Source of the DNA: Azolla caroliniana
Taxonomy: Eukaryota > Plantae > Polypodiophyta
Assembly: GCA_043228905.1 (NCBI GenBank)
Contig: JBHGNT010000008.1
Coordinates: 11,718,001 to 11,782,000, forward strand
DNA: 64,000 bases
Direction: 5' to 3'
Below are positions 1-64,000 of this stretch, piece after piece. Below the pieces are notes generated by a model. That model did no database searches and was not told where the DNA came from. It saw only the letters and a list, made by a program, of their open reading frames with translations. Numbering within the stretch: the first letter of the stretch is position 1; the number at the start of each line of letters is the position of its first letter. A program made the position numbers and the translations under genes.

Positions 1-464
1 ACGACCGACCGATCATAGTAACGGTTGATACAAGTCCACCGGGATCGGATGGGTCATCAATCAAGCTGACTCGGATGGTTTGCTATATCCGATCCGATTC
101 AGACAAAGGTTCTCAACGAAAGGCAACGCGGATATGCACAAGTAAACAAAGAACTATGGGGAGTCGTGTCGGCAATCAAATCGGATCGAGATGATTTCAT
201 CGGAGCCGAAGTAGTGATCGAAATGGATGGTCTTCTGATACTCGGGATGATGCGGTGTTGCACGATACCGGATATGGCTATGCTAAGATGGATTGCATAT
301 GTTAAGTCGCTTAAACTAGACGTGCGACACATCTCCGGAAAAGACAACGCGGTAGAGGATATGCTATCAAGGGCTTGGTTCGGAGACAACATAGCCGAAT
401 CCGATAATGAAGAAGTTTCTAAAGACTACTTTGCTTCAGAGCACATATGCCGCCAAGTAAACGT

Positions 465-1230
465 TGTTGTGCCTTTCGGCGCCGGATCGTTGCGTGAGTC
501 GGGTGGGAACCACTGAGGTTTTGGACTAGGAGAAAGAAGAATATGAGATGAGGCTAGTAATGAATAGATTATTAGAAAGAGAGATAGAAATTTCGTGAAT
601 CCCACGAGTGTATTGTATTCGATTAATCAATATTTAGATAAGAATATGTATTTAGATTGAAAGAAAGATATAAGAAACTTGTGAATCCCACAAGTATAGA
701 TTATATTATTTTCGTGAATCCCACGATTATATTAATTGGTTGGTGTTTTCGGAAATATATCCAATTTCCAAATATTTCACACACCTATTACATTGTGCTC
801 CCCATCCTTATGTAGTGATTAGGGAGTCCATGCTTCTTCTTTTTCTAACTATAGACTCCATGGTTTTCCTATAGATAGACTATATGCTTGATCTAAAGTG
901 ATCATGCTTTTTCTAACTTGTGCGTTTTTTATCAACTATAGCGTTCATGCACGATAGATGTGCATGCGTAGCTTTTTCTTTTAGCATGTGTTTTCTTTTA
1001 ACTAAAGTTTATCCTAGGTGAACTAAGCTTTCTATGTGGAACATCTATTTTTAAACACTAATGAAATGCTAGTGTAATGGTAAGACATTACATTATTAAC
1101 ATGGAGGTGCAAGGTTCGAATCTTGCCCTATGCATGTTATATATATTTTAATATTTTCTACTATTTATTCATATTTATTAAATCGGTACTTTATAAGTTT
1201 TTCACGTAGTGTACGAAATACAGTACGACA
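465..1230 (-). mobile_element. Solo LTR of the G1/G3 family inserted into G1 pol
   Basis: Ends TGTTGTGCC...TACGACA. First ~70 nt match the LTRs at 24369 and 30747. Flanks ACGT (461-464) and ATGT (1231-1234) form a 4-bp TSD with a CpG transition. The pol frame resumes on both sides. Confidence 0.85.
1063..1149 (+). promoter_or_regulatory. tRNA-like Pol III A/B-box module in solo LTR
   Basis: A box TAGTGTAATGG 1070-1080, B box GGTTCGAATCT 1113-1123, GCAAG/CTTGC stem around the T-loop, T-run at 1146-1149. Confidence 0.7.
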
Positions 1231-2984
1231 ATGTAATCCGAGAATTCCGAGAAGAAGAATACGAGGGAGAAATCTTGATGATCGGGAAGGTGCTACAAGA
1301 GATTGAGGAATCATTGGGCGATAAAGAGAAGAGAGCTGAGATCCGAAGGAAGAAGAGGCAAGTCCAAAAGTTCTTCTTGAAAAATGGATTAATATGAAGG
1401 GAGCCGAAAAGACTAGACGGCATACCACTTCGGGTAGTCGGGACGAAAGAGCAACGAAACCGGATAATGTCCGAGTTTCACGAATCCAATTGGGCTGGAC
1501 ATCGAGGAACATGGGCAACTTTTGTGAAAATCAAACAAAAATATTGGTGGAAGAATATGTACAAAGATATAGCGGAGTTCACGGAAAGCTGCGAGAAGTG
1601 TCAAATCTATTCTGAACTTCGACACTGAGATGAGTTACATCCGACATTCTCACCGACAATCAACTTCAAATGGATGGTCGACATTGTAGCCATGCCAACC
1701 GGGATCAGACAAAAGAAGTACTTGGTGTTAGCTCGGGAAGATCTCACAAACCAAGTAGAAGGTCGGGCGCTACGAAGGAAAACGTGTTCTGCGGTATGCC
1801 AATTTCTTTTGGAGGAGGTGTTTTGCAGGTACAGGTGCGTAGGACAAGTGATTGCGGATCGGGGAGAACTGAACTCTGTTAAAGCTAGGGAATTCTTCAC
1901 CAAACATGGAGTTTGGTTATCACTAACAACAGTACATAATCTGGAAGCCAACGGGAAGATTGAATGAGGACATAGTCCAATCATCAAAGCACTTGCAAAA
2001 GCATGCGACGGAAGGGTGAAGGATTGGTCGCAGATGCTCCAGTATGCACTATGGGCCGATCATACGACGCATAGTTCTATGACTGGTTTTATGCCAGCCG
2101 AACTCATGACCGGACAAGCACTGGTAATGCCGATGGAAGCCACAATTGCGACATGGATAGTGCTGTCGTGGAAGGAAGGGATGAGCCGGGAAGAATTACT
2201 AGCGGTCCGGATACGACAACTAGAAGGAAGACCTGAAGACATAGCTGAAGCAACACGCCGACAATAGGAAGCGTGATTCCAAAACAAACGCCGATTAGTT
2301 GGAAAGCATCGACTATGGCCATGAAAGATTGAAGAAGGAGATTGGGTGATTGTCTATGATAGTAGTTTGGATCATCAACATACAACAATACGGAAGTTTG
2401 CTAAGAGGTGGTTCGGGCCATATGAGGTTCGGAAAGTTTTCGGCAACGTAACTTACCGACTATTCGAGTTGGATGGAACAATACTACAGGTGCCTATCGC
2501 GGGGAAACAGGTGAAGATTTTTAAGAAGCGGATTGACGGTGAACCTTATGTAAGCTTAGACAAAACCGACAACAGGGAGCAATCGGACACAGCTCGTGGT
2601 CATGCAGAAAGAGAAGAAAGTGGTCTACAATTGATAGTTGATATAAGGGAGGAATTGGGAAGTGCTATGGATGAAGACGAACAACAGGCATCGGGAACTT
2701 CGGCACATACCGGAGGATGTGCGGGTTTGGAGAGGGCTACTGTCGTAGTGTAATTCGCACACTACGTGAAAATTGCATTTTGGTTCCTACGGATGGGACA
2801 AGGAGGAAACGGTAAAGAGAACCGATGAGAGCTGGCTGATGGAGGTCCCGGTAAGGAGAACCGGTAAGGAGACCCGATAAGAACCGGATCAAGCAGAACC
2901 GGCAAGAGCCGGATAAAGAAGGCCGGTGAGAGTCTCTCAACGGATGAAGTGACAAAGTTGTAAATAGAAGAAAAGATTGTTACA

Positions 2985-3056
2985 TGCATAGAGTAGGATT
3001 TGAACCTTGTATCTCCATGTAGACAAACCCTAACCTTACCATTGTACTAACTTATC
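2985..3056 (-). promoter_or_regulatory. tRNA-like Pol III A/B-box module in G1 3' LTR, antisense to the element
   Basis: Minus strand: A box TAGTACAATGG 3049-3039, B box GGTTCAAATCC 3006-2996; 43-nt spacing. Confidence 0.7.
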
Positions 3057-3607
3057 CTAAATGATAAGTATAGATTTAATACGTATAAGACCTTTATTTA
3101 CGCCTACCTTTATTGAAAGGCAAGTCATACATTTTTAGAATGCGTGAATACTTTATTTATAAGAAAAATGTACACCAATAAAAAATTACTCGTGCACATC
3201 TAGCAAGCATGAGCACTATATTTAGGAAATAAAAGCATAGTGTAAAAGGCAACTCATACACATTTTTAGGGCGCATGAACACTTTAGAAAAAGCATGAAG
3301 CTATGCTTAGCCTCTGCCATCCTTATATAAGGAGGAGAGAAAGATGTATAGGGTTGCTGATTATTTTACAAGGATTGATCAATCTAATATATTCGTGGGA
3401 TTCATGAGTTTATCATAAAAATTCTCTTTCTTACAATCTAAATATTGATTAAATACACTAAACACGTGGGATTCACAAGTTTTATTTCTTACTTCTCTTT
3501 CTACCTATTCATAAGTAGACTTATATTATATTCTTCTTTCTCCTAGTCCAAAACCTCATTGGTTCCCACCCGACTCACACAACGATCCGGAGCCGAAAGG
3601 CACGACA

Positions 3608-6600
3608 ACGGGGTTCTTGGCAAGTTGTATGCTGCTCATGTTGTTACAGTGGATCAGGATCGGGGTCGGGACCTCGATCCAGAGATCTCGCAGTAGTCGC
3701 CAAAGCCAAATGGTTTCACAGGTGGAAATGGTAGCGCCATGGTATTCAGCCTCAGTGCTCGATAGAGCTACCATTGGCTGCTTTTTTCTTCTCCACGCAA
3801 CAGCTGCACTACCTAGAGAAAACATGTAACCGGAGGTGGACCAGCGATCCGATGCAGCACTAGCCTAGTCGGCATCAGTGTATCCGACTAGCTCTTCAGT
3901 TATACCATGTCGGTATAACAGTCCCCAGTCCTTCGTGCCACTCACATACCAGAGTATCTGGTGTGCGCACTGAAGGTGCTCGACAGTTGGCTTCTACATG
4001 AATTGGCTGATCACTCCGACTGGGTAACTAATGTCGAGTTGAGTCATTCTCAGGTATATGAGGCTTCCGACAATTTGTCGGAACCATTTCTCATTGCAGG
4101 CCGGTTTGGAGTTGGGACGGAGCTTCTGATTCCAATCCAGGGGTGTGGAGACAGGTCCACATTCTGTCATGCCGAACTTCTACAGTATATTCAACACGTA
4201 GTGTCGTTGTGAGAGCAATATGCCATCAGAGGTTCGGATCACCTCGATCCCAACAAAATAATGAAGGTCTGACAGTTGGGCCTTGACATGACTGATTTTA
4301 TGGAGTCTGGGTCCGGTGATGACTAAATCATTTACATAAAGTAAGATGCAAACCAGACCGTTTGAACCTTGCCGGATGAACAACGATGAGTCAGATTTAG
4401 AGGTCACAAACCCCGCGTGATCTTCGCATTCCAAGCTTGGGGGGGGTTGTTTCAGACTATAAAGCAACTTCTTAAGCCGGCACACCGCTGACTTGTTCAT
4501 CTCTGACTAAAAATCGGGGGGTTGGATCAGATAGACCCATTCTTCAAGGTCACCTTGAAGAAACTCATCTGGGGAGGATGCCACCCCCTTGCCGCAACAA
4601 TCACCAGTACCACACGAACCGTCGTCATCTTCGCTACCGGAGCGAAGGTGTCATCGTAGTTGATTCCATTGGTCTGTGCGTATCCCTTTGCCACTAATCC
4701 GGCCTTATACCGATTAACCAAACCGTCAGCATTGTACTTTACCTTATACACCCATTTGCAACCAATCGGTTTACAGTGTCAGGGAGGATCAACGAGGTCC
4801 CATATGTCGTTGGCATCGAGTGCCCGCATCTCTTCTTCCATAGCGTCACGCCAATTTGCGTCCTTTGCCGCTTCTGTGTAGCTCTCCGGCTCATGCACTT
4901 CCGCCACTTTGGTCATGTACACATAGTGATGCGCCATGTACTCATTGTACCCGTACCCTGTAACGGGGTTTTTCAGGTAGGAACTTGTCATCATCCGGTT
5001 TGGTGCCCTTCTTGGCCATTTCAGACTTTGTTCCCGAAGATCTGCCCTCATTCTTTCCAGAGTCGGATTTGCTCCGATTTGACTCAACGTTGCCCGTTTC
5101 GTATTCCGACATTTCCCGCTTCCCTTTCTCTGTGCGGGTGAACCGTCTCCTCGGTTCCTTGCGGGGGAGAGCACGACAGAGTCTCCACTACTCACTGGTT
5201 CCTCATTAACTGAAACGATTCCGTACTCTCTTCTAGAGTCTCCAGCTCGTCATGTTCTATTTGGACCGGTTCAGGCTCACTGGCTTCATCCTTCGGGATT
5301 GGGTTGGAGTCAGAAGTCGGAGTCGGGAGAGATAACCACGATGTCATCTCATCGAACTCAACATCTCGGCTTACTTAGACCTGCTTCGTCCGGGGGTTAT
5401 AGCACTTATACCCCTTCTTCTCATGCAAGTAACCGAGTAGGATTCATTTCTCTGACTTCGGATCTACCTTCCTCTGCTTCTAATCCAGTACATGCACATA
5501 TGCTATGCTACCGAATATCCAAAGTTGTCTCAAATTCAGCTTGCGCCCGAAATACAGCTCATCTACGGACACCTTGTCACCAATCCGATTTTGGATGTAG
5601 ATGACCATTCGGACTGCCTTAGCCCAGTAGAATTGGGACATGCTTTTCTCCTCCAACATTTCCCTTGCCACGTCGACAATCAACTGGTTCTTCCTTTCGG
5701 CCACACCGTTTTGTTCCAGTGTGTATCGGCAGTTGAATTCTCTCCGAATTCTGTTCTGCTGCAGATGACTGTTGAATTGGTCGGAAAAGTATTCTTTTCC
5801 GCCATCCGACCGCAGGCACTTGATCTTCCTCTCCGTTTCCCTTTTGACTAAACTTTGAAGGTTCCGGAAACAGTCGAAGACTTCGCTTTTCTTCTCGATG
5901 AGGTATATCCATGTGTGCCGGCTATAGTCGTTGATGAAGGAGACGAAATACTGACTCCCGCCAAGACTAACATTTTGTGCCGGTCCCCATACATCTGAAT
6001 GGACTAGATCGAGCTTGTTACGGTTCCGGTTTCGTTCGGTGGGGAATGGAAGCCGGTGTTGCTTCCTAAGTTGGCAGGCTTCACATATTTGGGCATTTTG
6101 GCCACTGAATTTCGGCAATCCGAACACAACCTGCTTTGATTGTAGTTCCTGAAGCCTCTGGTAATTGACATGGTCGATCCGCTTATGCCTGAGATCGATA
6201 TCTGATTCAATCTTTTGTCCTTTGGCAAACATGGCAGTGCCGACGTCATTAGTGTTGAGGATGAACATCCTCCCTTTTCTACACCCTTGCACGATTATCC
6301 GGCCTTCTTCTTCGATGAAGCACCCGAGGTGTGTAAACCGCACATGCATCCCCTAGTCGACGATTTGTCCAACCGACACCAAGTTCTTTGTGATAGTCGG
6401 AACGTGTAGTACGTTCATTAGCTTCCCCTTTTGTCCGACATGGCTTAAAGGGAGTTCTCCGACATGCACAATCGGGTGAGGGGTGTCGTCTCCGTTTTCG
6501 ACAATCCCCGGTTGTTCCGGCTTCTCCAAAAAGAGAACCACTCTTCATGGCTCGTCATGTGGTTGGGAGCTCCTGAATCAATGTACCATACGTCCTCCGA

Positions 6601-7581
6601 TTTGGAAGTAGCCTTCTCCATCAAGTTAGCCTTGTGCTTCACCGCGAAGGCTGCCCCTTTTCCGGTCTCTGGTTCCGGATCCTTCAGATCCTTCTGCATA
6701 ATGCAAGCTTTGCCAGATCCGGATTTGTCCAAATCGGCTTGCTTCTTCCAGCACTCGCTTTCCCTGTGACCCTTTTTGCCACAATACCAGCATTTCGTGT
6801 TGGCTTTTCCTTGTCGGCTTCTGGCACCGCTTTGACTCCCCTTGCTTGTGGAGGGTCCGGAACTGCTATCACCACTGTCTTTGTGCCTTCGGTCCTGCTC
6901 TTGCCGGCTGCCTCCATTCCGTGCCGACCCACCTCGTCCTCCACGTCCATGGGGCCGATCCGACTCCGTGTACATCATCCGGTTGTCAGATTGAGTGGTC
7001 CTCGACCCGCTCGTGTAGTTTTCTTCGTCCATCAACATTGATTGTAAGTCAAAGAAGGACAGTGGCTTCTCTTGGGTGCAGATCGATATCCGGATTGACC
7101 CGTACCTTTGCGCTACACCACCGAGGCAAATTTGTACCATCTCATCCTCGTCCACTGTCACGTTGATGGACCCGAGTGCGCCACAAATCTGCTTTATTTT
7201 GGTGTTGTAATCCGTAACTGACATGTCTCTTTGCCGGATGTTGTTTAGCTCTTGCCGGAGCTGCAACTTACGAGCTATGGTACTCACGGCAAAAATCTTC
7301 CTCTAATTTCCCCAGGCCTCCTTCGGCGTTTTTGCATCCTTTATGTAGCCGAGTATCTGGTCATGCACACAGGACGCGAAGCAGTACAATACTCGACTCG
7401 CTCCTTGCTCCCATACCAGGATGTTCTCGTGTACCGGCTCCAGTGCTACCTCGTTCGTTCCTTCCATGAAGCTCCAATATCCATGCCTCAGTAGGTACTG
7501 TTGCATTTTACATGACCAGGATGCGTAGTTGCTCCTGTCGAGCTTCTCTGTGGGAAGTGAACTCGCCGTACCTCTCTCCAT
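3608..7581 (-). pseudogene. Copia gag-pol polyprotein, fragmented
   Basis: ORFs 7303-7581, 6445-7287, 5480-6349, 4779-5195, 4527-4751, 4180-4500 and 3608-3825 fall in Copia domain order, separated by stops and frameshifts. Confidence 0.9.
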
Positions 7582-8134
7582 ATCTTTCTCTATCTGTCCT
7601 TACCGGGTATTAGGGTTTGTCTTCAAAAGCATCTGTCGGCTGAAGAGGTTCTGAACCCTCGCGCTCTGATACCCTGTGAATGTAAACGTGTGGAAGCGTT
7701 AGACAGAACCGGCTCAACCGGATAGTAACAGAGAATAAAATAAAGGTTTAATGGAGAAGCTTAATACACAGAGTATATATGCGGGAGAGACAGAGAGAGA
7801 AGAACGTAAACGTAGATTCAAAAATAACTCTAAAACTCTGTACATACAATGTGCTATAACAACGCTATTTATACAAGTCCATAAAGGACTGATAGAAGAA
7901 CTGACAGGTACTTCAATATTCCTACGTGCGACTAGCACTAACTACGAGACAATAATCACCTAGTAGTCTAGGCTACTACTAGGCTTCCGGTTCCCGCTCG
8001 AATCTGGCTCTCCGATCCGTCTCCCCGATCAGGCCGGTTGTTTTCAGATACTGATCCGGCTCATCCTTCCCAATGCCGATCCGGCTCTGGCTTATTCAGT
8101 TGATCCGGATCCGGTTGAGCTTGCTTGCTCAACA
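3608..8134 (-). mobile_element. Ty1/Copia element A: 5' LTR (7675-8134), tRNA-iMet-type PBS, degenerate gag-pol; 3' end cut by G1
   Basis: LTR TGTTGAG...TTCACA on the minus strand, PBS GGGTATCAGAGCG. Gag zinc knuckle CWYCGKKGHRESEC, protease WYIDSGA, integrase HSDVWGP/LRSDGGKEY/QNGVAER, RT RYKAGLVAKGY, RNase H ALSSTEAEY. Integrase precedes RT. Confidence 0.92.
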
Positions 8135-8621
8135 CATACCAAGAGGCACTAGAAATGGTGCCGCAGTTTATCATTCGGTTCTAGAACTTGTGGAAACAGT
8201 TAACTAGGCCACCACCGGAGGTGAACGTTGTCGTGAAGATCCGTCACTACGCGCGGATCGTGAGGCGGAACCGCCGGGGTTCTGGACCAGAAGGATTTAG
8301 AGTCGATACAAGCTTTGGCAAGAAAGTACTTAAGATAGATTGGGAAAGAAAGAAGATGAGATTACACGATTGATTTGATAACGAATTTCTTCTTCTTAAT
8401 TTTCATAAAAAAAACCGTGTTTTTCTCCTCCCCCTTCCCTCTTTTATAGATGCTCTCATGCATATGATGCATGTGAGGGTACAAGACATGCGTAAATTGC
8501 ATGTTTGCCATTTGGCGCTTAAGTATTACATGTGGTGCATGCTAACCATGTCACTCATTTTAGCACTCATGGACGAGAATTTACATGTAAAAGTACAATG
8601 ATAGAAATATAATTTCAACTA

Positions 8622-8715
8622 AATACTATGGCTTAATGGTAAGCCATTTGACTCCTAACTTGGAGGTGCAAGGTTCGAATCCATACTTGCCCTCCTTGTA
8701 TATGTATATATTTTT
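8622..8715 (+). promoter_or_regulatory. tRNA-like Pol III A/B-box module in G2 3' LTR
   Basis: A box TGGCTTAATGG 8629-8639 with paired D-stem GCTT/AAGC, CTCCTAA loop, B box GGTTCGAATCC 8672-8682, T5 at 8711-8715. Confidence 0.75.
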
Positions 8716-9363
8716 ATATATTTATTTTATCTAGTCGCCGATTCGCCGGATAACGTCGCCGGATGCCGTCGCCGGATACCGGTGCCGACGCCGGATGCCG
8801 CCGTCGGATACCGGTGCCGCCAGCGGATGCCGCCGCCGACGCCGGATATCGGTGCCGCATGCCGCCGCCGGATTGCGGTCAGATGCCGTCGGATCACCGG
8901 CTCCATCGCCGGTCCGGTTTTGGTTGGCCAAAACCCTTTTCGAGTAGCTAGCCACCTCCACTCTAAGTTCAAGCTACCTTGAACTCTCTATGCTCCACAC
9001 ATAGACACAAAGATAATATCTTTTGCTCCACCTTATATATGATGAGAGCCGTATTTGTTGTGCCTATGTGGGATATCTCACAATTGTCTCTTTTCTTTTC
9101 ACAAACTTTATACCCTCATATCTTGACATTTAGTTGTCCATTTCTCGTGTAATAAAGTGCATTCGAAACCTCCATCATTTTGTACTTAGATATTAAAAAT
9201 GTTATCTTCACAATTATTGTATTACATGATTCATACTCGATTTTGTACGTTTTATGGGATTTTCACACTATTGCCGAAAATCTTCACGACATCCACCCCC
9301 ACCAAACCGCACGTCCTCCGGTACGTGCCAAGAAGAGAAGAAGTGAGATTTCGGCTACGATGA

Positions 9364-12300
9364 TCAATTAGATTCTTCCATGTCTTCATTTTCATCCGGC
9401 CTATTATGTTCATCGTCGAGGTAATCGAGGTCAGGATCCTTGTCTTGTCTTTTCTTGAAAAGCTTTACTCTTTTTCCTGCAATGGGTACGGCCAACCTTG
9501 ATCCGTCTAGTTCCGCAAGGTGGTATGTGGCATTATCGTTGGCACTTGTCACCACATACGGCCCGAACCATATTCTTGCGAACTTCCTTGTTGTACTATG
9601 TTGATTGTCAAGGGTGCTGTCGTAAACCAAAACCCAATCCCCTTCTTCAATCTTCTTGGGACGAAGTCAATGCGTGTTGTCGAACCGAACTTTGTTCTTT
9701 ACTCAGGCTGCCTTCATCATCTTTCGCGCTTTTTCTAAATCTTCAGGTCTTCTTTCAAGTTGGCTTATCCGCGCCGCTAATAACTCTTCTCGGCTCATCT
9801 CGTTCCCCCACGGTATCGCAACCCATGAGGCGATCGTCCTTTCGATGGGCATAATAGGCTTTTGTCCATACATAAGCTCCGTCGGCATATACCCTGTCAC
9901 CGAGCTATGTGTCGTTCTATTGGCCCACAAGGCATAGGGTAATAGTCGTGGCCAATTCCCGACTCGACCGTTGCATGCCCGTACGATGGCTTTAATGATA
10001 GGTCCATGCCCTCGCTCGATCTTCCCATTTGCTTCCGGATTGTAGGCAGTCGTGAGGGAGAGCTTCACGCCTAGCCTTTCGAAGAGCTCCATCGCTTCGT
10101 GCGCGTCCAACTCCCCTCGGTCGGCCACTATCTTCCCTACACATCCATATCGGCAAACAACATCTTCAAGTAAAAATTTACAAACGGCTGAAGTCGTCTT
10201 ATTTGTCAAGGCTCGTCCTTCCACTTGATTTGTCAAGTCTTCCCTTGCCAGCGCTAAGTACTTCATTTGTCCCACTCCCATTGGCATCGAGACCAGATCC
10301 ACCATCCATTTGAAGTGAATGGTGAGTGGGTATGTCGGCTTTAACTCATCCCGATGACGTATATTTGAATATATTTGGCAAGTTTCACATGTGGAAACGA
10401 AATGGAGTACATCTTTGTACATGCTTGGCCACCAGTACTTCTCCTTCAATTTTTCGAACGTCGCCCATGTTCCTCTATGACCTGCCCAAGCACTCTCGTG
10501 GAATTCGGTCATTAGCGTCTCTTGCTCTTCTTTCTTTACCACCACTCGACGTGGTATTCCTGTCCTTTTTCTTTGGATGTCGCCAAAGGAATCCTCCCTT
10601 CAAGAAGTATCGGTAAGCTTTCTTTCGGATTCGTAGGGCCTCCTCCTTTGTCAACGAAGCATCTGCCGTCAATGTTCTTAGGAATCTACCAATGAGTAAC
10701 CACTCTCCTTCGTACTCGTTCTCGTTGAAGGCGTGGAGGGTTTGCATGTCCTGGTATTCCGCCGACAATCAAGCCATCTTGAAGAAGTCGAGGGCGACAT
10801 CTTCATCTTCCGAAACCATGTTACTTCCATTTGAAAATCTTGCCCTCGACAGCATGTCAACCATGGCGTTCTTCTTCCCTGCGATGTGACGGATCTCTGG
10901 GTTTAAAGACTTGATGTAGGCGATCCACCTTAGCATAGCAAGATCTGGGGTCGCACATCCCGAGACCATTCCGAGAATTGGGAGACAATCTGTCTCTATT
11001 ATCACTTCTGACCCGATCAGGTAATCTTTGTCCGTCTTCACTGCCGACACAATACGCCAAAGTTCCCGCTTGACTTGGGCATATCTTTGTTGCCGTTCGC
11101 TGAGAACCTTTGCTCCGAACCGGACGGCATATCGCACATTATCTTCACCTTCTTGATTGATGACCCACCCGATTCCGGTTGGGCTCATATCTACGGTCAC
11201 ATAAATTGGTTTCCCTTCGGCATAGTCGGCCTTCCTTAGTGCTGGAGCTTCAAGAAGCAGTTTCTTTAATCTTCGCATCGCCTCTGTGTGCTCGACTCGC
11301 CATTCGAACTTTATTCTTTTCTTTAGTAGTCCATATAACGATTCGGCGACATGAGCGTAGTGAGGAATCCATATATGATAAAACGCGCACGCTCCAAGGA
11401 ACCTTCGAACCTCCGTTTGGTTTTCGCATTCTTCTTTCATGTCTTGGATTGCGTTCACTTTGGATGGTGAGGGCTTCCGGCCGTATGCTCCACACAAGTG
11501 ACCTACCACCAAGATCTCCGGTTGCCCGAATGCGGATTTTTCTCCCGAAAATGTCAAATTCGCATCTTCGAGCCTTTGAAGCACCTTCTCACAATCTTTC
11601 ATATGATCCGCAACGAACTTTCTACAACCTTCCTTATCTTTCGATTCATCTTTCTCCTCATCCGAACATCCTTTTATCGGAATATTATCCAAGAATGGCA
11701 TCGTGATGTCCGGAATGCAATCCTTCAAGACTTTATTCATGGCATTCACCATATGAGCCACCGAGTTCGTTGTGCCTTGGGGTAAGGTACACATCCGCAC
11801 AAGCCCGATCGGAGTCCTCATGGTTGTAATGTCCCGACTGTCGATCGCCAATTGGAATTGGTCATATCCGGAGTAGAGATCGCCAATGGAGTAGATGGAC
11901 CGGCCCGCAAACGCTTCGGCAAATTCGTCCACGCTCGGACCGATTCCGGCATTTCGAATTGTCACCTTGTTGACGGGTTGAAGATCTTGGATGAATCGCA
12001 ATGATCCATTCTTCTTCGGCACCGTGAACCACCTATTGGAATAAGGAGCATTCGACGGTTCTAGAATTCCCATACTCACCTTCTCCTTTAAGAGCTCAAT
12101 CAGCTTCGGAAGGTGTGCTCTCGGAACCGGTATCGGTTTCAAGTTCCAAGGCACATGAGGCACCGTGAAGATCACCATTGGCTCTATAACCTTTGGGTCG
12201 GCGCATCCGATTTCTCGTGGGAAGAATGTGAAAGCCTTCCCATGTCTCTCAAGCATATCGCGAAACATTCGCTCCTCTTCAGGGAGAAGGAAATCCTCCT

Positions 12301-12859
12301 TTCCAACTCGTAGCTTCCCCTTCGTCTCTTTGGTGAAGTCATGACCTATCTTCTTCGGATCTCTTAAGCTTGGATCGTTAGCGACTTCCTTCATCTTTTG
12401 CCAGCTATCTTCCGGTAGCGGAACCGCAACTGGCTTGATCTTCTTATCCACCGTTTTATATTTCGTGTTGATGTCAGCTTCCTTCATCGAGATGCCACGA
12501 CAGTATTCATCGATGATAGCGTACATGTTGACGGAGTTAACCGAAATCACGCATTGGTTGTGAAGATAGCTCAAGTCCACGACGTCCTCGATTTCGCCGA
12601 TGGTGTCGTTAAATGAGGCTTCTTCCATAATATGAGTCACGAACTCCCCTTCTTCTATTATGTTCTCTTCTTTCAGCATCTTCTCGAATTCTTGTATCCG
12701 GCTCTTGTGCTTCTTGTCGGGTAGTACTAGTTTACATGCGCCACTAGGTGTGACACATGTTGCTTCTCCTTGCAATCCACGCGCTCTTCTTTCTTGTGGG
12801 GTCTTGTGATTGCTCGGACTATTTGTGCCCCATGCTTCAATAGTCCGCTCTAAAAATCC
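9364..12859 (-). pseudogene. G2 pol (RT, RNase H, integrase) with a few inactivating lesions
   Basis: ORF 10769-12775 (RT DLYSGYDQF, LPQG, FLDN in place of FLDD; RNase H). ORF 9703-10545 (HESAWAGH...CETC, ADRGE, ANGKIER). ORF 9364-9630 (GPY motif). Confidence 0.92.
12796..12859 (-). other. Predicted -1 ribosomal frameshift site and H-type pseudoknot between G2 gag-PR and pol
   Basis: Minus strand G GAT TTT TAG, then stem CGGACTATT/AATAGTCCG whose loop TGGGG pairs with downstream CCCCA. The -1 frame is open from this site into the 668-aa pol ORF. Confidence 0.7.
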
Positions 12860-15054
12860 GAGGATTCGCCTCCGAGACTATCTCGATTCCTTTCATGATT
12901 GGCTCGCACTGTTAGGAATTGGACCGATCTTTGGTTGTCAAGACTCTTTATTCGTGCGAAGGCTGCTCCATTATCGAACACTTTGGTCTCCATCCGAGAT
13001 GATGTGATATAAGGTTGCCCTAGGATGATAGGATGCGACGCCGATTCTTGTACGAAGAAGTGTTGATCCATCTCCACATCCCCGATCGTGACTTTGACAT
13101 TGGGACAAGCTCCGTACAAGTCCTCCGTAGACTTTGTTGCCGCGCGAATCTTCCATCCGTGATTTGTATTGATTGGCCATCTTCCCTTTTTGTAGAAGTC
13201 GGTTGACATGAGGTTGATCTCCGAGCCGTGGTCGATCAAGGCTACGACGGTCTCTTTCTTCTCCCCGATCTTCACCGGCGTCTCCGTTGTCGCTCGTGCC
13301 CAATGAGGTCGAGTGTAGTGGCTGTCCACCATATCTTCATCGATTTCGTCTCTTGCCATCGTTATGGCATTCGTTTTTGCTTTTTGCGGCTTCTCTTCTT
13401 CCTCGTCCGATTGTTGTCTCTTTCTCTTTACAAGGTCCACGATCGTGTCATGGAACTCCTTCTTCGTAATGCCAAGCAATTCCCTCAAGGACAAAGTTAC
13501 GTGGCTATCAAGAACTCGTTCTTCGAGAATCTTCTTTAGGTCCGTCGTCTGCTCTATGTCTGACCTTAGCTTATAGGTAGGTATGGTCCTTGTCCTCCGA
13601 GCGGGGTCTTCGACACCAACCTTCACGGGCCGAACTGTTTCTTCAACTCGTATGCTCGGCTCCCCTTTTCGGCTTGATTCTCGTTCCTCCGTTTGTAAAG
13701 GTCGACTCGTCTCCGCATCGTCCTTCTTTTTCGCGTTCCTTGTTTCATGTCTTTTTGATGGCCCTTGCTCTTCTATTCTCTTTCTCTTTTCTTCGACGAA
13801 CACCTCGTGGTTGTCACACATCACCTCTGCGAGTATGGTGTTGTCGTCCACCGGATCCGACCACCTGGTTATGCTTTGCACGCTTCGGTCCGCAAGCTCT
13901 AGCTCGTTCGATGTGATTTTTCCCTTCTTCTCATATTCGAGAACGGAAGCCCAAAACTTTGCTCCCGCTCTAGCAGCTTCAGTCTTGTCTTTCCCAACTC
14001 TTATTCCGGCCGACGCAGCATAGTGCATCGCATCCACATGGGTCGCATCGGCATCCTCCATAGATCTCTTCATTCCTCCTCTTCCGAAATTCACCCGTAG
14101 GGGTCTTCTAGTCTCGCTTGAGCAGATCATGTTGTTCTCTATGTATACGATATTTTGTCGAATCGCCTCTCGAAGGCTCGCACAATCCCTTCTCATGTGG
14201 TCCATGCTATCGCACCACACGCATCTAAAGGGTTCTTTTGCTTTAGGGCCCCGACGATTCATGTTGGCTAGAGTGACCTTCTCGAACTTCTTCGCTAGCT
14301 CTTCAATGATGTCGTCATCAATCTTCTTTTCTTCCACCTTACTTTGTCTCGGCGGCTCAACTACTTTCGGCGGTCTTGCTTTCTCTGTGGTAGTTGGTCC
14401 CGTCAAGTCAGTGTCATCAACCCATTGGAAACGCTTGTCGAGCCTATTGCATGCCCGCTTCACCGCGATCCAGTTCGCTACGAGCCCATTTGCTTGGGTA
14501 TCATCTTCGAGAAGAGTCCCCAACTCCCGTCTATCCTTTATGTCCACGGCCTTCAAGAAGTACAAAGTCTTGTCCTCTTCAAGCAACACTTGGTCCGTAT
14601 TGGGGAGACGACTAAACATCTAGTCGAATTCGTCGTACACCCTCGAAATGCTCATCTTCTTAGTCTTCTTCTCTATCCACTTCATCAGGGCATGTCGAGT
14701 CATCCTCGTTGAGTCTTCAGTCACGAACTCCGCTAGTATCGTTTCCTTGAACTCAGACCATGTTGTCTTTCCTTCGTAAAGCTCGATGACGCGTTTTTGG
14801 ATGTTGTTGGCGACAACTCTGTTGAAGCTTGCGATTTGACGTGCCTTGGACACGTCCCTTTGATTCATCTCCCTCTTATATGCATCAAGGAACTTCGTAA
14901 CGTTCCTTCCATCGAATTGGCCCTCGAGCTCTACGACACGATCGACAGCCTTCTCCACGCTCGCGTCGTTGTCCCGAGATCTCATCATTTGCTCGACGAT
15001 TAGCATCATCCTTTCGAGCTCTCCTGCTTGGTTGCTTGAGGATGCCATCTCCAA
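12850..15054 (-). pseudogene. G2 gag plus aspartic protease, one premature in-frame TAG (14620-14622)
   Basis: ORFs 14620-15054 and 12850-14619 share a frame. CCHC knuckle CVWCDSMDHMRRDC; protease LIDHGSEINLM...IILGQP. Confidence 0.9.
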
Positions 15055-15089
15055 GTATTAATCTCGACTTGATCCTTCCTACCGCCTCT

Positions 15090-15107
15090 TTCACGTCGGG
15101 TTCACCA
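15090..15107 (-). promoter_or_regulatory. G2 primer-binding site complementary to tRNA-Trp 3' end
   Basis: Plus strand TTCACGTCGGGTTCACCA equals the 3' 18 nt of plant cytosolic tRNA-Trp(CCA) as I recall it; it lies 8 nt from the LTR. Confidence 0.8.
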
Positions 15108-15508
15108 CTTAATTATGTCGTGAAGATCCGTCACTACGCGCGGATCGTGAGGCGGAACCGTCGGGGTTCTTGACCAGAAGGATTTAGAGTCGATACAAGC
15201 TTTGGCGAGAAAGTACTTAAGATAGATTGGGAAAGAAAGAAGATGAGATTACACGATTGATTTGATAACGAATTTCTTCTTCTTAATTTTCATAAAAAAA
15301 ACCGTGTTTTTCTCCTCCCCCTTCCCTCTTTTATAGATGCTCTCATGCATATGATGCATGTGAGGGTACAAGACATGCGTAAATTGCATGTTTGCCATTT
15401 GGCGCTTAAGTATTACATGTGGTGCATGCTAACCATGTCACTCATTTTAGCACTCATGGATGAGAATTTACATGTAAAAGTACAATGATAGAAATATAAT
15501 TTCAACTA

Positions 15509-15602
15509 AATACTATGGCTTAATGGTAAGCCATTTGACTCCTAACTTGGAGGTGCAAGGTTCGAATCCATACTTGCCCTCCTTGTATATGTATATATTT
15601 TT
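15509..15602 (+). promoter_or_regulatory. tRNA-like Pol III A/B-box module in G2 5' LTR
   Basis: A box 15516-15526, B box 15559-15569; same sequence as the copy at 8622. Confidence 0.75.
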
Positions 15603-17933
15603 ATATATTTATTATATCTAGTCGCCGGTTCGCCGGATGCCGTCGCCGGATGCCGACGCCGACGCCGGATTGCGGTCGGATGTCGTCGGATCACCAGCTC
15701 CATCGCCGGTCCGGTTTTGGTTGGCCAAAACCCTTCTCGAGTAGCTAGCCACCTCCACTCTAAGTTCAAGCTACCTTGAACTCTCTATGCTCCACACATA
15801 GACACAAAGATAATATCTTTTGCTCCACCTTATATATGATGAGAGCCGTATTTGTCGTGCCTATGTGGGATATCTCACAATTTTCTCTTTTCTTTTCACA
15901 AACTTTATACCCTCATATCTTGACATTTAGTTGTCCATTTCTCGTGTAATAAAGTGCATTCGAAACCTCCATCATTTTGTACTTAGATATTAAAAATGTT
16001 ATCTTCACAATTATTGTATTACATGATTCATACTCGATTTTGTACGTTTTATGGGATTTTCACACTATTGCCGAAAATCTTCACGACAACATCAAGGAAA
16101 TATTTTTAACAACTCTTCAAGAGATATTTTTAACAACGCTTCAAGAGCCACTCCGAACAACGTTGGTAGTATTGGAGTTCACCACAAGTACCATCGACCA
16201 AGTCATTGAGAATAGAATAGTAACAACATGTTGATGGAGGTTTTACAAAAGGCCTAGTTGAAGGAAGAGGAACTCCGATTTCGGCAAGCAGTGTCATTCA
16301 TGACATGTCTAAACCCCAGACACTCGACTTTGGAGTGTACAATGCGATTCCCGGGCCCACACTATCGATCGGTGCAAATATAACTTACTAAACAGACCAA
16401 CAGTAGTAGTAAGACAAATTGAGCCCAGAGAGGGAAGAAGGCCGGATGAGAGATTTCGGAGGGATGAGGAGTATCGGCAGGAGGAGAGATTCATATATGC
16501 GGGCAGATTCCGACCGAAAAAATATCGAGGGGTATGTTATGATGGGGATGAATTCCCTTACTATGATTGGGAACGCAAAGAGGAACGAAGGAATTTTGAT
16601 AGACAAAGATTCGCCGATCAGCGAAGGAATCATGATCAAAGGCGGAATAGTGAGAATTGGCAAAACATTCGTCGATATCCACCACAGGATTACAAAAGAG
16701 CTCCCGAGGAATGAAGGAAGCTGCAATATGCCAAGGCATTCCAATACAATCCCAAAGGGCAGGAAGACCTAGTGCGGCATACTTCCGGAACACAATCGGT
16801 TGATGTAGACAAGGGAGAAATGAGTGAGCTCTGAAAACTCTATTGCTACTTTTGCTAGCAAGAAGGCCATTACGTAAACCAATGGCCATTAAATGGGAAA
16901 GGAAAGGCGTTAGCAGTCAACATGTGACTGGGGTGCAACAAGTCATGACCCGGTCAAAAGGAAAAACTGTGGAATGAGAGGTGCAAGAAGCGGCATGAAA
17001 AACGGGGCAAACAGCTGACGAAGTAAGATAAAGAGAAGATGTAGGCGGTAGAGGACCTGACGTGGCGGGCATTAACCGATTGTCAGATCATGATGTCGTC
17101 GGCCAGACTTTTGCAATTAGTGCCATGTTAATGGAAACAATCACAACAATACTTGTACTAGGAAAGAACAACTGCCAGAGGCCTCGATACAGTTTGTGAA
17201 TCCAAGCGAGGGACCAACCATAATGGACGATCATAGTCCGGCAATTAAAGTAATCATTAAGGAAGTGGAAGTGCCCAGAGCAATAATAGACAGTGGGTCA
17301 GGAGTAAATGTAACCTATGGATAGTTCCACTGTTTGAGGTTGATGTAGTAGAAGCCATCATTCCGTACGTATCTAGCAAGGAGTCGGAGACCACGGAGAG
17401 TCCTACCAAACCAGAACCAGAAGTTGTCTGAGAGTAGTGTCAGACCCATGAGGCGTTAGAAAAAGAAATGGCAGTATCACAACGAGTAAAGCCATCCACG
17501 GTGGAGGAATTTAATTTGGGGACAATCAAAGGACCACGACCAATTAATGTAGCAAAAGAGATGCAATAGGAGGAAAAATCAGAGATGATTGCACTACTAA
17601 AGGAATTCAATAATGTTTTTGCCTGGTCGTACAAGGAGGTGAAGGGACTAGATTTGAAATTCTACCAACATATAATTCACTTAATTATGGGTGCAAAACT
17701 GGTAGCCCAAAGGCGGTATTGGATGAACCCTAACTACAGAGTACAAGTGAAGGAGGAAATCGGAAAATTGTTAATGGTTGGATTTATACGACCGGTAAAC
17801 CAGGCTACGTGGTTGAGTCTGATAGTGGTAATACCCAAGAAAAATGGGAATATCAGAGTCTATGTGGATTACCGGAACCTAAACGCAGCAACGGTCATAG
17901 ATGCGTTTCCGCTTCCTTTTACAGATGGAGTAC

Positions 17934-18149
17934 TATTGACAGACAAGGTCAACATGAGTTGAACGAATAAAGGACATTAGGCCAATCGGTTGAAGAAGCT
18001 GACAATCCAGTCGGTTGAATATGCCGACGACTAGGTCGGTCGAGAAACAGACCTCTAAGGCCTATGTTCCTATTTATAGTAATAAAAATATCTTTAGGAG
18101 CTTTTGTTAGATGCTCTTTATGAGCATTCAAGTACCGACAATACTTGTC
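17934..18149 (+). mobile_element. Degenerate Copia-type LTR fragment
   Basis: Starts TATTGACAGACAAGGTCAACA, similar to TGTTGAGTAGACAAGCTCAACA at 21278. It truncates the Gypsy RT relic. Confidence 0.5.
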
Positions 18150-20940
18150 TCAGTGACAATACCCACTTTCAGTTGATTGGTTTGCAATGTCGGGGAGGTC
18201 AACGAGGTTGCATGTGTCGTTGGCATCGAGTGCCCGCATCTCTTCCTCCATAGCGGCATGCCAATGTGCGTCCTTTGCCGCTTCTGCATAGCTCTCCGCC
18301 TCACGCACTTCCGCCACTTTCGTCATGTACGCATAGTGATGCGCCACGTACTCATTCTACCCGTACCGTTTTACGGGGTTCTTTTGGAGGGTCGATCGAC
18401 GTAATTTCTCATTAGCCGATTTGAAGGCCCTCTTGGCCAACTCAGACTTCGTTCCTGAAGATTCGTTTTCATTTTTCCTGGAGACGGATTCGCTCCAAGC
18501 CGAATTTTCTCTACCGGCGTCGTATTTTGGCATCTTCTTTTTCTTCCCTTTCTCTTTGAGCATGAACCGTCTCCTCGGTTCCTTGCACGGGGAGAGCACA
18601 TATGAGTCTCCACTACTCGCCGACTCTTCATCTGACTAGTCGTTCCAAGTCAGTCGCTCATTCAACCCACTCAGCCGAAATGAGATCGAACTCTCATCTA
18701 GAGTACCGAACTCTTCTTCGTCTTCTATCGGATTGTTTCAGGATCACTAGCCTCATTCTCTAGAATCGGGTTGAAGTTAGGAATCGGAGTTTGTAGAGAG
18801 TACCATGATGTTGACTCATTAAATTTGACATCTCGGCTTACTCAGATTTTCTTTGTCCGGGGGTTATAACATTTACACCCATTTTGCTCATGGGAGTAGT
18901 AGACTAATATGCATTTCTCCGACTTCGGATCTAGCTACCTCCTCTTCTCATCCAGTACATGCACATAGGCTACGCTACCGAATACCCTAAGATTTCTTAA
19001 ATTCGGTTTCCGCCAGAAGTACAGCTCGTGTGCTGACACCTTCTCCCCGATTTGGTTTTGGATGTGGATGGTCATTCCAACCGCTTTGGCCCAGTAGAAC
19101 TTGGGCATACTCTTCTCCTCCAGCATTGCCCGTGGCGCTTCGATAATCGACCGGTTCTTCCACTTGGCTACGCCGATATGTTGCGGCGTGTATCATTAAC
19201 TGAATTCCCTCTGAATTCCTTTTGGCTACCAAGAATTGCTGAATTGGCCGGAAAAATATTCTTTTGTGCCATCCGACCCTAGGCACTTGATCTTCCTCTC
19301 CGTTTCCCATTCGACAAGACTTTGTAGGTTTCGAAAACAGTCGAAGAGCTTGCTTTTCTTCTTGATGATATAGATCCACGTGTGTTGGCTATAGTCGTCG
19401 AGGAGACGAAATGTCAGCTCCCACGAATACCAACATTCTGTGTCGTTCCCCATACATCCGAATAGATTAAGTCAAGCTTGTTACGAATCCAATTTCTTTC
19501 GGTGGGGAACAAAAGTAAGTGTTGCTTCCCAAGCTGGTAGGTTTCATAAATTTGGGCCTTTCGGTCACTAAATTTTGGGAGTCCAAACACAACCTATTTT
19601 GACTGCAAGTTCCGAAGCCTTTGATAATTGAAGTGGCCGATCCGCTTCTGCCACAGGTTGATATCCGACTCAACCTTCTGACCTTTTGTGAACAAAGCGG
19701 TGGCGACATCATTGGTGTCGAGGATGCACATCCTCCCGTCCTGGCGTCCTTGAGCAATTATCTTACCCTCCTCAATTAAGCACCCAAGATGCGTAAACCA
19801 TACTTGCATCCCCTTATCAACGATCTGTCTGACCGACACCAAGCTCAAAGGGACTTCTCCGACATGCTCAATCGGGTGAGGAGTGTCGTCTCCAGTTTCA
19901 ACAACTCCCAATTGCTCCAGTTTTTCTAGATATGAGAACCACTCTTTGTGGCTCGTCATGTGGTTCGACGCTCGAGAGTCAACGTACCATACTTCCTTCG
20001 ATCCGGAAGTGGTCTTCTTCATCAGGTTTGCCTTGTGTTTCATCACAAAGGCTAGCCCTTTTTCGGTCTTTCTGGTTTCTGGATCCTTTTGATCCTTCCA
20101 CATACTGCGAGCTTTGTAGACTCCCTTATCTGGTCATGGTGGATCCAGATTTATCTGAATCGGCGTGCTTCTTCTAGCACTCCCTCTCCTAGTGGCTTTT
20201 CTTGCCACAGTACCAGCATTCCATCTGAGCTTTCGATTGTCGGTTTCCAGAGGCGCCTTGACTCCCCTTGCTTGTTGAGGGTTCAGAACTACTATTGGGA
20301 CTATCTTCGTGCCTGTAATTATGCTCTTGTCGGTTGCCGCTATTATGTGCCAACCCACCTCATCCTCCACACCCATGGGGTCGATCCACCTCCATGTACA
20401 ACATCTTGGTGTCCGGTTTAGTGGTCCTTGACCCACTCATGTGGTTTTCTTCGACCGTCAACATCAATTGCAACTTGAAGAAGGATGGTGGATTCTCTCG
20501 GGTGCAAATTGTTGTTCGGATAGGCTCGTACCTTTGCGCTAAACCACCGAGGCAGATCTGGACCATCTCAACTCCCTCCACCATCACATTGATGGTCCCC
20601 AGCGTGTCACAGATATCCTTTATCTTGGTGGTGTAGTCCATATCTGACATGTCTTTTTGCTAGATGTTGTTCAACTCTTGTCGGAGCTGTAACTTATGGG
20701 TTGTGGTACTGGCGGGAAAAATCTTTTTGAGATTTTCCCAAGCCTCCTTTGGGGTTTTTGCATCTCTGATGTAGCCCAGCATCTAATCATGCACACAGGA
20801 TGCAACGCAATACAACACTATGCTCGCTCCTTGCTCCTATGTCAGGAAGTCCTTATGTACTGGCTTCAATGCTACCTCATTTACTCCTTTGACATAGCTC
20901 CAGTATCTGTGTCCGAGCAGGTACTGGTGCATCTTGTCCG
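18150..20940 (-). pseudogene. Copia C internal region (gag, protease, integrase, RT start), same family as Copia A, decayed
   Basis: KMHQYLLGH, WYVDSRASNHM, MLEEKSMPKFYWAKAV and WHAAMEEEMRAL are colinear with Copia A. Confidence 0.88.
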
Positions 20941-20945
20941 ACATA

Positions 20946-22006
20946 GGTACCTCATTGAACTTGAGAGGGAGAAGTAGTGAAAGCAAAAGAGAAAGGGAGA
21001 GAGAGGAAGTTCGAAAAACCGAATCGGATGTGGAATTCGCCAAAGCCGACGAGTCGAGGGGCCCCAATGCCACGACATCGAAGGAGTTGATAAGGGCCTG
21101 AAGAACAGACATGCGGACCGTAGGGATCAAGGTGCGCGGAACTGGATGGGTCGTGGGACACGGGACTGGACTGGATGAGAAGCGCGAGCAAGACGTGAAG
21201 ATGCCAGGAGAAGCCAGAGGCTAGAACCGGCTGAACCTAACAAAGGGAACTGACCTCAAGTTGAGCTTGAGGGGGAGTGTTGAGTAGACAAGCTCAACAT
21301 GGGCTGGTCGGTTGAATAAGCCAAAAGCTGGATAAGACATGGGTCGATCAGCTAGGCCCGAACTGCCTAAATTGTCACGGATAGATCATAAGCTCAAGAG
21401 ACAAGAAAGAAGATGGACAAATGGATGAGTAGTATTAACGGAAAGACTCCATAAATGGTGTTGTTCACCTTGAATTCCTTCAAGGTGAACTCCTTTATTT
21501 ATACTACATGGCATGCATACTTGTTGCACGCATATGAATCTACAATAGAGCATGTAGGTATGCATGCATGTGCCAAGTGTAAATACTACAAGGGAGCAAC
21601 TATGCACATGATGCTAGCAAAACAATAAGGACCAATTATATATATAACTGTGTACTAGATATATTGGTTAACCCATGATACTAGATTATAACATGGTCGC
21701 TATAATCTAAATCGGTTGGTCGAGTCAGATGGAGTTTGATGGGTCATAAGGGAGCCTAGATGCCTATTTTCGTAAATAGTCGTATTATAGGCTAATTAGT
21801 ATCAGGCTTAGTTAATGAGCATTGAAGTACATGTCAGTACTTTTGACGGACTTGTATAAAAAGTGCTCTATGAGCACATTTGTTGTACTGAGTCATTCTG
21901 TAATAGAATTTTTTATTGTTGTCTGCTTACTCTCTCTCTCTCTCCTACTCTATGTTTTTTCTAACTGTCTGTTTTCAATTGTCTAGTCGAGCCAGTTGCG
22001 TTCACA
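20946..22006 (+). mobile_element. Copia 3' end: PPT and LTR (21278-22006)
   Basis: PPT TTGAGGGGGAG directly precedes TGTTGAG...GTTCACA. The TATA region (GTATAAAAAGTGCTC) resembles the Copia A/D LTRs. Confidence 0.75.
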
Positions 22007-22570
22007 CATAATGCTTCCACATACACAATCTTTTTACAAGGGATTTTTCTTGTAAACTAAAATCTTGTTCCTAATGCATTTTCCTTGGTCTTAAACCCGT
22101 GTTAAATCATTACTAACCTTCCTTTTGTAACACATTCGCATTCACCAGTGGAAGGATCGTGCATAAATGGAAGGATAAGTAATATTTCATTAGATTTCAA
22201 GACTTTTTTAACCTTTTGATGAAACACATTGATACATGTATCACATATTCTCAAAGATTCAATGGATATTCTTAAAAACACAAAAAGTGAGCAATTACTA
22301 AAAGTGACCTTATCACTTTTACCCTAAGAAACTAATGTTTAATTCAGAGAAACAATATTCGCAAGAAGTGAAAGATTTCAAAACAATAAACTTTTATATC
22401 ATTTGAGTTGTTACAAGCTTAATTTGTTTACTTTCTATTGCCAAAAACACATTTAGGACTTAACTACATCAATACCGTTACTCCTTTACTGTGAATCACT
22501 ACTATAGCTAATATACAATGAGGATTTTTCCACATCATCTTCAGATATACCAATCAATGCTTTGTGTTCG

Positions 22571-24368
22571 TCATAAACCAAATGATGTGCCTCCAAATGA
22601 TGTGCATAAGATCACCTTGTAGACTTGGCAATTTTTCTTTATTATATCTATCACTGACTTCCTTAAATGTTCAGCTTTTGTTAGCGTAATGTCATACACA
22701 ATGATATCCACATCATTAATGTCAAGGGTGGATGTGTTACGAATATTTCCTTTTCTCTTTCTTTTTCCTCTTGACGTTGGCCAATGTATACTTGCTTGTA
22801 AATGCATTTTTGCTTCTAGTGTTGTACCAATGCACCTTTATAGACTTGATTAGATTTTGATTTTGATGCATCACCAAGTCCAAAACTTTACCAATCCAGA
22901 ATTGGTGGCCTAAGTCATTGTCATCTACAGGTGTCACAATTAACATCCCAGGCGTTAACTCTTGCAAGTTACCTTGCCACCTAGCTTTAGTTGCTTTGGT
23001 CATCCTTGGTCCCACATAAATGTCTCTTTGTTGTGGATGGACCGAATTGTCATTAATCACATTAGGTGCATGGTGTGGTGATTGAGAACCACAAGAGTGT
23101 TGTATAGACCATGTGAACAACATTAGCAAGGTCCAATTACCATCTACACAATTATCAATAATTCCTTTCTGGTCACTAAAGAACACATCCCACCAGGACG
23201 TATCTTGTTGTGCATCATATTTCTTTACAACATCAATATGCTTCCTTTTTTCCGTTAATGCTTACATCCATAAAATTCTTTGATCTTCTACCAACTCGCT
23301 ATGAGTTTCTTTTTTTCTCTCAATTGGCATTTGTTTTGTTCCATAAACAGTTGTAGAAGGAATATAAAGCAAGAACTGGCAACCGCCTTCAGGCCCCCAT
23401 TGTGGCGAAGATGAATATTGCTTTGCATACAACAATGTAGAACCACTTCTAACATTTTTCTTTATCAAGAAAATGTGATTGAAGCTTATATTGTTTAATT
23501 GGGTGAGCACTTTAACATTCCCCTCACCCCCATCCAATATGTATATCTTAAAGTCATATCTTCTTTAAGTTGAACACATTCGGACGTGGCGTGCATGCAT
23601 CATAAATAACATCAAATAACTTCGGTAAAGTGAAAGCATCATATCGAGACAACTGTCTAGAGAATGTATTGAGCATCTGATCAATATGATCATGTGTGTG
23701 TCCAACCAAGAGAAAATTTACTTTCACTTTCCTAAACAATCCTTGGTTGACCAACATACTCAAATATCCGAAGATAGTTGAATTCTTGTTCTCCCTAGCT
23801 GTGTTATCCAATTGAATGTAGAGAATTGGGGGGAAAGGATGACCCCAACACATCAAAACCCTCTGAATCACCGTAATTGTCAAGTTGGGGTCATTGTGGG
23901 TATTCAGGTAAGTAATGAAGACGTGAGGTCTAAATGACCCATTATAAGCCAAGCATCCCACCAAGTGCATCTGAATTAGACATTCATCATTGATGTATTT
24001 GGGAAGCCTCCACATGTGAGGTAAACATGTCTTCTTCTTATCCATACCATTGATCATTAGCCACATGTATTGTTTGGGATTTTTCAACAACTTTTCTTTG
24101 TGGTGCATTGCTTTGTTTTGCTCCAAATATTGGGCTTCCCGATGCTCCTACAACAAATTCTTATTCATCTCCTTTTCCGTTTTTGTTTTTGAACCTTTAG
24201 CCATGCTTTTGAGGTTTTGCACAAATTGAACAATACCCCATGCGTACTTTTCGCAATATAAAAACATTTGTAAATCGTGTTGACCATAATCTTGTGAATT
24301 GGCTATATGTGACGGATTTATCACTCACTGAATGCATTTCTGATCTATAGGCATCATATACTTCACGT
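22571..24368 (-). pseudogene. Sola-like transposase, catalytic and C-terminal part, frameshifted
   Basis: ORFs 24197-24368, 23554-24126, 23262-23537, 22737-23186 and 22571-22807. Confidence 0.75.
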
Positions 24369-24926
24369 TGTCGTGCCTTTCGGCTCCGGATCATTGCGTG
24401 AGTCGGGCGGGAACCACTGAGGTTTTGGACTAGGAGAAATGGAAAATCTTAGGCAATGAAGAATATGAAATATGTTGTAAGAAAGAAAGATATGAAAAAC
24501 TCGTGAATCCCATGACTATAGTGTATTAATTGATACTTAGAATGTAAGAGAGAAAATATATGGCAAAATCATGAATCCCACGAATATTTTTTTTATTAAT
24601 CAATCCTTGTAAAAATAATCAACAACCCCCCATACATCTTTCTCTCCTCCTTATATAAGGATGGGAAAGGCGATGCATAGCTTCATGCTTTTTCTAAAGT
24701 GTTCACGCACACTAAATGTGCATGAGTTGCCTTTTTACACTATGCTTTTATTTCCTAAATATAGTGCTCATGCTCGCTAGATGTGCACGAGTCATTTTTT
24801 ATTGGTGTACATTTTTCTTATAAATAAAGTATTCACGCATTCTAAAAAATGCATGACTTACCTTTTGATAAAGGTAGGCGTAAATAAAGGTCTTATACGT
24901 ATTAAATCTATATTTAAAACACTTAA

Positions 24927-25015
24927 GATAAGTTAGTACAATGGTAAGGTTGGGGTTTGTCTATATGGAGGTACAAGGTTTGAATCTTGCCTTATGCACG
25001 TAATATATATTTTTA
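24927..25015 (+). promoter_or_regulatory. tRNA-like Pol III A/B-box module in G3 3' LTR
   Basis: A box TAGTACAATGG 24934-24944, B box GGTTTGAATCT 24977-24987, T-run near 25010. The 5' LTR copy (~31290-31345) has lost part of its A box. Confidence 0.65.
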
Positions 25016-25156
25016 ATATTTTATTTTGTTTATTATATGTACTTTAAATCAGATATAGTATTTTACATATTTCACGTAGTGTGTGATTCACACTACGACA
25101 CTCGCCCCCTCCGAACCCGCACATCCTCCGGTATGTGCCAAAGTCCCCGATGCTTG

Positions 25157-28100
25157 TTATTCACCTTCATCCGAAGGTTCCTCCGATTCTCCCCTTAAGT
25201 CGACTATGAGTTGTAATCCACTTTCTTCGCTTTCCGCATCACCGCGATCTTTGTCCGATTTTTCCTTCTTGTCGGTCTTGTCTAGGATCACATAGGGTTC
25301 TTCATCAGTCCGCTTCATGAAAATCTTCACCCGTTTCCCGGCTATAGGCACTCGTAGCATCGTTCCATCCAACTCATATAGTCAGTAAGTTCCGTTCTCG
25401 AAAACTTTCCGAACCTCGTATGGCCCGAACCACCTTTTCGCGAACTTCTGCATCGTTGTATGTTGATTATCCAAACTACTGTCGTAGACAATCACCCAAT
25501 CTCCTTCTTCAATCTTCCGCGGTCGTAGTTGGTGCTTTGTGTCGAACCGGCTTTTATTCCGGAATCGCGCTTCTTGTTGTCGACGTATTACTTCCGCTAT
25601 GTCTTCCGGTCTTCCCTCTAGTTGTCGTATCCGGACCACTAGTAGTTCTTCCTGACTCATCTCTTCCTTCCACGGTAGCACTGTCCATGTCGCGATCGCA
25701 GTTTCCGTTGGCATTATCGGTGCTTGTCCAGTCATGAGTTCTGTTGGCATGTAACCGGTTACGGAGCTATGCATCATCCGATCCGCCCATAGTGCATACG
25801 GAAGCATCTGCGGCCAATCCTTCACCATTCCATCGCATGCCTTCGCAAGTGCTTTGACGATCGGACTATGTCCTCGTTCGATCTTCCCGTTGGCTTCCGG
25901 ATTGTATGTCGTTGTCAGTATTAACCGAACTCCATGTTTGGTGAAGAATTCCTTAGCTTTATCAGAGTCGAGTTCTCCCCGATCCGCAATCACTTGTCCT
26001 ACGCACCCATACCTACAAAACACCTCCTCCAAAAGAAATTGGCATACTGCAGAACACATGTTCCTTCGTAGCGCCCGACCTTCTACTTGGTTTGTGAGAT
26101 CTTCCTGAGCTAACACCAAGTACTTCTTTTGTCCGATCCCGGTTGGCATGGCTGCAATATTGACCATCCATTTGAAGTTGATTGTCGGTGAGAATGTCGG
26201 ATGTAACTCATCTCGGTGTCTAACTCCAGAGTAGATTTGACACTTCTCGTAGCTTTTCGTGAACTCCGCTATATCTTTGTACATGTTCTTCCACCAATAT
26301 TTTGGTTTGATTTTCACAAAAGTTGCCCATGTTCCTTGATGTCCAGTCCAATCGGATTTGTGAAATTCTGACATTATCCGGTTTCGTTGCTCTTTCGTCT
26401 TGACTACCCGAAGTGGTATGCAATCCGGTCTTTTCGGCCCCCTCCATATTAATCCATTTTTCAAGAAGAACTTTCGGACTTGCCGCTTCTCACTTCGGAT
26501 CTCGGCTCTCTTCTCTTTATTGTCCGATGATTCCTTGATTTCTTGTAGCACTTTCCCAATCAACAAGCTTTCTCCCTCGTATTCTTCTTCCCAGAATTCT
26601 TGGATTATGTTCACCCGACATATGTGCTCCGAAGCAAAGTAGTCTTCGGAAACTTCTTCATTATCGGATTCGTTTATGTCATCTCCGAACCGTGCCCTTG
26701 ATAGCATATCCACTACCGCGTTGTCTTTTCCGGAGATGTGTCGTACCTCCGGATTAAGCGACTTAACATATGCAATCCATCTTAGCATAGCCACATCCAG
26801 TATCGTGCAATACCGCATCATCCCGAGTATCGGAAGACAATCCATTTCGATCACTACTTCGGCTCCAATCAATTAATCTCGATCTGATTTGATTGCCGAC
26901 ACGACTCCCCATAAATCTCTTTTGACTTGTGCATATCCGTGTTGCCTTTCGTTGAGAACCTTTGCTCCGAATCGGATCGGCTTGATTGATGACCCATCCG
27001 ATTCCGATTGGACTTGTGTCAACCGTTACTATGATCGGTTGTTCATAGTTCGGCTTCTTTAGTGCTTTTTCCCTCTGTAGTGATTCTTTGAGCTTCTTCA
27101 CGGCTTTGGTATGCTCTGGTTTCCATTCAAACTTCTTACCCTTCCACAAGAAGTGATAGAGTGGGTCCGCAATATGTGCATGGCGCGGAATCCATATGTG
27201 ATAGAATGCACATGCTCCAAGAAACCTTCGGACTTCGGATTGTGACTCGCATACTTCTTTCATAGCTTGAATCGCATCGATCTTGATTGGTGACGGTCTT
27301 CGGCCGTAGGACCCACATAGATGTCTGACTACCAATATTTCTTCTTGTCCGAATGTCGATTTCTCCCCGGAAAGAGTTAGGTGCACATCTTCTAACTTTA
27401 GAAGCACTTTCTCGCAATCACAAATATGGTCGACTACGAACATTCGGCAGCCCCGATCATCCATAGTTTCATCTTTTTCTTCTACCGCGCATCCTTTCAT
27501 CGGAATGTCATCTAGGAACGACATTGTTATCTCCGGAATGCAATCTCGAAGCACCTTGTTCATCGCGTTCATCATATGTGCAACCGAGTTTGTCGCTCCT
27601 TGTGGTAGCTTACACATCTGGACTAATCCTATCGGTGTTCGCATGGTAGTGATGTCTCAGCTCTCCACGGCTAGTTGGAATTGGTCATACCCCGAGTATA
27701 GGTCTCCGATGGAGTATATCGCTCGACCGGAAAATGCTTCCGTAGATTCGTCCACTATCGGACCAACTCCGGAGTTCCGGATCGTGACTTTGTTCACCGG
27801 TTGCAAGTCTTGGATAAATTGGAGTGACCCATTCTTCTTCGACACCGTAAACCATCGATTCAAGTACGGAGCGTTTCATGTCTCTAGAATCCCCATCGCC
27901 ACTTTCTCCTTGAGCAAGTCGTTGATTTTCGGAATATGCGCCCGTGGCACCGGAATCGGCTTCAGGTTCCACGACACATGGTCAATCGTGAAGATCACCA
28001 TCGGCTCCACTATCTTCGGGTCAACGCATCCTATTTCTTTCGATGTAAATGCAAAAACTCTCCCATGTCACTCTAGCATCCCACGGAATCGTTCTTCTTC

Positions 28101-30707
28101 ATTCTTTAATAGGAACCCAACTCCACTGATCCGAAGTTTCTTCCGGGTCTCATCCATGAAGGCATGTCCGATATCCGTGGACTTCCGAAGTGTCGGATCC
28201 CCCGAGACTTCTTTCCTCTTTATTTCGCTATCGGTGGGTAACGGTCCCGCGACCGGTTTCACTTTCTTCTCCACGGTCTTGTAATTCGTACTTACCATTT
28301 CTTCTTCTTGGCGGAGCGCATCCGACCCCATTTTCACAATGATCTCGTACATCTCGACCGATTCCACCGGAATTACCTGGTTTTCCTGGCTTGTATCTGC
28401 CGTGAACTTTTCAAGCCGTTGTAGCGTGCTCCCATAGAACACTTCTTCGACTATTCCCACGATTTCTTCATCTTCTTTTATTATTGATGTCGACCGTAAC
28501 TTATCCACCACTTTTCGGTATTCTTTCTTCATTCCTCTAGTTACGGCCGTGTACGTAGATGCTCCATTCAGATCGATTCGTACTTGTTTTGCTCTGAGAG
28601 TTTTCTTCCTATGTGGGGTATCAGGGCTTCTCGGACTATCACTTCCCCACTCCGCAACAGTCCACTCTAAAAATCCATCCTTGTTTGGGACGAGCTCTCT
28701 CTTGTTCCTTTCATGATTTTCCGACACCGTTAGGAATTGGATGGATTTCCCTCCGTTTTGGCTCCGAATTCGTGCAAAAGCCGCACCACTATCGAGCAAC
28801 TTCGTCTCCATCCATGAAGCCATGATAAAGGGTTGCCCGAGGATCACGGAGTGTGAAAACTTGTCTTGTATGAAGAAATTTTGGTCGATCTCGATATCCC
28901 CGATCTTCACCGTCACATCCGGACAAGCCGCAAATAGATCTTCCGTTGCTTCAGTGGCCGCCCGAATCTTCCATCCATGATTGGTGTTAATAGGCCACTT
29001 CCCCTTCTAGTAGAACTCCTTAGACATCAAATTGATCTCTGATCCATGATCAATCAATGCTAGCACGGGCTCTTTGATGTTGCGGATTTGGACTGGAGTT
29101 TCGGTAGTTGCACGCACCTAGTGTGGCTTTGTATAGTGGGAATTCGGAATCTCCTCCTCCACTTCGGTGTCGTTCATCAGAACGGTATTTGCATTCACCA
29201 TCGGCACATTTTCCTCCGTAGTTTGTCTTTTTCTTTTTACGTGATCCACAAGAAGATCATGGAACTCCTTTTTCTCTATTCCGAGTAATTCCCGAAGCGA
29301 AAATTCTACCCGGCTATCGAGGATTCTCTTTTCGAACACCTTTTTCAAGTCTGTTTGTTGTTCAATGTCCGAGGCGAGCTTGAATGCCGGAATCGCCTTT
29401 TCTTTTCCCTTCCCTCTGGAGTTCCAGCTTTCCGGTGTCTTTGATGGTCCGACCGCATCATCCGTGCGCTGTCGTTTTTCATCCACATACACTTCATGCA
29501 ATTGACAAAGGGCGTATACGTTATTCTTATCGATGGGGCACTCCCATCCCGTAGCGTCCTGGATGCCTTCCGCGGTGCTTCGGATCTCGTTGGAGTTGGT
29601 TTTCTCGGTGTTTTCTAGCACTTCCGCCCAAAAAGACACCTTTGCTCCCGATGACTCCCCGACATGTATTCCCGCGGTTGTCGCGTAATTGCTCTTGGCT
29701 GCTATTTCCTCCTCTAGGACCTTCTTCATGATGCCTTTTCGGAAGTTCGGTTGGAGCGGCTTCCGAGAGTCCATCGAATGAATCTGAATTCCCTCGTAGT
29801 AGATAAGATCCCATCGTAACGCTTCGTTGTGCTCGTCGCAATCCCTCCGATCATGTTCGGTCCTATCGCACCATATGCACCGACGGTCCATATACTTGGA
29901 ACTTGTGGGACGGTCATCCGACTTCTTCACCATCACAATTTTCAGATTCTCCATCTCCTTCAACAACTGCTCCACCGTAGTTGTGTCAATTCCCTTCTCG
30001 ATCGTAGCTTCCCGAGCCCGCGGTTGATGGTCTTCCGATCCGGATCTCGGTTACAGAATCGGTTCCGAAACCCTCTTTTCTTCGTTGGCAATCCATTGCC
30101 CCCTCTTTGTGTATCACGCGATGATAGCCCGCACGCTTTCCCATGTTTCGGTGAGGCCGCTCTCGGTAGTCATGTCCTCTAGAAGCACTCCAAGATCCTT
30201 CCGGTCTCGGACGTCTACGGCTCGTAAGAACATGATAACTTTGTCCGGTGCGAAGATAGCTTGATCTCTCGCAGACAACCTCCCGAACCGACTTTCGAAT
30301 GCTGAAAAACACATCGAGGACCTTCATCCCCTTGTCCAACGTTTCCACCCAATCCTCGAATCCTCTCCGCGTTGCTTTGGAGGAGTCCTCGATAGGGAAC
30401 GTGGTCTGTTGCGCCTCTTCAAACACTTCCTATGTCAGATTTTGTTGTTGTAGCCCATGGATACTTGCTTGAAGCCCGTCGGTAGCCACCCGGTTGAAGG
30501 ATGTCACTTGCAGTCCTTTCGAAATTCTACACCGTAGCATTTCCACCTTGTATTCCCGAAGATAGCGTGATACGTCCTTTCCGTTGAATTGCCTAATCCG
30601 TTGCACGAGCTACTCTACTGCCGCCGCTATCTCTGACATCGCACGTTGTTCTTGAAGCATCCGCTCGAACATCATGATCATGTTGTTGGCCTCTAGTTGA
30701 TTTTCCA
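25157..30707 (-). pseudogene. G3 gag-pol, fragmented
   Basis: ORFs 30610-30707, 29118-29975, 28068-28916, 27657-27863, 26763-27644, 25382-26872 and 25157-25372. Confidence 0.9.
28613..28676 (-). other. G3 counterpart of the -1 frameshift site and pseudoknot
   Basis: Minus strand GGATTTTTAG, stem GGACTGTT/GATAGTCC with G-U pairs, loop GTGGGG pairing with downstream CCCCAC. Confidence 0.65.
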
Positions 30708-31357
30708 TCTCCTTACCACCTGTTTTCACGTCGGGTTCACCAATTGTGTCGTGCCTTTCGGCTCCGGATCGTTGCGTGAGTCGGGCGGGAACCACTGAGG
30801 TTTTGGACTAGGAGAAAAGGAAAATCTTAGGCAATGAAGAATATGAAATATGTTGTAAGAAAGAAAGATATGAAAAACTCGTGAATCCCACAAGTATAGT
30901 GTATTAATTGATACTTAGAATGTAAGAGAGAAAATATATGGCAAAATCATGAATCCCACGAATATTTTTTTTATTAATCAATCCTTGTAAAAATAATCAA
31001 CAACCCCCCATACATCTTTCTCTCCTCCTTATATAAGGATGGGAGAGGCGATGCATAGCTTCATGCTTTTTCTAAAGTGTTCACGCACACTAAATGTGCA
31101 TGAGTTGCCTTTTTACACTATGCTTTTATTTCCTAAATATAGTGCTCATGCTCGCTAGATGTGCACGAGTCATTTTTTATTGGTGTACATTTTTCTTATA
31201 AATAAAGTATTCACGCATTCTAAAAAATGCATGACTTACCTTTTGATAAAGGTAGGCGTAAATAAAGGTCTTATATGTAATAAATCTATATTTGGTAAGG
31301 TTGGGGTTTGTCTACATGGAGGTACAGGGTTTCAATCTTGCCCTATGTATGTAATAT

Positions 31358-32123
31358 TTGAGATGCAATCTACCTGTAGTTGGCATCACTTCACAATTTA
31401 GCTTGAAGTAGTTTTTCATGCAACCAATAGCATGTCGTGCACCTGCACCCTTCATACTTGGAACATCAATATCACAAACGACACTAACATCCCTGTTAAG
31501 AAGTCAATGTTGCACTCTCTGTAACCTCATGTTACTAACAGATAGCGATATTTTTAATGCAACTCTACAACATTGTAGTGCATAGAAGATATAATACTCA
31601 AATGAGATAGAGATGTTCGAAGATTTGTTTGCATGTGTGTTGTAAGGTAAGTGTCTTGCTCATCACCAGGTAGTGAAAAATAGTAACACCTTAATTCATG
31701 CAACTTATCCTTTCCAAGCATGGACATGCAACCACGAGCACAACATGATTTTTTGACATCTATTTCGAGTTGCTTATCTAATGTCACTACGTCAAACCCC
31801 GCTCGGCGTATTCTATGTGGAATTCTCCTAACTTGCATAAGTCTTGACGATTTATTCTCTTTCCCATAAACTGTTGTAACCATATTGGAGACAAGAATGT
31901 CATTGTGTGCCTGAACCTCAATCAGTTTGGACATTTGATTGGCCTTTCCTTCACAGTCCCTATCATCATTGTAGTCATACTCTTCGATAGAGAACTCTTG
32001 AGATGGCTCGATATTCCTTGGAGTAAGAGGAGAAGTTAATCTCACACAATATTCCTCCATTGAGAAAGGTGACCCTTTTGATAAAGAATACTCGTCTACG
32101 GAAAATAGTGAGTTTTGACTCAT
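31358..32123 (-). pseudogene. Sola-like transposase N-terminal part
   Basis: ORF from ATG 32123 (MSQNS...KSCCARGC...YYFSL), then frameshifted MKNYFKLNCEVMPTTGRLHL, which continues across G3. Confidence 0.6.
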
Positions 32124-32797
32124 AGCTGCAATCCCAAAAGTGTCTCTCTTTATGTTGATCTCTTGTTCAAAATAGAGCTTACAACTAATAAAAAACTTCC
32201 TTGTAATATAAATTATGTATAAAAAATAGTAAATATTATATATAAATATAAAGGTATACATTAATTATTTTTAGACACTACTAGTACCTAACTATCTTGC
32301 ACTTGTAAGTACATATATATATCACACTAGTAGTACCTAACTAACTTGCTTTTGTAAGTACATATATTAAATCTTACAAGTACGTACTAACTCTAACTAT
32401 CTTGCCATTATTTCACCTAATAAGTGTAACTAACTAACTTACTTTAACCAACTGACTAACTATACTTCACCTCCTATTAATTGTAGTTAAGTTACCTAAA
32501 CCATGGTCAAAGTCCCCTATAAATAGCTCAGCCTCCTCATTTTAAGGAGCATACAGACCGCACGGAGCACGCAACCAACTTTCACAACTATCTCACGATC
32601 CTCAAGCTTACCTCGGGCATCTACACACACCATGTGAAGCAAGAAAGCCAAACGTTTCGAATCTAGGTATGCTCCTGGATTGTATGGCAGTTTACAACCC
32701 CCCCCTTACTTGGTCTAGAGCATGGACATAGTGTGGAAATTTTCCACACTATCTCGATGCCATGCATCAAGTAATATTAAACTTCTAAATTTAAACA

Positions 32798-33160
32798 CCA
32801 ACTCGATACAATGTATCGAGTTGGGGTTTAAAGTTTTTCATTTCAAATGCCAACTCGATACAATGTATTGAGTTGGCGTTTAAAAGGGATACTTTAAACA
32901 TCAAATCAATACCATGTATCGAGTTAGTGTTTAAAGTCTCCCTTTTATACCCCAACTCGATACATACAATGTATCGAGTTGGTGTACCAAACGAGGACAC
33001 TATATTTGGGGTATAAAAGAGAGACTTTAAACACCAACTCAATACATTGTATCAAGTTGGGGTATAAAAGAGAGACTTTAAACACCAACTCCATACATTG
33101 TATCAAGTTGGCGTTTAAAATGGAGTCTTTAAACACCAACTCGATACAATGTATCAAGTT
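32798..33160. repeat. About 7 copies of a ~27-bp palindrome CCAACTCGATACA-n-TGTATCGAGTTGG, period mostly ~51-53 bp
   Basis: Copies near 32798, 32851, 32903, 32952, 33034, 33085 and 33136, with similar linkers (AAAGAGAGACTTTAAACA). Confidence 0.9.
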
Positions 33161-33179
33161 CTTGTATAAAAAGTGTTGG

Positions 33180-33303
33180 GAAAATAGATCCCTCCGGATG
33201 GGAAGATTACGAGCCGAATCGAATTGAGAGTCGATAGGAAATTTCCTGTTGACTCTCTATTCGATTTAGCTCGCACTCTTCCCATCTAAAGGAACCTATT
33301 TTC
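33180..33303. repeat. 124-bp imperfect inverted repeat (fold-back)
   Basis: GAAAATAGATCCCTCCGGATGGGAAGA...GATAGGAA pairs with TTCCTGTTG...TCTTCCCATCTAAAGGAACCTATTTTC; ~60-bp arms, almost no loop. Confidence 0.85.
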
Positions 33304-33314
33304 GAATAGTATTA

Positions 33315-35015
33315 GTCTTCCGAAAGATCGTAAGGCTGAGGTATCAGGATGGCTCGAGCATGGTAGGGCACCTGAACGCCTTCCAAGGACTAATAAACCA
33401 AATCGCCTCTTTAGAAGTACCTCTTGCTAATGAGGTATTAGCATTATTGTTGCTAGGATCCCTCCGAATAGCTGGGAGATGCTCGTTGTCACATTAGGCA
33501 ACGCCGGACTAGAAGGGAAGCATCTATCCCTAGAGCAGGTGAAGTCGAGCTTACTAAACGAGGAAGCTCGCCGGAAGGACAGGGAGTTCATTGCCGACCC
33601 CAAGGCCTTAGTCACAGAAGGTGACATGGATCGAGGAAGAGGCCGAAATCGAAGTCCCCAAAATCGGGAGGAATTGGGGACGAGGTCAACGTAGAGGGGG
33701 AGGCCCACATGCTTCTATTGCAAGAAGCCAGGGCACTTCTAGAGAAATTGCCGAGACTTTTGAAAAGAGAAAGGGGGAGTTGATGGTATAGAGCCAAAGA
33801 AGATTCTGAACAAAAGGAACACCTCAACAATCGCTACAAGTGAAGAGGAGTCGTTGTTCATTAATGAACAAAATGAAGTTAACCTCGCCGGCGAAGAATC
33901 AACATGGGTGGTCGATTCGGGTGCATCATTCCACCTGACTACCGACAGAGGATGCCTCTCATCGTACACATCTGGTGATCACAGTTTTGTGAAGATGGGA
34001 AATGAAGGAGCATGCCAAATAGTGGGCATTGGAGATGTGTGTTTGGTAACGTCGACTGGGTGTCAACTAGTGTTGAAGACTATTCGACACATTCCAGTGG
34101 TTTGACTAAACCTAATATCAATCAATCAGCTGGATGACGAAGGCTACATAGGTTGTATCCGGAATGGCGTCATGAAGTTCTGCAAGGGGAGCTTGATTAT
34201 GGCCCGAGCCTAGAAAACCAACACACTATATTTGATGCATGCTCGATTATGCTGAGAGGAAGTGAATGTGGTAGCTAACATAGTTTTTGAGCTATGGTAT
34301 AGGAGGTTGTGTCACATGAGCGAGGGATGCGGAGACTTGCCAATGATAACCTCATTTCAAAGGTGAAGAACGTGCATATGGAGAAGTGCACTCAGTGCTT
34401 GGCCGGCAAGAAAAATAAAACCTCTTTCCGAACTAGGCCCCTGATGAGGAAGAGAATATCGTTGGAACTCGTGCATACCGACGTATGTTATGTGAACTCA
34501 AAGTCTCATGCTGCTTCGCAGTACTTTGTGACCTTCATAGATGACTATAGTTGGAAGTTCTGGCCTTCCATCTCGAAAATAAAGGACCAAGTGTTATCCG
34601 CTTTCAAGGAGTTCCAAGCGAGAGCTGAGAGAGAAACCGGCTGAAAACTGAATGCAGTCCGAGAGACAATTTCGGTAAATGTCGTGGGAAATTCGAAGAG
34701 TATTATTGAACTCAAGGTATTCGGCTCGAGTACACAATACTGAAAACTCCAGAGTTGAACGGGCTAGCCGAGAGGATGAATCCGACCCATAATGGAGAGG
34801 TCCAAAGTATGTTAGCACATTCCAAGTTGTTCAAGACATGCTGGGATGAGGCACTGATGACAACAACGTACATGATAAATAGATCACCCTCAACGCCCTT
34901 GGACGGAGATGTTCCATAGAAAGTATGGACCGGCAAAGACGTGTCGTACCGACACCTGAGGGTGTATGGTTGTCTTGCCTACGTGGATGTGGCTAAGGAC
35001 CAAAGGGGAAAATTA
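33315..35015 (+). pseudogene. Copia B internal fragment (gag, protease, integrase), Tnt1-like
   Basis: WVVDSGASFHL, LELVHTDVC, YFVTFIDDYS, PELNGLAERMN, INRSPS. No LTRs visible. Confidence 0.85.
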
Positions 35016-35039
35016 GGTTTTCACTTTTATAGTTTACCT

Positions 35040-36022
35040 TAAACATTCATACCCCTCATATATATACATTAATTTTACATACACATACATACATATTACA
35101 AACAAACATCCACACACATATATGCATACACATACAAATATACATACATTACATATTACATATATACACATATGTACATTCATATATCCATTCATTCATG
35201 TTTATTTTTTTATTTAAGAATATATTCTGTCATTAGTGTAACCATTTTTACAACATTTAAATTCTATGTGATTGGGAGGGGAAACAACCATTCATTCATG
35301 TTTATTCATGCAAGCATACATATTTTATGCATATATTACATATATATATTCATTCATTCATACATGCATACATTACGTGCAAATACATACATACATACAT
35401 ACATACATACATACATACATACATACATACATACTAAACATAACATTCAAACATTCATGTACGAATGTGCATGTGTATGCATATGTCACGTAGATCATGT
35501 ATGAATATGTATATCCATGCACGAATGTACATATGTGTATGCATATATGTAATGTATGTATGTATGTGTATGCATATATGCATATGTAAATGTACATGAT
35601 TCAATCTATATGGATGTGTGATTGTAATATGTACATAATATCTATGTATATATCTAATGTATATATGTGTATGTATATGTAGTAATGTATAAATGAATAT
35701 ATGTATGTCCATGTACGAATGTACATATGTGTATGCATATATCCATATGTAATTTATCTGTGTATGTATGTGTATTCATATATCCATATGACAACGTACA
35801 TGATTCAATGTGTATGGATGTGTGTGTGATTGTAATATGTGCATAATATTTATGTATATATCTAATGTATGTATATGTAGCAATGTATAAATGAATATAG
35901 GTATGTCTATGTACAAATGTACATATGTGCATGCATATGTAATGTATGTATGTGTATGCATATATCCATATGTAATGTATGTTGTGTATGCATATATCCA
36001 TATGTATTGTATGTATGTATGT

Positions 36023-36062
<40 letters not shown>

Positions 36063-36071
36063 ATGTATGTA

Positions 36072-36112
<41 letters not shown>

Positions 36113-36343
36113 GTGTAGGTGTATGCATATATCCATATGTCAATGTACATGATTCAATGTGTATGGATGTGTGTGTGATTGTAATATGTGCATAATATTT
36201 ATGTATATATCTAATGTATGTATATGTAGCAATGTATAAATGAATATAGGTATGTCTATGTACAAATGTACATATGTGCATGCATATGTAATGTATGTTG
36301 TGTATGCATATATCCATATGTATTGTATGTATGTATGTATGTA

Positions 36344-36380
<37 letters not shown>

Positions 36381-36399
36381 ATGTATGTATGTATGTATG

Positions 36400-36438
<39 letters not shown>

Positions 36439-36455
36439 ATGTATGTATGTATGTA

Positions 36456-36486
<31 letters not shown>

Positions 36487-36740
36487 AGGTGTAGGTGTAT
36501 GCATATATCCATATGTCAATGTACATGATTCAATGTGTATGGATGTGTGTGTGATTGTAATATGTGCATAATATTTATGTATATATCTAATGTATGTATA
36601 TGTAGCAATGTATAAATGAATATAGGTATGTCTATGTACAAATGTACATATGTGCATGCATATGTAATGTATGTATGTGTATGCATATATCCATATGTAA
36701 TGTATGTTGTGTATGCATATATCCATATGTATTGTATGTA

Positions 36741-36779
<39 letters not shown>

Positions 36780-38638
36780 GTGTAGGTGTATGCATATATC
36801 CATATGTCAATGTACATGACTCAATGTATATGAATGTGTGATTGTAATATATGCATATGCAATGTATGTATGTGCATGCATGAATGTACATATACATGTA
36901 TTATGTATATATGTAATATGTAATGTATGTATGTTTGTATGTGTATAGTGTATGTCATATGTATATATGCATACATGAGTGTGTGGATGTTTGTTCGTAA
37001 TATTTATGTATATATGTATGTATTGTAGTTTGTGATGATATGTATGTACATATGCAACATATGTATGTATCTGTATGTAACATATTTATGTGTATGCATG
37101 TATGTAATGTATGTATATATGTATATATGTGTATGGATGTATGCTTGTAAAACTTATAACATTGTAGGCATATGTACGTATATATATGGTGATATGTGGA
37201 ATGCGTATGTATGTATGTGTATGCATATATGTATCTGTCAATATACATGATTAAATGAGTATGAATGTGTTTGGAATATATGCATAAGATCAATTTCTTC
37301 CAATATTCTGTACAGTTGGGAAGACATGTACTTTCAGATACACGTGATGTGGTACCAGCTGCATCTCAATATTGGAATCAACAAGGTATTACTCCCCAAT
37401 TCCTTGCAAAATTCTGGGCTATCTTATGGGCAAGAAAACAGCAACACAAAATATTACATGTACAGTGGTTAGTTGTACACAAGGCGTTGCCGGTTGGCAC
37501 ATGGTTGCATAGGATGGGAGTGTCTTCATGTTGTACTCGATGTCATTTACAAACGGAAACTCAAAAACATTGTTTATGGGAATGCATTGATTCTCAACAG
37601 ATATGGCAACGGCTCCTTAGAATTTTCGCTAATTATTTTCCCCCGTTGGTTCTCACTTGGGGCATGGTCGTTTGGACATCACTTGCCCGTGATGTGTTCC
37701 ATTATGGCATCGAATCTATGGACCATGGGTTTTACACTAAAAATGGAAGTGTTCGTACATTATCACTGATGTCATTACAATTTTCAGGAGTAAGGAAGGA
37801 AGTTCAGCCAATATGGGAGATATTGAGTAGTACCACTGTCTATCACATTTGGAAAGCTCGGTGTTCTCTCGTTTTCCATAATCTGAAAACACCACCTGCT
37901 GAAGTGATTTCAAATATTTGGTTAGAGATAGTTCATGCTTTGAAGGGTCAATGGGATGGTATAGTGGGAGATTCTGATGCTAAAATTGCTCAACGGCATG
38001 AGTTTCTTATTATCTGGACAGCTACTCCATTTGTGACATCCAGGTACACAACTCCTTATTGGCATTTTCAGCCACCGAAATGGTTGTTTCCCCCGCCGAT
38101 TAGATAGAGGTTTAAAATCTTGTAATTTGTTTATACTAATGACAGGATATCTTCTTAAAAAAAAAAAAAAAAAAAAAAAAGATGTATGCATATATCCAAT
38201 GTATGTATATGTATGTGTGTATGTGGTCATATGTATGTAAATGTATGAATGTATGTATGCGTATATATGTAATGTATTTATGTATGTATATTTTTGGGAT
38301 ATTTTCATGTTTAGTATGTATATGGTTCGTATATGGATGTATGTTTGTAATATGTACATAATATGCATATATATATCCAATGTATGTCTAAGTATACATA
38401 TACCTAATGTGTGTGTGTATGTAAGTATTGTGGTTTGTATGGTCCAGTATAATCTATATATATGGTGATATGTGGAATATGTATTTACATATGAAATATA
38501 TCTATATATGTATGTGTAAATTTGTATATTGTGTAATAGGTATGGATTATATGCTATGTAATATCTAATTTATTTATGTGTGTGTGCACGTGTATACATA
38601 TGTAACTTGTTTGTAAGTATGAAGATTTGTATACATAT
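35040..38638. repeat. Low-complexity (CATA/TATG/TG)n tract with ~200-380-bp higher-order units; continues at 45388-46066 and 59917-60125
   Basis: Block TGTACATGATTCAATGTGTATGGATGTGTG recurs near 35590, 35795, 36143, 36520 and 36811 with variable microsatellite lengths. 45585-45735 is repeated at ~59963-60110. Confidence 0.9.
37291..38180 (+). mobile_element. 5'-truncated LINE (L1-like ORF2 C-terminus with zf-RVT) with poly(A) tail
   Basis: ORF to 38107 with CTRC...ETQKHCLWEC and YHIWKARC. A24 tail at 38157-38180; possible short TSD AAGAT. Confidence 0.85.
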
Positions 38639-41600
38639 TGTTACGGGCATGACCATATAATATCCCGTGGTGAGAATTTACCGTAGTATTCTATACACGT
38701 GGATAAGTGTGAGGGTTAAACGAGAGTGTAAAGAAGGGGAGGATTACTTTTAATCCTTAGGATTGAGACACACCATTAGGCCAAGTGTGAACATGGCTAG
38801 GGGCCTTGGGTATCGCTATAAATAAGAGGCCTAGCTATCCTCATTTCATTATCTTGTTGACTACGTCGAGCCTCTGTCTTGTGGTGGGTTAACTCTTGTA
38901 GCGAGCGCGCCAGCACCAGGTATGACTCGACGCCACGGTGGTGGTATGGGACATCGATCGAGGCTCGATTCCGTCTCGATCCCTTCGCTCAGGGGTGGTC
39001 GGGTGGATCGGCACCGTTCTTTCTCTCTCTCCTTTCTATCTAATCTATCTATATTCTATCCTTATCTAATGCTTACATTAGTATATGTCTCTAATAGTTG
39101 ATATTAGAGCTCATTTTCTAATGTTTCTTTTGTTGTGTTTTGTGTTCTTGATTGATGGTGATCGATCAATGTGCGGTCGGCCTTGATCCAGACAACAATC
39201 AACAAAAGAACTTCGGTAATCTTTCTTGTTTTTTCTATTCTTTCTTCTCCCAATTTAATCATGTGTATGGTTAATATGTAAATTTTTTTTATAGATTCAA
39301 TGATGTTTTAGAGGTAATTAATTGGTTATATAAAACATTTACATATGTGCACGAGGTCAATACCTCATTTGACGTATATTGAATATGTGATGAGTGTCGT
39401 ATGCGCACGAGGTTAATACCTCAAATGCATATTACTTTCACAAACATATGTTACGTTTGCGTATGAGGTCAATACCTCAATTGCATATTACGATTAACCC
39501 TTATTTTTGGATGTCTCGTGTGTGTAGAGGTATATGCCTCGATTATGTATCTCGATTACGTCATTCTTGGCTATTAAATATAATGATTTGTTTAATATAG
39601 GCATATGTGGTCACGTGTATACATAGTTGATCGTATATATGTGATAATATACATGTGTATATAAGTTATTACGTGATTTTAAATCGAATGTTTTCCTTTT
39701 CGGGGAAAGGATTTTGGTGGCCGTCCTCACATTTTTGTGAGAATAGCGTTGTCACCATCCCTTTTCTCAACAATTTTTTATTGTGGAAATCCCCGTTGGT
39801 GACTTCGATATTTCGTTATGTAAAGAAACGCCAATAGCCATAATGATGTTGAGTACGTAGGGCTTGACCCACTTCATGTGAGATCACTCCTATGACACAC
39901 ATATCCAACATCCCTCCCTCATTACATGGATACAATGCCACCATGAGATCATTCTTACGAAAGGCATTCGTAATGACGTGACCATGTGATGGGCCACGTG
40001 GGCCTACTATGAAAAGAGGGCTCATTTGGCTTGACCATTAGGTTGCACTTTGGCGTATGCCATCGTAATTACGAGACTTGAGGTTAGGTTACGTACCAAC
40101 ATAGTTGTAGTAAATGAGGGAGAAATAACGACTCTTGACATATATGTTTCTTTTTAAAAAACATATATGGGCAAATGCCTCGCATATCTCTTATACGCAT
40201 AAAACATTAAACATTCAAGAAGAGCGACCTACTTGGTTGGCTCAAGTGTTTACTATATTTGTTCTCGAGGTCTCGAGTTTAAATATGACCAAGACCATAC
40301 AACATCGTTGATACATATGACTATAACATATGTTTAGACTTGAGGTCTAAGTGCACTTTGGGGTCCCCGTAATAGGACTTAAAGAGCCGAAACCACATAT
40401 GTGGGCACAAAAACGTAGTTTAATGTTAACATTTTTTTCGTGTATAAACTATTCATGACGTGAACATACATGGTTGAGCCTCGGGGAGCCACCATGAAAA
40501 AAATCGATATAGAGATTAGGGAAAGACATTTATTTGTCACCCCCATGGTTTTTAAAACACCTTTGTGTTACCATAATAACCTGATCTTGAACCTCATCTC
40601 ATACGTCTAGAGGGGTATTGACGTGAGATCATGACATCGATTAATGTTCGCCCATGATATGTTTACATCACGACATGATGTTATGACTATCTCTCTGACC
40701 TTATCCTATTTCTTTTCTAGAAATAATCATTTAATGGCTCAAAATAACGACCCGATATCATCCGCTCAAGCTGAAGGATCTCAAGGGAATCCTCCTGGAC
40801 AAATGTCCATTGAGATGTATTTTTCGCAAATAACCCAATACCTTAGTTTCACTGCTCAACAGATGACCGAACTTCGGCAATCTCACGGTGCTCTCGAGGC
40901 ACGTGTCATTAGTCTACAACGTGAGACTAATAGACCTGATGAGCGACAGGGTGAACCATTGTTTGTCATTAAGCCATTTACAGGAGACAAAAAGGAAAGA
41001 ACCGAAGAAGCAATCTACACGTGGTTGGGCCGATGAGAGTCTCATTTTGAGCTCTATCCCACGCCATATAGTATTAAGATTGCATATGTCGGCCGAGAAC
41101 TAGGGGTAAGGCCGCCGCTTGGTGGCATGGGCTCCGTACTTTGTGAAAATTTCTCGATACTTGGACAGATTTTGTCACAGTTTTCAAGGGCCAATTTCTG
41201 CAGCCTCCCTCTCGAACCGAGGCAGCACAAGCTTTAATGAACCTCTCTAGCAGGAAATTTTCTTCGCTAGAAGACTATGTCCACCATGCTAGAACCCAAA
41301 TCCAAAAATCGGGTCTAGAAGGGGACAATTGGTTAATAGCTTGTTTTGTCAATGGCATCCCCAATTCGGACTATCACTGGATAGTGCACGATAAGGATCC
41401 AAAATCCTTTGAAGAGGCCGTTGAAATAGTTCTTCGCTATCAACACACTTCGAAGAAGGACCACAAAAAACCCAATGGAGCGCTCGGGACTAAGTAGTCG
41501 CAATTCGTTGGGAAACACAAGACACCCAACGAATTCATGGATCGCGATTGTAAGCAACAACATCCTTTTTGCATATTCTGCAAAAAGAAGGGTCATACAA

Positions 41601-44600
41601 AGGAGCAATGTCAAAAGCTCCAACAGAAAGAGCACGACAACAAAGCTAAAGCTGCAGACCATAAAGGTCAAATTTCTAATGTCCTTCAGGTCTATACACA
41701 TCATTTAAGTAATTGTGAATGTTCTTTCCCTCACTATGTATTGGGTCCCAATGATTTACTACGTGCAAACGGGTATATCAATGGATCTCCCGTACAATTT
41801 TTATTTGATTCGGGAAGCTCACACAACTTTGTCAATGATTGTTTGGTTCAGATATGGGGAATCCAACCCACCGTAAGTGATCACACCTACACGGTGCACT
41901 TGGTTGATGGAAGAGTACAATACATCAACGGGGCGATTCATTCATTAGGAATTTCTATTGATACTTATATAGAGGAAGTAGACTTCCATGTAATGAATCT
42001 TTGTACCACCGATGTAATATTGGGTTATCCCTAGTTTTATAATAAAAACTCTTCTTTATCTATTGATTGGGTTCATCATTCAATAACATTTGTATTGAAT
42101 GATTGTACTCATTTTATTCAATGTGTCAAAAAACAATCCCTCGCGATTGTTTCCTCGTGTCCATCAATATCCGAGTTGTCTTGTTCTACTCTATTTTATT
42201 GTGTACTTGATCCGGACATTCACGTTTACAATATCGATAATGTCTCGGTTCAATTAACATATTTTGAACAACAACTTGATGAAATCTTAAATGATTTTCA
42301 TGATGTTTTTCGAGTGAACTACCATATGGGTTACCTCCTAAACATAATATAGACCATCCTATAGATATTGTACCTGGAGTTGCACCAATAAGTATACCTC
42401 CTTATTGCTTAAGTCGATCCGAAGAGGATGAGGTATCTAAGCAACTCAAGGACTATTTACGAATGGGTTATATATGTTATAGTAAATCTCCATGGGGTGC
42501 ACCAGTTCTCTTGGTTAAAAAGAAAGAGGGCACATGGCGTATGTGTATTAATTACCGACGCTTGAATAAAGTGACGATCAAGAATTTGTATCTATTGCCT
42601 TGGGCTGACGATCTAATTGACCGTCTCTAGGGAGCTCGGTATTTTACGAAACTTGATCTCCGTATTGGCTACCATCAAATTTGTATAAGTGAGAATGATG
42701 TTCCTAAAACGACATTTCGTGCACGCTACAACCATTATGAGTTTTTGGTTATGCCTTTTGGTTTGACCAATGCGGCTACATTTCAACAAGAAATGAATGA
42801 CATTTTCCAAGAACAACTTGGAAAATTTGTCGTTATTTTCTTGGATGATATTTTAGTTTATAGCCGTACATTACAAGAACATGCTAAACATGTCCGCTTT
42901 GTTTTACAAACATTGTGTGACAAACAGTTTTATGCGAAGATCTCAAAATGTGAGTTCTTCAAGAAATCAATTACATATCTTGGACATCTCATAACCGAAC
43001 GAGGAGTTGAAATTGATCCTCTCACATTGAGAAAATCAAGCTTGGGCCCACTCTTCGGAATATTCGAGAAGTTCGATCATTCCTTGGTTTTGTCGGGTTT
43101 TTGCGAAAATCCCTTCGTAATTACTCCCAATTGACGACACCGTTGACTGATCTTCTAAAAGGTCAAACGCGTAAGTCTACAAAACCTATTGTCTAGAATG
43201 TTACACTAGACCTCGCCTTTAAGGAACTCAAGGACCTGGTTTGCAAGGTTCCTTCACTTCTTTTACCTGATCCTTCAAAACCTTTTGAGGTTGAAACCGA
43301 AGCAAGCGATTATGCTATAGGTGTTGTCTTATATCAATATGGTAAACCAATAGCATTCGAGAGTAAGAAACTTGATTCTGGTCAATGTCAGTATACCGTT
43401 CAAGAAAAGGAATTATTTGCAGTTATACATGCGCTCAAAATATGGCGCCATTATCTTTATGGAAATCATTTTGTGGTAACTACGGACCACGAGTCCTTGA
43501 AACATTTTTGTGACCAACAAGACCTGAAAGCTCGTAAGGCATGATGGGCTGATCTCATCCAGAACTTTGATTTTTCCATACGATATCGTAAAGGTTCCAT
43601 GAACACTGTCGCCGATGCACTAAGTCGCATCCGTGAAGTTAACATGCTTAACTTCACTGAAATAACATCAGATCTTTATGATCACCTTCGAGGAAAGTAT
43701 TCTGATGACAGTTATTTTGCAAAATACTGGGCAAGAGTTGAGTCTGGAATAGACACCACCACATCCTCGAAGGAATACTTCCACATTGCTAATGGTCTGC
43801 TCTACCGTAATGGGAAGGTTTGTGTTCCAGATTTACCCGAGGTCAAAAAGAGGATTCTTTTTTAATGCCATGATGAACCCTCAGTAGGGCACCCTGGAAT
43901 ACATCATACACTCGTTCTCATCTCCACTCAATTTTATTGGCCTAAGATGCGTCCTGACATACATAGCTATGTGACTAAATGTCACCAATGTCAGGTTAAC
44001 AAAGCCGAGTGACTTAAAGCTACAGGACTTTTACATCCCTTGGACATTCCGAATAATAAGTGTGAAAGTATATCCATGGATTTTATTGTTAGCCTTCCTC
44101 GTACCCAAAAAGGCCATGATGCCATCTAGGTTGTGGTTGATAGACTAACAAAAATGGCCAGATTTATTGCTATTAAAACCACGGTAACAACTCTTGAATT
44201 GGCTTACCAATTCGTTGACGAGTTATTTCTTTTTTATGGGTTACCGATGGATATCATGAGTGATCAAGATCCAAAGTTTACTAGTGACTTCTGGACGCAA
44301 GTCTTTAAGAAGTTAGAAACTACGTTGAGCATGAGCTCCACGGATCATCCTCAATCCGATGGACAAACAACTCAAGATATGCAAGATATGTTGCATATTG
44401 CACGAGATAATATAAAAACAGCTCAAGATAGAGCACGTTTTTATGACGATCATCATAGGCAACCTCGTGTATTCAACCCTGGACAGAAGGTATTTTTACA
44501 TGTACCTCACAATTCTAAGACATTGTCTAAGGGTAAGTGTGCTAAGTTAGCCCCACGGTTTTGTGGACCTTTTACAGTCCTCAAACGCATTGGGTCATCA

Positions 44601-45387
44601 GCCTATTGTCTCGCTCTTCCCGATGGTGTTGAAATTCATCCAATTTTTCATGTGAGTCGTCTAAAAGAACTTCTAGGTTTTGGCAATAATACAGTTACAA
44701 CTGAAACTCTGGTTACTTCTGAAGAGTTATCTTCTAAACCACATGTACCAGAAAGATTTCTCGATGTTAAAACAAAAAAATTACTTACTGAAGAAATCCG
44801 AGAATTTAAAATAAGATGGATGGATAAATCAATAAAAGATGCCACATGGGAATGCGAAAATACTCTCAGAACTAACTTCCCTAACTTTCCATTGCAATAG
44901 TGCAATGTTTTAAAGAGGGGGAGTATGTTACGGGCATGACCATATAATATCCCATGGTGAGAATTTACCGTAGTATTCTATACACGTTGATAAGTGTGAG
45001 GGTTAAACGAGAGTGTAAAGAAGGGGAGGATTACTTTTAATCCTCGGGATTGAGACAAACCATTAGGCCAAGTGTGAACATGGCTAGGGGCCTTGGGTAT
45101 CGCTATAAATAAGAGGCCTAGCTACCCTCATTTCATTATCTTGTTGACTACGTCGAGACTCTGTCTTATGGTGGGTCAACTCTTGTAGCGAGCCCGCCAG
45201 CACCAGGTACAACTCGACGCCACGACTGTGGTATGGGACGCTGATCGAGGCTCGAGTCTGTCTCAATCCCTTCGCTCAGGGGTGGTCGGGTGGATCGGCA
45301 CCGTTCTTTCTCTCTCTCTTTTCTATCTAATCTATCTATATTCTATCCTTATCTAACTAATGCTTACATTAGTCTATATCTCTAATA
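38639..45387 (+). mobile_element. Ty3/Gypsy chromovirus, full-length but decayed; LTRs 38639-39096 and 44926-45387, TSD CATAT
   Basis: LTRs TGTTACGGG...CTAATA, degenerate iMet PBS TGATATTAGAGC, PPT AAAGAGGGGGAG. Protease [29 protein letters not shown], integrase and chromodomain (FKIRW...DATWE). Confidence 0.92.
40734..44900 (+). pseudogene. Chromovirus gag-pol with many stops and an internal integrase deletion
   Basis: ORF fragments from 40644 to 44900. HPQSDGQT jumps straight to TQDMQDML near 44370. Confidence 0.88.
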
Positions 45388-46545
45388 CATATAATATGTA
45401 GTCTTAGGTATTAATATGTATGTGTATGTGTATATATATAATATGTAATTTATTTTTCTGTGTTTTGTATGTATATATGCATTTGTGTATGTATGTATGT
45501 CATATGTAATTTTATTGTATGTATTATGTTACATGTATATATGTATGTCAATATATATGGTTGAAACTTGATTCTAATATGTATGCAGTATGTAATGCAT
45601 GTATGTATGTGTATGTACATATTTACATATGGTAATATATATTTGTACATATATTTATGTTTAGTCAGTATGCATGTATAAATGGGTGTAATGTATGTAT
45701 ATACATATTCATGGATGTAATGTTTGAATGTATAGGTATATACGCATGTGTGATGTGGGATATATGAATGTAGGTATATATGCATGTATGTGGTATGCAT
45801 GTGTGATGTGTGTTATGTTCGTGTGTGTATGTATGTATGCATATATTGTATTGTATTGTATGTATGGAATGTGTGTATATGTGTATGTATGTGTATGTAT
45901 GTGTATATATATAATATGTACTTTATTTTTTTGTGTTTGGTTTGTATATTTGCATTTGTATATAATTGTGTGTATAAGAATATATGTGTGTAATATGTAA
46001 TATATAAAATATGTTTGTGAGAATGTGTATGTATATATGTAATATGTAATTTTTATGTATGTATTAGGGTAAAAGCATGCGAGTGGAAACACTATTATAG
46101 CTAATTAGCTACTAAAATGGCCATAGCTAATTAGCTATTTGTTTAGCTAGTCTTTCTTGTGGGAAAATCAAATATTTGAAAAACTAATTTATGAAAAAAC
46201 TCAAATATTTGAACTTCTGTTTCAGACGTAGTGGAACTTGGGGAATATCACCATCATCTAAGGTCGACTTCAATGTCATCAATTTCTTGTTTAGCCTAAG
46301 TCTGATTTTGAACGCAGATGGAGTACTCATAGCACGAACGCAGACGTAGCTCCCGCAACAGCAAAAAATCGACATTGCAGATTGAGAGCTACAACACAGA
46401 ACCCGCTCGATCATCGTCCAGGTATGTTTCAGTTACAGAAACCCCAAACATTTGTTTTTTCATTTTGACTACTGTCTGAACTTTGGTGCCGATTCATATT
46501 TCCCCAAAATCGAATAGGGCGAAGTCCTTGGAGTCCCATACAAGG

Positions 46546-49500
46546 ATGTCTCGCAAATCGGGGAGTAGCAACAGGTGTGTTTATATTACTTTTTTTGTGT
46601 TTAATCCTGTCTTTAGTGATTAGGGTTTGTGATTGAAATTTCTGATTAGGGTTTGTGATTGAAATTTCTGATTAGGGTTTTTGATTATAAATTTCTGATT
46701 AGAATTTTTGAATAGGGTTTCTGGTTACAAATTTTGATTACAAATTAGAATTTCTGAATAGGGTTTTTGTTTATAAATTTCTGCTTAGGATTTCTGATTA
46801 GGGTTTGTGATTGAAATTTTTTATTAGGGTTTCTGATTGAAATTTCTGATTAGGGTTTTTGATTATAAATTTCTGATTAGAATTTCTGAATAAGGTTTCT
46901 GGTTACAAACTTCTGATTACAGATTTTGATTAGGGTTTCTGATTTCAAACTTCTGATTACAGATTTTGATTAGGTTAAGTTAAAGATTTTGCACCATTTT
47001 TGTTGTTGTTGATTGGGGTTTTTGATTCTCACATATTCTGATTTTGCACTATTTCTGATTTCTGAAATGATATTTCAGATGGCTCGTTCCTCCGTATACG
47101 AGAGTGCTAAACTTCGCAAAATTTTGCGAGACAAAGGAGGACTTCCACAACACCTATGGTCTGTCACTCGAGGGTGTTGACCCTGCTGTCCTAAGTGATA
47201 AATTGATCAGTGATATAGACTGGATGACAGTATATACAGTGCCTAGAGTCAAAGGCAAGGTCAAGCTGAAGCATGTACGAGCCGACTTGTACGATGACTG
47301 CATGAGACTGCACCAGAAAGTTCATCAGGAGATCCCAGTCAACAATGAGTTGTCAGTTTCATTTGCTAGAGCATTTGCATATGAGTACTGCAAAACAGCG
47401 AAGGAATCTAGAGACCCTGAAATGTATAGGGTAGCTTGGGCAGTCTATGGTGAGGCATCGGTAAAAAGATGCCGAAAGATGGGGACCTTGGCACAAAAAA
47501 TAGACAGATTTTGGAGCATGGCAGCTGTTGATGCAACTGCCGACTCCCAGCAAGACCGGGGGCATACACCACACCGACACCCAAGGAAAGCCAATGTCGA
47601 TGATACAGGTGAGACATTGGTTAGCTATATGCTAAAAAATGTCCATGAAGCCTGTGAGACATTGGCATTTTTTAAGACTGATTTAGAGAAAGCCACAATG
47701 GCTTCTGCAATGGAGAGCAAAGTTACTTCTGCTGTTACAACAATTAGAAATAAGATTCAGGTAACTATTGTTTTGCTGGTATGTGATTGTGTTATAAATA
47801 ACGGGTAAAATGTGCTAATCAAGCATTATCTGGAATAGGTTGCGCAACAGGAGCTTGAATTAGAGGGGCCACTGGATCCCCAGCGTAAAATAGAACTGCA
47901 AATAGAGATCCAGGTTCTTTCAATGAACCTGGACCTTCTAGGTGTAAATACTGTTGCAGATTACAATTTGGATAAGCTTCAAGTAAGTTAACGATTCCTG
48001 CGCAAAGTTGGTGTATCTTTCAACAACAAGAATAATTAATCGGTAAATTTCTCTGTTGCGTTGAAGGAACAATACATTCATCAAGAACAGGTAGTTAGCT
48101 GCCTTAAGAAGAAGCTACATTTTGTGGAGGAAATGGTAAGGACCAGACAGGATTTGGACCTGAACATTCTTGCTCCCTTACCAAATGAAGTAGAACCAGA
48201 AAATGATTTATTGACAGTTCAAGCACGTTGCATCGCTTGCGGGTTAGGTGTGGAGGACAAAACTGTGTCTTTGTTGGTTCACCTACAACCATGCAACCAC
48301 ACATACCATCTGCTTTGTTTTCAACATGCCTGTCAAATTGCTGCATTCTGTTTGGGAGATTGCAGTACAACTCTACCAAATGAGTGGAGAAAACAAACAG
48401 GTATACCATACTGTAGCTAATAAGCTTAGTCTTTTCTAATTAGCTATCCTACTAGCTAATTAGCTACTGGCAGCTAATGAGCTACTAGCTAATTAGCTAT
48501 CCTAGTAGCTAATTAGCTATGGTACTAGCTAATTAGCTAGTACCATAGTTGTGTAAAAAAGCTAAATAGCTATCCTACTAGCTAATTAGCCACTGGCAAC
48601 TAATTAGCTATCCTAGTAACTAATTAGCTACTGCCATAGTTGTGTAAAGTAGCTAATAAGCTATCCTAGTAGCTAGTTAGCTATGGTACTAGCTAATTAG
48701 CTAGTACCATAGTTGTGTAAAAAAGCTAATTAGCTATCCTACTAGCTAATTAGCTACTGGCAACTAATTAGCTATCCTACTAGCTAATTAGCTATCCTAC
48801 TAGCTAATTAGCTATCATAGTAGCTAATTAGCTACTGACATAGTTGTGTAAAGTAGCTAATAAGCTATCCTAGTAGCTAGTTAGCTATGGTACTAGCTAA
48901 TTAGCTAGTACCATAGTTGTGTAAAAAAGCTAATTAGCTATCCTACTAGCTAATTAGCTACTGGCAACTAATTAGCTATCCTACTAGCTAATTAGCTATC
49001 ATAGTAGCTAATTAGCTACTGACATAGTTGTGTAAAGTAGCTAATAAGCTATCCTAGTAGCTAGTTAGCTATGGTACTAGCTAATTAGCTAGTACCATAG
49101 TTGTGTAAAAAAGCTAATTAGCTATCCTACTAGCTAATTAGCTACTGGCAACTAATTAGCTATCCTACTAGCTAATTAGCTATCCTACTAGCTAATTAGC
49201 TATCCTACTAGCTAATTAGCTATCATAGTAGCTAATTAGCTACTGACATAGTTGTGTAAAGTAGCTAATAAGCTATCCTAGTAGCTAATTAGCTACTGGC
49301 AGCTAATTAGCTATCCTAGTAGCTAATTAGCTACTGGCAGCTAATTAGCTGTCCTAGTAGCTAATAAGCTATCCTAGCTACTACATAGTTGAGAAAGTAG
49401 ATAATTAGCTTTCATTGTAGCTAATTAGGTATCCTAGCTACCACCATAGTTAATAAAGTAGCTAATTAGCTATCCTAGCTACTACCATAGTTAGTAAAGT

Positions 49501-52500
49501 AGCTAATTAGCTATCCTAGCTACTACCATAGTTGAGTAAAGTAGCTAATTAGCTACCATAGTAGCTAATTAGCTATCCTAGCTACTACTATAGTTGTGTA
49601 AAGTAGCTAATAAGCTATCCTACTAGCTAATTAGCTATCCTAGTAGGTAATTAGCTATGGTACTAGCTAATTAGCTAGTACTATAGTTGTGTAAAAAAGC
49701 TAATTAGGTATCCTACTAGCTAATTAGCCACTGGCAACTAATTAGCTATCCTAGTAACTAATTAGCTACTGCCATAGTTGTGTAAAGTAGCTAATAAGCT
49801 ATCCTAGTAGCTAATTAGCTACTAGCAGCTAATTAGCTATCCTAGTAGCTAATTAGCTATCCTACTAGCTAATTAGCTACTACCATAGTTGAGTAAAGTA
49901 CCTAATTAGCTATCCTACTAGCTAATTAGCTACTGGCAACTAATTAGCTATCCTAGTAGCTAATTAGCTGTTGGCAACTAATTAGCTATCCTACTAGCGA
50001 ATTAGCTATCCTAGCGAATTAGCTATCCTAGTAGCTACTGCCATAGTTGTGTAAAGTAGCTAATAAGCTATCCTAGTAGCTAATTAGCTACTGGCAGCTA
50101 ATTAGCTGTCCTAGTAGCTAATAAGCTATCCTAACTACTACCATAGTTGAGTAAAGTACCTAATTAGCTATCCTAACTACTACCATAGTTGAGTAAAGTA
50201 CCTAATTAGCTACCATACTGTAGCTAATAAGCTTAGTCTTTTCTAATTAGCTATCCTACTAGCTAATTAGCTACTGGCAGCTAATGAGCTACTAGCTAAT
50301 TAGCTGTCCTAGTAGCTAATTAGCTATGGTACTAGCTAATTAGCTAGTACCATAGTTGTGTAAAAAAGCTAAATAGCTATCCTACTAGCTAAATTAGCCA
50401 CTGGCAACTAATTAGCTATCCTAGTAACTAATTAGCTACTGCCATAGTTGTGTAAAGTAGCTAATAAGCTATCCTAGTAGCTAGTTAGCTATGGTACTAG
50501 CTAATTAGCTAGTACCATAGTTGTGTAAAAAAGCTAATTAGCTATCCTACTAGCTAATTAGCTACTGGCAACTAATTAGCTATCCTACTAGCTAATTAGC
50601 TATCCTACTAGCTAATTAGCTATCATAGTAGCTAATTAGCTACTGACATAGTTGTGTAAAGTAGCTAATAAGCTATCCTAGTAGCTAGTTAGCTATGGTA
50701 CTAGCTAATTAGCTAGTACCATAGTTGTGTAAAAAAGCTAATTAGCTATCCTACTAGCTAATTAGCTACTGGCAACTAATTAGCTATCCTACTAGCTAAT
50801 TAGCTATCCTACTAGCTAATTAGCTATCATAGTAGCTAATTAGCTACTGACATAGTTGTGTAAAGTAGCTAATAAGCTATCCTAGTAGCTAGTTAGCTAT
50901 GGTACTAGCTAATTAGCTAGTACCATAGTTGTGTAAAAAAGCTAATTAGCTATCCTACTAGCTAATTAGCTACTGGCAACTAATTAGCTATCCTACTAGC
51001 TAATTAGCTATCCTACTAGCTAATTAGCTATCATAGTAGCTAATTAGCTACTGACATAGTTGTGTAAAGTAGCTAATTAGCTATCCTAGTAGCTAATTAG
51101 CTACTGGCAGCTAATTAGCTGTCCTAGTAGCTAATAAGCTATCCTAGCTACTACATAGTTGAGAAAGTAGCTAATTAGCTTTCATTGTAGCTAATTAGCT
51201 ATCCTAGCTACCACCATAGTTAATAAAGTAGCTAATTAGCTATCCTAGCTACTACCATAGTTAGTAAAGTAGCTAATTAGCTATCCTAGCTACTACCATA
51301 GTTGAGTAAAGTAGCTAATTAGCTTTCATTGTAGCTAATTAGCTATCCTAGCTACCACCATAGTTAATAAAGTAGCTAATTAGCTATCCTAGCTACTACC
51401 ATAGTTAGTAAAGTAGCTAATTAGCTATCCTAGCTACTACCATAGTTGAGTAAAGTAGCTAATTAGCTACCATAGTAGCTAATTAGCTATCCTAGTAACT
51501 AATTAGCTATCCTAGTAACTAATTAGCTACTGCCATAGTTGTGTAAAGTAGCTAATAAGCTATCCTAGTAGCTAATTAGCTACTAGCAGCTAATTAGCTA
51601 TCCTAGTAGCTAATTAGCTACTACCATAGTTGAGTAAAGTAGCTAATTAGCTATCCTACTAGCTAATTAGCTACTACCATAGTTGAGTAAAGTACCTAAT
51701 TAGCTATCCTACTAGCTAATTAGCTACTGGCAACTAATTAGCTATCCTAGTAGCTAATTAGCTATCCTAGTAGCTAATTAGCTGCTGGAAACTAATTAGC
51801 TATCCTACTAGCGAATTAGCTATCCTAGTAGCTACTGCCATAGTTGTGTAAAGTAGCTAATAAGCTATCCTAGTAGCTAATTAGCTACTGGCAGCTAATT
51901 AGCTATCCTAGTAGCTAATTAGCTACTGGCAGCTAATTAGCTGTCCTAGTAGCTAATAAGCTATCCTAACTACTACCATAGTTGAGTAAAGTACCTAATT
52001 AGCTATCCTAACTACTACCATAGTTGAGTAAAGTACCTAATTAGCTATCATACTAGCTAATTAGCTATCGTACTAGCTAATTAGCTATCGTACTAGCTAA
52101 TTAGCTATCCTAGCTTCTACCATAGTTTAGTAAAGTAGCTAATTAGCTATCCTAAATAACTGTCATGTTATTGTAGAATCTTGTGGATTAAGGACGGCAC
52201 ATGATGTGTCTGGTGCTGATGATGCTGCAACAGATGAGGATACTACTGCCAATGTGGCTGAAAGTAAGAGTCCTGCTATCACATCTCCTTCAGATCAGCT
52301 GCACCCTATTCTTTTGGAACAGTGTACTGAATTAGGCAACGATGTGAAATGCCATGAAATAGTGGAAACAACATGTAAAACTGAGGTTCACAACAACAGT
52401 GTTTATGAACACTTGATGCAACATTTCTTCGAGTCTCAAGACCTTGATTCCACCCCACCGAGCCCAACTACTGAAAATGTCCAAACAGATCCCTCTGTAC

Positions 52501-52712
52501 TTGAAAAGCTAGTTCAAGAAACGGCTGATGTGCAATTAGCTGCTGAGGCGATGGGAAGGTTGTCGGAGGAGGACACACTTGCGCATTGGGTCCTAGAAGC
52601 AAGGCTAAATGGGGAACCAACCAGAAAAAGGCTGAAGAAGGGGCCACGATCGGGAACAAGACCAGTTACTCGGTCAAGGGGCCCAGACGTAGTGGAGCGA
52701 AATACTGTTTAG
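46546..52712 (+). CDS. Transposon accessory gene, isoform a (574 aa): unknown N-terminal domain, coiled region, RING-H2-like finger, acidic tail
   Basis: Exons 46546-46574, 47079-47760, 47839-47982, 48067-48400 and 52177-52712. All introns are GT-AG, phases are compatible and there is no internal stop. RING-like CIAC...PCNHTYHLLC...CLGDC. Confidence 0.75.
46618..46980. repeat. Degenerate ~26-bp tandem repeat containing telobox TTAGGGTTT, in the first coding intron of the accessory gene
   Basis: GATTAGGGTTTGTGATTGAAATTTCT-like units with several TAGGGTTT cores. Confidence 0.85.
48404..52153. repeat. 3.7-kb array of the palindrome TAGCTAATTAGCTA filling intron 48401-52176, with a ~1.8-kb higher-order duplication
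   Basis: Dense motif copies with short variable linkers. The marker TACCATACTGTAGCTAATAAGCTTAGTCTTTTC occurs at 48404 and 50211. Confidence 0.95.
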
Positions 52713-52961
52713 TTGGATATGATTGTTAGCTTAGGGATTTTGCTAGGGTTTTATGAAGTTTTACTATCCTGTTGGACAAGTAAAACCTCAGATTGGTTGT
52801 TGCTTGATCCACATTATGTAATGGAACTCTATGATGTTTTTCCAAGATAATTTGAAGAGTGTTGTTCTATGACTGAAACTCTTTGATGTTCAGGATATTG
52901 TTTTGTGAGACTAGTAGTTACTTTGTGAGTGTGAATATGTTGGTGTTTTCTGATGTTGCAG

Positions 52962-54016
52962 AGTCTAAAGGGTTTGATTCTATTGCTCGTAAGGCCAATG
53001 GCAGTGTGGATACTGTTGATGTTGCGGCATGTTTAAAGGGCCCCATCTTGAAAGTAGATGTAGCAACTGACACAAGTGATCTGGTCACACAAGTTGATCA
53101 AGCATGTAGCACGGATGACTTGGTGTTGCAAGTAGATGCAGCATGTAGCACGGATGACTTGGTGTTGCAGGTAGATGCAGCATGTAGCACGGATGACTTG
53201 GTGTTGCAGGTAGATGCAGCATGTGATACCAGTGGATTGATATCGAGCAGAACAGTAGCTACATGCACTGAGGTAATCCAAGGATTGATAACTAAGTCGA
53301 CAAAACAAGAGCACCAGAATGTGAAGCTAGGCCCAACACAGTCGACTAGGGGTTTAAAGAGGAAAAGGACACCAGTTGTGTCAGCCGAACCTGAGCTGAT
53401 TGAGATTGATCGTATCCTACCAGAAAATGGTGTAACAGCGGCTCAGTTTCAGGAATGGAAACCTAAACCACTAGAAGTCGAGCGAAGAGCCTTGATCTTG
53501 GAGCTGGATAAAGTCTTGATGAGTGTGAGATATATGCAGCCAAGGAGGGACGCAAATCAGTTTCTAGAGTGGGCTGCGGAGTACTTCGATTTGTTTATTT
53601 GGAGTGAGAAACCAAAATCAGATGTGTGGAAGTGTTTGGCAAGATTCTTCCCAAAATGGCGAAGTCGTTTTAAAGGTCAATGGGCACGAGAAAATTGTGA
53701 GCAGATGGAAGCTGCAAGATTCAAGAGGCTTTCTGATTTTTGGGCTACTTGGCCTGAATATAATGCTGACAATACATTGATTTTGGATACAGAACATTTC
53801 CGACACTACTTCAATATTCGGAGATGCTGTCTCATTCTACCCGAGGAAATGCCTGAACAGTACCTGGTGCAAACAGTGAGCTGCCAACTAGGTGCATGGT
53901 TGTGGACTCCATACCGAGCTCAATATGCGGATAATATATGTAGACTCGTTCCACTGACTAGCAAGAGCTTAGCTGTTTATAGGAGATTTGTAGACATTTC
54001 CAATGGTAATTTATAA
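52962..54016 (+). CDS. FCP1/NIF (HAD-like) phosphatase-homology exon, probably an alternative last exon of the accessory gene (isoform b, 747 aa)
   Basis: ALILELDKVL...FLEWAAEYFDLFIWS...FKRLSDFW...YNADNTLILD resembles NIF/FCP1 domains, with DxDx(T/V) read as ELDKV. Acceptor TTGCAG before 52962 is phase 1, matching the donor at 48400. Confidence 0.65.
53101..53225 (+). repeat. 39-bp in-frame tandem repeat (ACSTDDLVLQVDA, 3+ copies)
   Basis: Units at 53101, 53140 and 53179, partial at 53218. Confidence 0.9.
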
Positions 54017-54160
54017 ATATGTAAAGAGATGACATTATTCAATGAAGAATTTAATTACTTGTTCCCACTGTACTTATCTACTATGTAATTTGAGGAATAT
54101 GTTGCAGATTGTTGATTTCATTCTATTGATGACTATTTAGCTATTGACAGCTAATTAGCT

Positions 54161-54675
54161 ACATTTGTACAGCTAATTAGCTGCATTTGTACAGCTAATT
54201 AACTACTGATGACTATTTCGCTATAACTTATAACTTAAAACTTAACAAAAAAGACATGATTTTATTGAGAAAGAAGCACAGAAAGCAGACTGTATACAAG
54301 AAATTGATTCCAAACGAATTTATTGATCTGTTTTCGCGAAATACATGTTTGTTTTACAAGAGAACATGGTAAGTGCTACTTGTAGCTACAAATTCCATGG
54401 CATACTATTGTAAATACATTTGTACAGCTAATTAGCTGCATTTGTACAGCTAATTAGCTACTGATGACTATTTCGCTATAACTTATAACTTAAAACTTAA
54501 CAAAAAAGACATGATTTTATTGAGAAAGAAGCACAGAAAGCAGACTGTATACAAGAAATTGATTCCAAACGAATTTATTGATCTGTTTTCGCGAAATACA
54601 TGTTTGTTTTACAAGAGAACATGGTAAGTGCTACTTGTAGCTACAAATTCCATGGCATACTATTGTAAATACATT
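54161..54675. repeat. 255-bp direct duplication covering the transposase stop and 3' UTR
   Basis: TGTACAGCTAATTAGCTGC at 54166 and 54421; CTACAAATTCCATGGCATAC occurs in both copies. Confidence 0.9.
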
Positions 54676-57600
54676 CATACACATTAGCACCAACAGTGTA
54701 TAAACCGGAGCAGCTATTGTATTCTGACATTGGGACGTTGATGCATCTGACCAAATGAGAGTACATATACGCTGCTGGTTTGTCTTCTAACAGCCTGTAC
54801 ACATATTCGTAGTCATCTAGTTTTGCATAAAAAATGCCTTCGATGTAGAATGTCCCGGCAGATACAAAATTTCCCCATGCATCTACAATATTCTGCCTTG
54901 CACACTGTTTACTAACCGTGCACTTTAATATATAGAAATCAGCACCCTCTGAATTGCCTTCTTCAGCATTTACAGCGAAGTTATCCCCAACGTTCAGGAC
55001 ATCACTCAAAGTATCTCCAAGTCCCTCATATGTGAAGTCAGCATTCTGCCCTGTTTCTCCATCAACTGCTTCCTTATCATTCAGAGTGTGATACTCCCAA
55101 TTCTGAATGTATGCTTTGTTTAGACAATATCTCCAATTTCCCTGCACACAATGGAAGCAAAAACAAGTCAATTCTCTCACCGCAATACAATGACCATCCA
55201 ACCTGGAATAACCGCGAACAGCATGCAGAGATCGCAATTCGGGAATTCCTTGGCACTCCCAGGTCTTCTCCCTATTTACTTCATCTATCTTCACTTCCCA
55301 AAATTCACGTTTGATATCTCGAACTTGCGAGGAATAAACACCTGTGGCACTCGTCGACATATTTGTTCTTAAAAATTCAACTACATGTGATGCACAATTC
55401 ATGTGCACACCATCTGTCTTTAGTTGTTCATGGGTAAGTGCCCGCTTTATAACAGCCCCTGCACCATCATGTTCACCTTTACCATGGCCAGACCCAAAAA
55501 AATTCCATCTCATCTCCAAACCTGTTATAGCAGGATACCTCCCCACAAAATAAAACGGACGTCGAGCCTTGAATTGTGACGCAGCTCCGTCAGACCAGAC
55601 CCAATGTTGAGTAAGCTCCAAACGTTGAGCTAATAACCACTGCCAATGTAACTTAAAACAGTGTTGGACGAACAAGGTATCATGCTTCTTATCATCGGAA
55701 ATAAAGAAATGAATTACTTTTTTAACATCACCTGAAACTCGAAAATATGTTATGTGCACAAAAATGGTTACCTGAATTGAACACCAATGCATAGATTGAA
55801 TTTCATTCTGCTGCTTGAAAGTATAATTCTCTGCGAAATCTACTACTGAGACTACTACATCATTTGGGAAATCAAATATGCAAGTCTTAAACTGATGGGC
55901 CTGCCATGAATAAATGAAGTTGTGTTTAATGAACTTTCCTAGAGATACTACAAACAGAGACACCAAATCCCTTGGTTTAAGCATCTTCCGAACTAGATCC
56001 TTTCTTTTACACACCTTTCCTTCGAAATTGGTGTTCACTGACTCAAATAACTTCACAGAGATCAATATTTCACTACTCAATTCATTTGGACACCACCTAA
56101 ATCTAGTAGGGCCACAATCTTGACATAAACCCATGACACATTTATGAATATGGAAGATAGCGTCAGATTCTCTCGGACACAATATTGAATCTAATAAATA
56201 ACTCATGGAAGAGATAACGTGCTCAGATGATTTACACTCCTCTTGCGGGCTTGATCGACAGATTTGGCACCCACATGTGCAAACTGTATTAGTTAGGGAT
56301 GCGCTATGGTGACGTAGTAGATTAACAGAGTCCTTCAGAAAACCCATCTGTACATGGTAAATGCAACAACATGTGTATCGATCCTTTAAGCGTCTCACAA
56401 AGTGTGGCTTAAGAGACTCGAATGTTCGTAGTTGAACTTTGATAGTTGGATGCATTCGTTTGAACCTAATAAATAAATCGACCTGCGTAATAAAGGGGAA
56501 TTAGTTATTCTCGTAACTAGCTAACTATCCTAGTAGCTAATTAGCTATTCTAGTAGCTAGTTAGCTATTCTAGTAGCTAGTTAGCTATTCTAGTAGCTAA
56601 TTAGCTATCATGGTAGCTAATTAGTTGTCCTAGTAGCTAATTAGCTATCATGGTAGTTAATTAGCTGTCGTAGTAGCTAATTAGCTATCATGGTAGCTAA
56701 TTAGCTATTCTAGTAGCTAATTAGCTATCATGGTAGCTAATTAGCTATCGTAGTAGCTAATTAGCTATCATGGTAGCTAATTAGCTGTCCTAGTAGCTAA
56801 TTGGTTGTCCTAGTAGCTAATTAGCTATCATGGTAGCTAATTAGCTGTCGTAGTAGCTAATTAGCTATCATGGTAGCTAATTAGCTATTCTAGTAGCTAA
56901 TTAGCTATCATGGTAGCTAATTAGCTGTCGTAGTAGCTAATTAGCTATCATGGTAGCTAATTAGCTGTCATAGTAGCTAATTAGCTATCATGGTAGCTAA
57001 TTAGCTATTCTAGTAGCTAATTAGCTATTCTAGTAGCTAATTAGCTATCATGGTAGCTAATTAGCTGTCGTAGTAGCTAATTAGCTATCATGGTAGCTAA
57101 TTAGCTGTCCTAGTAGCTAATTAGTTGTCCTAGTAGCTAATTAGCTATCATGGTGGCTAATTAGCTTGTCTACTAGCTAATTAGCTATCATGGTGGCTAA
57201 TTAGCTTTCCTAGTAACTAATTAGCTATCACGGTAGCTAATTAGCTAGTAGCTAATTAGTTACTAGGAAAGCTAATCAGCCACCATTATAGCTAATTAGC
57301 TACTAGACTAGCTAATTAGCTACCACGGTAGCTAATTAGCTGGTATAGTAGCTAATTAGCTATCATGGTAGCTAATTAGCTATCACGGTGGCTAATTAGC
57401 TGTCCTAGTAACTAATTAGCTATCATGGTAGCTAATTAGCTGGTCTAGTAGCTAATTAGCTGTAATGGTGGCTAATTAGCTATCCTAACTAATTAGCTAT
57501 CATGGTAGTAGCTATTGAGAGTAGCCAGTTACCTATGTAGTAGCTATCATAGTAGCTAATTAGCTATCATGGTAGCTAATTAGCTTTCCTAGTAGCTAAT

Positions 57601-58489
57601 TAGCTGGTAATAACGAAATAGCTAACTAGCTACCATGATAGCTAACTAGCTAGCAGTACAGCTAATTAGCTTTTCTGCTAACTGAGCTAATTAACTTTCT
57701 GAGTAGAGTCAAAACAAATGTTGAGATAAATGTAAATACCTGAGGTACATCAAGAAGATGAATGGGATGCTCCTCGTATTGATTTCTTCCAACACGTTTC
57801 CTGCATAAATCCTTTTTATTGGGTGAAACCCTACTCTCATTAGTCCAAAACATTGTGATTACATCCTTGATTTCAAATGTTATGGGTGTCATTGGCTTAC
57901 ATCTTGTAGTTAGCTTTAGTAGACTAGTTCCTTCACCCGAGGAAATTATACGGTTCATTGTATTGTACACTGTTTTTCTACTAACACCAATTACCTTAGA
58001 TAGCTCACTGATGTTTATATCGTCAACATCACTATTAAGTAACATCATTAGACTAGACCTTTTTAAGACAAGATCATCTTCTGACCTGCTCATGGATACG
58101 AAACTATTACGAAGATTATTTACTAAAATAGATGATATGTTTGCATTAAGACCATCACAATCAACTAAGTCCTTTATCGATGGATCATTACATATTCCAT
58201 AAAGTACTACCTTCTTTTCTTCATTGCTGATGTGCTTGGTTTGAACATTGAAATAGTCTACCACCTTTCTCTCTATGATGGTAGTCGCATTACTTACATT
58301 CTCATCTAAACTATCCTTACCTTTACTGAGTGTGGCTTTCGTATCCTTCAACAATTGACGATGTTTCCTTTTTTTTTCTGCCCAATAGTTTCGTATGGCT
58401 TGTTGTGTCCTGATAACATCATCCCTATCCTTATGATCATTGAGGGGTAATTCTAAACACCCTTCTTCCCCTTCCATTTGGCTAGACAT
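54641..58489 (-). CDS. Sola2-type DDD transposase, two exons (58489-57740 and 56482-54641), 863 aa
   Basis: The phase-0 GT-AG intron joins LLDVPQ to VDLFIRFKRMHPT in frame. Catalytic motifs VDFAENY, WSDGAASQFK and GHGKGEHDGAG; N-terminal HTH-like ISELSKVIGVSRKTVY; Cys clusters. Confidence 0.88.
56515..57695. repeat. Second TAGCTAATTAGCTA array (mostly 20-bp period) filling the transposase intron
   Basis: TAGTAGCTAATTAGCTATNN units stay in register at 20 bp over 56521-57240. Confidence 0.95.
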
Positions 58490-58825
58490 GTTAAAACCCT
58501 AAATTTCCAGAAAAAAAAACAAGTATTAAAGATGGCTATGGGCAACAACAATACACAAAAATATTCCACACAATACACAAGATTAGACACAACAATACAC
58601 AAGATAATCAATAGACAGAAAAGTTATTGCAATCCAAGACCGAACAGTAGAGGATTTCACTCTGTTGGATCCAACAGTTGAGGAGGCGATCCAAGACCGA
58701 CCAATGGCAACAACTGAGTGTAGAATGTTGCCGTTGGATGAGTGAACTCCGTCAAATCGAAATGTGGAAGCAATCCGGGACTGGACAGTAGTGGCAACTG
58801 AGTATAGAATGATGGCAATGGAGGA

Positions 58826-59558
58826 GAGAACCCCGTCAGATTGAACAGTTACCGATGATGCTTGAAACGCACATAGAAGGCACTTGAGAATAGAGTGGCA
58901 TAGAGAAGAGAACCCCGTCAGATTGAACAGTTACCAATGATGCTTGAAACGCACAGTAGCGGCCCCTGAGTGAGAGTGGAAAAGAGAAGAGAACCCCGTC
59001 AGATTGAACAGTTACCAATGATGCTTGAAACGCACAGTAGCGGCCCCTGAGTGAGAGTGGAAAAGAGAAGAGAACCCCGTCAGATTGAATAGCTCTTCGA
59101 TTATGCTTGGAACGCACAGTAGCAACCCCTGAGTGTAGAGTGGCAAAGAGAAGAGAACCCCGTCAGATTGAACAACTCTTTGATGATGCTTGGAACGCAC
59201 AGCAGCGGCCCCTGAGTGTAGAGTGGCACAAAGAAGAGAACCCCCTCAGATTGAACAGCTCTTTGATGATGCTTGGAACGCACAGTAATGGCCCCTGAGT
59301 GTAGAGTGGCACAGAGAAGAGAACCCCCTCAGATTGAACAGCTCTTTGATGATGCTTGGAACGCATAGTAATGGCCCCTGAGTGTAGAGTGGCACAGAGA
59401 AGAGAACCCCGTCAGATTGAACAGCTCTTTGATGATGCTTGGAATGCACAATAGTGGGCCCTGAGTGTAGAGTGTCACAGAGAAGAGAACCCCGTCAGAT
59501 TGAGCAGCTCTTTGATGATGCTTGGAACGCACAGTAGCAGCCCCTCAGTGTAGAGTGG
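58826..59558. repeat. Nine copies of an 81-83-bp minisatellite upstream of the transposase
   Basis: GAGAACCCCGTCAGATTGA-like starts at 58826, 58908, 58989, 59070, 59153, 59236, 59319, 59402 and 59485. Confidence 0.92.
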
Positions 59559-60348
59559 CGGCAGGTGGACTCGATAGGGTTTAGCAACAGTGGTAGCAAC
59601 TAACCCACAGTACTCAACTAGAGATGGCCTACGTGATGTGGCAAAGGATCATGCATAATGGACCTAGGAATTCGATATATAATTTATGGTACACATTTAT
59701 GGTGCACACATCAATTTATGTTGCACATTTATGGCACTCATTTACATATGTAATTAAAACACTCTAGTATTTTCAATGGTAGTTTTTTGCATACTTAATT
59801 TATTAATGATGGCTTTTTACTAAAATGACTATTTATCAATGGTAGCTTTTTGCATAGCTAATTAGCTATGTCAAGGACATAGCTAATTGTTTCCACTCGC
59901 ATGCTTTCACCCATTATGTATACTCCTATCTCAATATATATGGCCGATTCTAATATGTATATAGTATGTAATGCATGTATGTATGTGTATGTACATATTT
60001 ACATATGTTAATACATATTTCTACATATATTTATGTTTAGTCAGTATGCATGTATAAATGGGTGTAATGTATGTATATACATATTCATGGATGTAATGTT
60101 TGAATGTAGGTATATGCATGTATATGCTACTCCAAATTTGAGTATTGTTTGTATAATATATTCTTTACTCATTGAAATATCTAATATTTCATGGGCTTAT
60201 GTAATTTTTTTTTCCAGCATAATTGATAATACCCTTATGTAAATATATTTTCAAATCTTTATTAATACCCTTATATATATATATATTCTTTATCTCACTG
60301 ATTAATTTAAACCCCTTTTGAAGAACTCACGTGCTATCATACAAGTTT

Positions 60349-61391
60349 TGACAGTGAAGCCCCCGGGGTGCTTCATCACGAAGGCTGGCCTAGCCCTTTA
60401 CCGTTCTTCCCAGTTCCGGAACCTTCTAATCCTTCTGCGTAGTGTGAGCTTTGTCAGTTTCCCTGTTCGGCCTTGAAGGATCCAGATTTGTCCGAATCAG
60501 CACTGTCGGGGTAGTTGTGGTTCGTGCGGCGAAGTCGCAGGGACTAAGGTTAAGGGGAGTTCAAGGAAATTTTATAAGGCTTGCGCTCAAATGTTTGGAA
60601 GATAAAGGATATGAAGAATAATAGTTTAAAGTAATATGTGTGAGAGAGAGACTAGTATAGATAAAAGATAGAGGCAATGTATGATTCAAGACGCAAGATA
60701 GAGACAAAGTATGATTTAAGACAAAAAAGTTTATGATATGAATATGATGTGTACTACGAATACAAGATTTTACCAACTTTACAATGTTTGGTAGCAAGAT
60801 GAACCCTTTCTCTACCGACCCTTGATTCGAACTCTTGACTCCAACATGGAAACACGAGCCTCTTCACCAACAAGCTAACTTGTTTGTTTTTTTTATTATC
60901 TTATTTCTCTAACTTTCTCTTGATTCCCTCCCTTGTTTTCCCTTTCCCCTCTTTATATAAGTGTTGCCATGCATATGGTAATGTATGGGAGCATGGCATG
61001 CATGCAATGCATGAGTTACATGTAATGCATGATCGCCATTTGGCGCACATGCATTGCATGTGATGAATGATGGCTATGTATGAAAATAGATATGGGATAA
61101 GTATAATGATGAAAATGCATTCTAAAATAACTAACCTAGCTTAGTGGTGTATGCTTGGTGCTTGGTATACAAGGTTGAGGGTTCAAGTCCCTCAATTTTA
61201 CTTAATACAATATATAGCTTCATTCTTATATCATGAAGCACATTTATTACACACTTTTAGAAATAAATAGCCTAGCCTAGTGGTATGTACATTGTACATC
61301 GTATATAAGGATGTGGGTTCAAGTCTCTCAAATATTATTAAATACAACATTTAAGCTCATTTTTATATCGTGAAGCACATTCTTCACGACA
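60349..61391 (-). mobile_element. Isolated LTR (G4) of the same Gypsy group, truncating Copia D
   Basis: Ends CTTCACGACA like G2, with an imperfect other end TGACAGTGAAG. Same layout: pyrimidine tract, TATA at ~60953, GCATG-rich block, tRNA-like boxes. No TSD match. Confidence 0.65.
61130..61332 (+). promoter_or_regulatory. Two tandem tRNA-like A/B-box modules in the G4 LTR
   Basis: A TAGCTTAGTGG 61137 with B GGTTCAAGTCC 61180 (stem TTGAGGG/CCCTCAA); A TAGCCTAGTGG 61273 with B GGTTCAAGTCT 61316. Both have 43-nt spacing. Confidence 0.7.
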
Positions 61392-62764
61392 GCGCGCTTC
61401 TTCCAGCACTCGCTTTCTCTGTGGCCTTTCTTGCCACAATACCAATATTCTGTATCGTCCTTCCCTTGTCAGTTTCTAGCGCCATTTTGACTCCGCCTAC
61501 TCGTGGAGGGTCTAGAACTGTTGTCAGCACTATCTTGGTGCCTTCGATTCTCCTCTTGCCGGCTGCCTCCATTGAGGCCGACCCACCTCGTCCTCCACGC
61601 CCACGGGACTGATCCGCCTCCGTGTACAACATCTAATTGTCCGGTTGAGTGATCCTTGACCCACTCGTGTGGTTTTCGTCGACCATCAGCATCGATTGCA
61701 GGTCGAAGAAGGATGGTGGCTTCTCCCAGGTGCAGATCACCGTCCAGATTGGCCTGTCCTGTTGTGTTAGACCACCAAGGCAAATTTGTACCATTTCTTC
61801 TTCGTCCACTATCACATTGATGGACCCAAGCGCGTGACAAATCTCCTTTATTTTGGTGGTGTACTCCATAACTGACATATCTCTCTGCCAGATGTTGTTT
61901 AGCTCTTGCCGGAGCGGCAACTTACGGGCTGTAGTACTTGCGGTGAAAATCTTCTGAAGATTTTCCTAGGCCTCCTTCCGCGTTTTTGCATCCTTGATGT
62001 AGCCGAGCATCTGATCGTGCACACAGGATGTGAGGCAATACAACACTCTGCATGCTCCTTGTTCCCATGCTGGGAAGTCCTTGTGTGCTGGCTCCTTCCA
62101 CATAGCTCCAATAACCATGCGCCAATAGGTACTGGTGCATTTTATATGACCAGGATGCATAGTTGCTCCGATCGAGCTTTTCTATGGGAAGCGAACTTGC
62201 CATACCTCTGTCCATCTTGGTTCTCTTCTGTTCTTCATCAGGTGTTAGGGTTTGTCTTCGAAAGCATATGTCGGCTGCGGAGGAGTCTCAACCCTCGCGC
62301 TTTGATACCATGTTAAAGTTAATATGCGGAGGCGTATGACAAACCGGCTTAGTCGGATACTAACAGAACATAGAGAAGAAGGTTTAACGGAGACCTTACA
62401 CAAAGAATACAGGGGAGAGACAGAGAGAACAAAACATAAACTAAATTCAAAAATAATAATCCTCTATACATAGAATGTGCTCAAAGAGCACTTTTATACA
62501 AGTCCATAAAGGATTGACAAAAGTACTGACAGGTACTTCAATGCTCATACGAGCGACTGACACTGACTCCCAAAAATATGCCTATGTACTAGGCTAGATC
62601 CATAGGCCTCTAACGGCCTACCGGTTTCAATCTAATCCGGTTCTTCAATCTGGCTCCTGGTTCCGGATATCATCCGGACACCGATCTGGTTCTCCGTTCC
62701 GAACACCAATCCGACTCTGGCGTATTCAGCTGATCCGGATCCGGTTGAGCTTGCTCGCTCAACA
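61392..62764 (-). mobile_element. Copia D (family of Copia A): 5' LTR 62311-62764, iMet PBS, gag fragment
   Basis: PBS TGGTATCAAAGCG; gag MDRGMASSLPIEKLDRSNYASW; LTR similar to 7675-8134. Confidence 0.88.
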
Positions 62765-63781
62765 CTGATGAGTTGTGGCATAAGAGGTTGTGTCACATGA
62801 GACAAAAAGGAATGCAGAAACTTGCCGAGGACAACCTCATTCCGGAGGTGAAAGACGTGCATCGTGAGAAGTGCACCGATTGCTTGGCCTAAACCCTAAA
62901 CCGAACCTCTTTCTAGTCAAGCCCACCGATGAGACGAAATGCACCACTAGAACTTGTGCGTATAGATGCATGCCAAGTGGACACGAAATCACATGCCGGA
63001 TCACGGTATTTTGTGACGTTGATAGATGACCACAACCGGAAGCTATGGGTCTCACCACTGAAGACGAAGGACTAGGTATTATCCGTCTTCAAGAAATTCC
63101 ACGCGAGGGTGGAAACGGAAACCGGCCGAAGCTAAAGGTGGTTCAAGCGGACACCAGAGGAGAATACCGGGGCCAATTTGAGGAGTATTGCCGGTTGAAG
63201 GGAATCTGGCTCGAATTCACTGTCCCGAAGACACCGGAGGTGAACGGATTGGACGAAAGGATGAACCGAACCGTAATGGAGAAAGTCTAGAGCCTACTGG
63301 CACATGCTAAACTGTCCAAGACATTTGGGGCTAAGGCGCTGATGACAACCACGTATGTGATAAATAGATCACCGTCAGCGCCCTTCGACGGATACAGACC
63401 ACAGAAGGTATGGACCAGTTAAGACGTGTCTTACCGGCATCTGAAGGTGTTCGGTTGACTCACTTACGTGCATGTTGCAAAGGACAAGAGAGAAAAGTTG
63501 GATCCAAAGTCCCGACCATGCATATTCCTTAGATACGGCGATGATGAGTTTGGCTACTGAGTGTGGGACTAGGTTGACAAGAAGGTCTTCCGAAGTCGAG
63601 ACATAGTCTTCATGGAAGACAAGAATATTGCAAAATGGAAGTCAGAGAAGAAGATAGTGGACTTCGTGTCGACCGACAGAGATCGGTCAAAAGATACAAG
63701 GATTCATTCGGATGGAAGTCGGGTGAAACTCGAAGAACCAACCCGATTCGGACAAGAAACCAAACCAATCAAAGAGGACGA
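62765..63781 (+). pseudogene. Copia E integrase fragment (family of Copia B)
   Basis: LWHKRLCHM, FTVPKTPEVNGLDERMNRT and KLDPKSRPCIFL; overlaps the same region as Copia B, so it is a separate copy. Confidence 0.8.
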
Positions 63782-64000
63782 ATTTTCGGCAATAGTGTGA
63801 AAATCCCATAAAACGTACAAAAACGAGTATGAATCACATAATACAATAATTGTAAAGATAGTATTTTAAATAAATTTAATATCTAAGTACAAAATGATGG
63901 AGGTTTCGAATGCAGTTTATTACACGAGAAACGGACAACTAAATGTCAAGATATGAGGGTATAAAGTTTGTGAAAGGAAAAGAGAAAATTGTGAGATATC
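63782..64000 (+). mobile_element. Start of another G2-family LTR (terminal ~10 nt missing), running off the window
   Basis: Matches the reverse complement of ~9070-9281 (TTTTCGGCAATAGTGTGAAAATCCC...TGTGAGATATC). Confidence 0.85.

What the first reader, a model, noticed from the sequence alone, without database searches (positions are those of the whole stretch)
8622..8715. Gypsy LTRs carry a conserved antisense tRNA-like Pol III promoter
Seen: every LTR of the Trp-primed Gypsy group whose U3 is readable has a tRNA-type A box and B box. A/B starts are 1070/1113, 3049/3006 (minus), 8629/8672, 15516/15559, 24934/24977, 61137/61180 and 61273/61316. Spacing is 43 nt in all seven, although the G1/G3, G2 and G4 LTR bodies barely resemble each other. 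The module is always in U3, a few hundred bp upstream of the TATA, antisense to the element, and usually followed by a T-run. D-stem or T-stem pairing survives in some copies while acceptor and anticodon stems are decayed. Known: A/B boxes bind TFIIIC, and Cassandra TRIMs carry 5S-derived Pol III promoters in their LTRs. Inference: a selected tRNA-derived module in autonomous LTRs, making a ~100-nt RNA or acting as a TFIIIC barrier against silencing. I know of no description of this.
Basis: partly seen in the sequence, partly recalled or inferred. Interest (0 to 1): 0.85.

Follow-up and report, generated by a model that had tools for sequence, protein, structure and literature searches.

The report
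Captured tRNA promoters in Gypsy LTRs
Several families of protein-coding plant jumping genes carry a worn-down copy of a tRNA gene's promoter in their end repeats, facing backwards, and its key letters change less than the letters between them, so it likely still binds the tRNA transcription factors and may shield the element's own promoter, though no binding or RNA has been shown.

Summary
The seven A/B box pairs are real. A consensus scan of the whole window finds exactly these seven, all 43 bp apart, against 0-1 hits in shuffles. All lie antisense in U3 of Trp-primed Ty3/gypsy LTRs with Phygy-lineage features (4-bp NCGN target duplication, 7.9 kb). Metagenome relatives add two more LTR families with the module, and no free-standing SINE copy turned up in 344 kb. 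In the G4 family, listed variants avoid the core box letters (0 of 34) and fall in the spacer (14 of 62). It is at least three different tRNA-like captures. One copy faces sense. The G3 5' LTR has lost its A box. Best reading: a captured type-2 Pol III promoter kept as a TFIIIC/TFIIIB site beside the Pol II promoter; the function is inferred only. Nearest known: Helenus TRIMs (non-autonomous). This scan noted a similar LTR-borne promoter in a fungal chromovirus on other DNA.

The parts
8622..8715 (+). tRNA-like module, type 1, in G2 3' LTR: A box 8629-8640, B box 8672-8682; antisense to the element
15509..15602 (+). same module in G2 5' LTR: A box 15516, B box 15559
8229..16088 (-). G2, full-length Phygy-like Ty3/gypsy element: LTRs 15116-16088 and 8229-9291 (13 mismatches in 973 aligned bases), gag-pol with stops, 4-bp target duplication ATGT/ACGT
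15090..15107 (-). G2 18-nt primer-binding site, 8 nt after the LTR (tRNA-Trp type; label recalled, fits the Phygy row in PMC6317226 supplement)
465..1230 (-). solo LTR nested in G1, target duplication ACAT/ACGT
1063..1145 (+). type-1 module in the solo LTR: A box 1070, B box 1113
2741..3607 (+). G1 3' LTR
2975..3056 (-). type-1 module in G1 3' LTR: A box 3049, B box 3006
24369..31357 (-). G3 element: 3' LTR 24369-25100, PBS 30725-30742, 5' LTR 30747-31357 cut at its 5' end
24927..25006 (+). type-1 module in G3 3' LTR: A box 24934, B box 24977 (C56 lost)
60504..61391 (-). G4 solo LTR inserted in a Copia element, target duplication GCGC/GTGC
61130..61200 (+). type-2 module G4a: A box 61137, anticodon arm 61156-61172, T arm 61177-61193, B box 61180
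61266..61336 (+). type-2 module G4b, tandem copy 136 nt on: A box 61273, B box 61316
60813..60884 (-). third, sense-oriented A/B pair in G4 (A box 60877, B box 60833, spacing 44), downstream of the predicted TATA at 60960

Best explanation
The modules are tRNA-derived A/B box pairs carried antisense in U3 of several Phygy-like LTR families, and they are likely kept because TFIIIC binds them, which would place TFIIIB on the side facing the element's own TATA and would likely help keep that Pol II promoter open or shielded from the flank. Shown: the sequence, its position, its inheritance within LTRs, at least three unlike spacer types, and fewer changes in box letters in one family. Inferred: origin by capture of a tRNA gene or tRNA-derived SINE head, spread between co-resident families by U3 recombination or patchy loss, TFIIIC binding, and the chromatin effect. 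Facing away from R-U5, the promoter cannot make the genomic RNA. Any Pol III product would be a 75-105-nt antisense RNA, most likely a by-product. The module is an optional accessory, because many families lack it.
For: Exactly seven hits in the window, 0-1 in shuffles; 11 of 12 hits in 120 metagenome loci are in Phygy-like LTRs, 10 of them antisense in U3. Two families not used to build the profile (L042, L109) have it antisense in the 3' LTR between PPT and TATA. G4-family variants from four DNA runs: 0 of 34 core box places, 3 of 12 degenerate box places (all consensus-compatible), 14 of 62 spacer places; Fisher p=0.0017. In G2 the one listed box variant, 15523 A>G, keeps the purine. Across 22 copies G53, T55, R57 and A58 are invariant, and an unscored tRNA variable-loop motif A-G-R-T before the B box is kept in 18-22 of 22. 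Tandem doubling is seen in G4 (3 of 3 copies) and a second, unlike module in L109. [quoted passage not shown]
Against: No binding, expression or mutant data. 25 of 31 complete relative LTRs lack it, including gag-tree sisters of G2 (L047, L069, L088), and these share assemblies with carriers and have equal or higher contig coverage in their names (a rough measure). Broken copies exist: G3 5' LTR, G3 and L071 C56>T, L041, L093. The variant test saw only 40 of 66 rows; 3 hidden core variants would lift p to 0.10. It covers one family, and copies are related. Cross-family box conservation is partly circular, because modules were found by their boxes. A fixed 43-44 spacing is ordinary tRNA geometry and TFIIIC tolerates other spacings (own knowledge), so it does not prove selection. 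In more distant holders the G2 module is covered about as well as the U3 beside it.
Confidence: 0.45

Rival explanations
1. Neutral passenger: tRNA or SINE heads landed in U3 of a few ancestral LTRs and are copied along. Sense copies in U3 are purged (they would be cut by tRNA-processing enzymes or would clash with Pol II), so mostly antisense ones remain.
For: Patchy distribution and successful families without it. Decayed and deleted copies. Spacer homology of 16-25 of 31 among type-1 copies fits recent spread as a block.
Against: 0 of 34 core places vary against 14 of 62 spacer places in G4. The module is the only alignable part between G2 and solo-465 or L042. At least three unlike captures, plus duplication.
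Confidence: 0.28
2. The short antisense Pol III RNA, or its fold, is what is selected, for example as a decoy or as a regulator that pairs with the U3 part of the genomic RNA.
For: G4 keeps anticodon and T stems (55 of 60 cells paired). Listed variants hit 3 of 32 non-box stem places, all pairing-compatible, against 11 of 36 unpaired places, p=0.04. No internal T4 in 17 of 19 copies.
Against: No compensatory change in the 6-sequence alignment, and the structure was read off those same sequences. Type-1 copies lack the anticodon stem in most copies. Folds are not cloverleaves, and 6 of 9 have z near 0. Terminator distance varies from 3 to over 200 nt.
Confidence: 0.13
3. The Pol III complex dampens the neighbouring Pol II promoter (tRNA-gene position effect) or marks a landing site for other elements, so the module limits or redirects transposition rather than protecting it.
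For: tgm silencing and Ty targeting are known effects of yeast Pol III complexes (PMC4228148 passages). Two unchecked notes of this scan report landing-pad use in a fungus. L105 has one small poly(A) insert about 20 nt before an A box.
Against: No element is inserted in front of any of the seven window modules. Phygy target choice is NCGN. Carriers include young, abundant families.
Confidence: 0.09
4. The sense strand of the module, present in U3 of the genomic RNA, pairs with the primer tRNA's D and T arms (a Ty3-like bipartite primer site).
For: It would explain the antisense direction and the U3 position. Ty3 has a 5'-3' bipartite PBS (PMC3258130 passage and reference title). A tRNA-like stretch in HIV-1 U3 is recalled only; searches did not retrieve it.
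Against: The primer's positions 59-76 can be read from the PBS: position 62 is A in the primer but A in only 1 of 22 modules, and the T-stem letters differ. The modules conserve generic B-box letters, and at least three unlike spacers serve the same primer. The primer's D arm could not be compared (empty).
Confidence: 0.05

Closest known systems
Helenus TRIMs (TRIMp3; Kojima 2024, PMC10886601; parts 1-4 of 6 and figure legends read)
   Same: tRNA-derived sequence in the LTR with conserved TRGCY/YGG and GGTTC, unlikely to be a working tRNA, unrelated to the PBS, probably several origins.
   Different: Helenus is non-coding, 311-1263 bp, and its boxes are proposed to drive its own transcription; the paper argues that autonomous partners must use Pol II. 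Here the carriers are 7-8-kb gag-pol families and the boxes face away from R-U5. The paper notes that 'not a few' Repbase LTRs have tRNA-like parts but analyses only TRIMs under 1 kb, and the text I read does not state orientation.
Cassandra and Ajax TRIMs (as described in PMC10886601)
   Same: Pol III promoter from a small-RNA gene embedded in an LTR.
   Different: 5S-derived (type 1), non-autonomous; Cassandra's promoter makes the element's RNA.
Phygy lineage, non-chromovirus Ty3/gypsy (Neumann et al. 2019, PMC6317226; passages and supplement row)
   Same: 4-bp NCGN TSD, tRNA-Trp PBS in 81%, 7.7-10 kb, no extra ORF.
   Different: No Pol III element is mentioned in the main text ('polymerase III' 0 hits). 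Only some families carry the module.
Yeast tDNA/TFIIIC barriers and tRNA-gene position effects (PMC4228148, PMC13578239; passages)
   Same: A/B boxes next to a Pol II promoter could act this way.
   Different: Those are host loci; here the element would carry the site itself. Barrier function is stated as not described in plants.
tRNA-derived plant SINEs (PMC9033089 passage)
   Same: Degenerate A and B boxes in a tRNA-like head.
   Different: No tail, no TSD and no free copy found here.

Membership tests
Phygy lineage | 4-bp TSD of NCGN form | tested here: met
   ATGT/ACGT, ACAT/ACGT, GCGC/GTGC, each with one CpG-type change
Phygy lineage | tRNA-Trp PBS | tested here: inconclusive
   18-nt PBS in G2 and G3; its identity as Trp is recalled, and no tRNA gene was retrieved
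Phygy lineage | 7.7-10 kb, RT-RH-INT order, no chromodomain or extra ORF | tested here: met
   G2 is 7860 bp; Pfam RVT_1, RT_RNaseH, Integrase_H2C2, rve; no chromodomain hit
Phygy lineage | RT/RH/INT tree placement with reference Phygy sequences | not tested
Helenus (TRIMp3) | tRNA-derived A and B boxes in the LTR | tested here: met
Helenus (TRIMp3) | short non-coding element (TRIM) | tested here: not met
   G2 and G3 are 7-8 kb with gag-pol; family members have an open 505-aa gag and 1104-1145-aa pol proteins
Helenus (TRIMp3) | Pol III promoter able to make the element's RNA | tested here: not met
   by geometry: the U3 modules face away from R-U5; only G4's third pair is sense
tRNA gene | cloverleaf with acceptor stem | tested here: not met
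   ARAGORN 0; no Rfam tRNA hit; acceptor pairs 0-5 of 7
tRNA-derived SINE | own TSD and tail | tested here: not met
   longest flanking repeats 4-7 nt, no better than shuffles, in 9 representatives
tRNA-derived SINE | dispersed copies outside LTRs | tested here: inconclusive
   none at E<0.01 in 343,717 bases, but no whole genome was available
type-2 Pol III promoter | A and B box consensus at tRNA spacing | tested here: met
   18-19 of 19 consensus letters, spacing 43-44
type-2 Pol III promoter | TFIIIC binding and Pol III transcription | not testable with these tools
   only contigs were available, with no listed RNA holder

The most novel reading that the evidence does not exclude
Autonomous plant LTR retrotransposons have captured tRNA promoters at least three times and carry them in U3 as a portable TFIIIC barrier that keeps their own Pol II promoter out of heterochromatin. 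This would be a new anti-silencing device and the first tRNA-gene-type barrier in plants.
Probability: 0.25. Interest if true: 0.82.

Novelty: new variant of a known kind. Interest (0 to 1): 0.5.

Why it matters
Pol III promoters in LTRs are described for small non-coding elements, where they make the element's RNA. Here they sit in protein-coding elements in a direction that cannot do that job, so a kept site must do something else. Families with and without the module occur side by side, which gives a natural comparison. If TFIIIC binding is shown, it makes an open question testable (do tRNA-type sites act as chromatin barriers in plants?) and means these genomes hold many mobile TFIIIC sites. 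If it is neutral, it is a modest annotation point.

Tried and rejected
No whole genome is held, so the genome-wide test could not be run. ARAGORN and Rfam found no tRNA; the only related hit was a 17-nt tmRNA T-arm fragment at 61177-61193 (E 0.023). The 31 PBS-pattern hits in viral contigs had no gag-pol match and were set aside as chance. The pol protein found nothing in viral or prokaryote contigs. A search for the primer tRNA gene found nothing. No RNA holder was listed; this says nothing about expression. The first gag tree mixed reading frames and was discarded; one search is the corrected FastTree tree (51 of 72 fragments; L042 is a long branch; L033, L109 and G4 have no gag row). Dropped before counting: 2 duplicate and 18 non-LTR-ended PBS matches of 123; 72 of the 103 kept lacked a recognisable 5' LTR end; 2 of the 31 'complete' LTRs (L034, L066) have doubtful starts. 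An upstream CAA is present in 11 of 21 copies, with no background test. A B-like motif at 62623 lies in a Copia LTR with no A box. The spacing-48 hit in L047 is internal, 2102 nt past the PBS. Literature: ten full-text searches found no report of tRNA-type boxes in autonomous plant LTRs. Subscription journals and Repbase entries were not searchable, and the Helenus supplements were not read.

Full report
Observation. An independent scan of both strands with general A-box and B-box consensus, spacing 30-90 and at least 18 of 19 letters, returns exactly those seven sites. Six block-shuffled windows give 0, 0, 0, 0, 0 and 1 hit. They are not tRNA genes: ARAGORN finds none and Rfam gives no tRNA hit.

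The elements. G2 (8229-16088, minus) is a full Ty3/gypsy element with RT, RNase H and integrase. Its LTRs differ at 13 of 973 aligned bases, it has an 18-nt PBS, and its target duplication is 4 bp. G1, G3, a solo LTR at 465-1230 and a solo LTR G4 at 60504-61391 share the TGTCGT start and the ACA end, and the two solo LTRs have the same kind of 4-bp site. These features match the Phygy row of Neumann et al. 2019: 4-bp NCGN, tRNA-Trp 81%, 7656-9968 bp (PMC6317226 supplement). Tree placement against reference Phygy was not tested. The window copy has stops, but relatives at 86-92% have 1104-1123-aa pol proteins and L071 has an open 505-aa gag, so the family is protein-coding. Named relatives are Riccia proteins, so a bryophyte is likely; that is inference.

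Relatives. No genome is held. The PBS 18-mer in metagenome contigs gave 121 loci from 23 of 64 parts scanned, with 123 matches. After dropping 2 duplicates and 18 without an LTR-like end, 103 remained, and 31 had a recognisable full 5' LTR (2 doubtful). Of the 31, three score 18 or more (L071, L098, L105), three carry alignable homologues scoring 15-16 (L033 with one extra base, L093 and L041 decayed), and 25 have none. The best score among 432 shuffled LTRs was 17, reached 6 times. Two partial G2-family LTRs also carry it (L060, L096). A profile search found two families not used in training, L042 and L109, with the module antisense in the 3' LTR between PPT and TATA; L109 has a second, unlike module 131 nt on. 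In all 120 loci (279,717 bases) the consensus scan gives 12 hits: 10 antisense in U3, 1 sense in a G4-type LTR and 1 internal. No copy outside an LTR reached E 0.01, and no TSD flanks the module in 9 representatives. So the module travels with LTRs, in six LTR groups, and ten groups lack it.

Not one module, and not lineage-wide. Spacer identity is 16-25 of 31 among G2, L033, G1, solo-465 and L042 (type 1), 13-15 to L109a, and 7-15 for G4, L109b and the sense copy, near chance. That means at least three captures. On a FastTree gag tree of 51 fragments the carriers are scattered, and G2's sister group (joint support 100) holds L047, L069 and L088, which lack the module. Carriers and non-carriers share assemblies and have similar coverage figures in their contig names. 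Patchy loss or transfer of U3 pieces between families would both give this pattern; I cannot tell them apart. The G3 5' LTR has lost most of its A box, and G3 and L071 have lost C56. G4 has a third pair in sense just past the predicted TATA.

Constraint. Contigs from four DNA runs laid on the two G4 modules list 40 of 66 variant rows. They fall on 0 of 34 core box places, 3 of 12 degenerate box places and 14 of 62 spacer places (p=0.0017; whole boxes against spacer p=0.03). Three hidden core variants would remove the significance, and copies are related, so this is suggestive only. For G2, 40 of 128 rows were shown: one A-box change that keeps the purine, and none in the B box. That has little power, and there the module is covered about as well as the U3 beside it. 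Across 22 copies G53, T55, R57 and A58 never change, which is partly circular, while the unscored A-G-R-T motif before the B box is kept in 18-22 of 22, which supports tRNA ancestry. G4-type copies also keep anticodon and T stems (55 of 60 cells paired, no compensatory change), and their listed variants prefer unpaired places (11 of 36 against 3 of 32, p=0.04). Folds are not cloverleaves; 3 of 9 have z below -2. A T4 follows within 45 nt in 18 of 21 copies against 52% background.

Mechanism. A and B boxes bind TFIIIC, which recruits TFIIIB upstream (PMC13578239 passage). Antisense in U3, 'upstream' is the side toward the element's TATA, 134-313 nt away, and Pol III would run outward, so it cannot make the genomic RNA. 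I think the site is most likely kept for factor binding that helps the Pol II promoter stay open or insulated (0.45). Every functional step is inferred from yeast precedent. Rivals: a neutral passenger with sense copies purged (0.28), a selected short RNA (0.13), self-repression or a landing pad (0.09), and pairing with the primer tRNA (0.05). The last is weak because the primer's 3' end, read from the PBS, has A62, which 21 of 22 modules lack.

Comparison and novelty. Helenus TRIMs have tRNA-derived A/B boxes in LTRs but are short and non-coding, and that paper expects autonomous elements to use Pol II. It also remarks that other Repbase LTRs have tRNA-like parts (PMC10886601, parts 1-4 of 6 and legends). 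This finding fails Helenus membership on size, coding and direction, and resembles it in origin. Ten searches found no account of such boxes in autonomous plant LTRs; of the other papers cited I saw passages only. This scan has unchecked notes of a tRNA-type promoter in fungal chromovirus LTRs and none on this sequence. Verdict: a real feature and a new variant of a known kind, optional within the lineage, probably under some selection, with function untested. Interest 0.5.

Noticed in passing
window 60813-60884 (-); L105 1654 (+); L098: A sense-oriented A/B pair just downstream of the predicted TATA in all three G4-type LTRs, placed where it could start a Pol III transcript toward U5 and the PBS; intact only in L105.
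   Followed up: partly
L105 about 1359-1415 (-): A 39-nt poly(A)-rich insert between 9-nt direct repeats, about 20 nt before the A box of the first module; a single case.
   Followed up: no
window 61180 and 61190: G>A and C>T at paired T-stem places have similar shares in three of four runs (54/53%, 39/33%, 11/10%; 4/8% in the fourth), possibly a compensatory G-C to A-T change; phase unknown.
   Followed up: partly
window 8735-8920 and 15610-15720: A GC-rich CCGG repeat tract beside the module, about 90 nt longer in G2's 3' LTR than in its 5' LTR and variable among relatives.
   Followed up: no
L036, L046, L047, L068, L071, L074, L080, L088, L093, L042: Many contigs read PPT-LTR-PBS in a row: either tandem arrays sharing one LTR or collapsed assemblies.
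   Followed up: no
L040, L051, L054, L083, L091, L104: The same PBS follows a different LTR end (TGTAAACA) in 29-35% GC contigs, probably another lineage or host; no strong module.
   Followed up: no
L056, about 1440 and 1070 nt before the LTR end: Two copies of an A/B pair at spacing 44 outside the LTR, unlike the modules; probably tRNA pseudogenes.
   Followed up: no
window 63782-64000 (+): Start of another G2-like LTR, cut by the window end before the module.
   Followed up: no
window 48400-52200 and 56400-57600: Arrays of a palindromic 20-bp unit, partly inside ORFs at 47071-56500.
   Followed up: no
L033, L042, L109: These carriers have short internal regions or no gag hit and may be internally deleted derivatives.
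   Followed up: no

What the first reader, a model, noticed from the sequence alone, without database searches (positions are those of the whole stretch)
46067..59912. 13.8-kb intact Sola2-type transposon with a second, multi-exon accessory gene
Seen: near-perfect TIRs, an ATTA TSD, an uninterrupted spliced 863-aa transposase, and a convergent gene whose five coding exons splice in frame without a stop. Nearly everything else in the window is decayed. Known: Sola elements are usually described as single-transposase elements, whereas accessory genes are typical of Harbinger, CACTA and VANDAL-type Mutators. Inference: a young, possibly active two-gene Sola family whose RING-containing cargo is a maintained component, for example an anti-silencing or transposase-regulating factor.
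Basis: partly seen in the sequence, partly recalled or inferred. Interest (0 to 1): 0.85.

Follow-up and report, generated by a model that had tools for sequence, protein, structure and literature searches.

The report
Two-gene Sola transposon of seedless plants
An intact 13.8-kb Sola-like DNA transposon, likely from a fern, carries a second intron-containing gene with an unrecognised domain that also lies beside distantly related transposases, and this gene likely helps the element escape host silencing by binding repeat arrays in its own introns.

Summary
The element is real: 25-bp TIRs (24/25), an ATTA duplication with a single-ATTA paralog 540 bp upstream, an 863-aa DDD transposase and a convergent 574-aa five-exon gene. 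Two probable RNA runs of a related organism splice three introns (UTR, 1-2, 2-3), but that transcript leaves the element in exon 3; later junctions are unconfirmed. The gene is not a recent host capture. Its N-terminal domain has 139 hits, and Adiantum proteins share the order N-domain, coiled coil, RING, NIF. Parts of the gene lie convergent to transposases only 32-55% identical, including moss-clade loci. The domain folds confidently (pLDDT 95) with no Pfam or clear PDB match. A palindromic motif fills the introns (161 of 168 copies, none in exons), differs between families, and the element lacks the CWG depletion of neighbouring elements. Best model, inferred: a VANC-like sequence-targeted anti-silencing factor (0.5). 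Main rival: a MURB/TNPA-like transposase cofactor (0.3). No binding, methylation or mobility was measured; the primary Sola paper and Repbase could not be read.

The parts
46063..46066 (.). Left target-site duplication ATTA
   Evidence: single-ATTA paralog at 45523-45526
46067..46091 (+). Left TIR, 25 bp, begins GGG; two motif copies follow at 46100 and 46126
   Evidence: 30 X10 contigs with unlike flanks at 46067
46184..46421 (+). Non-coding 5' exon of the accessory gene (true start unknown; 46184 is where the RNA contig begins)
   Evidence: joint 46421/46518 in X18 and X19
46518..46574 (+). Accessory coding exon 1, ATG at 46546
46617..46973 (.). 13-bp tandem array in intron 1
47079..47760 (+). 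Accessory exon 2: conserved N-terminal domain (about 47107-47517) and start of the coiled coil
47839..47982 (+). Accessory exon 3, predicted coiled coil; acceptor seen in RNA contigs, donor not
48067..48400 (+). Accessory exon 4: RING-H2-like finger (C340, C343, C361, H363, H366, C369, C380, C384); junctions predicted only
48436..52151 (.). 3.7-kb intronic array of the palindrome AGCTAATTAGCT, 113 motif copies, commonest spacing 20 bp
52177..52712 (+). Accessory exon 5: acidic region, basic patch, TRS motif, stop (574-aa form); junction predicted only
52962..54016 (+).
54160..54675 (.). 255-bp tandem duplication (99.6%) between the two 3' ends, with 4 motif copies in this intergenic region
54641..56482 (-). 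Transposase exon 2: Cys/His-rich region and invariant D465, D548, D589
56525..57605 (.). 20-bp-period array of the same palindrome in the transposase intron (48 copies in the intron)
57740..58489 (-). Transposase exon 1 with a weak HTH match; intron position shared with relatives
58785..59559 (.). 83-bp tandem array, 9.3 copies, upstream of the transposase
59888..59912 (-). Right TIR; one motif copy at 59857
59913..59916 (.). Right target-site duplication ATTA

Best explanation
This is an intact two-gene Sola-like transposon whose second gene is an old, maintained component that likely acts as a sequence-targeted anti-silencing factor, in the manner of VANC. Shown: the structure, the splicing of the first introns in a related copy, the conserved domain order and the convergent position beside distant transposases. 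Inferred: the N-terminal domain, dimerised by the coiled coil, would bind the family's own palindromic motif arrayed in the introns. The RING-like finger and the probably inactive NIF-like domain would then remove or block host silencing factors there, so that non-CG methylation is lost along the element and the transposase can be expressed.
For: (1) Motif layout: 168 motif copies, 161 in the two large introns, 4 intergenic, 3 next to the TIRs, 0 in exons; 0 exact 10-mers in 50 kb of flank. VANC21 targets are likewise tandem arrays in introns, intergenic and terminal regions (PMC5735166, passages and section 7). (2) The arrayed motif differs among L002, L004, L006, L007 and L008. (3) CWG observed/expected under a codon-shuffle null is 0.76-1.39 in 6 element ORFs against 0.31-0.91 in 16 other TE ORFs of the window, while CpG is depleted (0.26-0.65). 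VANC21 removes non-CG methylation broadly and CG only locally, and fern TEs carry high mCHG (PMC9122828 passages). (4) Deep conservation: fern-type and moss-clade profiles align at 97.9%, E 5e-13. With the fern-only profile, 9 of the 10 best locus hits lie downstream on the minus strand (20% expected, p 4e-6). (5) VANC21 is predicted to dimerise through a coiled coil (PMC13547354), and PMD-phosphatase fusions exist (PMC7156037); both are analogies only.
Against: No sequence link to VANC or PMD: no such Pfam family among those listed for 53 and 17 members and no PDB profile hit. The domain has no consistent positive charge (median net +2 over 69 sequences). The CWG contrast is confounded: copia, LINE and one chromodomain-integrase ORF are only mildly depleted (0.66-0.91), the other DNA-transposon ORFs are decayed, the ORFs are not independent, and no host-gene control was available. 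L002, the closest distinct family, has a non-palindromic motif. Motif copies beside both TIRs also fit a transposition role. The only spliced transcript seen breaks off at 47882. Exons 3-4 show no purifying signal in the listed variants.
Confidence: 0.5

Rival explanations
1. The accessory protein is a transposition cofactor, like MURB, CACTA TNPA or the Harbinger Myb protein. It would bind the sub-terminal motif copies and/or the transposase to build the transpososome or guide insertion, and the intron arrays would be by-products.
For: Motif copies lie within 60 bp of both ends (46100, 46126, 59857). Long linkage to the transposase. MURA-MURB binding is a precedent (PMC12973397 passages).
Against: 161 of 168 motif copies are in introns far from the ends. 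The transposase has its own weak HTH match. This model does not predict retention of CWG.
Confidence: 0.3
2. The transposase binds the motif. The accessory protein does not bind DNA and works as a general E3 ligase or pseudo-phosphatase scaffold against a host restriction factor, or as a brake on its own transposase.
For: The RING-like ligand set is kept in 9 of 40 long homologs. NIF occurs in the same proteins. The N-domain is not strongly basic.
Against: The N-domain, not RING or NIF, is the part detected in moss-clade loci. L002 has no room for a NIF exon. Listed variants in exons 3-4 are all non-synonymous.
Confidence: 0.15
3. The gene is passive cargo: a captured host gene or a nested element that rides along without function.
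For: 10 of 19 locus clusters with long downstream flank show no N-domain. Whole-gene variant test 14 N / 10 S, p 0.086. Some annotated homologs are fused to gag, protease or host domains. No TIR pair enclosing both genes was found in the distant loci.
Against: Same side and orientation beside transposases 32-55% identical. N-domain variants 4 N / 7 S (p 0.012, post hoc subset) and NIF variants 3 N / 5 S (p 0.037). A sister family keeps a full NIF ORF at 66% identity. No internal TIR or TSD bounds the gene.
Confidence: 0.05

Closest known systems
Sola superfamily, Sola2 subgroup (Bao et al. 2009; primary paper not held, seen only through PMC10741241, PMC4455052 and PMC9033089 passages)
   Same: 4-bp TSD, short TIRs, DDD transposase with no Pfam family, size within the reported range; distant hits in animals.
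   Different: A second, convergent, multi-exon gene and large intronic motif arrays. The reviews read name only Sola1 in plants and mention no accessory gene.
VANDAL/VANC anti-silencing system of Arabidopsis Mutator-like elements (PMC5735166)
   Same: TE-borne accessory gene; family-specific short motif in tandem arrays in introns, intergenic and terminal regions; globular domain plus coiled coil; composition that fits loss of non-CG methylation.
   Different: Different transposon superfamily and plant lineage (VANC is described as dicot-specific, PMC13547354). No sequence similarity; the fold match is at noise level (Z 2.0, rmsd 4.3, 111 aligned). RING-like and NIF-like domains are added. Function untested here.
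Plant mobile domain proteins (MAIN, MAIL1, MAIL3; PMC7156037)
   Same: TE-associated plant domain that is found with a phosphatase domain in cis or trans. I recall a loose motif resemblance to PMD, which is a lead and comes from no call.
   Different: No PF10536 hit among the families listed. The phosphatase-like domain here is HAD/NIF type, not PPP/PP7.
MuDR MURB, CACTA TNPA, Harbinger Myb-like second proteins
   Same: Second ORF in a TIR transposon; MURA-MURB binding is reported in PMC12973397. TNPA binding of sub-terminal repeats and the Harbinger case are recalled.
   Different: Unrelated domains; most motif copies are internal, not sub-terminal.

Membership tests
Sola superfamily | 4-bp TSD | tested here: met
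   ATTA on both sides, single ATTA in the paralog; feature from PMC10741241
Sola superfamily | DDD transposase | tested here: met
   D465, D548 and D589 are invariant in 38 aligned sequences; their catalytic role is inferred
Sola superfamily | TIRs of 11-1124 bp | tested here: met
   25 bp, 24/25; range
Sola2 subgroup | Similarity to reference Sola2 transposases or profile | not testable with these tools
   Pfam has no Sola model (PMC5751038; no hit); no named Sola2 protein among 120 listed hits. The label rests on recalled motifs.
Sola2 subgroup | GRG...CYC termini (recalled, from no call) | tested here: met
   GGG...CCC
VANC | Sequence similarity to VANC proteins | tested here: not met
   No PDB profile hit to 9lnk at E up to 10 (one search lists the best 60 of 171, all outside the N-domain core)
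VANC | Shared fold with VANC21 | tested here: inconclusive
   9lnk_A is row 10 of 13 rows with Z of 2 or more among 48,161 chains; Z 2.0, rmsd 4.3, 111 of 153 aligned, the longest alignment listed; absent from Foldseek
VANC | Family-specific motif in tandem arrays in non-coding regions | tested here: met
VANC | Motif binding and induced demethylation | not testable with these tools
   Only the indirect CWG signal
VANC | Carried by a Mutator-like (VANDAL) element | tested here: not met
   No MULE Pfam hit; 4-bp TSD
Plant mobile domain (PF10536) | Pfam match | tested here: not met
   None for the window member or 17 members scanned singly; one search lists only 25 of 49 families across 53 members
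Plant mobile domain (PF10536) | Structural match to MAIN-like models | not testable with these tools
RING-H2 finger | Eight Cys/His ligands in RING-H2 order | tested here: met
   By inspection, last pair spaced C-x3-C; Pfam is weak here (E 0.39) and E 8e-4 in P0220, both below the curated cut-off
NIF/FCP1-like phosphatase (PF03031) | Pfam score above cut-off | tested here: met
   32.1 vs 21.8 bits, E 1.1e-7
NIF/FCP1-like phosphatase (PF03031) | Catalytic DxDx(T/V) motif (recalled) | tested here: not met
   Window and P0260 read E-L-D; four relatives read D-L-N, so probably a pseudo-phosphatase

The most novel reading that the evidence does not exclude
Land-plant Sola2-like transposons have carried, since before mosses and ferns parted or by transfer between them, their own sequence-specific anti-silencing system. 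It consists of an undescribed DNA-binding domain (a new fold, or a very remote and older relative of PMD/VANC) with a RING ligase and a pseudo-phosphatase, co-evolving with family-specific intronic motif arrays. This would be a second, much older VANC-like arms race outside flowering plants and outside Mutators.
Probability: 0.45. Interest if true: 0.9.

Novelty: new variant of a known kind. Interest (0 to 1): 0.75.

Why it matters
In the papers read here, sequence-specific anti-silencing by a TE protein is shown for VANDAL/VANC, described as dicot-specific. A comparable system in another superfamily, in ferns and mosses, would show that the strategy is general. It would also give a set of natural protein-motif pairs to test, and a possible tool for targeted epigenome editing. 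Even without that function, it defines a two-gene architecture for plant Sola2-like elements and an unclassified, well-folding domain. It also explains a group of 'hypothetical proteins' in fern annotations as likely transposon genes.

Tried and rejected
No host genome is held, so copy number, full-length copies and host-gene controls could not be examined. My first exon coordinates were off by one base and gave stops; corrected. The word-index search with exon 2 among longer proteins found nothing, and the Atlas gave only scores under 0.8; the full HMMER search then found 139 hits. No run is on record as RNA; X18-X20 are guesses. X20, from the best-holding organism, laid one contig on 46040-48430 and showed no junction; exons 4-5 and the NIF acceptor had no junction-spanning contig. 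Summed contig depths in DNA runs are high over both genes, but the tool states this is no copy number. Fold searches found no clear match: Foldseek PDB and viral, none at E 0.001; VIA-wide on the longer model hit only coiled coils; VIA-wide on the domain, best Z 2.5; second look, none. This shows neither a new fold nor a different one. The complex prediction (transposase pieces plus exon 2) returned no verdict, score 0.00, alignments not used. Scans of viral contigs and genome contigs found nothing. No Rfam hit. A TIR-plus-TSD search in distant loci gave only AT-rich chance pairs. The 9-of-19 against 0-of-16 count is partly circular, because all nine clusters seeded the moss-clade profile; I rely on the fern-only test instead. 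A conserved C-terminal TRS motif as a nucleosome anchor (recalled analogy) is seen in the window, L002 and L004 but near the end of only 2 of 40 long homologs: left as a weak lead. Two look-ups of earlier findings returned nothing. Papers not held: Bao 2009, Tanaka 2026, Sasaki 2022.
Full report
Observation. The element runs from 46067 to 59912. Its TIRs are 25 bp with one mismatch and ATTA lies on both sides. The TIR core occurs nowhere else in the window. The flank is a tandem duplicate, and the upstream copy has a single ATTA and no element. In DNA run X10, 30 contigs continue into mutually unlike flanks at exactly 46067, so this is a dispersed family with that end. The transposase splices to 863 aa (a nearby donor gives 860 aa, but relatives end exon 1 at the 863-aa position). 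It has three invariant aspartates and dN/dS 0.21 against L001. The five accessory exons splice to 574 aa.

A 379-aa ORF at 52877-54016 matches Pfam NIF above the curated cut-off. It begins at a phase-1 acceptor, as do the matching exons in L004 and L007, and exon 4 joined to it would give 747 aa. How it is joined is not settled: exon skipping, an internal donor in exon 5, or its own ATG are all possible. The first catalytic Asp is Glu here and in a sister family (66% identical overall), and other relatives lack the second Asp, so it is probably inactive. The canonical motif is recalled.

Splicing. Contigs of runs X18 and X19 (RNA by the tool's guess, one study, a related organism) skip three GT-AG introns, 46422-46517, 46575-47078 and 47761-47838. 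DNA run X10 shows none of these joints. The first is a new 5'-UTR intron; the other two are exactly those predicted. The contig is about 95% identical and leaves the element at 47882, so it comes from a truncated or chimeric copy. Junctions 3-4, 4-5, the NIF acceptor and the transposase intron remain predictions; the transposase intron lay outside the two stretches laid.

Is the gene maintained? Exon 2 has 139 hits at E 0.001 or better among 50%-identity representatives, mostly over its residues 10-146. Of 20 such proteins looked up (mostly long ones, my choice), 12 carry a name and all 12 are Adiantum. The host is therefore likely a fern; this is inference. P0176 and P0236 have the order N-domain, coiled coil, RING-like finger, NIF, and P0214 ends inside the NIF region. 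These are annotators' gene models, not transcripts. The RING-like motif is present in 9 of 40 long hits. Among 80 loci fetched with the transposase alignment (the best 80 of 346 confirmed), L004 and L007 carry a convergent NIF exon, and L007's closely resembles that of P0236. The 80 loci form 46 clusters; 27 have under 5 kb downstream and are mostly uninformative. Of the other 19, nine show N-domain fragments and ten do not. All nine seeded the second profile, so the fair test is the fern-only profile: single hits are weak (E 0.017-2.5), but 9 of the best 10 lie downstream on the minus strand where 20% is expected (p 4e-6). A profile built only from locus fragments aligns to the fern profile at 97.9%, E 5e-13 (fragments were picked from weak hits, and the reversed control gave nothing under E 0.2). 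In a quick tree (careful search unfinished; 14 of 37 chosen loci left out as too short) the accessory-bearing loci fall both in the window's clade and in a clade with Ceratodon, at 32-55% transposase identity. No TIR pair enclosing both genes was found in these mostly decayed loci, so linkage there rests on position. Variants listed by read laying (40 of 121 and 40 of 300 rows) give 14 N / 10 S for the five exons (p 0.086), 4 N / 7 S in the N-domain (post hoc, p 0.012), 6 N / 0 S in exons 3-4, and 3 N / 5 S in NIF. Selection is clear for the N-domain over deep time and unclear for the RING exon among recent copies.

The N-domain. AlphaFold2 folds it with pLDDT 94.8 and pTM 0.88. No Pfam family matches the window domain, no PDB sequence matches the domain profile, and structure searches give no clear match. 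One of 13 rows at Z 2 or more is VANC21 bound to DNA (Z 2.0, rmsd 4.3, 111 aligned). That is noise level and is recorded only as a lead. VANC is reported to resemble MAIN structurally (PMC13547354 section 10), and I recall a loose motif resemblance to PMD that I could not test.

Repeats and composition. A palindrome, AGCTAATTAGCT, occurs 168 times by a relaxed pattern: 113 in accessory intron 4, 48 in the transposase intron, 4 intergenic, 3 by the TIRs, none in exons. Its commonest spacing is 20 bp and the exact 10-mer is absent from 50 kb of flank. Related families have their own motifs in the transposase intron and often downstream; these are palindromic in L004, L007 and L008, and not in L002. 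With protein sequence held fixed, CWG is not depleted in the element (0.76-1.39, six ORFs) or in nine related transposases (0.85-1.25). It is depleted in eight gypsy-like ORFs (0.31-0.44) and three other ORFs of likely DNA-transposon origin (0.40-0.48), and less so in five copia, LINE and integrase ORFs (0.66-0.91). This fits long-term escape from CHG methylation, but insertion preference or element class could give the same pattern.

Mechanism. Shown: anatomy, early splicing in a relative, conserved architecture and position, motif layout, composition. Inferred: a dimeric N-domain binds the intronic palindromes and RING/NIF act on silencing factors, as a VANC-like anti-silencer (0.5). Rivals: transposase cofactor (0.3), DNA-independent ligase or scaffold (0.15), passive cargo (0.05). 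'Young' is fair for this copy (perfect TSD, 99.6% internal duplication). Activity is not shown.

Literature. Six searches on Sola or on TE anti-silencing in seedless plants listed no paper whose title or abstract start describes a two-gene plant Sola element. I read passages of PMC10741241, PMC12973397, PMC5751038, PMC4455052, PMC9033089, bioRxiv 10.1101/2021.09.26.461848, PMC7156037 and PMC9122828, and passages plus one section each of PMC5735166 and PMC13547354. PMC9033089 names Physcomitrella Sola1 and Capsicum; PMC12973397 counts Ginger and Sola together as 9 of 3203 active clusters. Bao 2009, Tanaka 2026, Sasaki 2022 and Repbase were not available and no supplements were read. Some Sola elements exceed 15 kb, so a second ORF may already be noted in Repbase or in the supplement of PMC12973397.

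Verdict. A real, intact element with an ancient accessory gene: a new variant of a known kind, interest 0.75.

Noticed in passing
P0269 (unnamed Logan record): A 996-aa ORF joins N-domain, coiled coil and RING-like finger in frame to a cytochrome P450; P0267 is the P450 alone and P0220 the unfused form. A possible TE-host chimeric gene or an assembly chimera.
   Followed up: partly
window 22740-24147 and 31557-32264, minus strand: Decayed DNA-transposon ORFs; 23557-24147 matches DUF7869 (E 9e-43). From recalled motifs it may be another Sola-type element; not tested.
   Followed up: partly
P0152, P0162, P0230, P0241: Proteins with the N-domain plus gag, protease or zinc-knuckle matches: either fused gene models over nested insertions or carriage of the domain by retrotransposons.
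   Followed up: no
window 9706-14619 and 25385-30050, minus strand: Two gypsy-like elements with DUF4100 gag regions show strong CWG depletion but no CpG depletion, the reverse of the Sola element.
   Followed up: partly
window 58785-59559: 83-bp array (9.3 copies) upstream of the transposase without the palindromic motif; role unexplained; no Rfam hit.
   Followed up: no
window 53090-53224: A 39-bp coding repeat in the NIF exon varies in copy number between families; variable VANC regions also contain tandem peptide repeats (PMC5735166).
   Followed up: no
window 35000-38300 and 45400-46066: The element sits in a degenerate TATG-rich repeat; similar arrays occur at 35-38 kb. A possible target preference for AT-rich simple repeats.
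   Followed up: no
L012:3769-4524 and L002:7110-7601, minus strand: Convergent acidic ORFs ending in a basic patch downstream of the transposase, like exon 5; their N-domain exons were not detected in these contigs.
   Followed up: partly
P0032 and P0131: A transposase relative and an N-domain relative both come from ENA contigs of 8136 bases; they may share one contig. Not verified.
   Followed up: no
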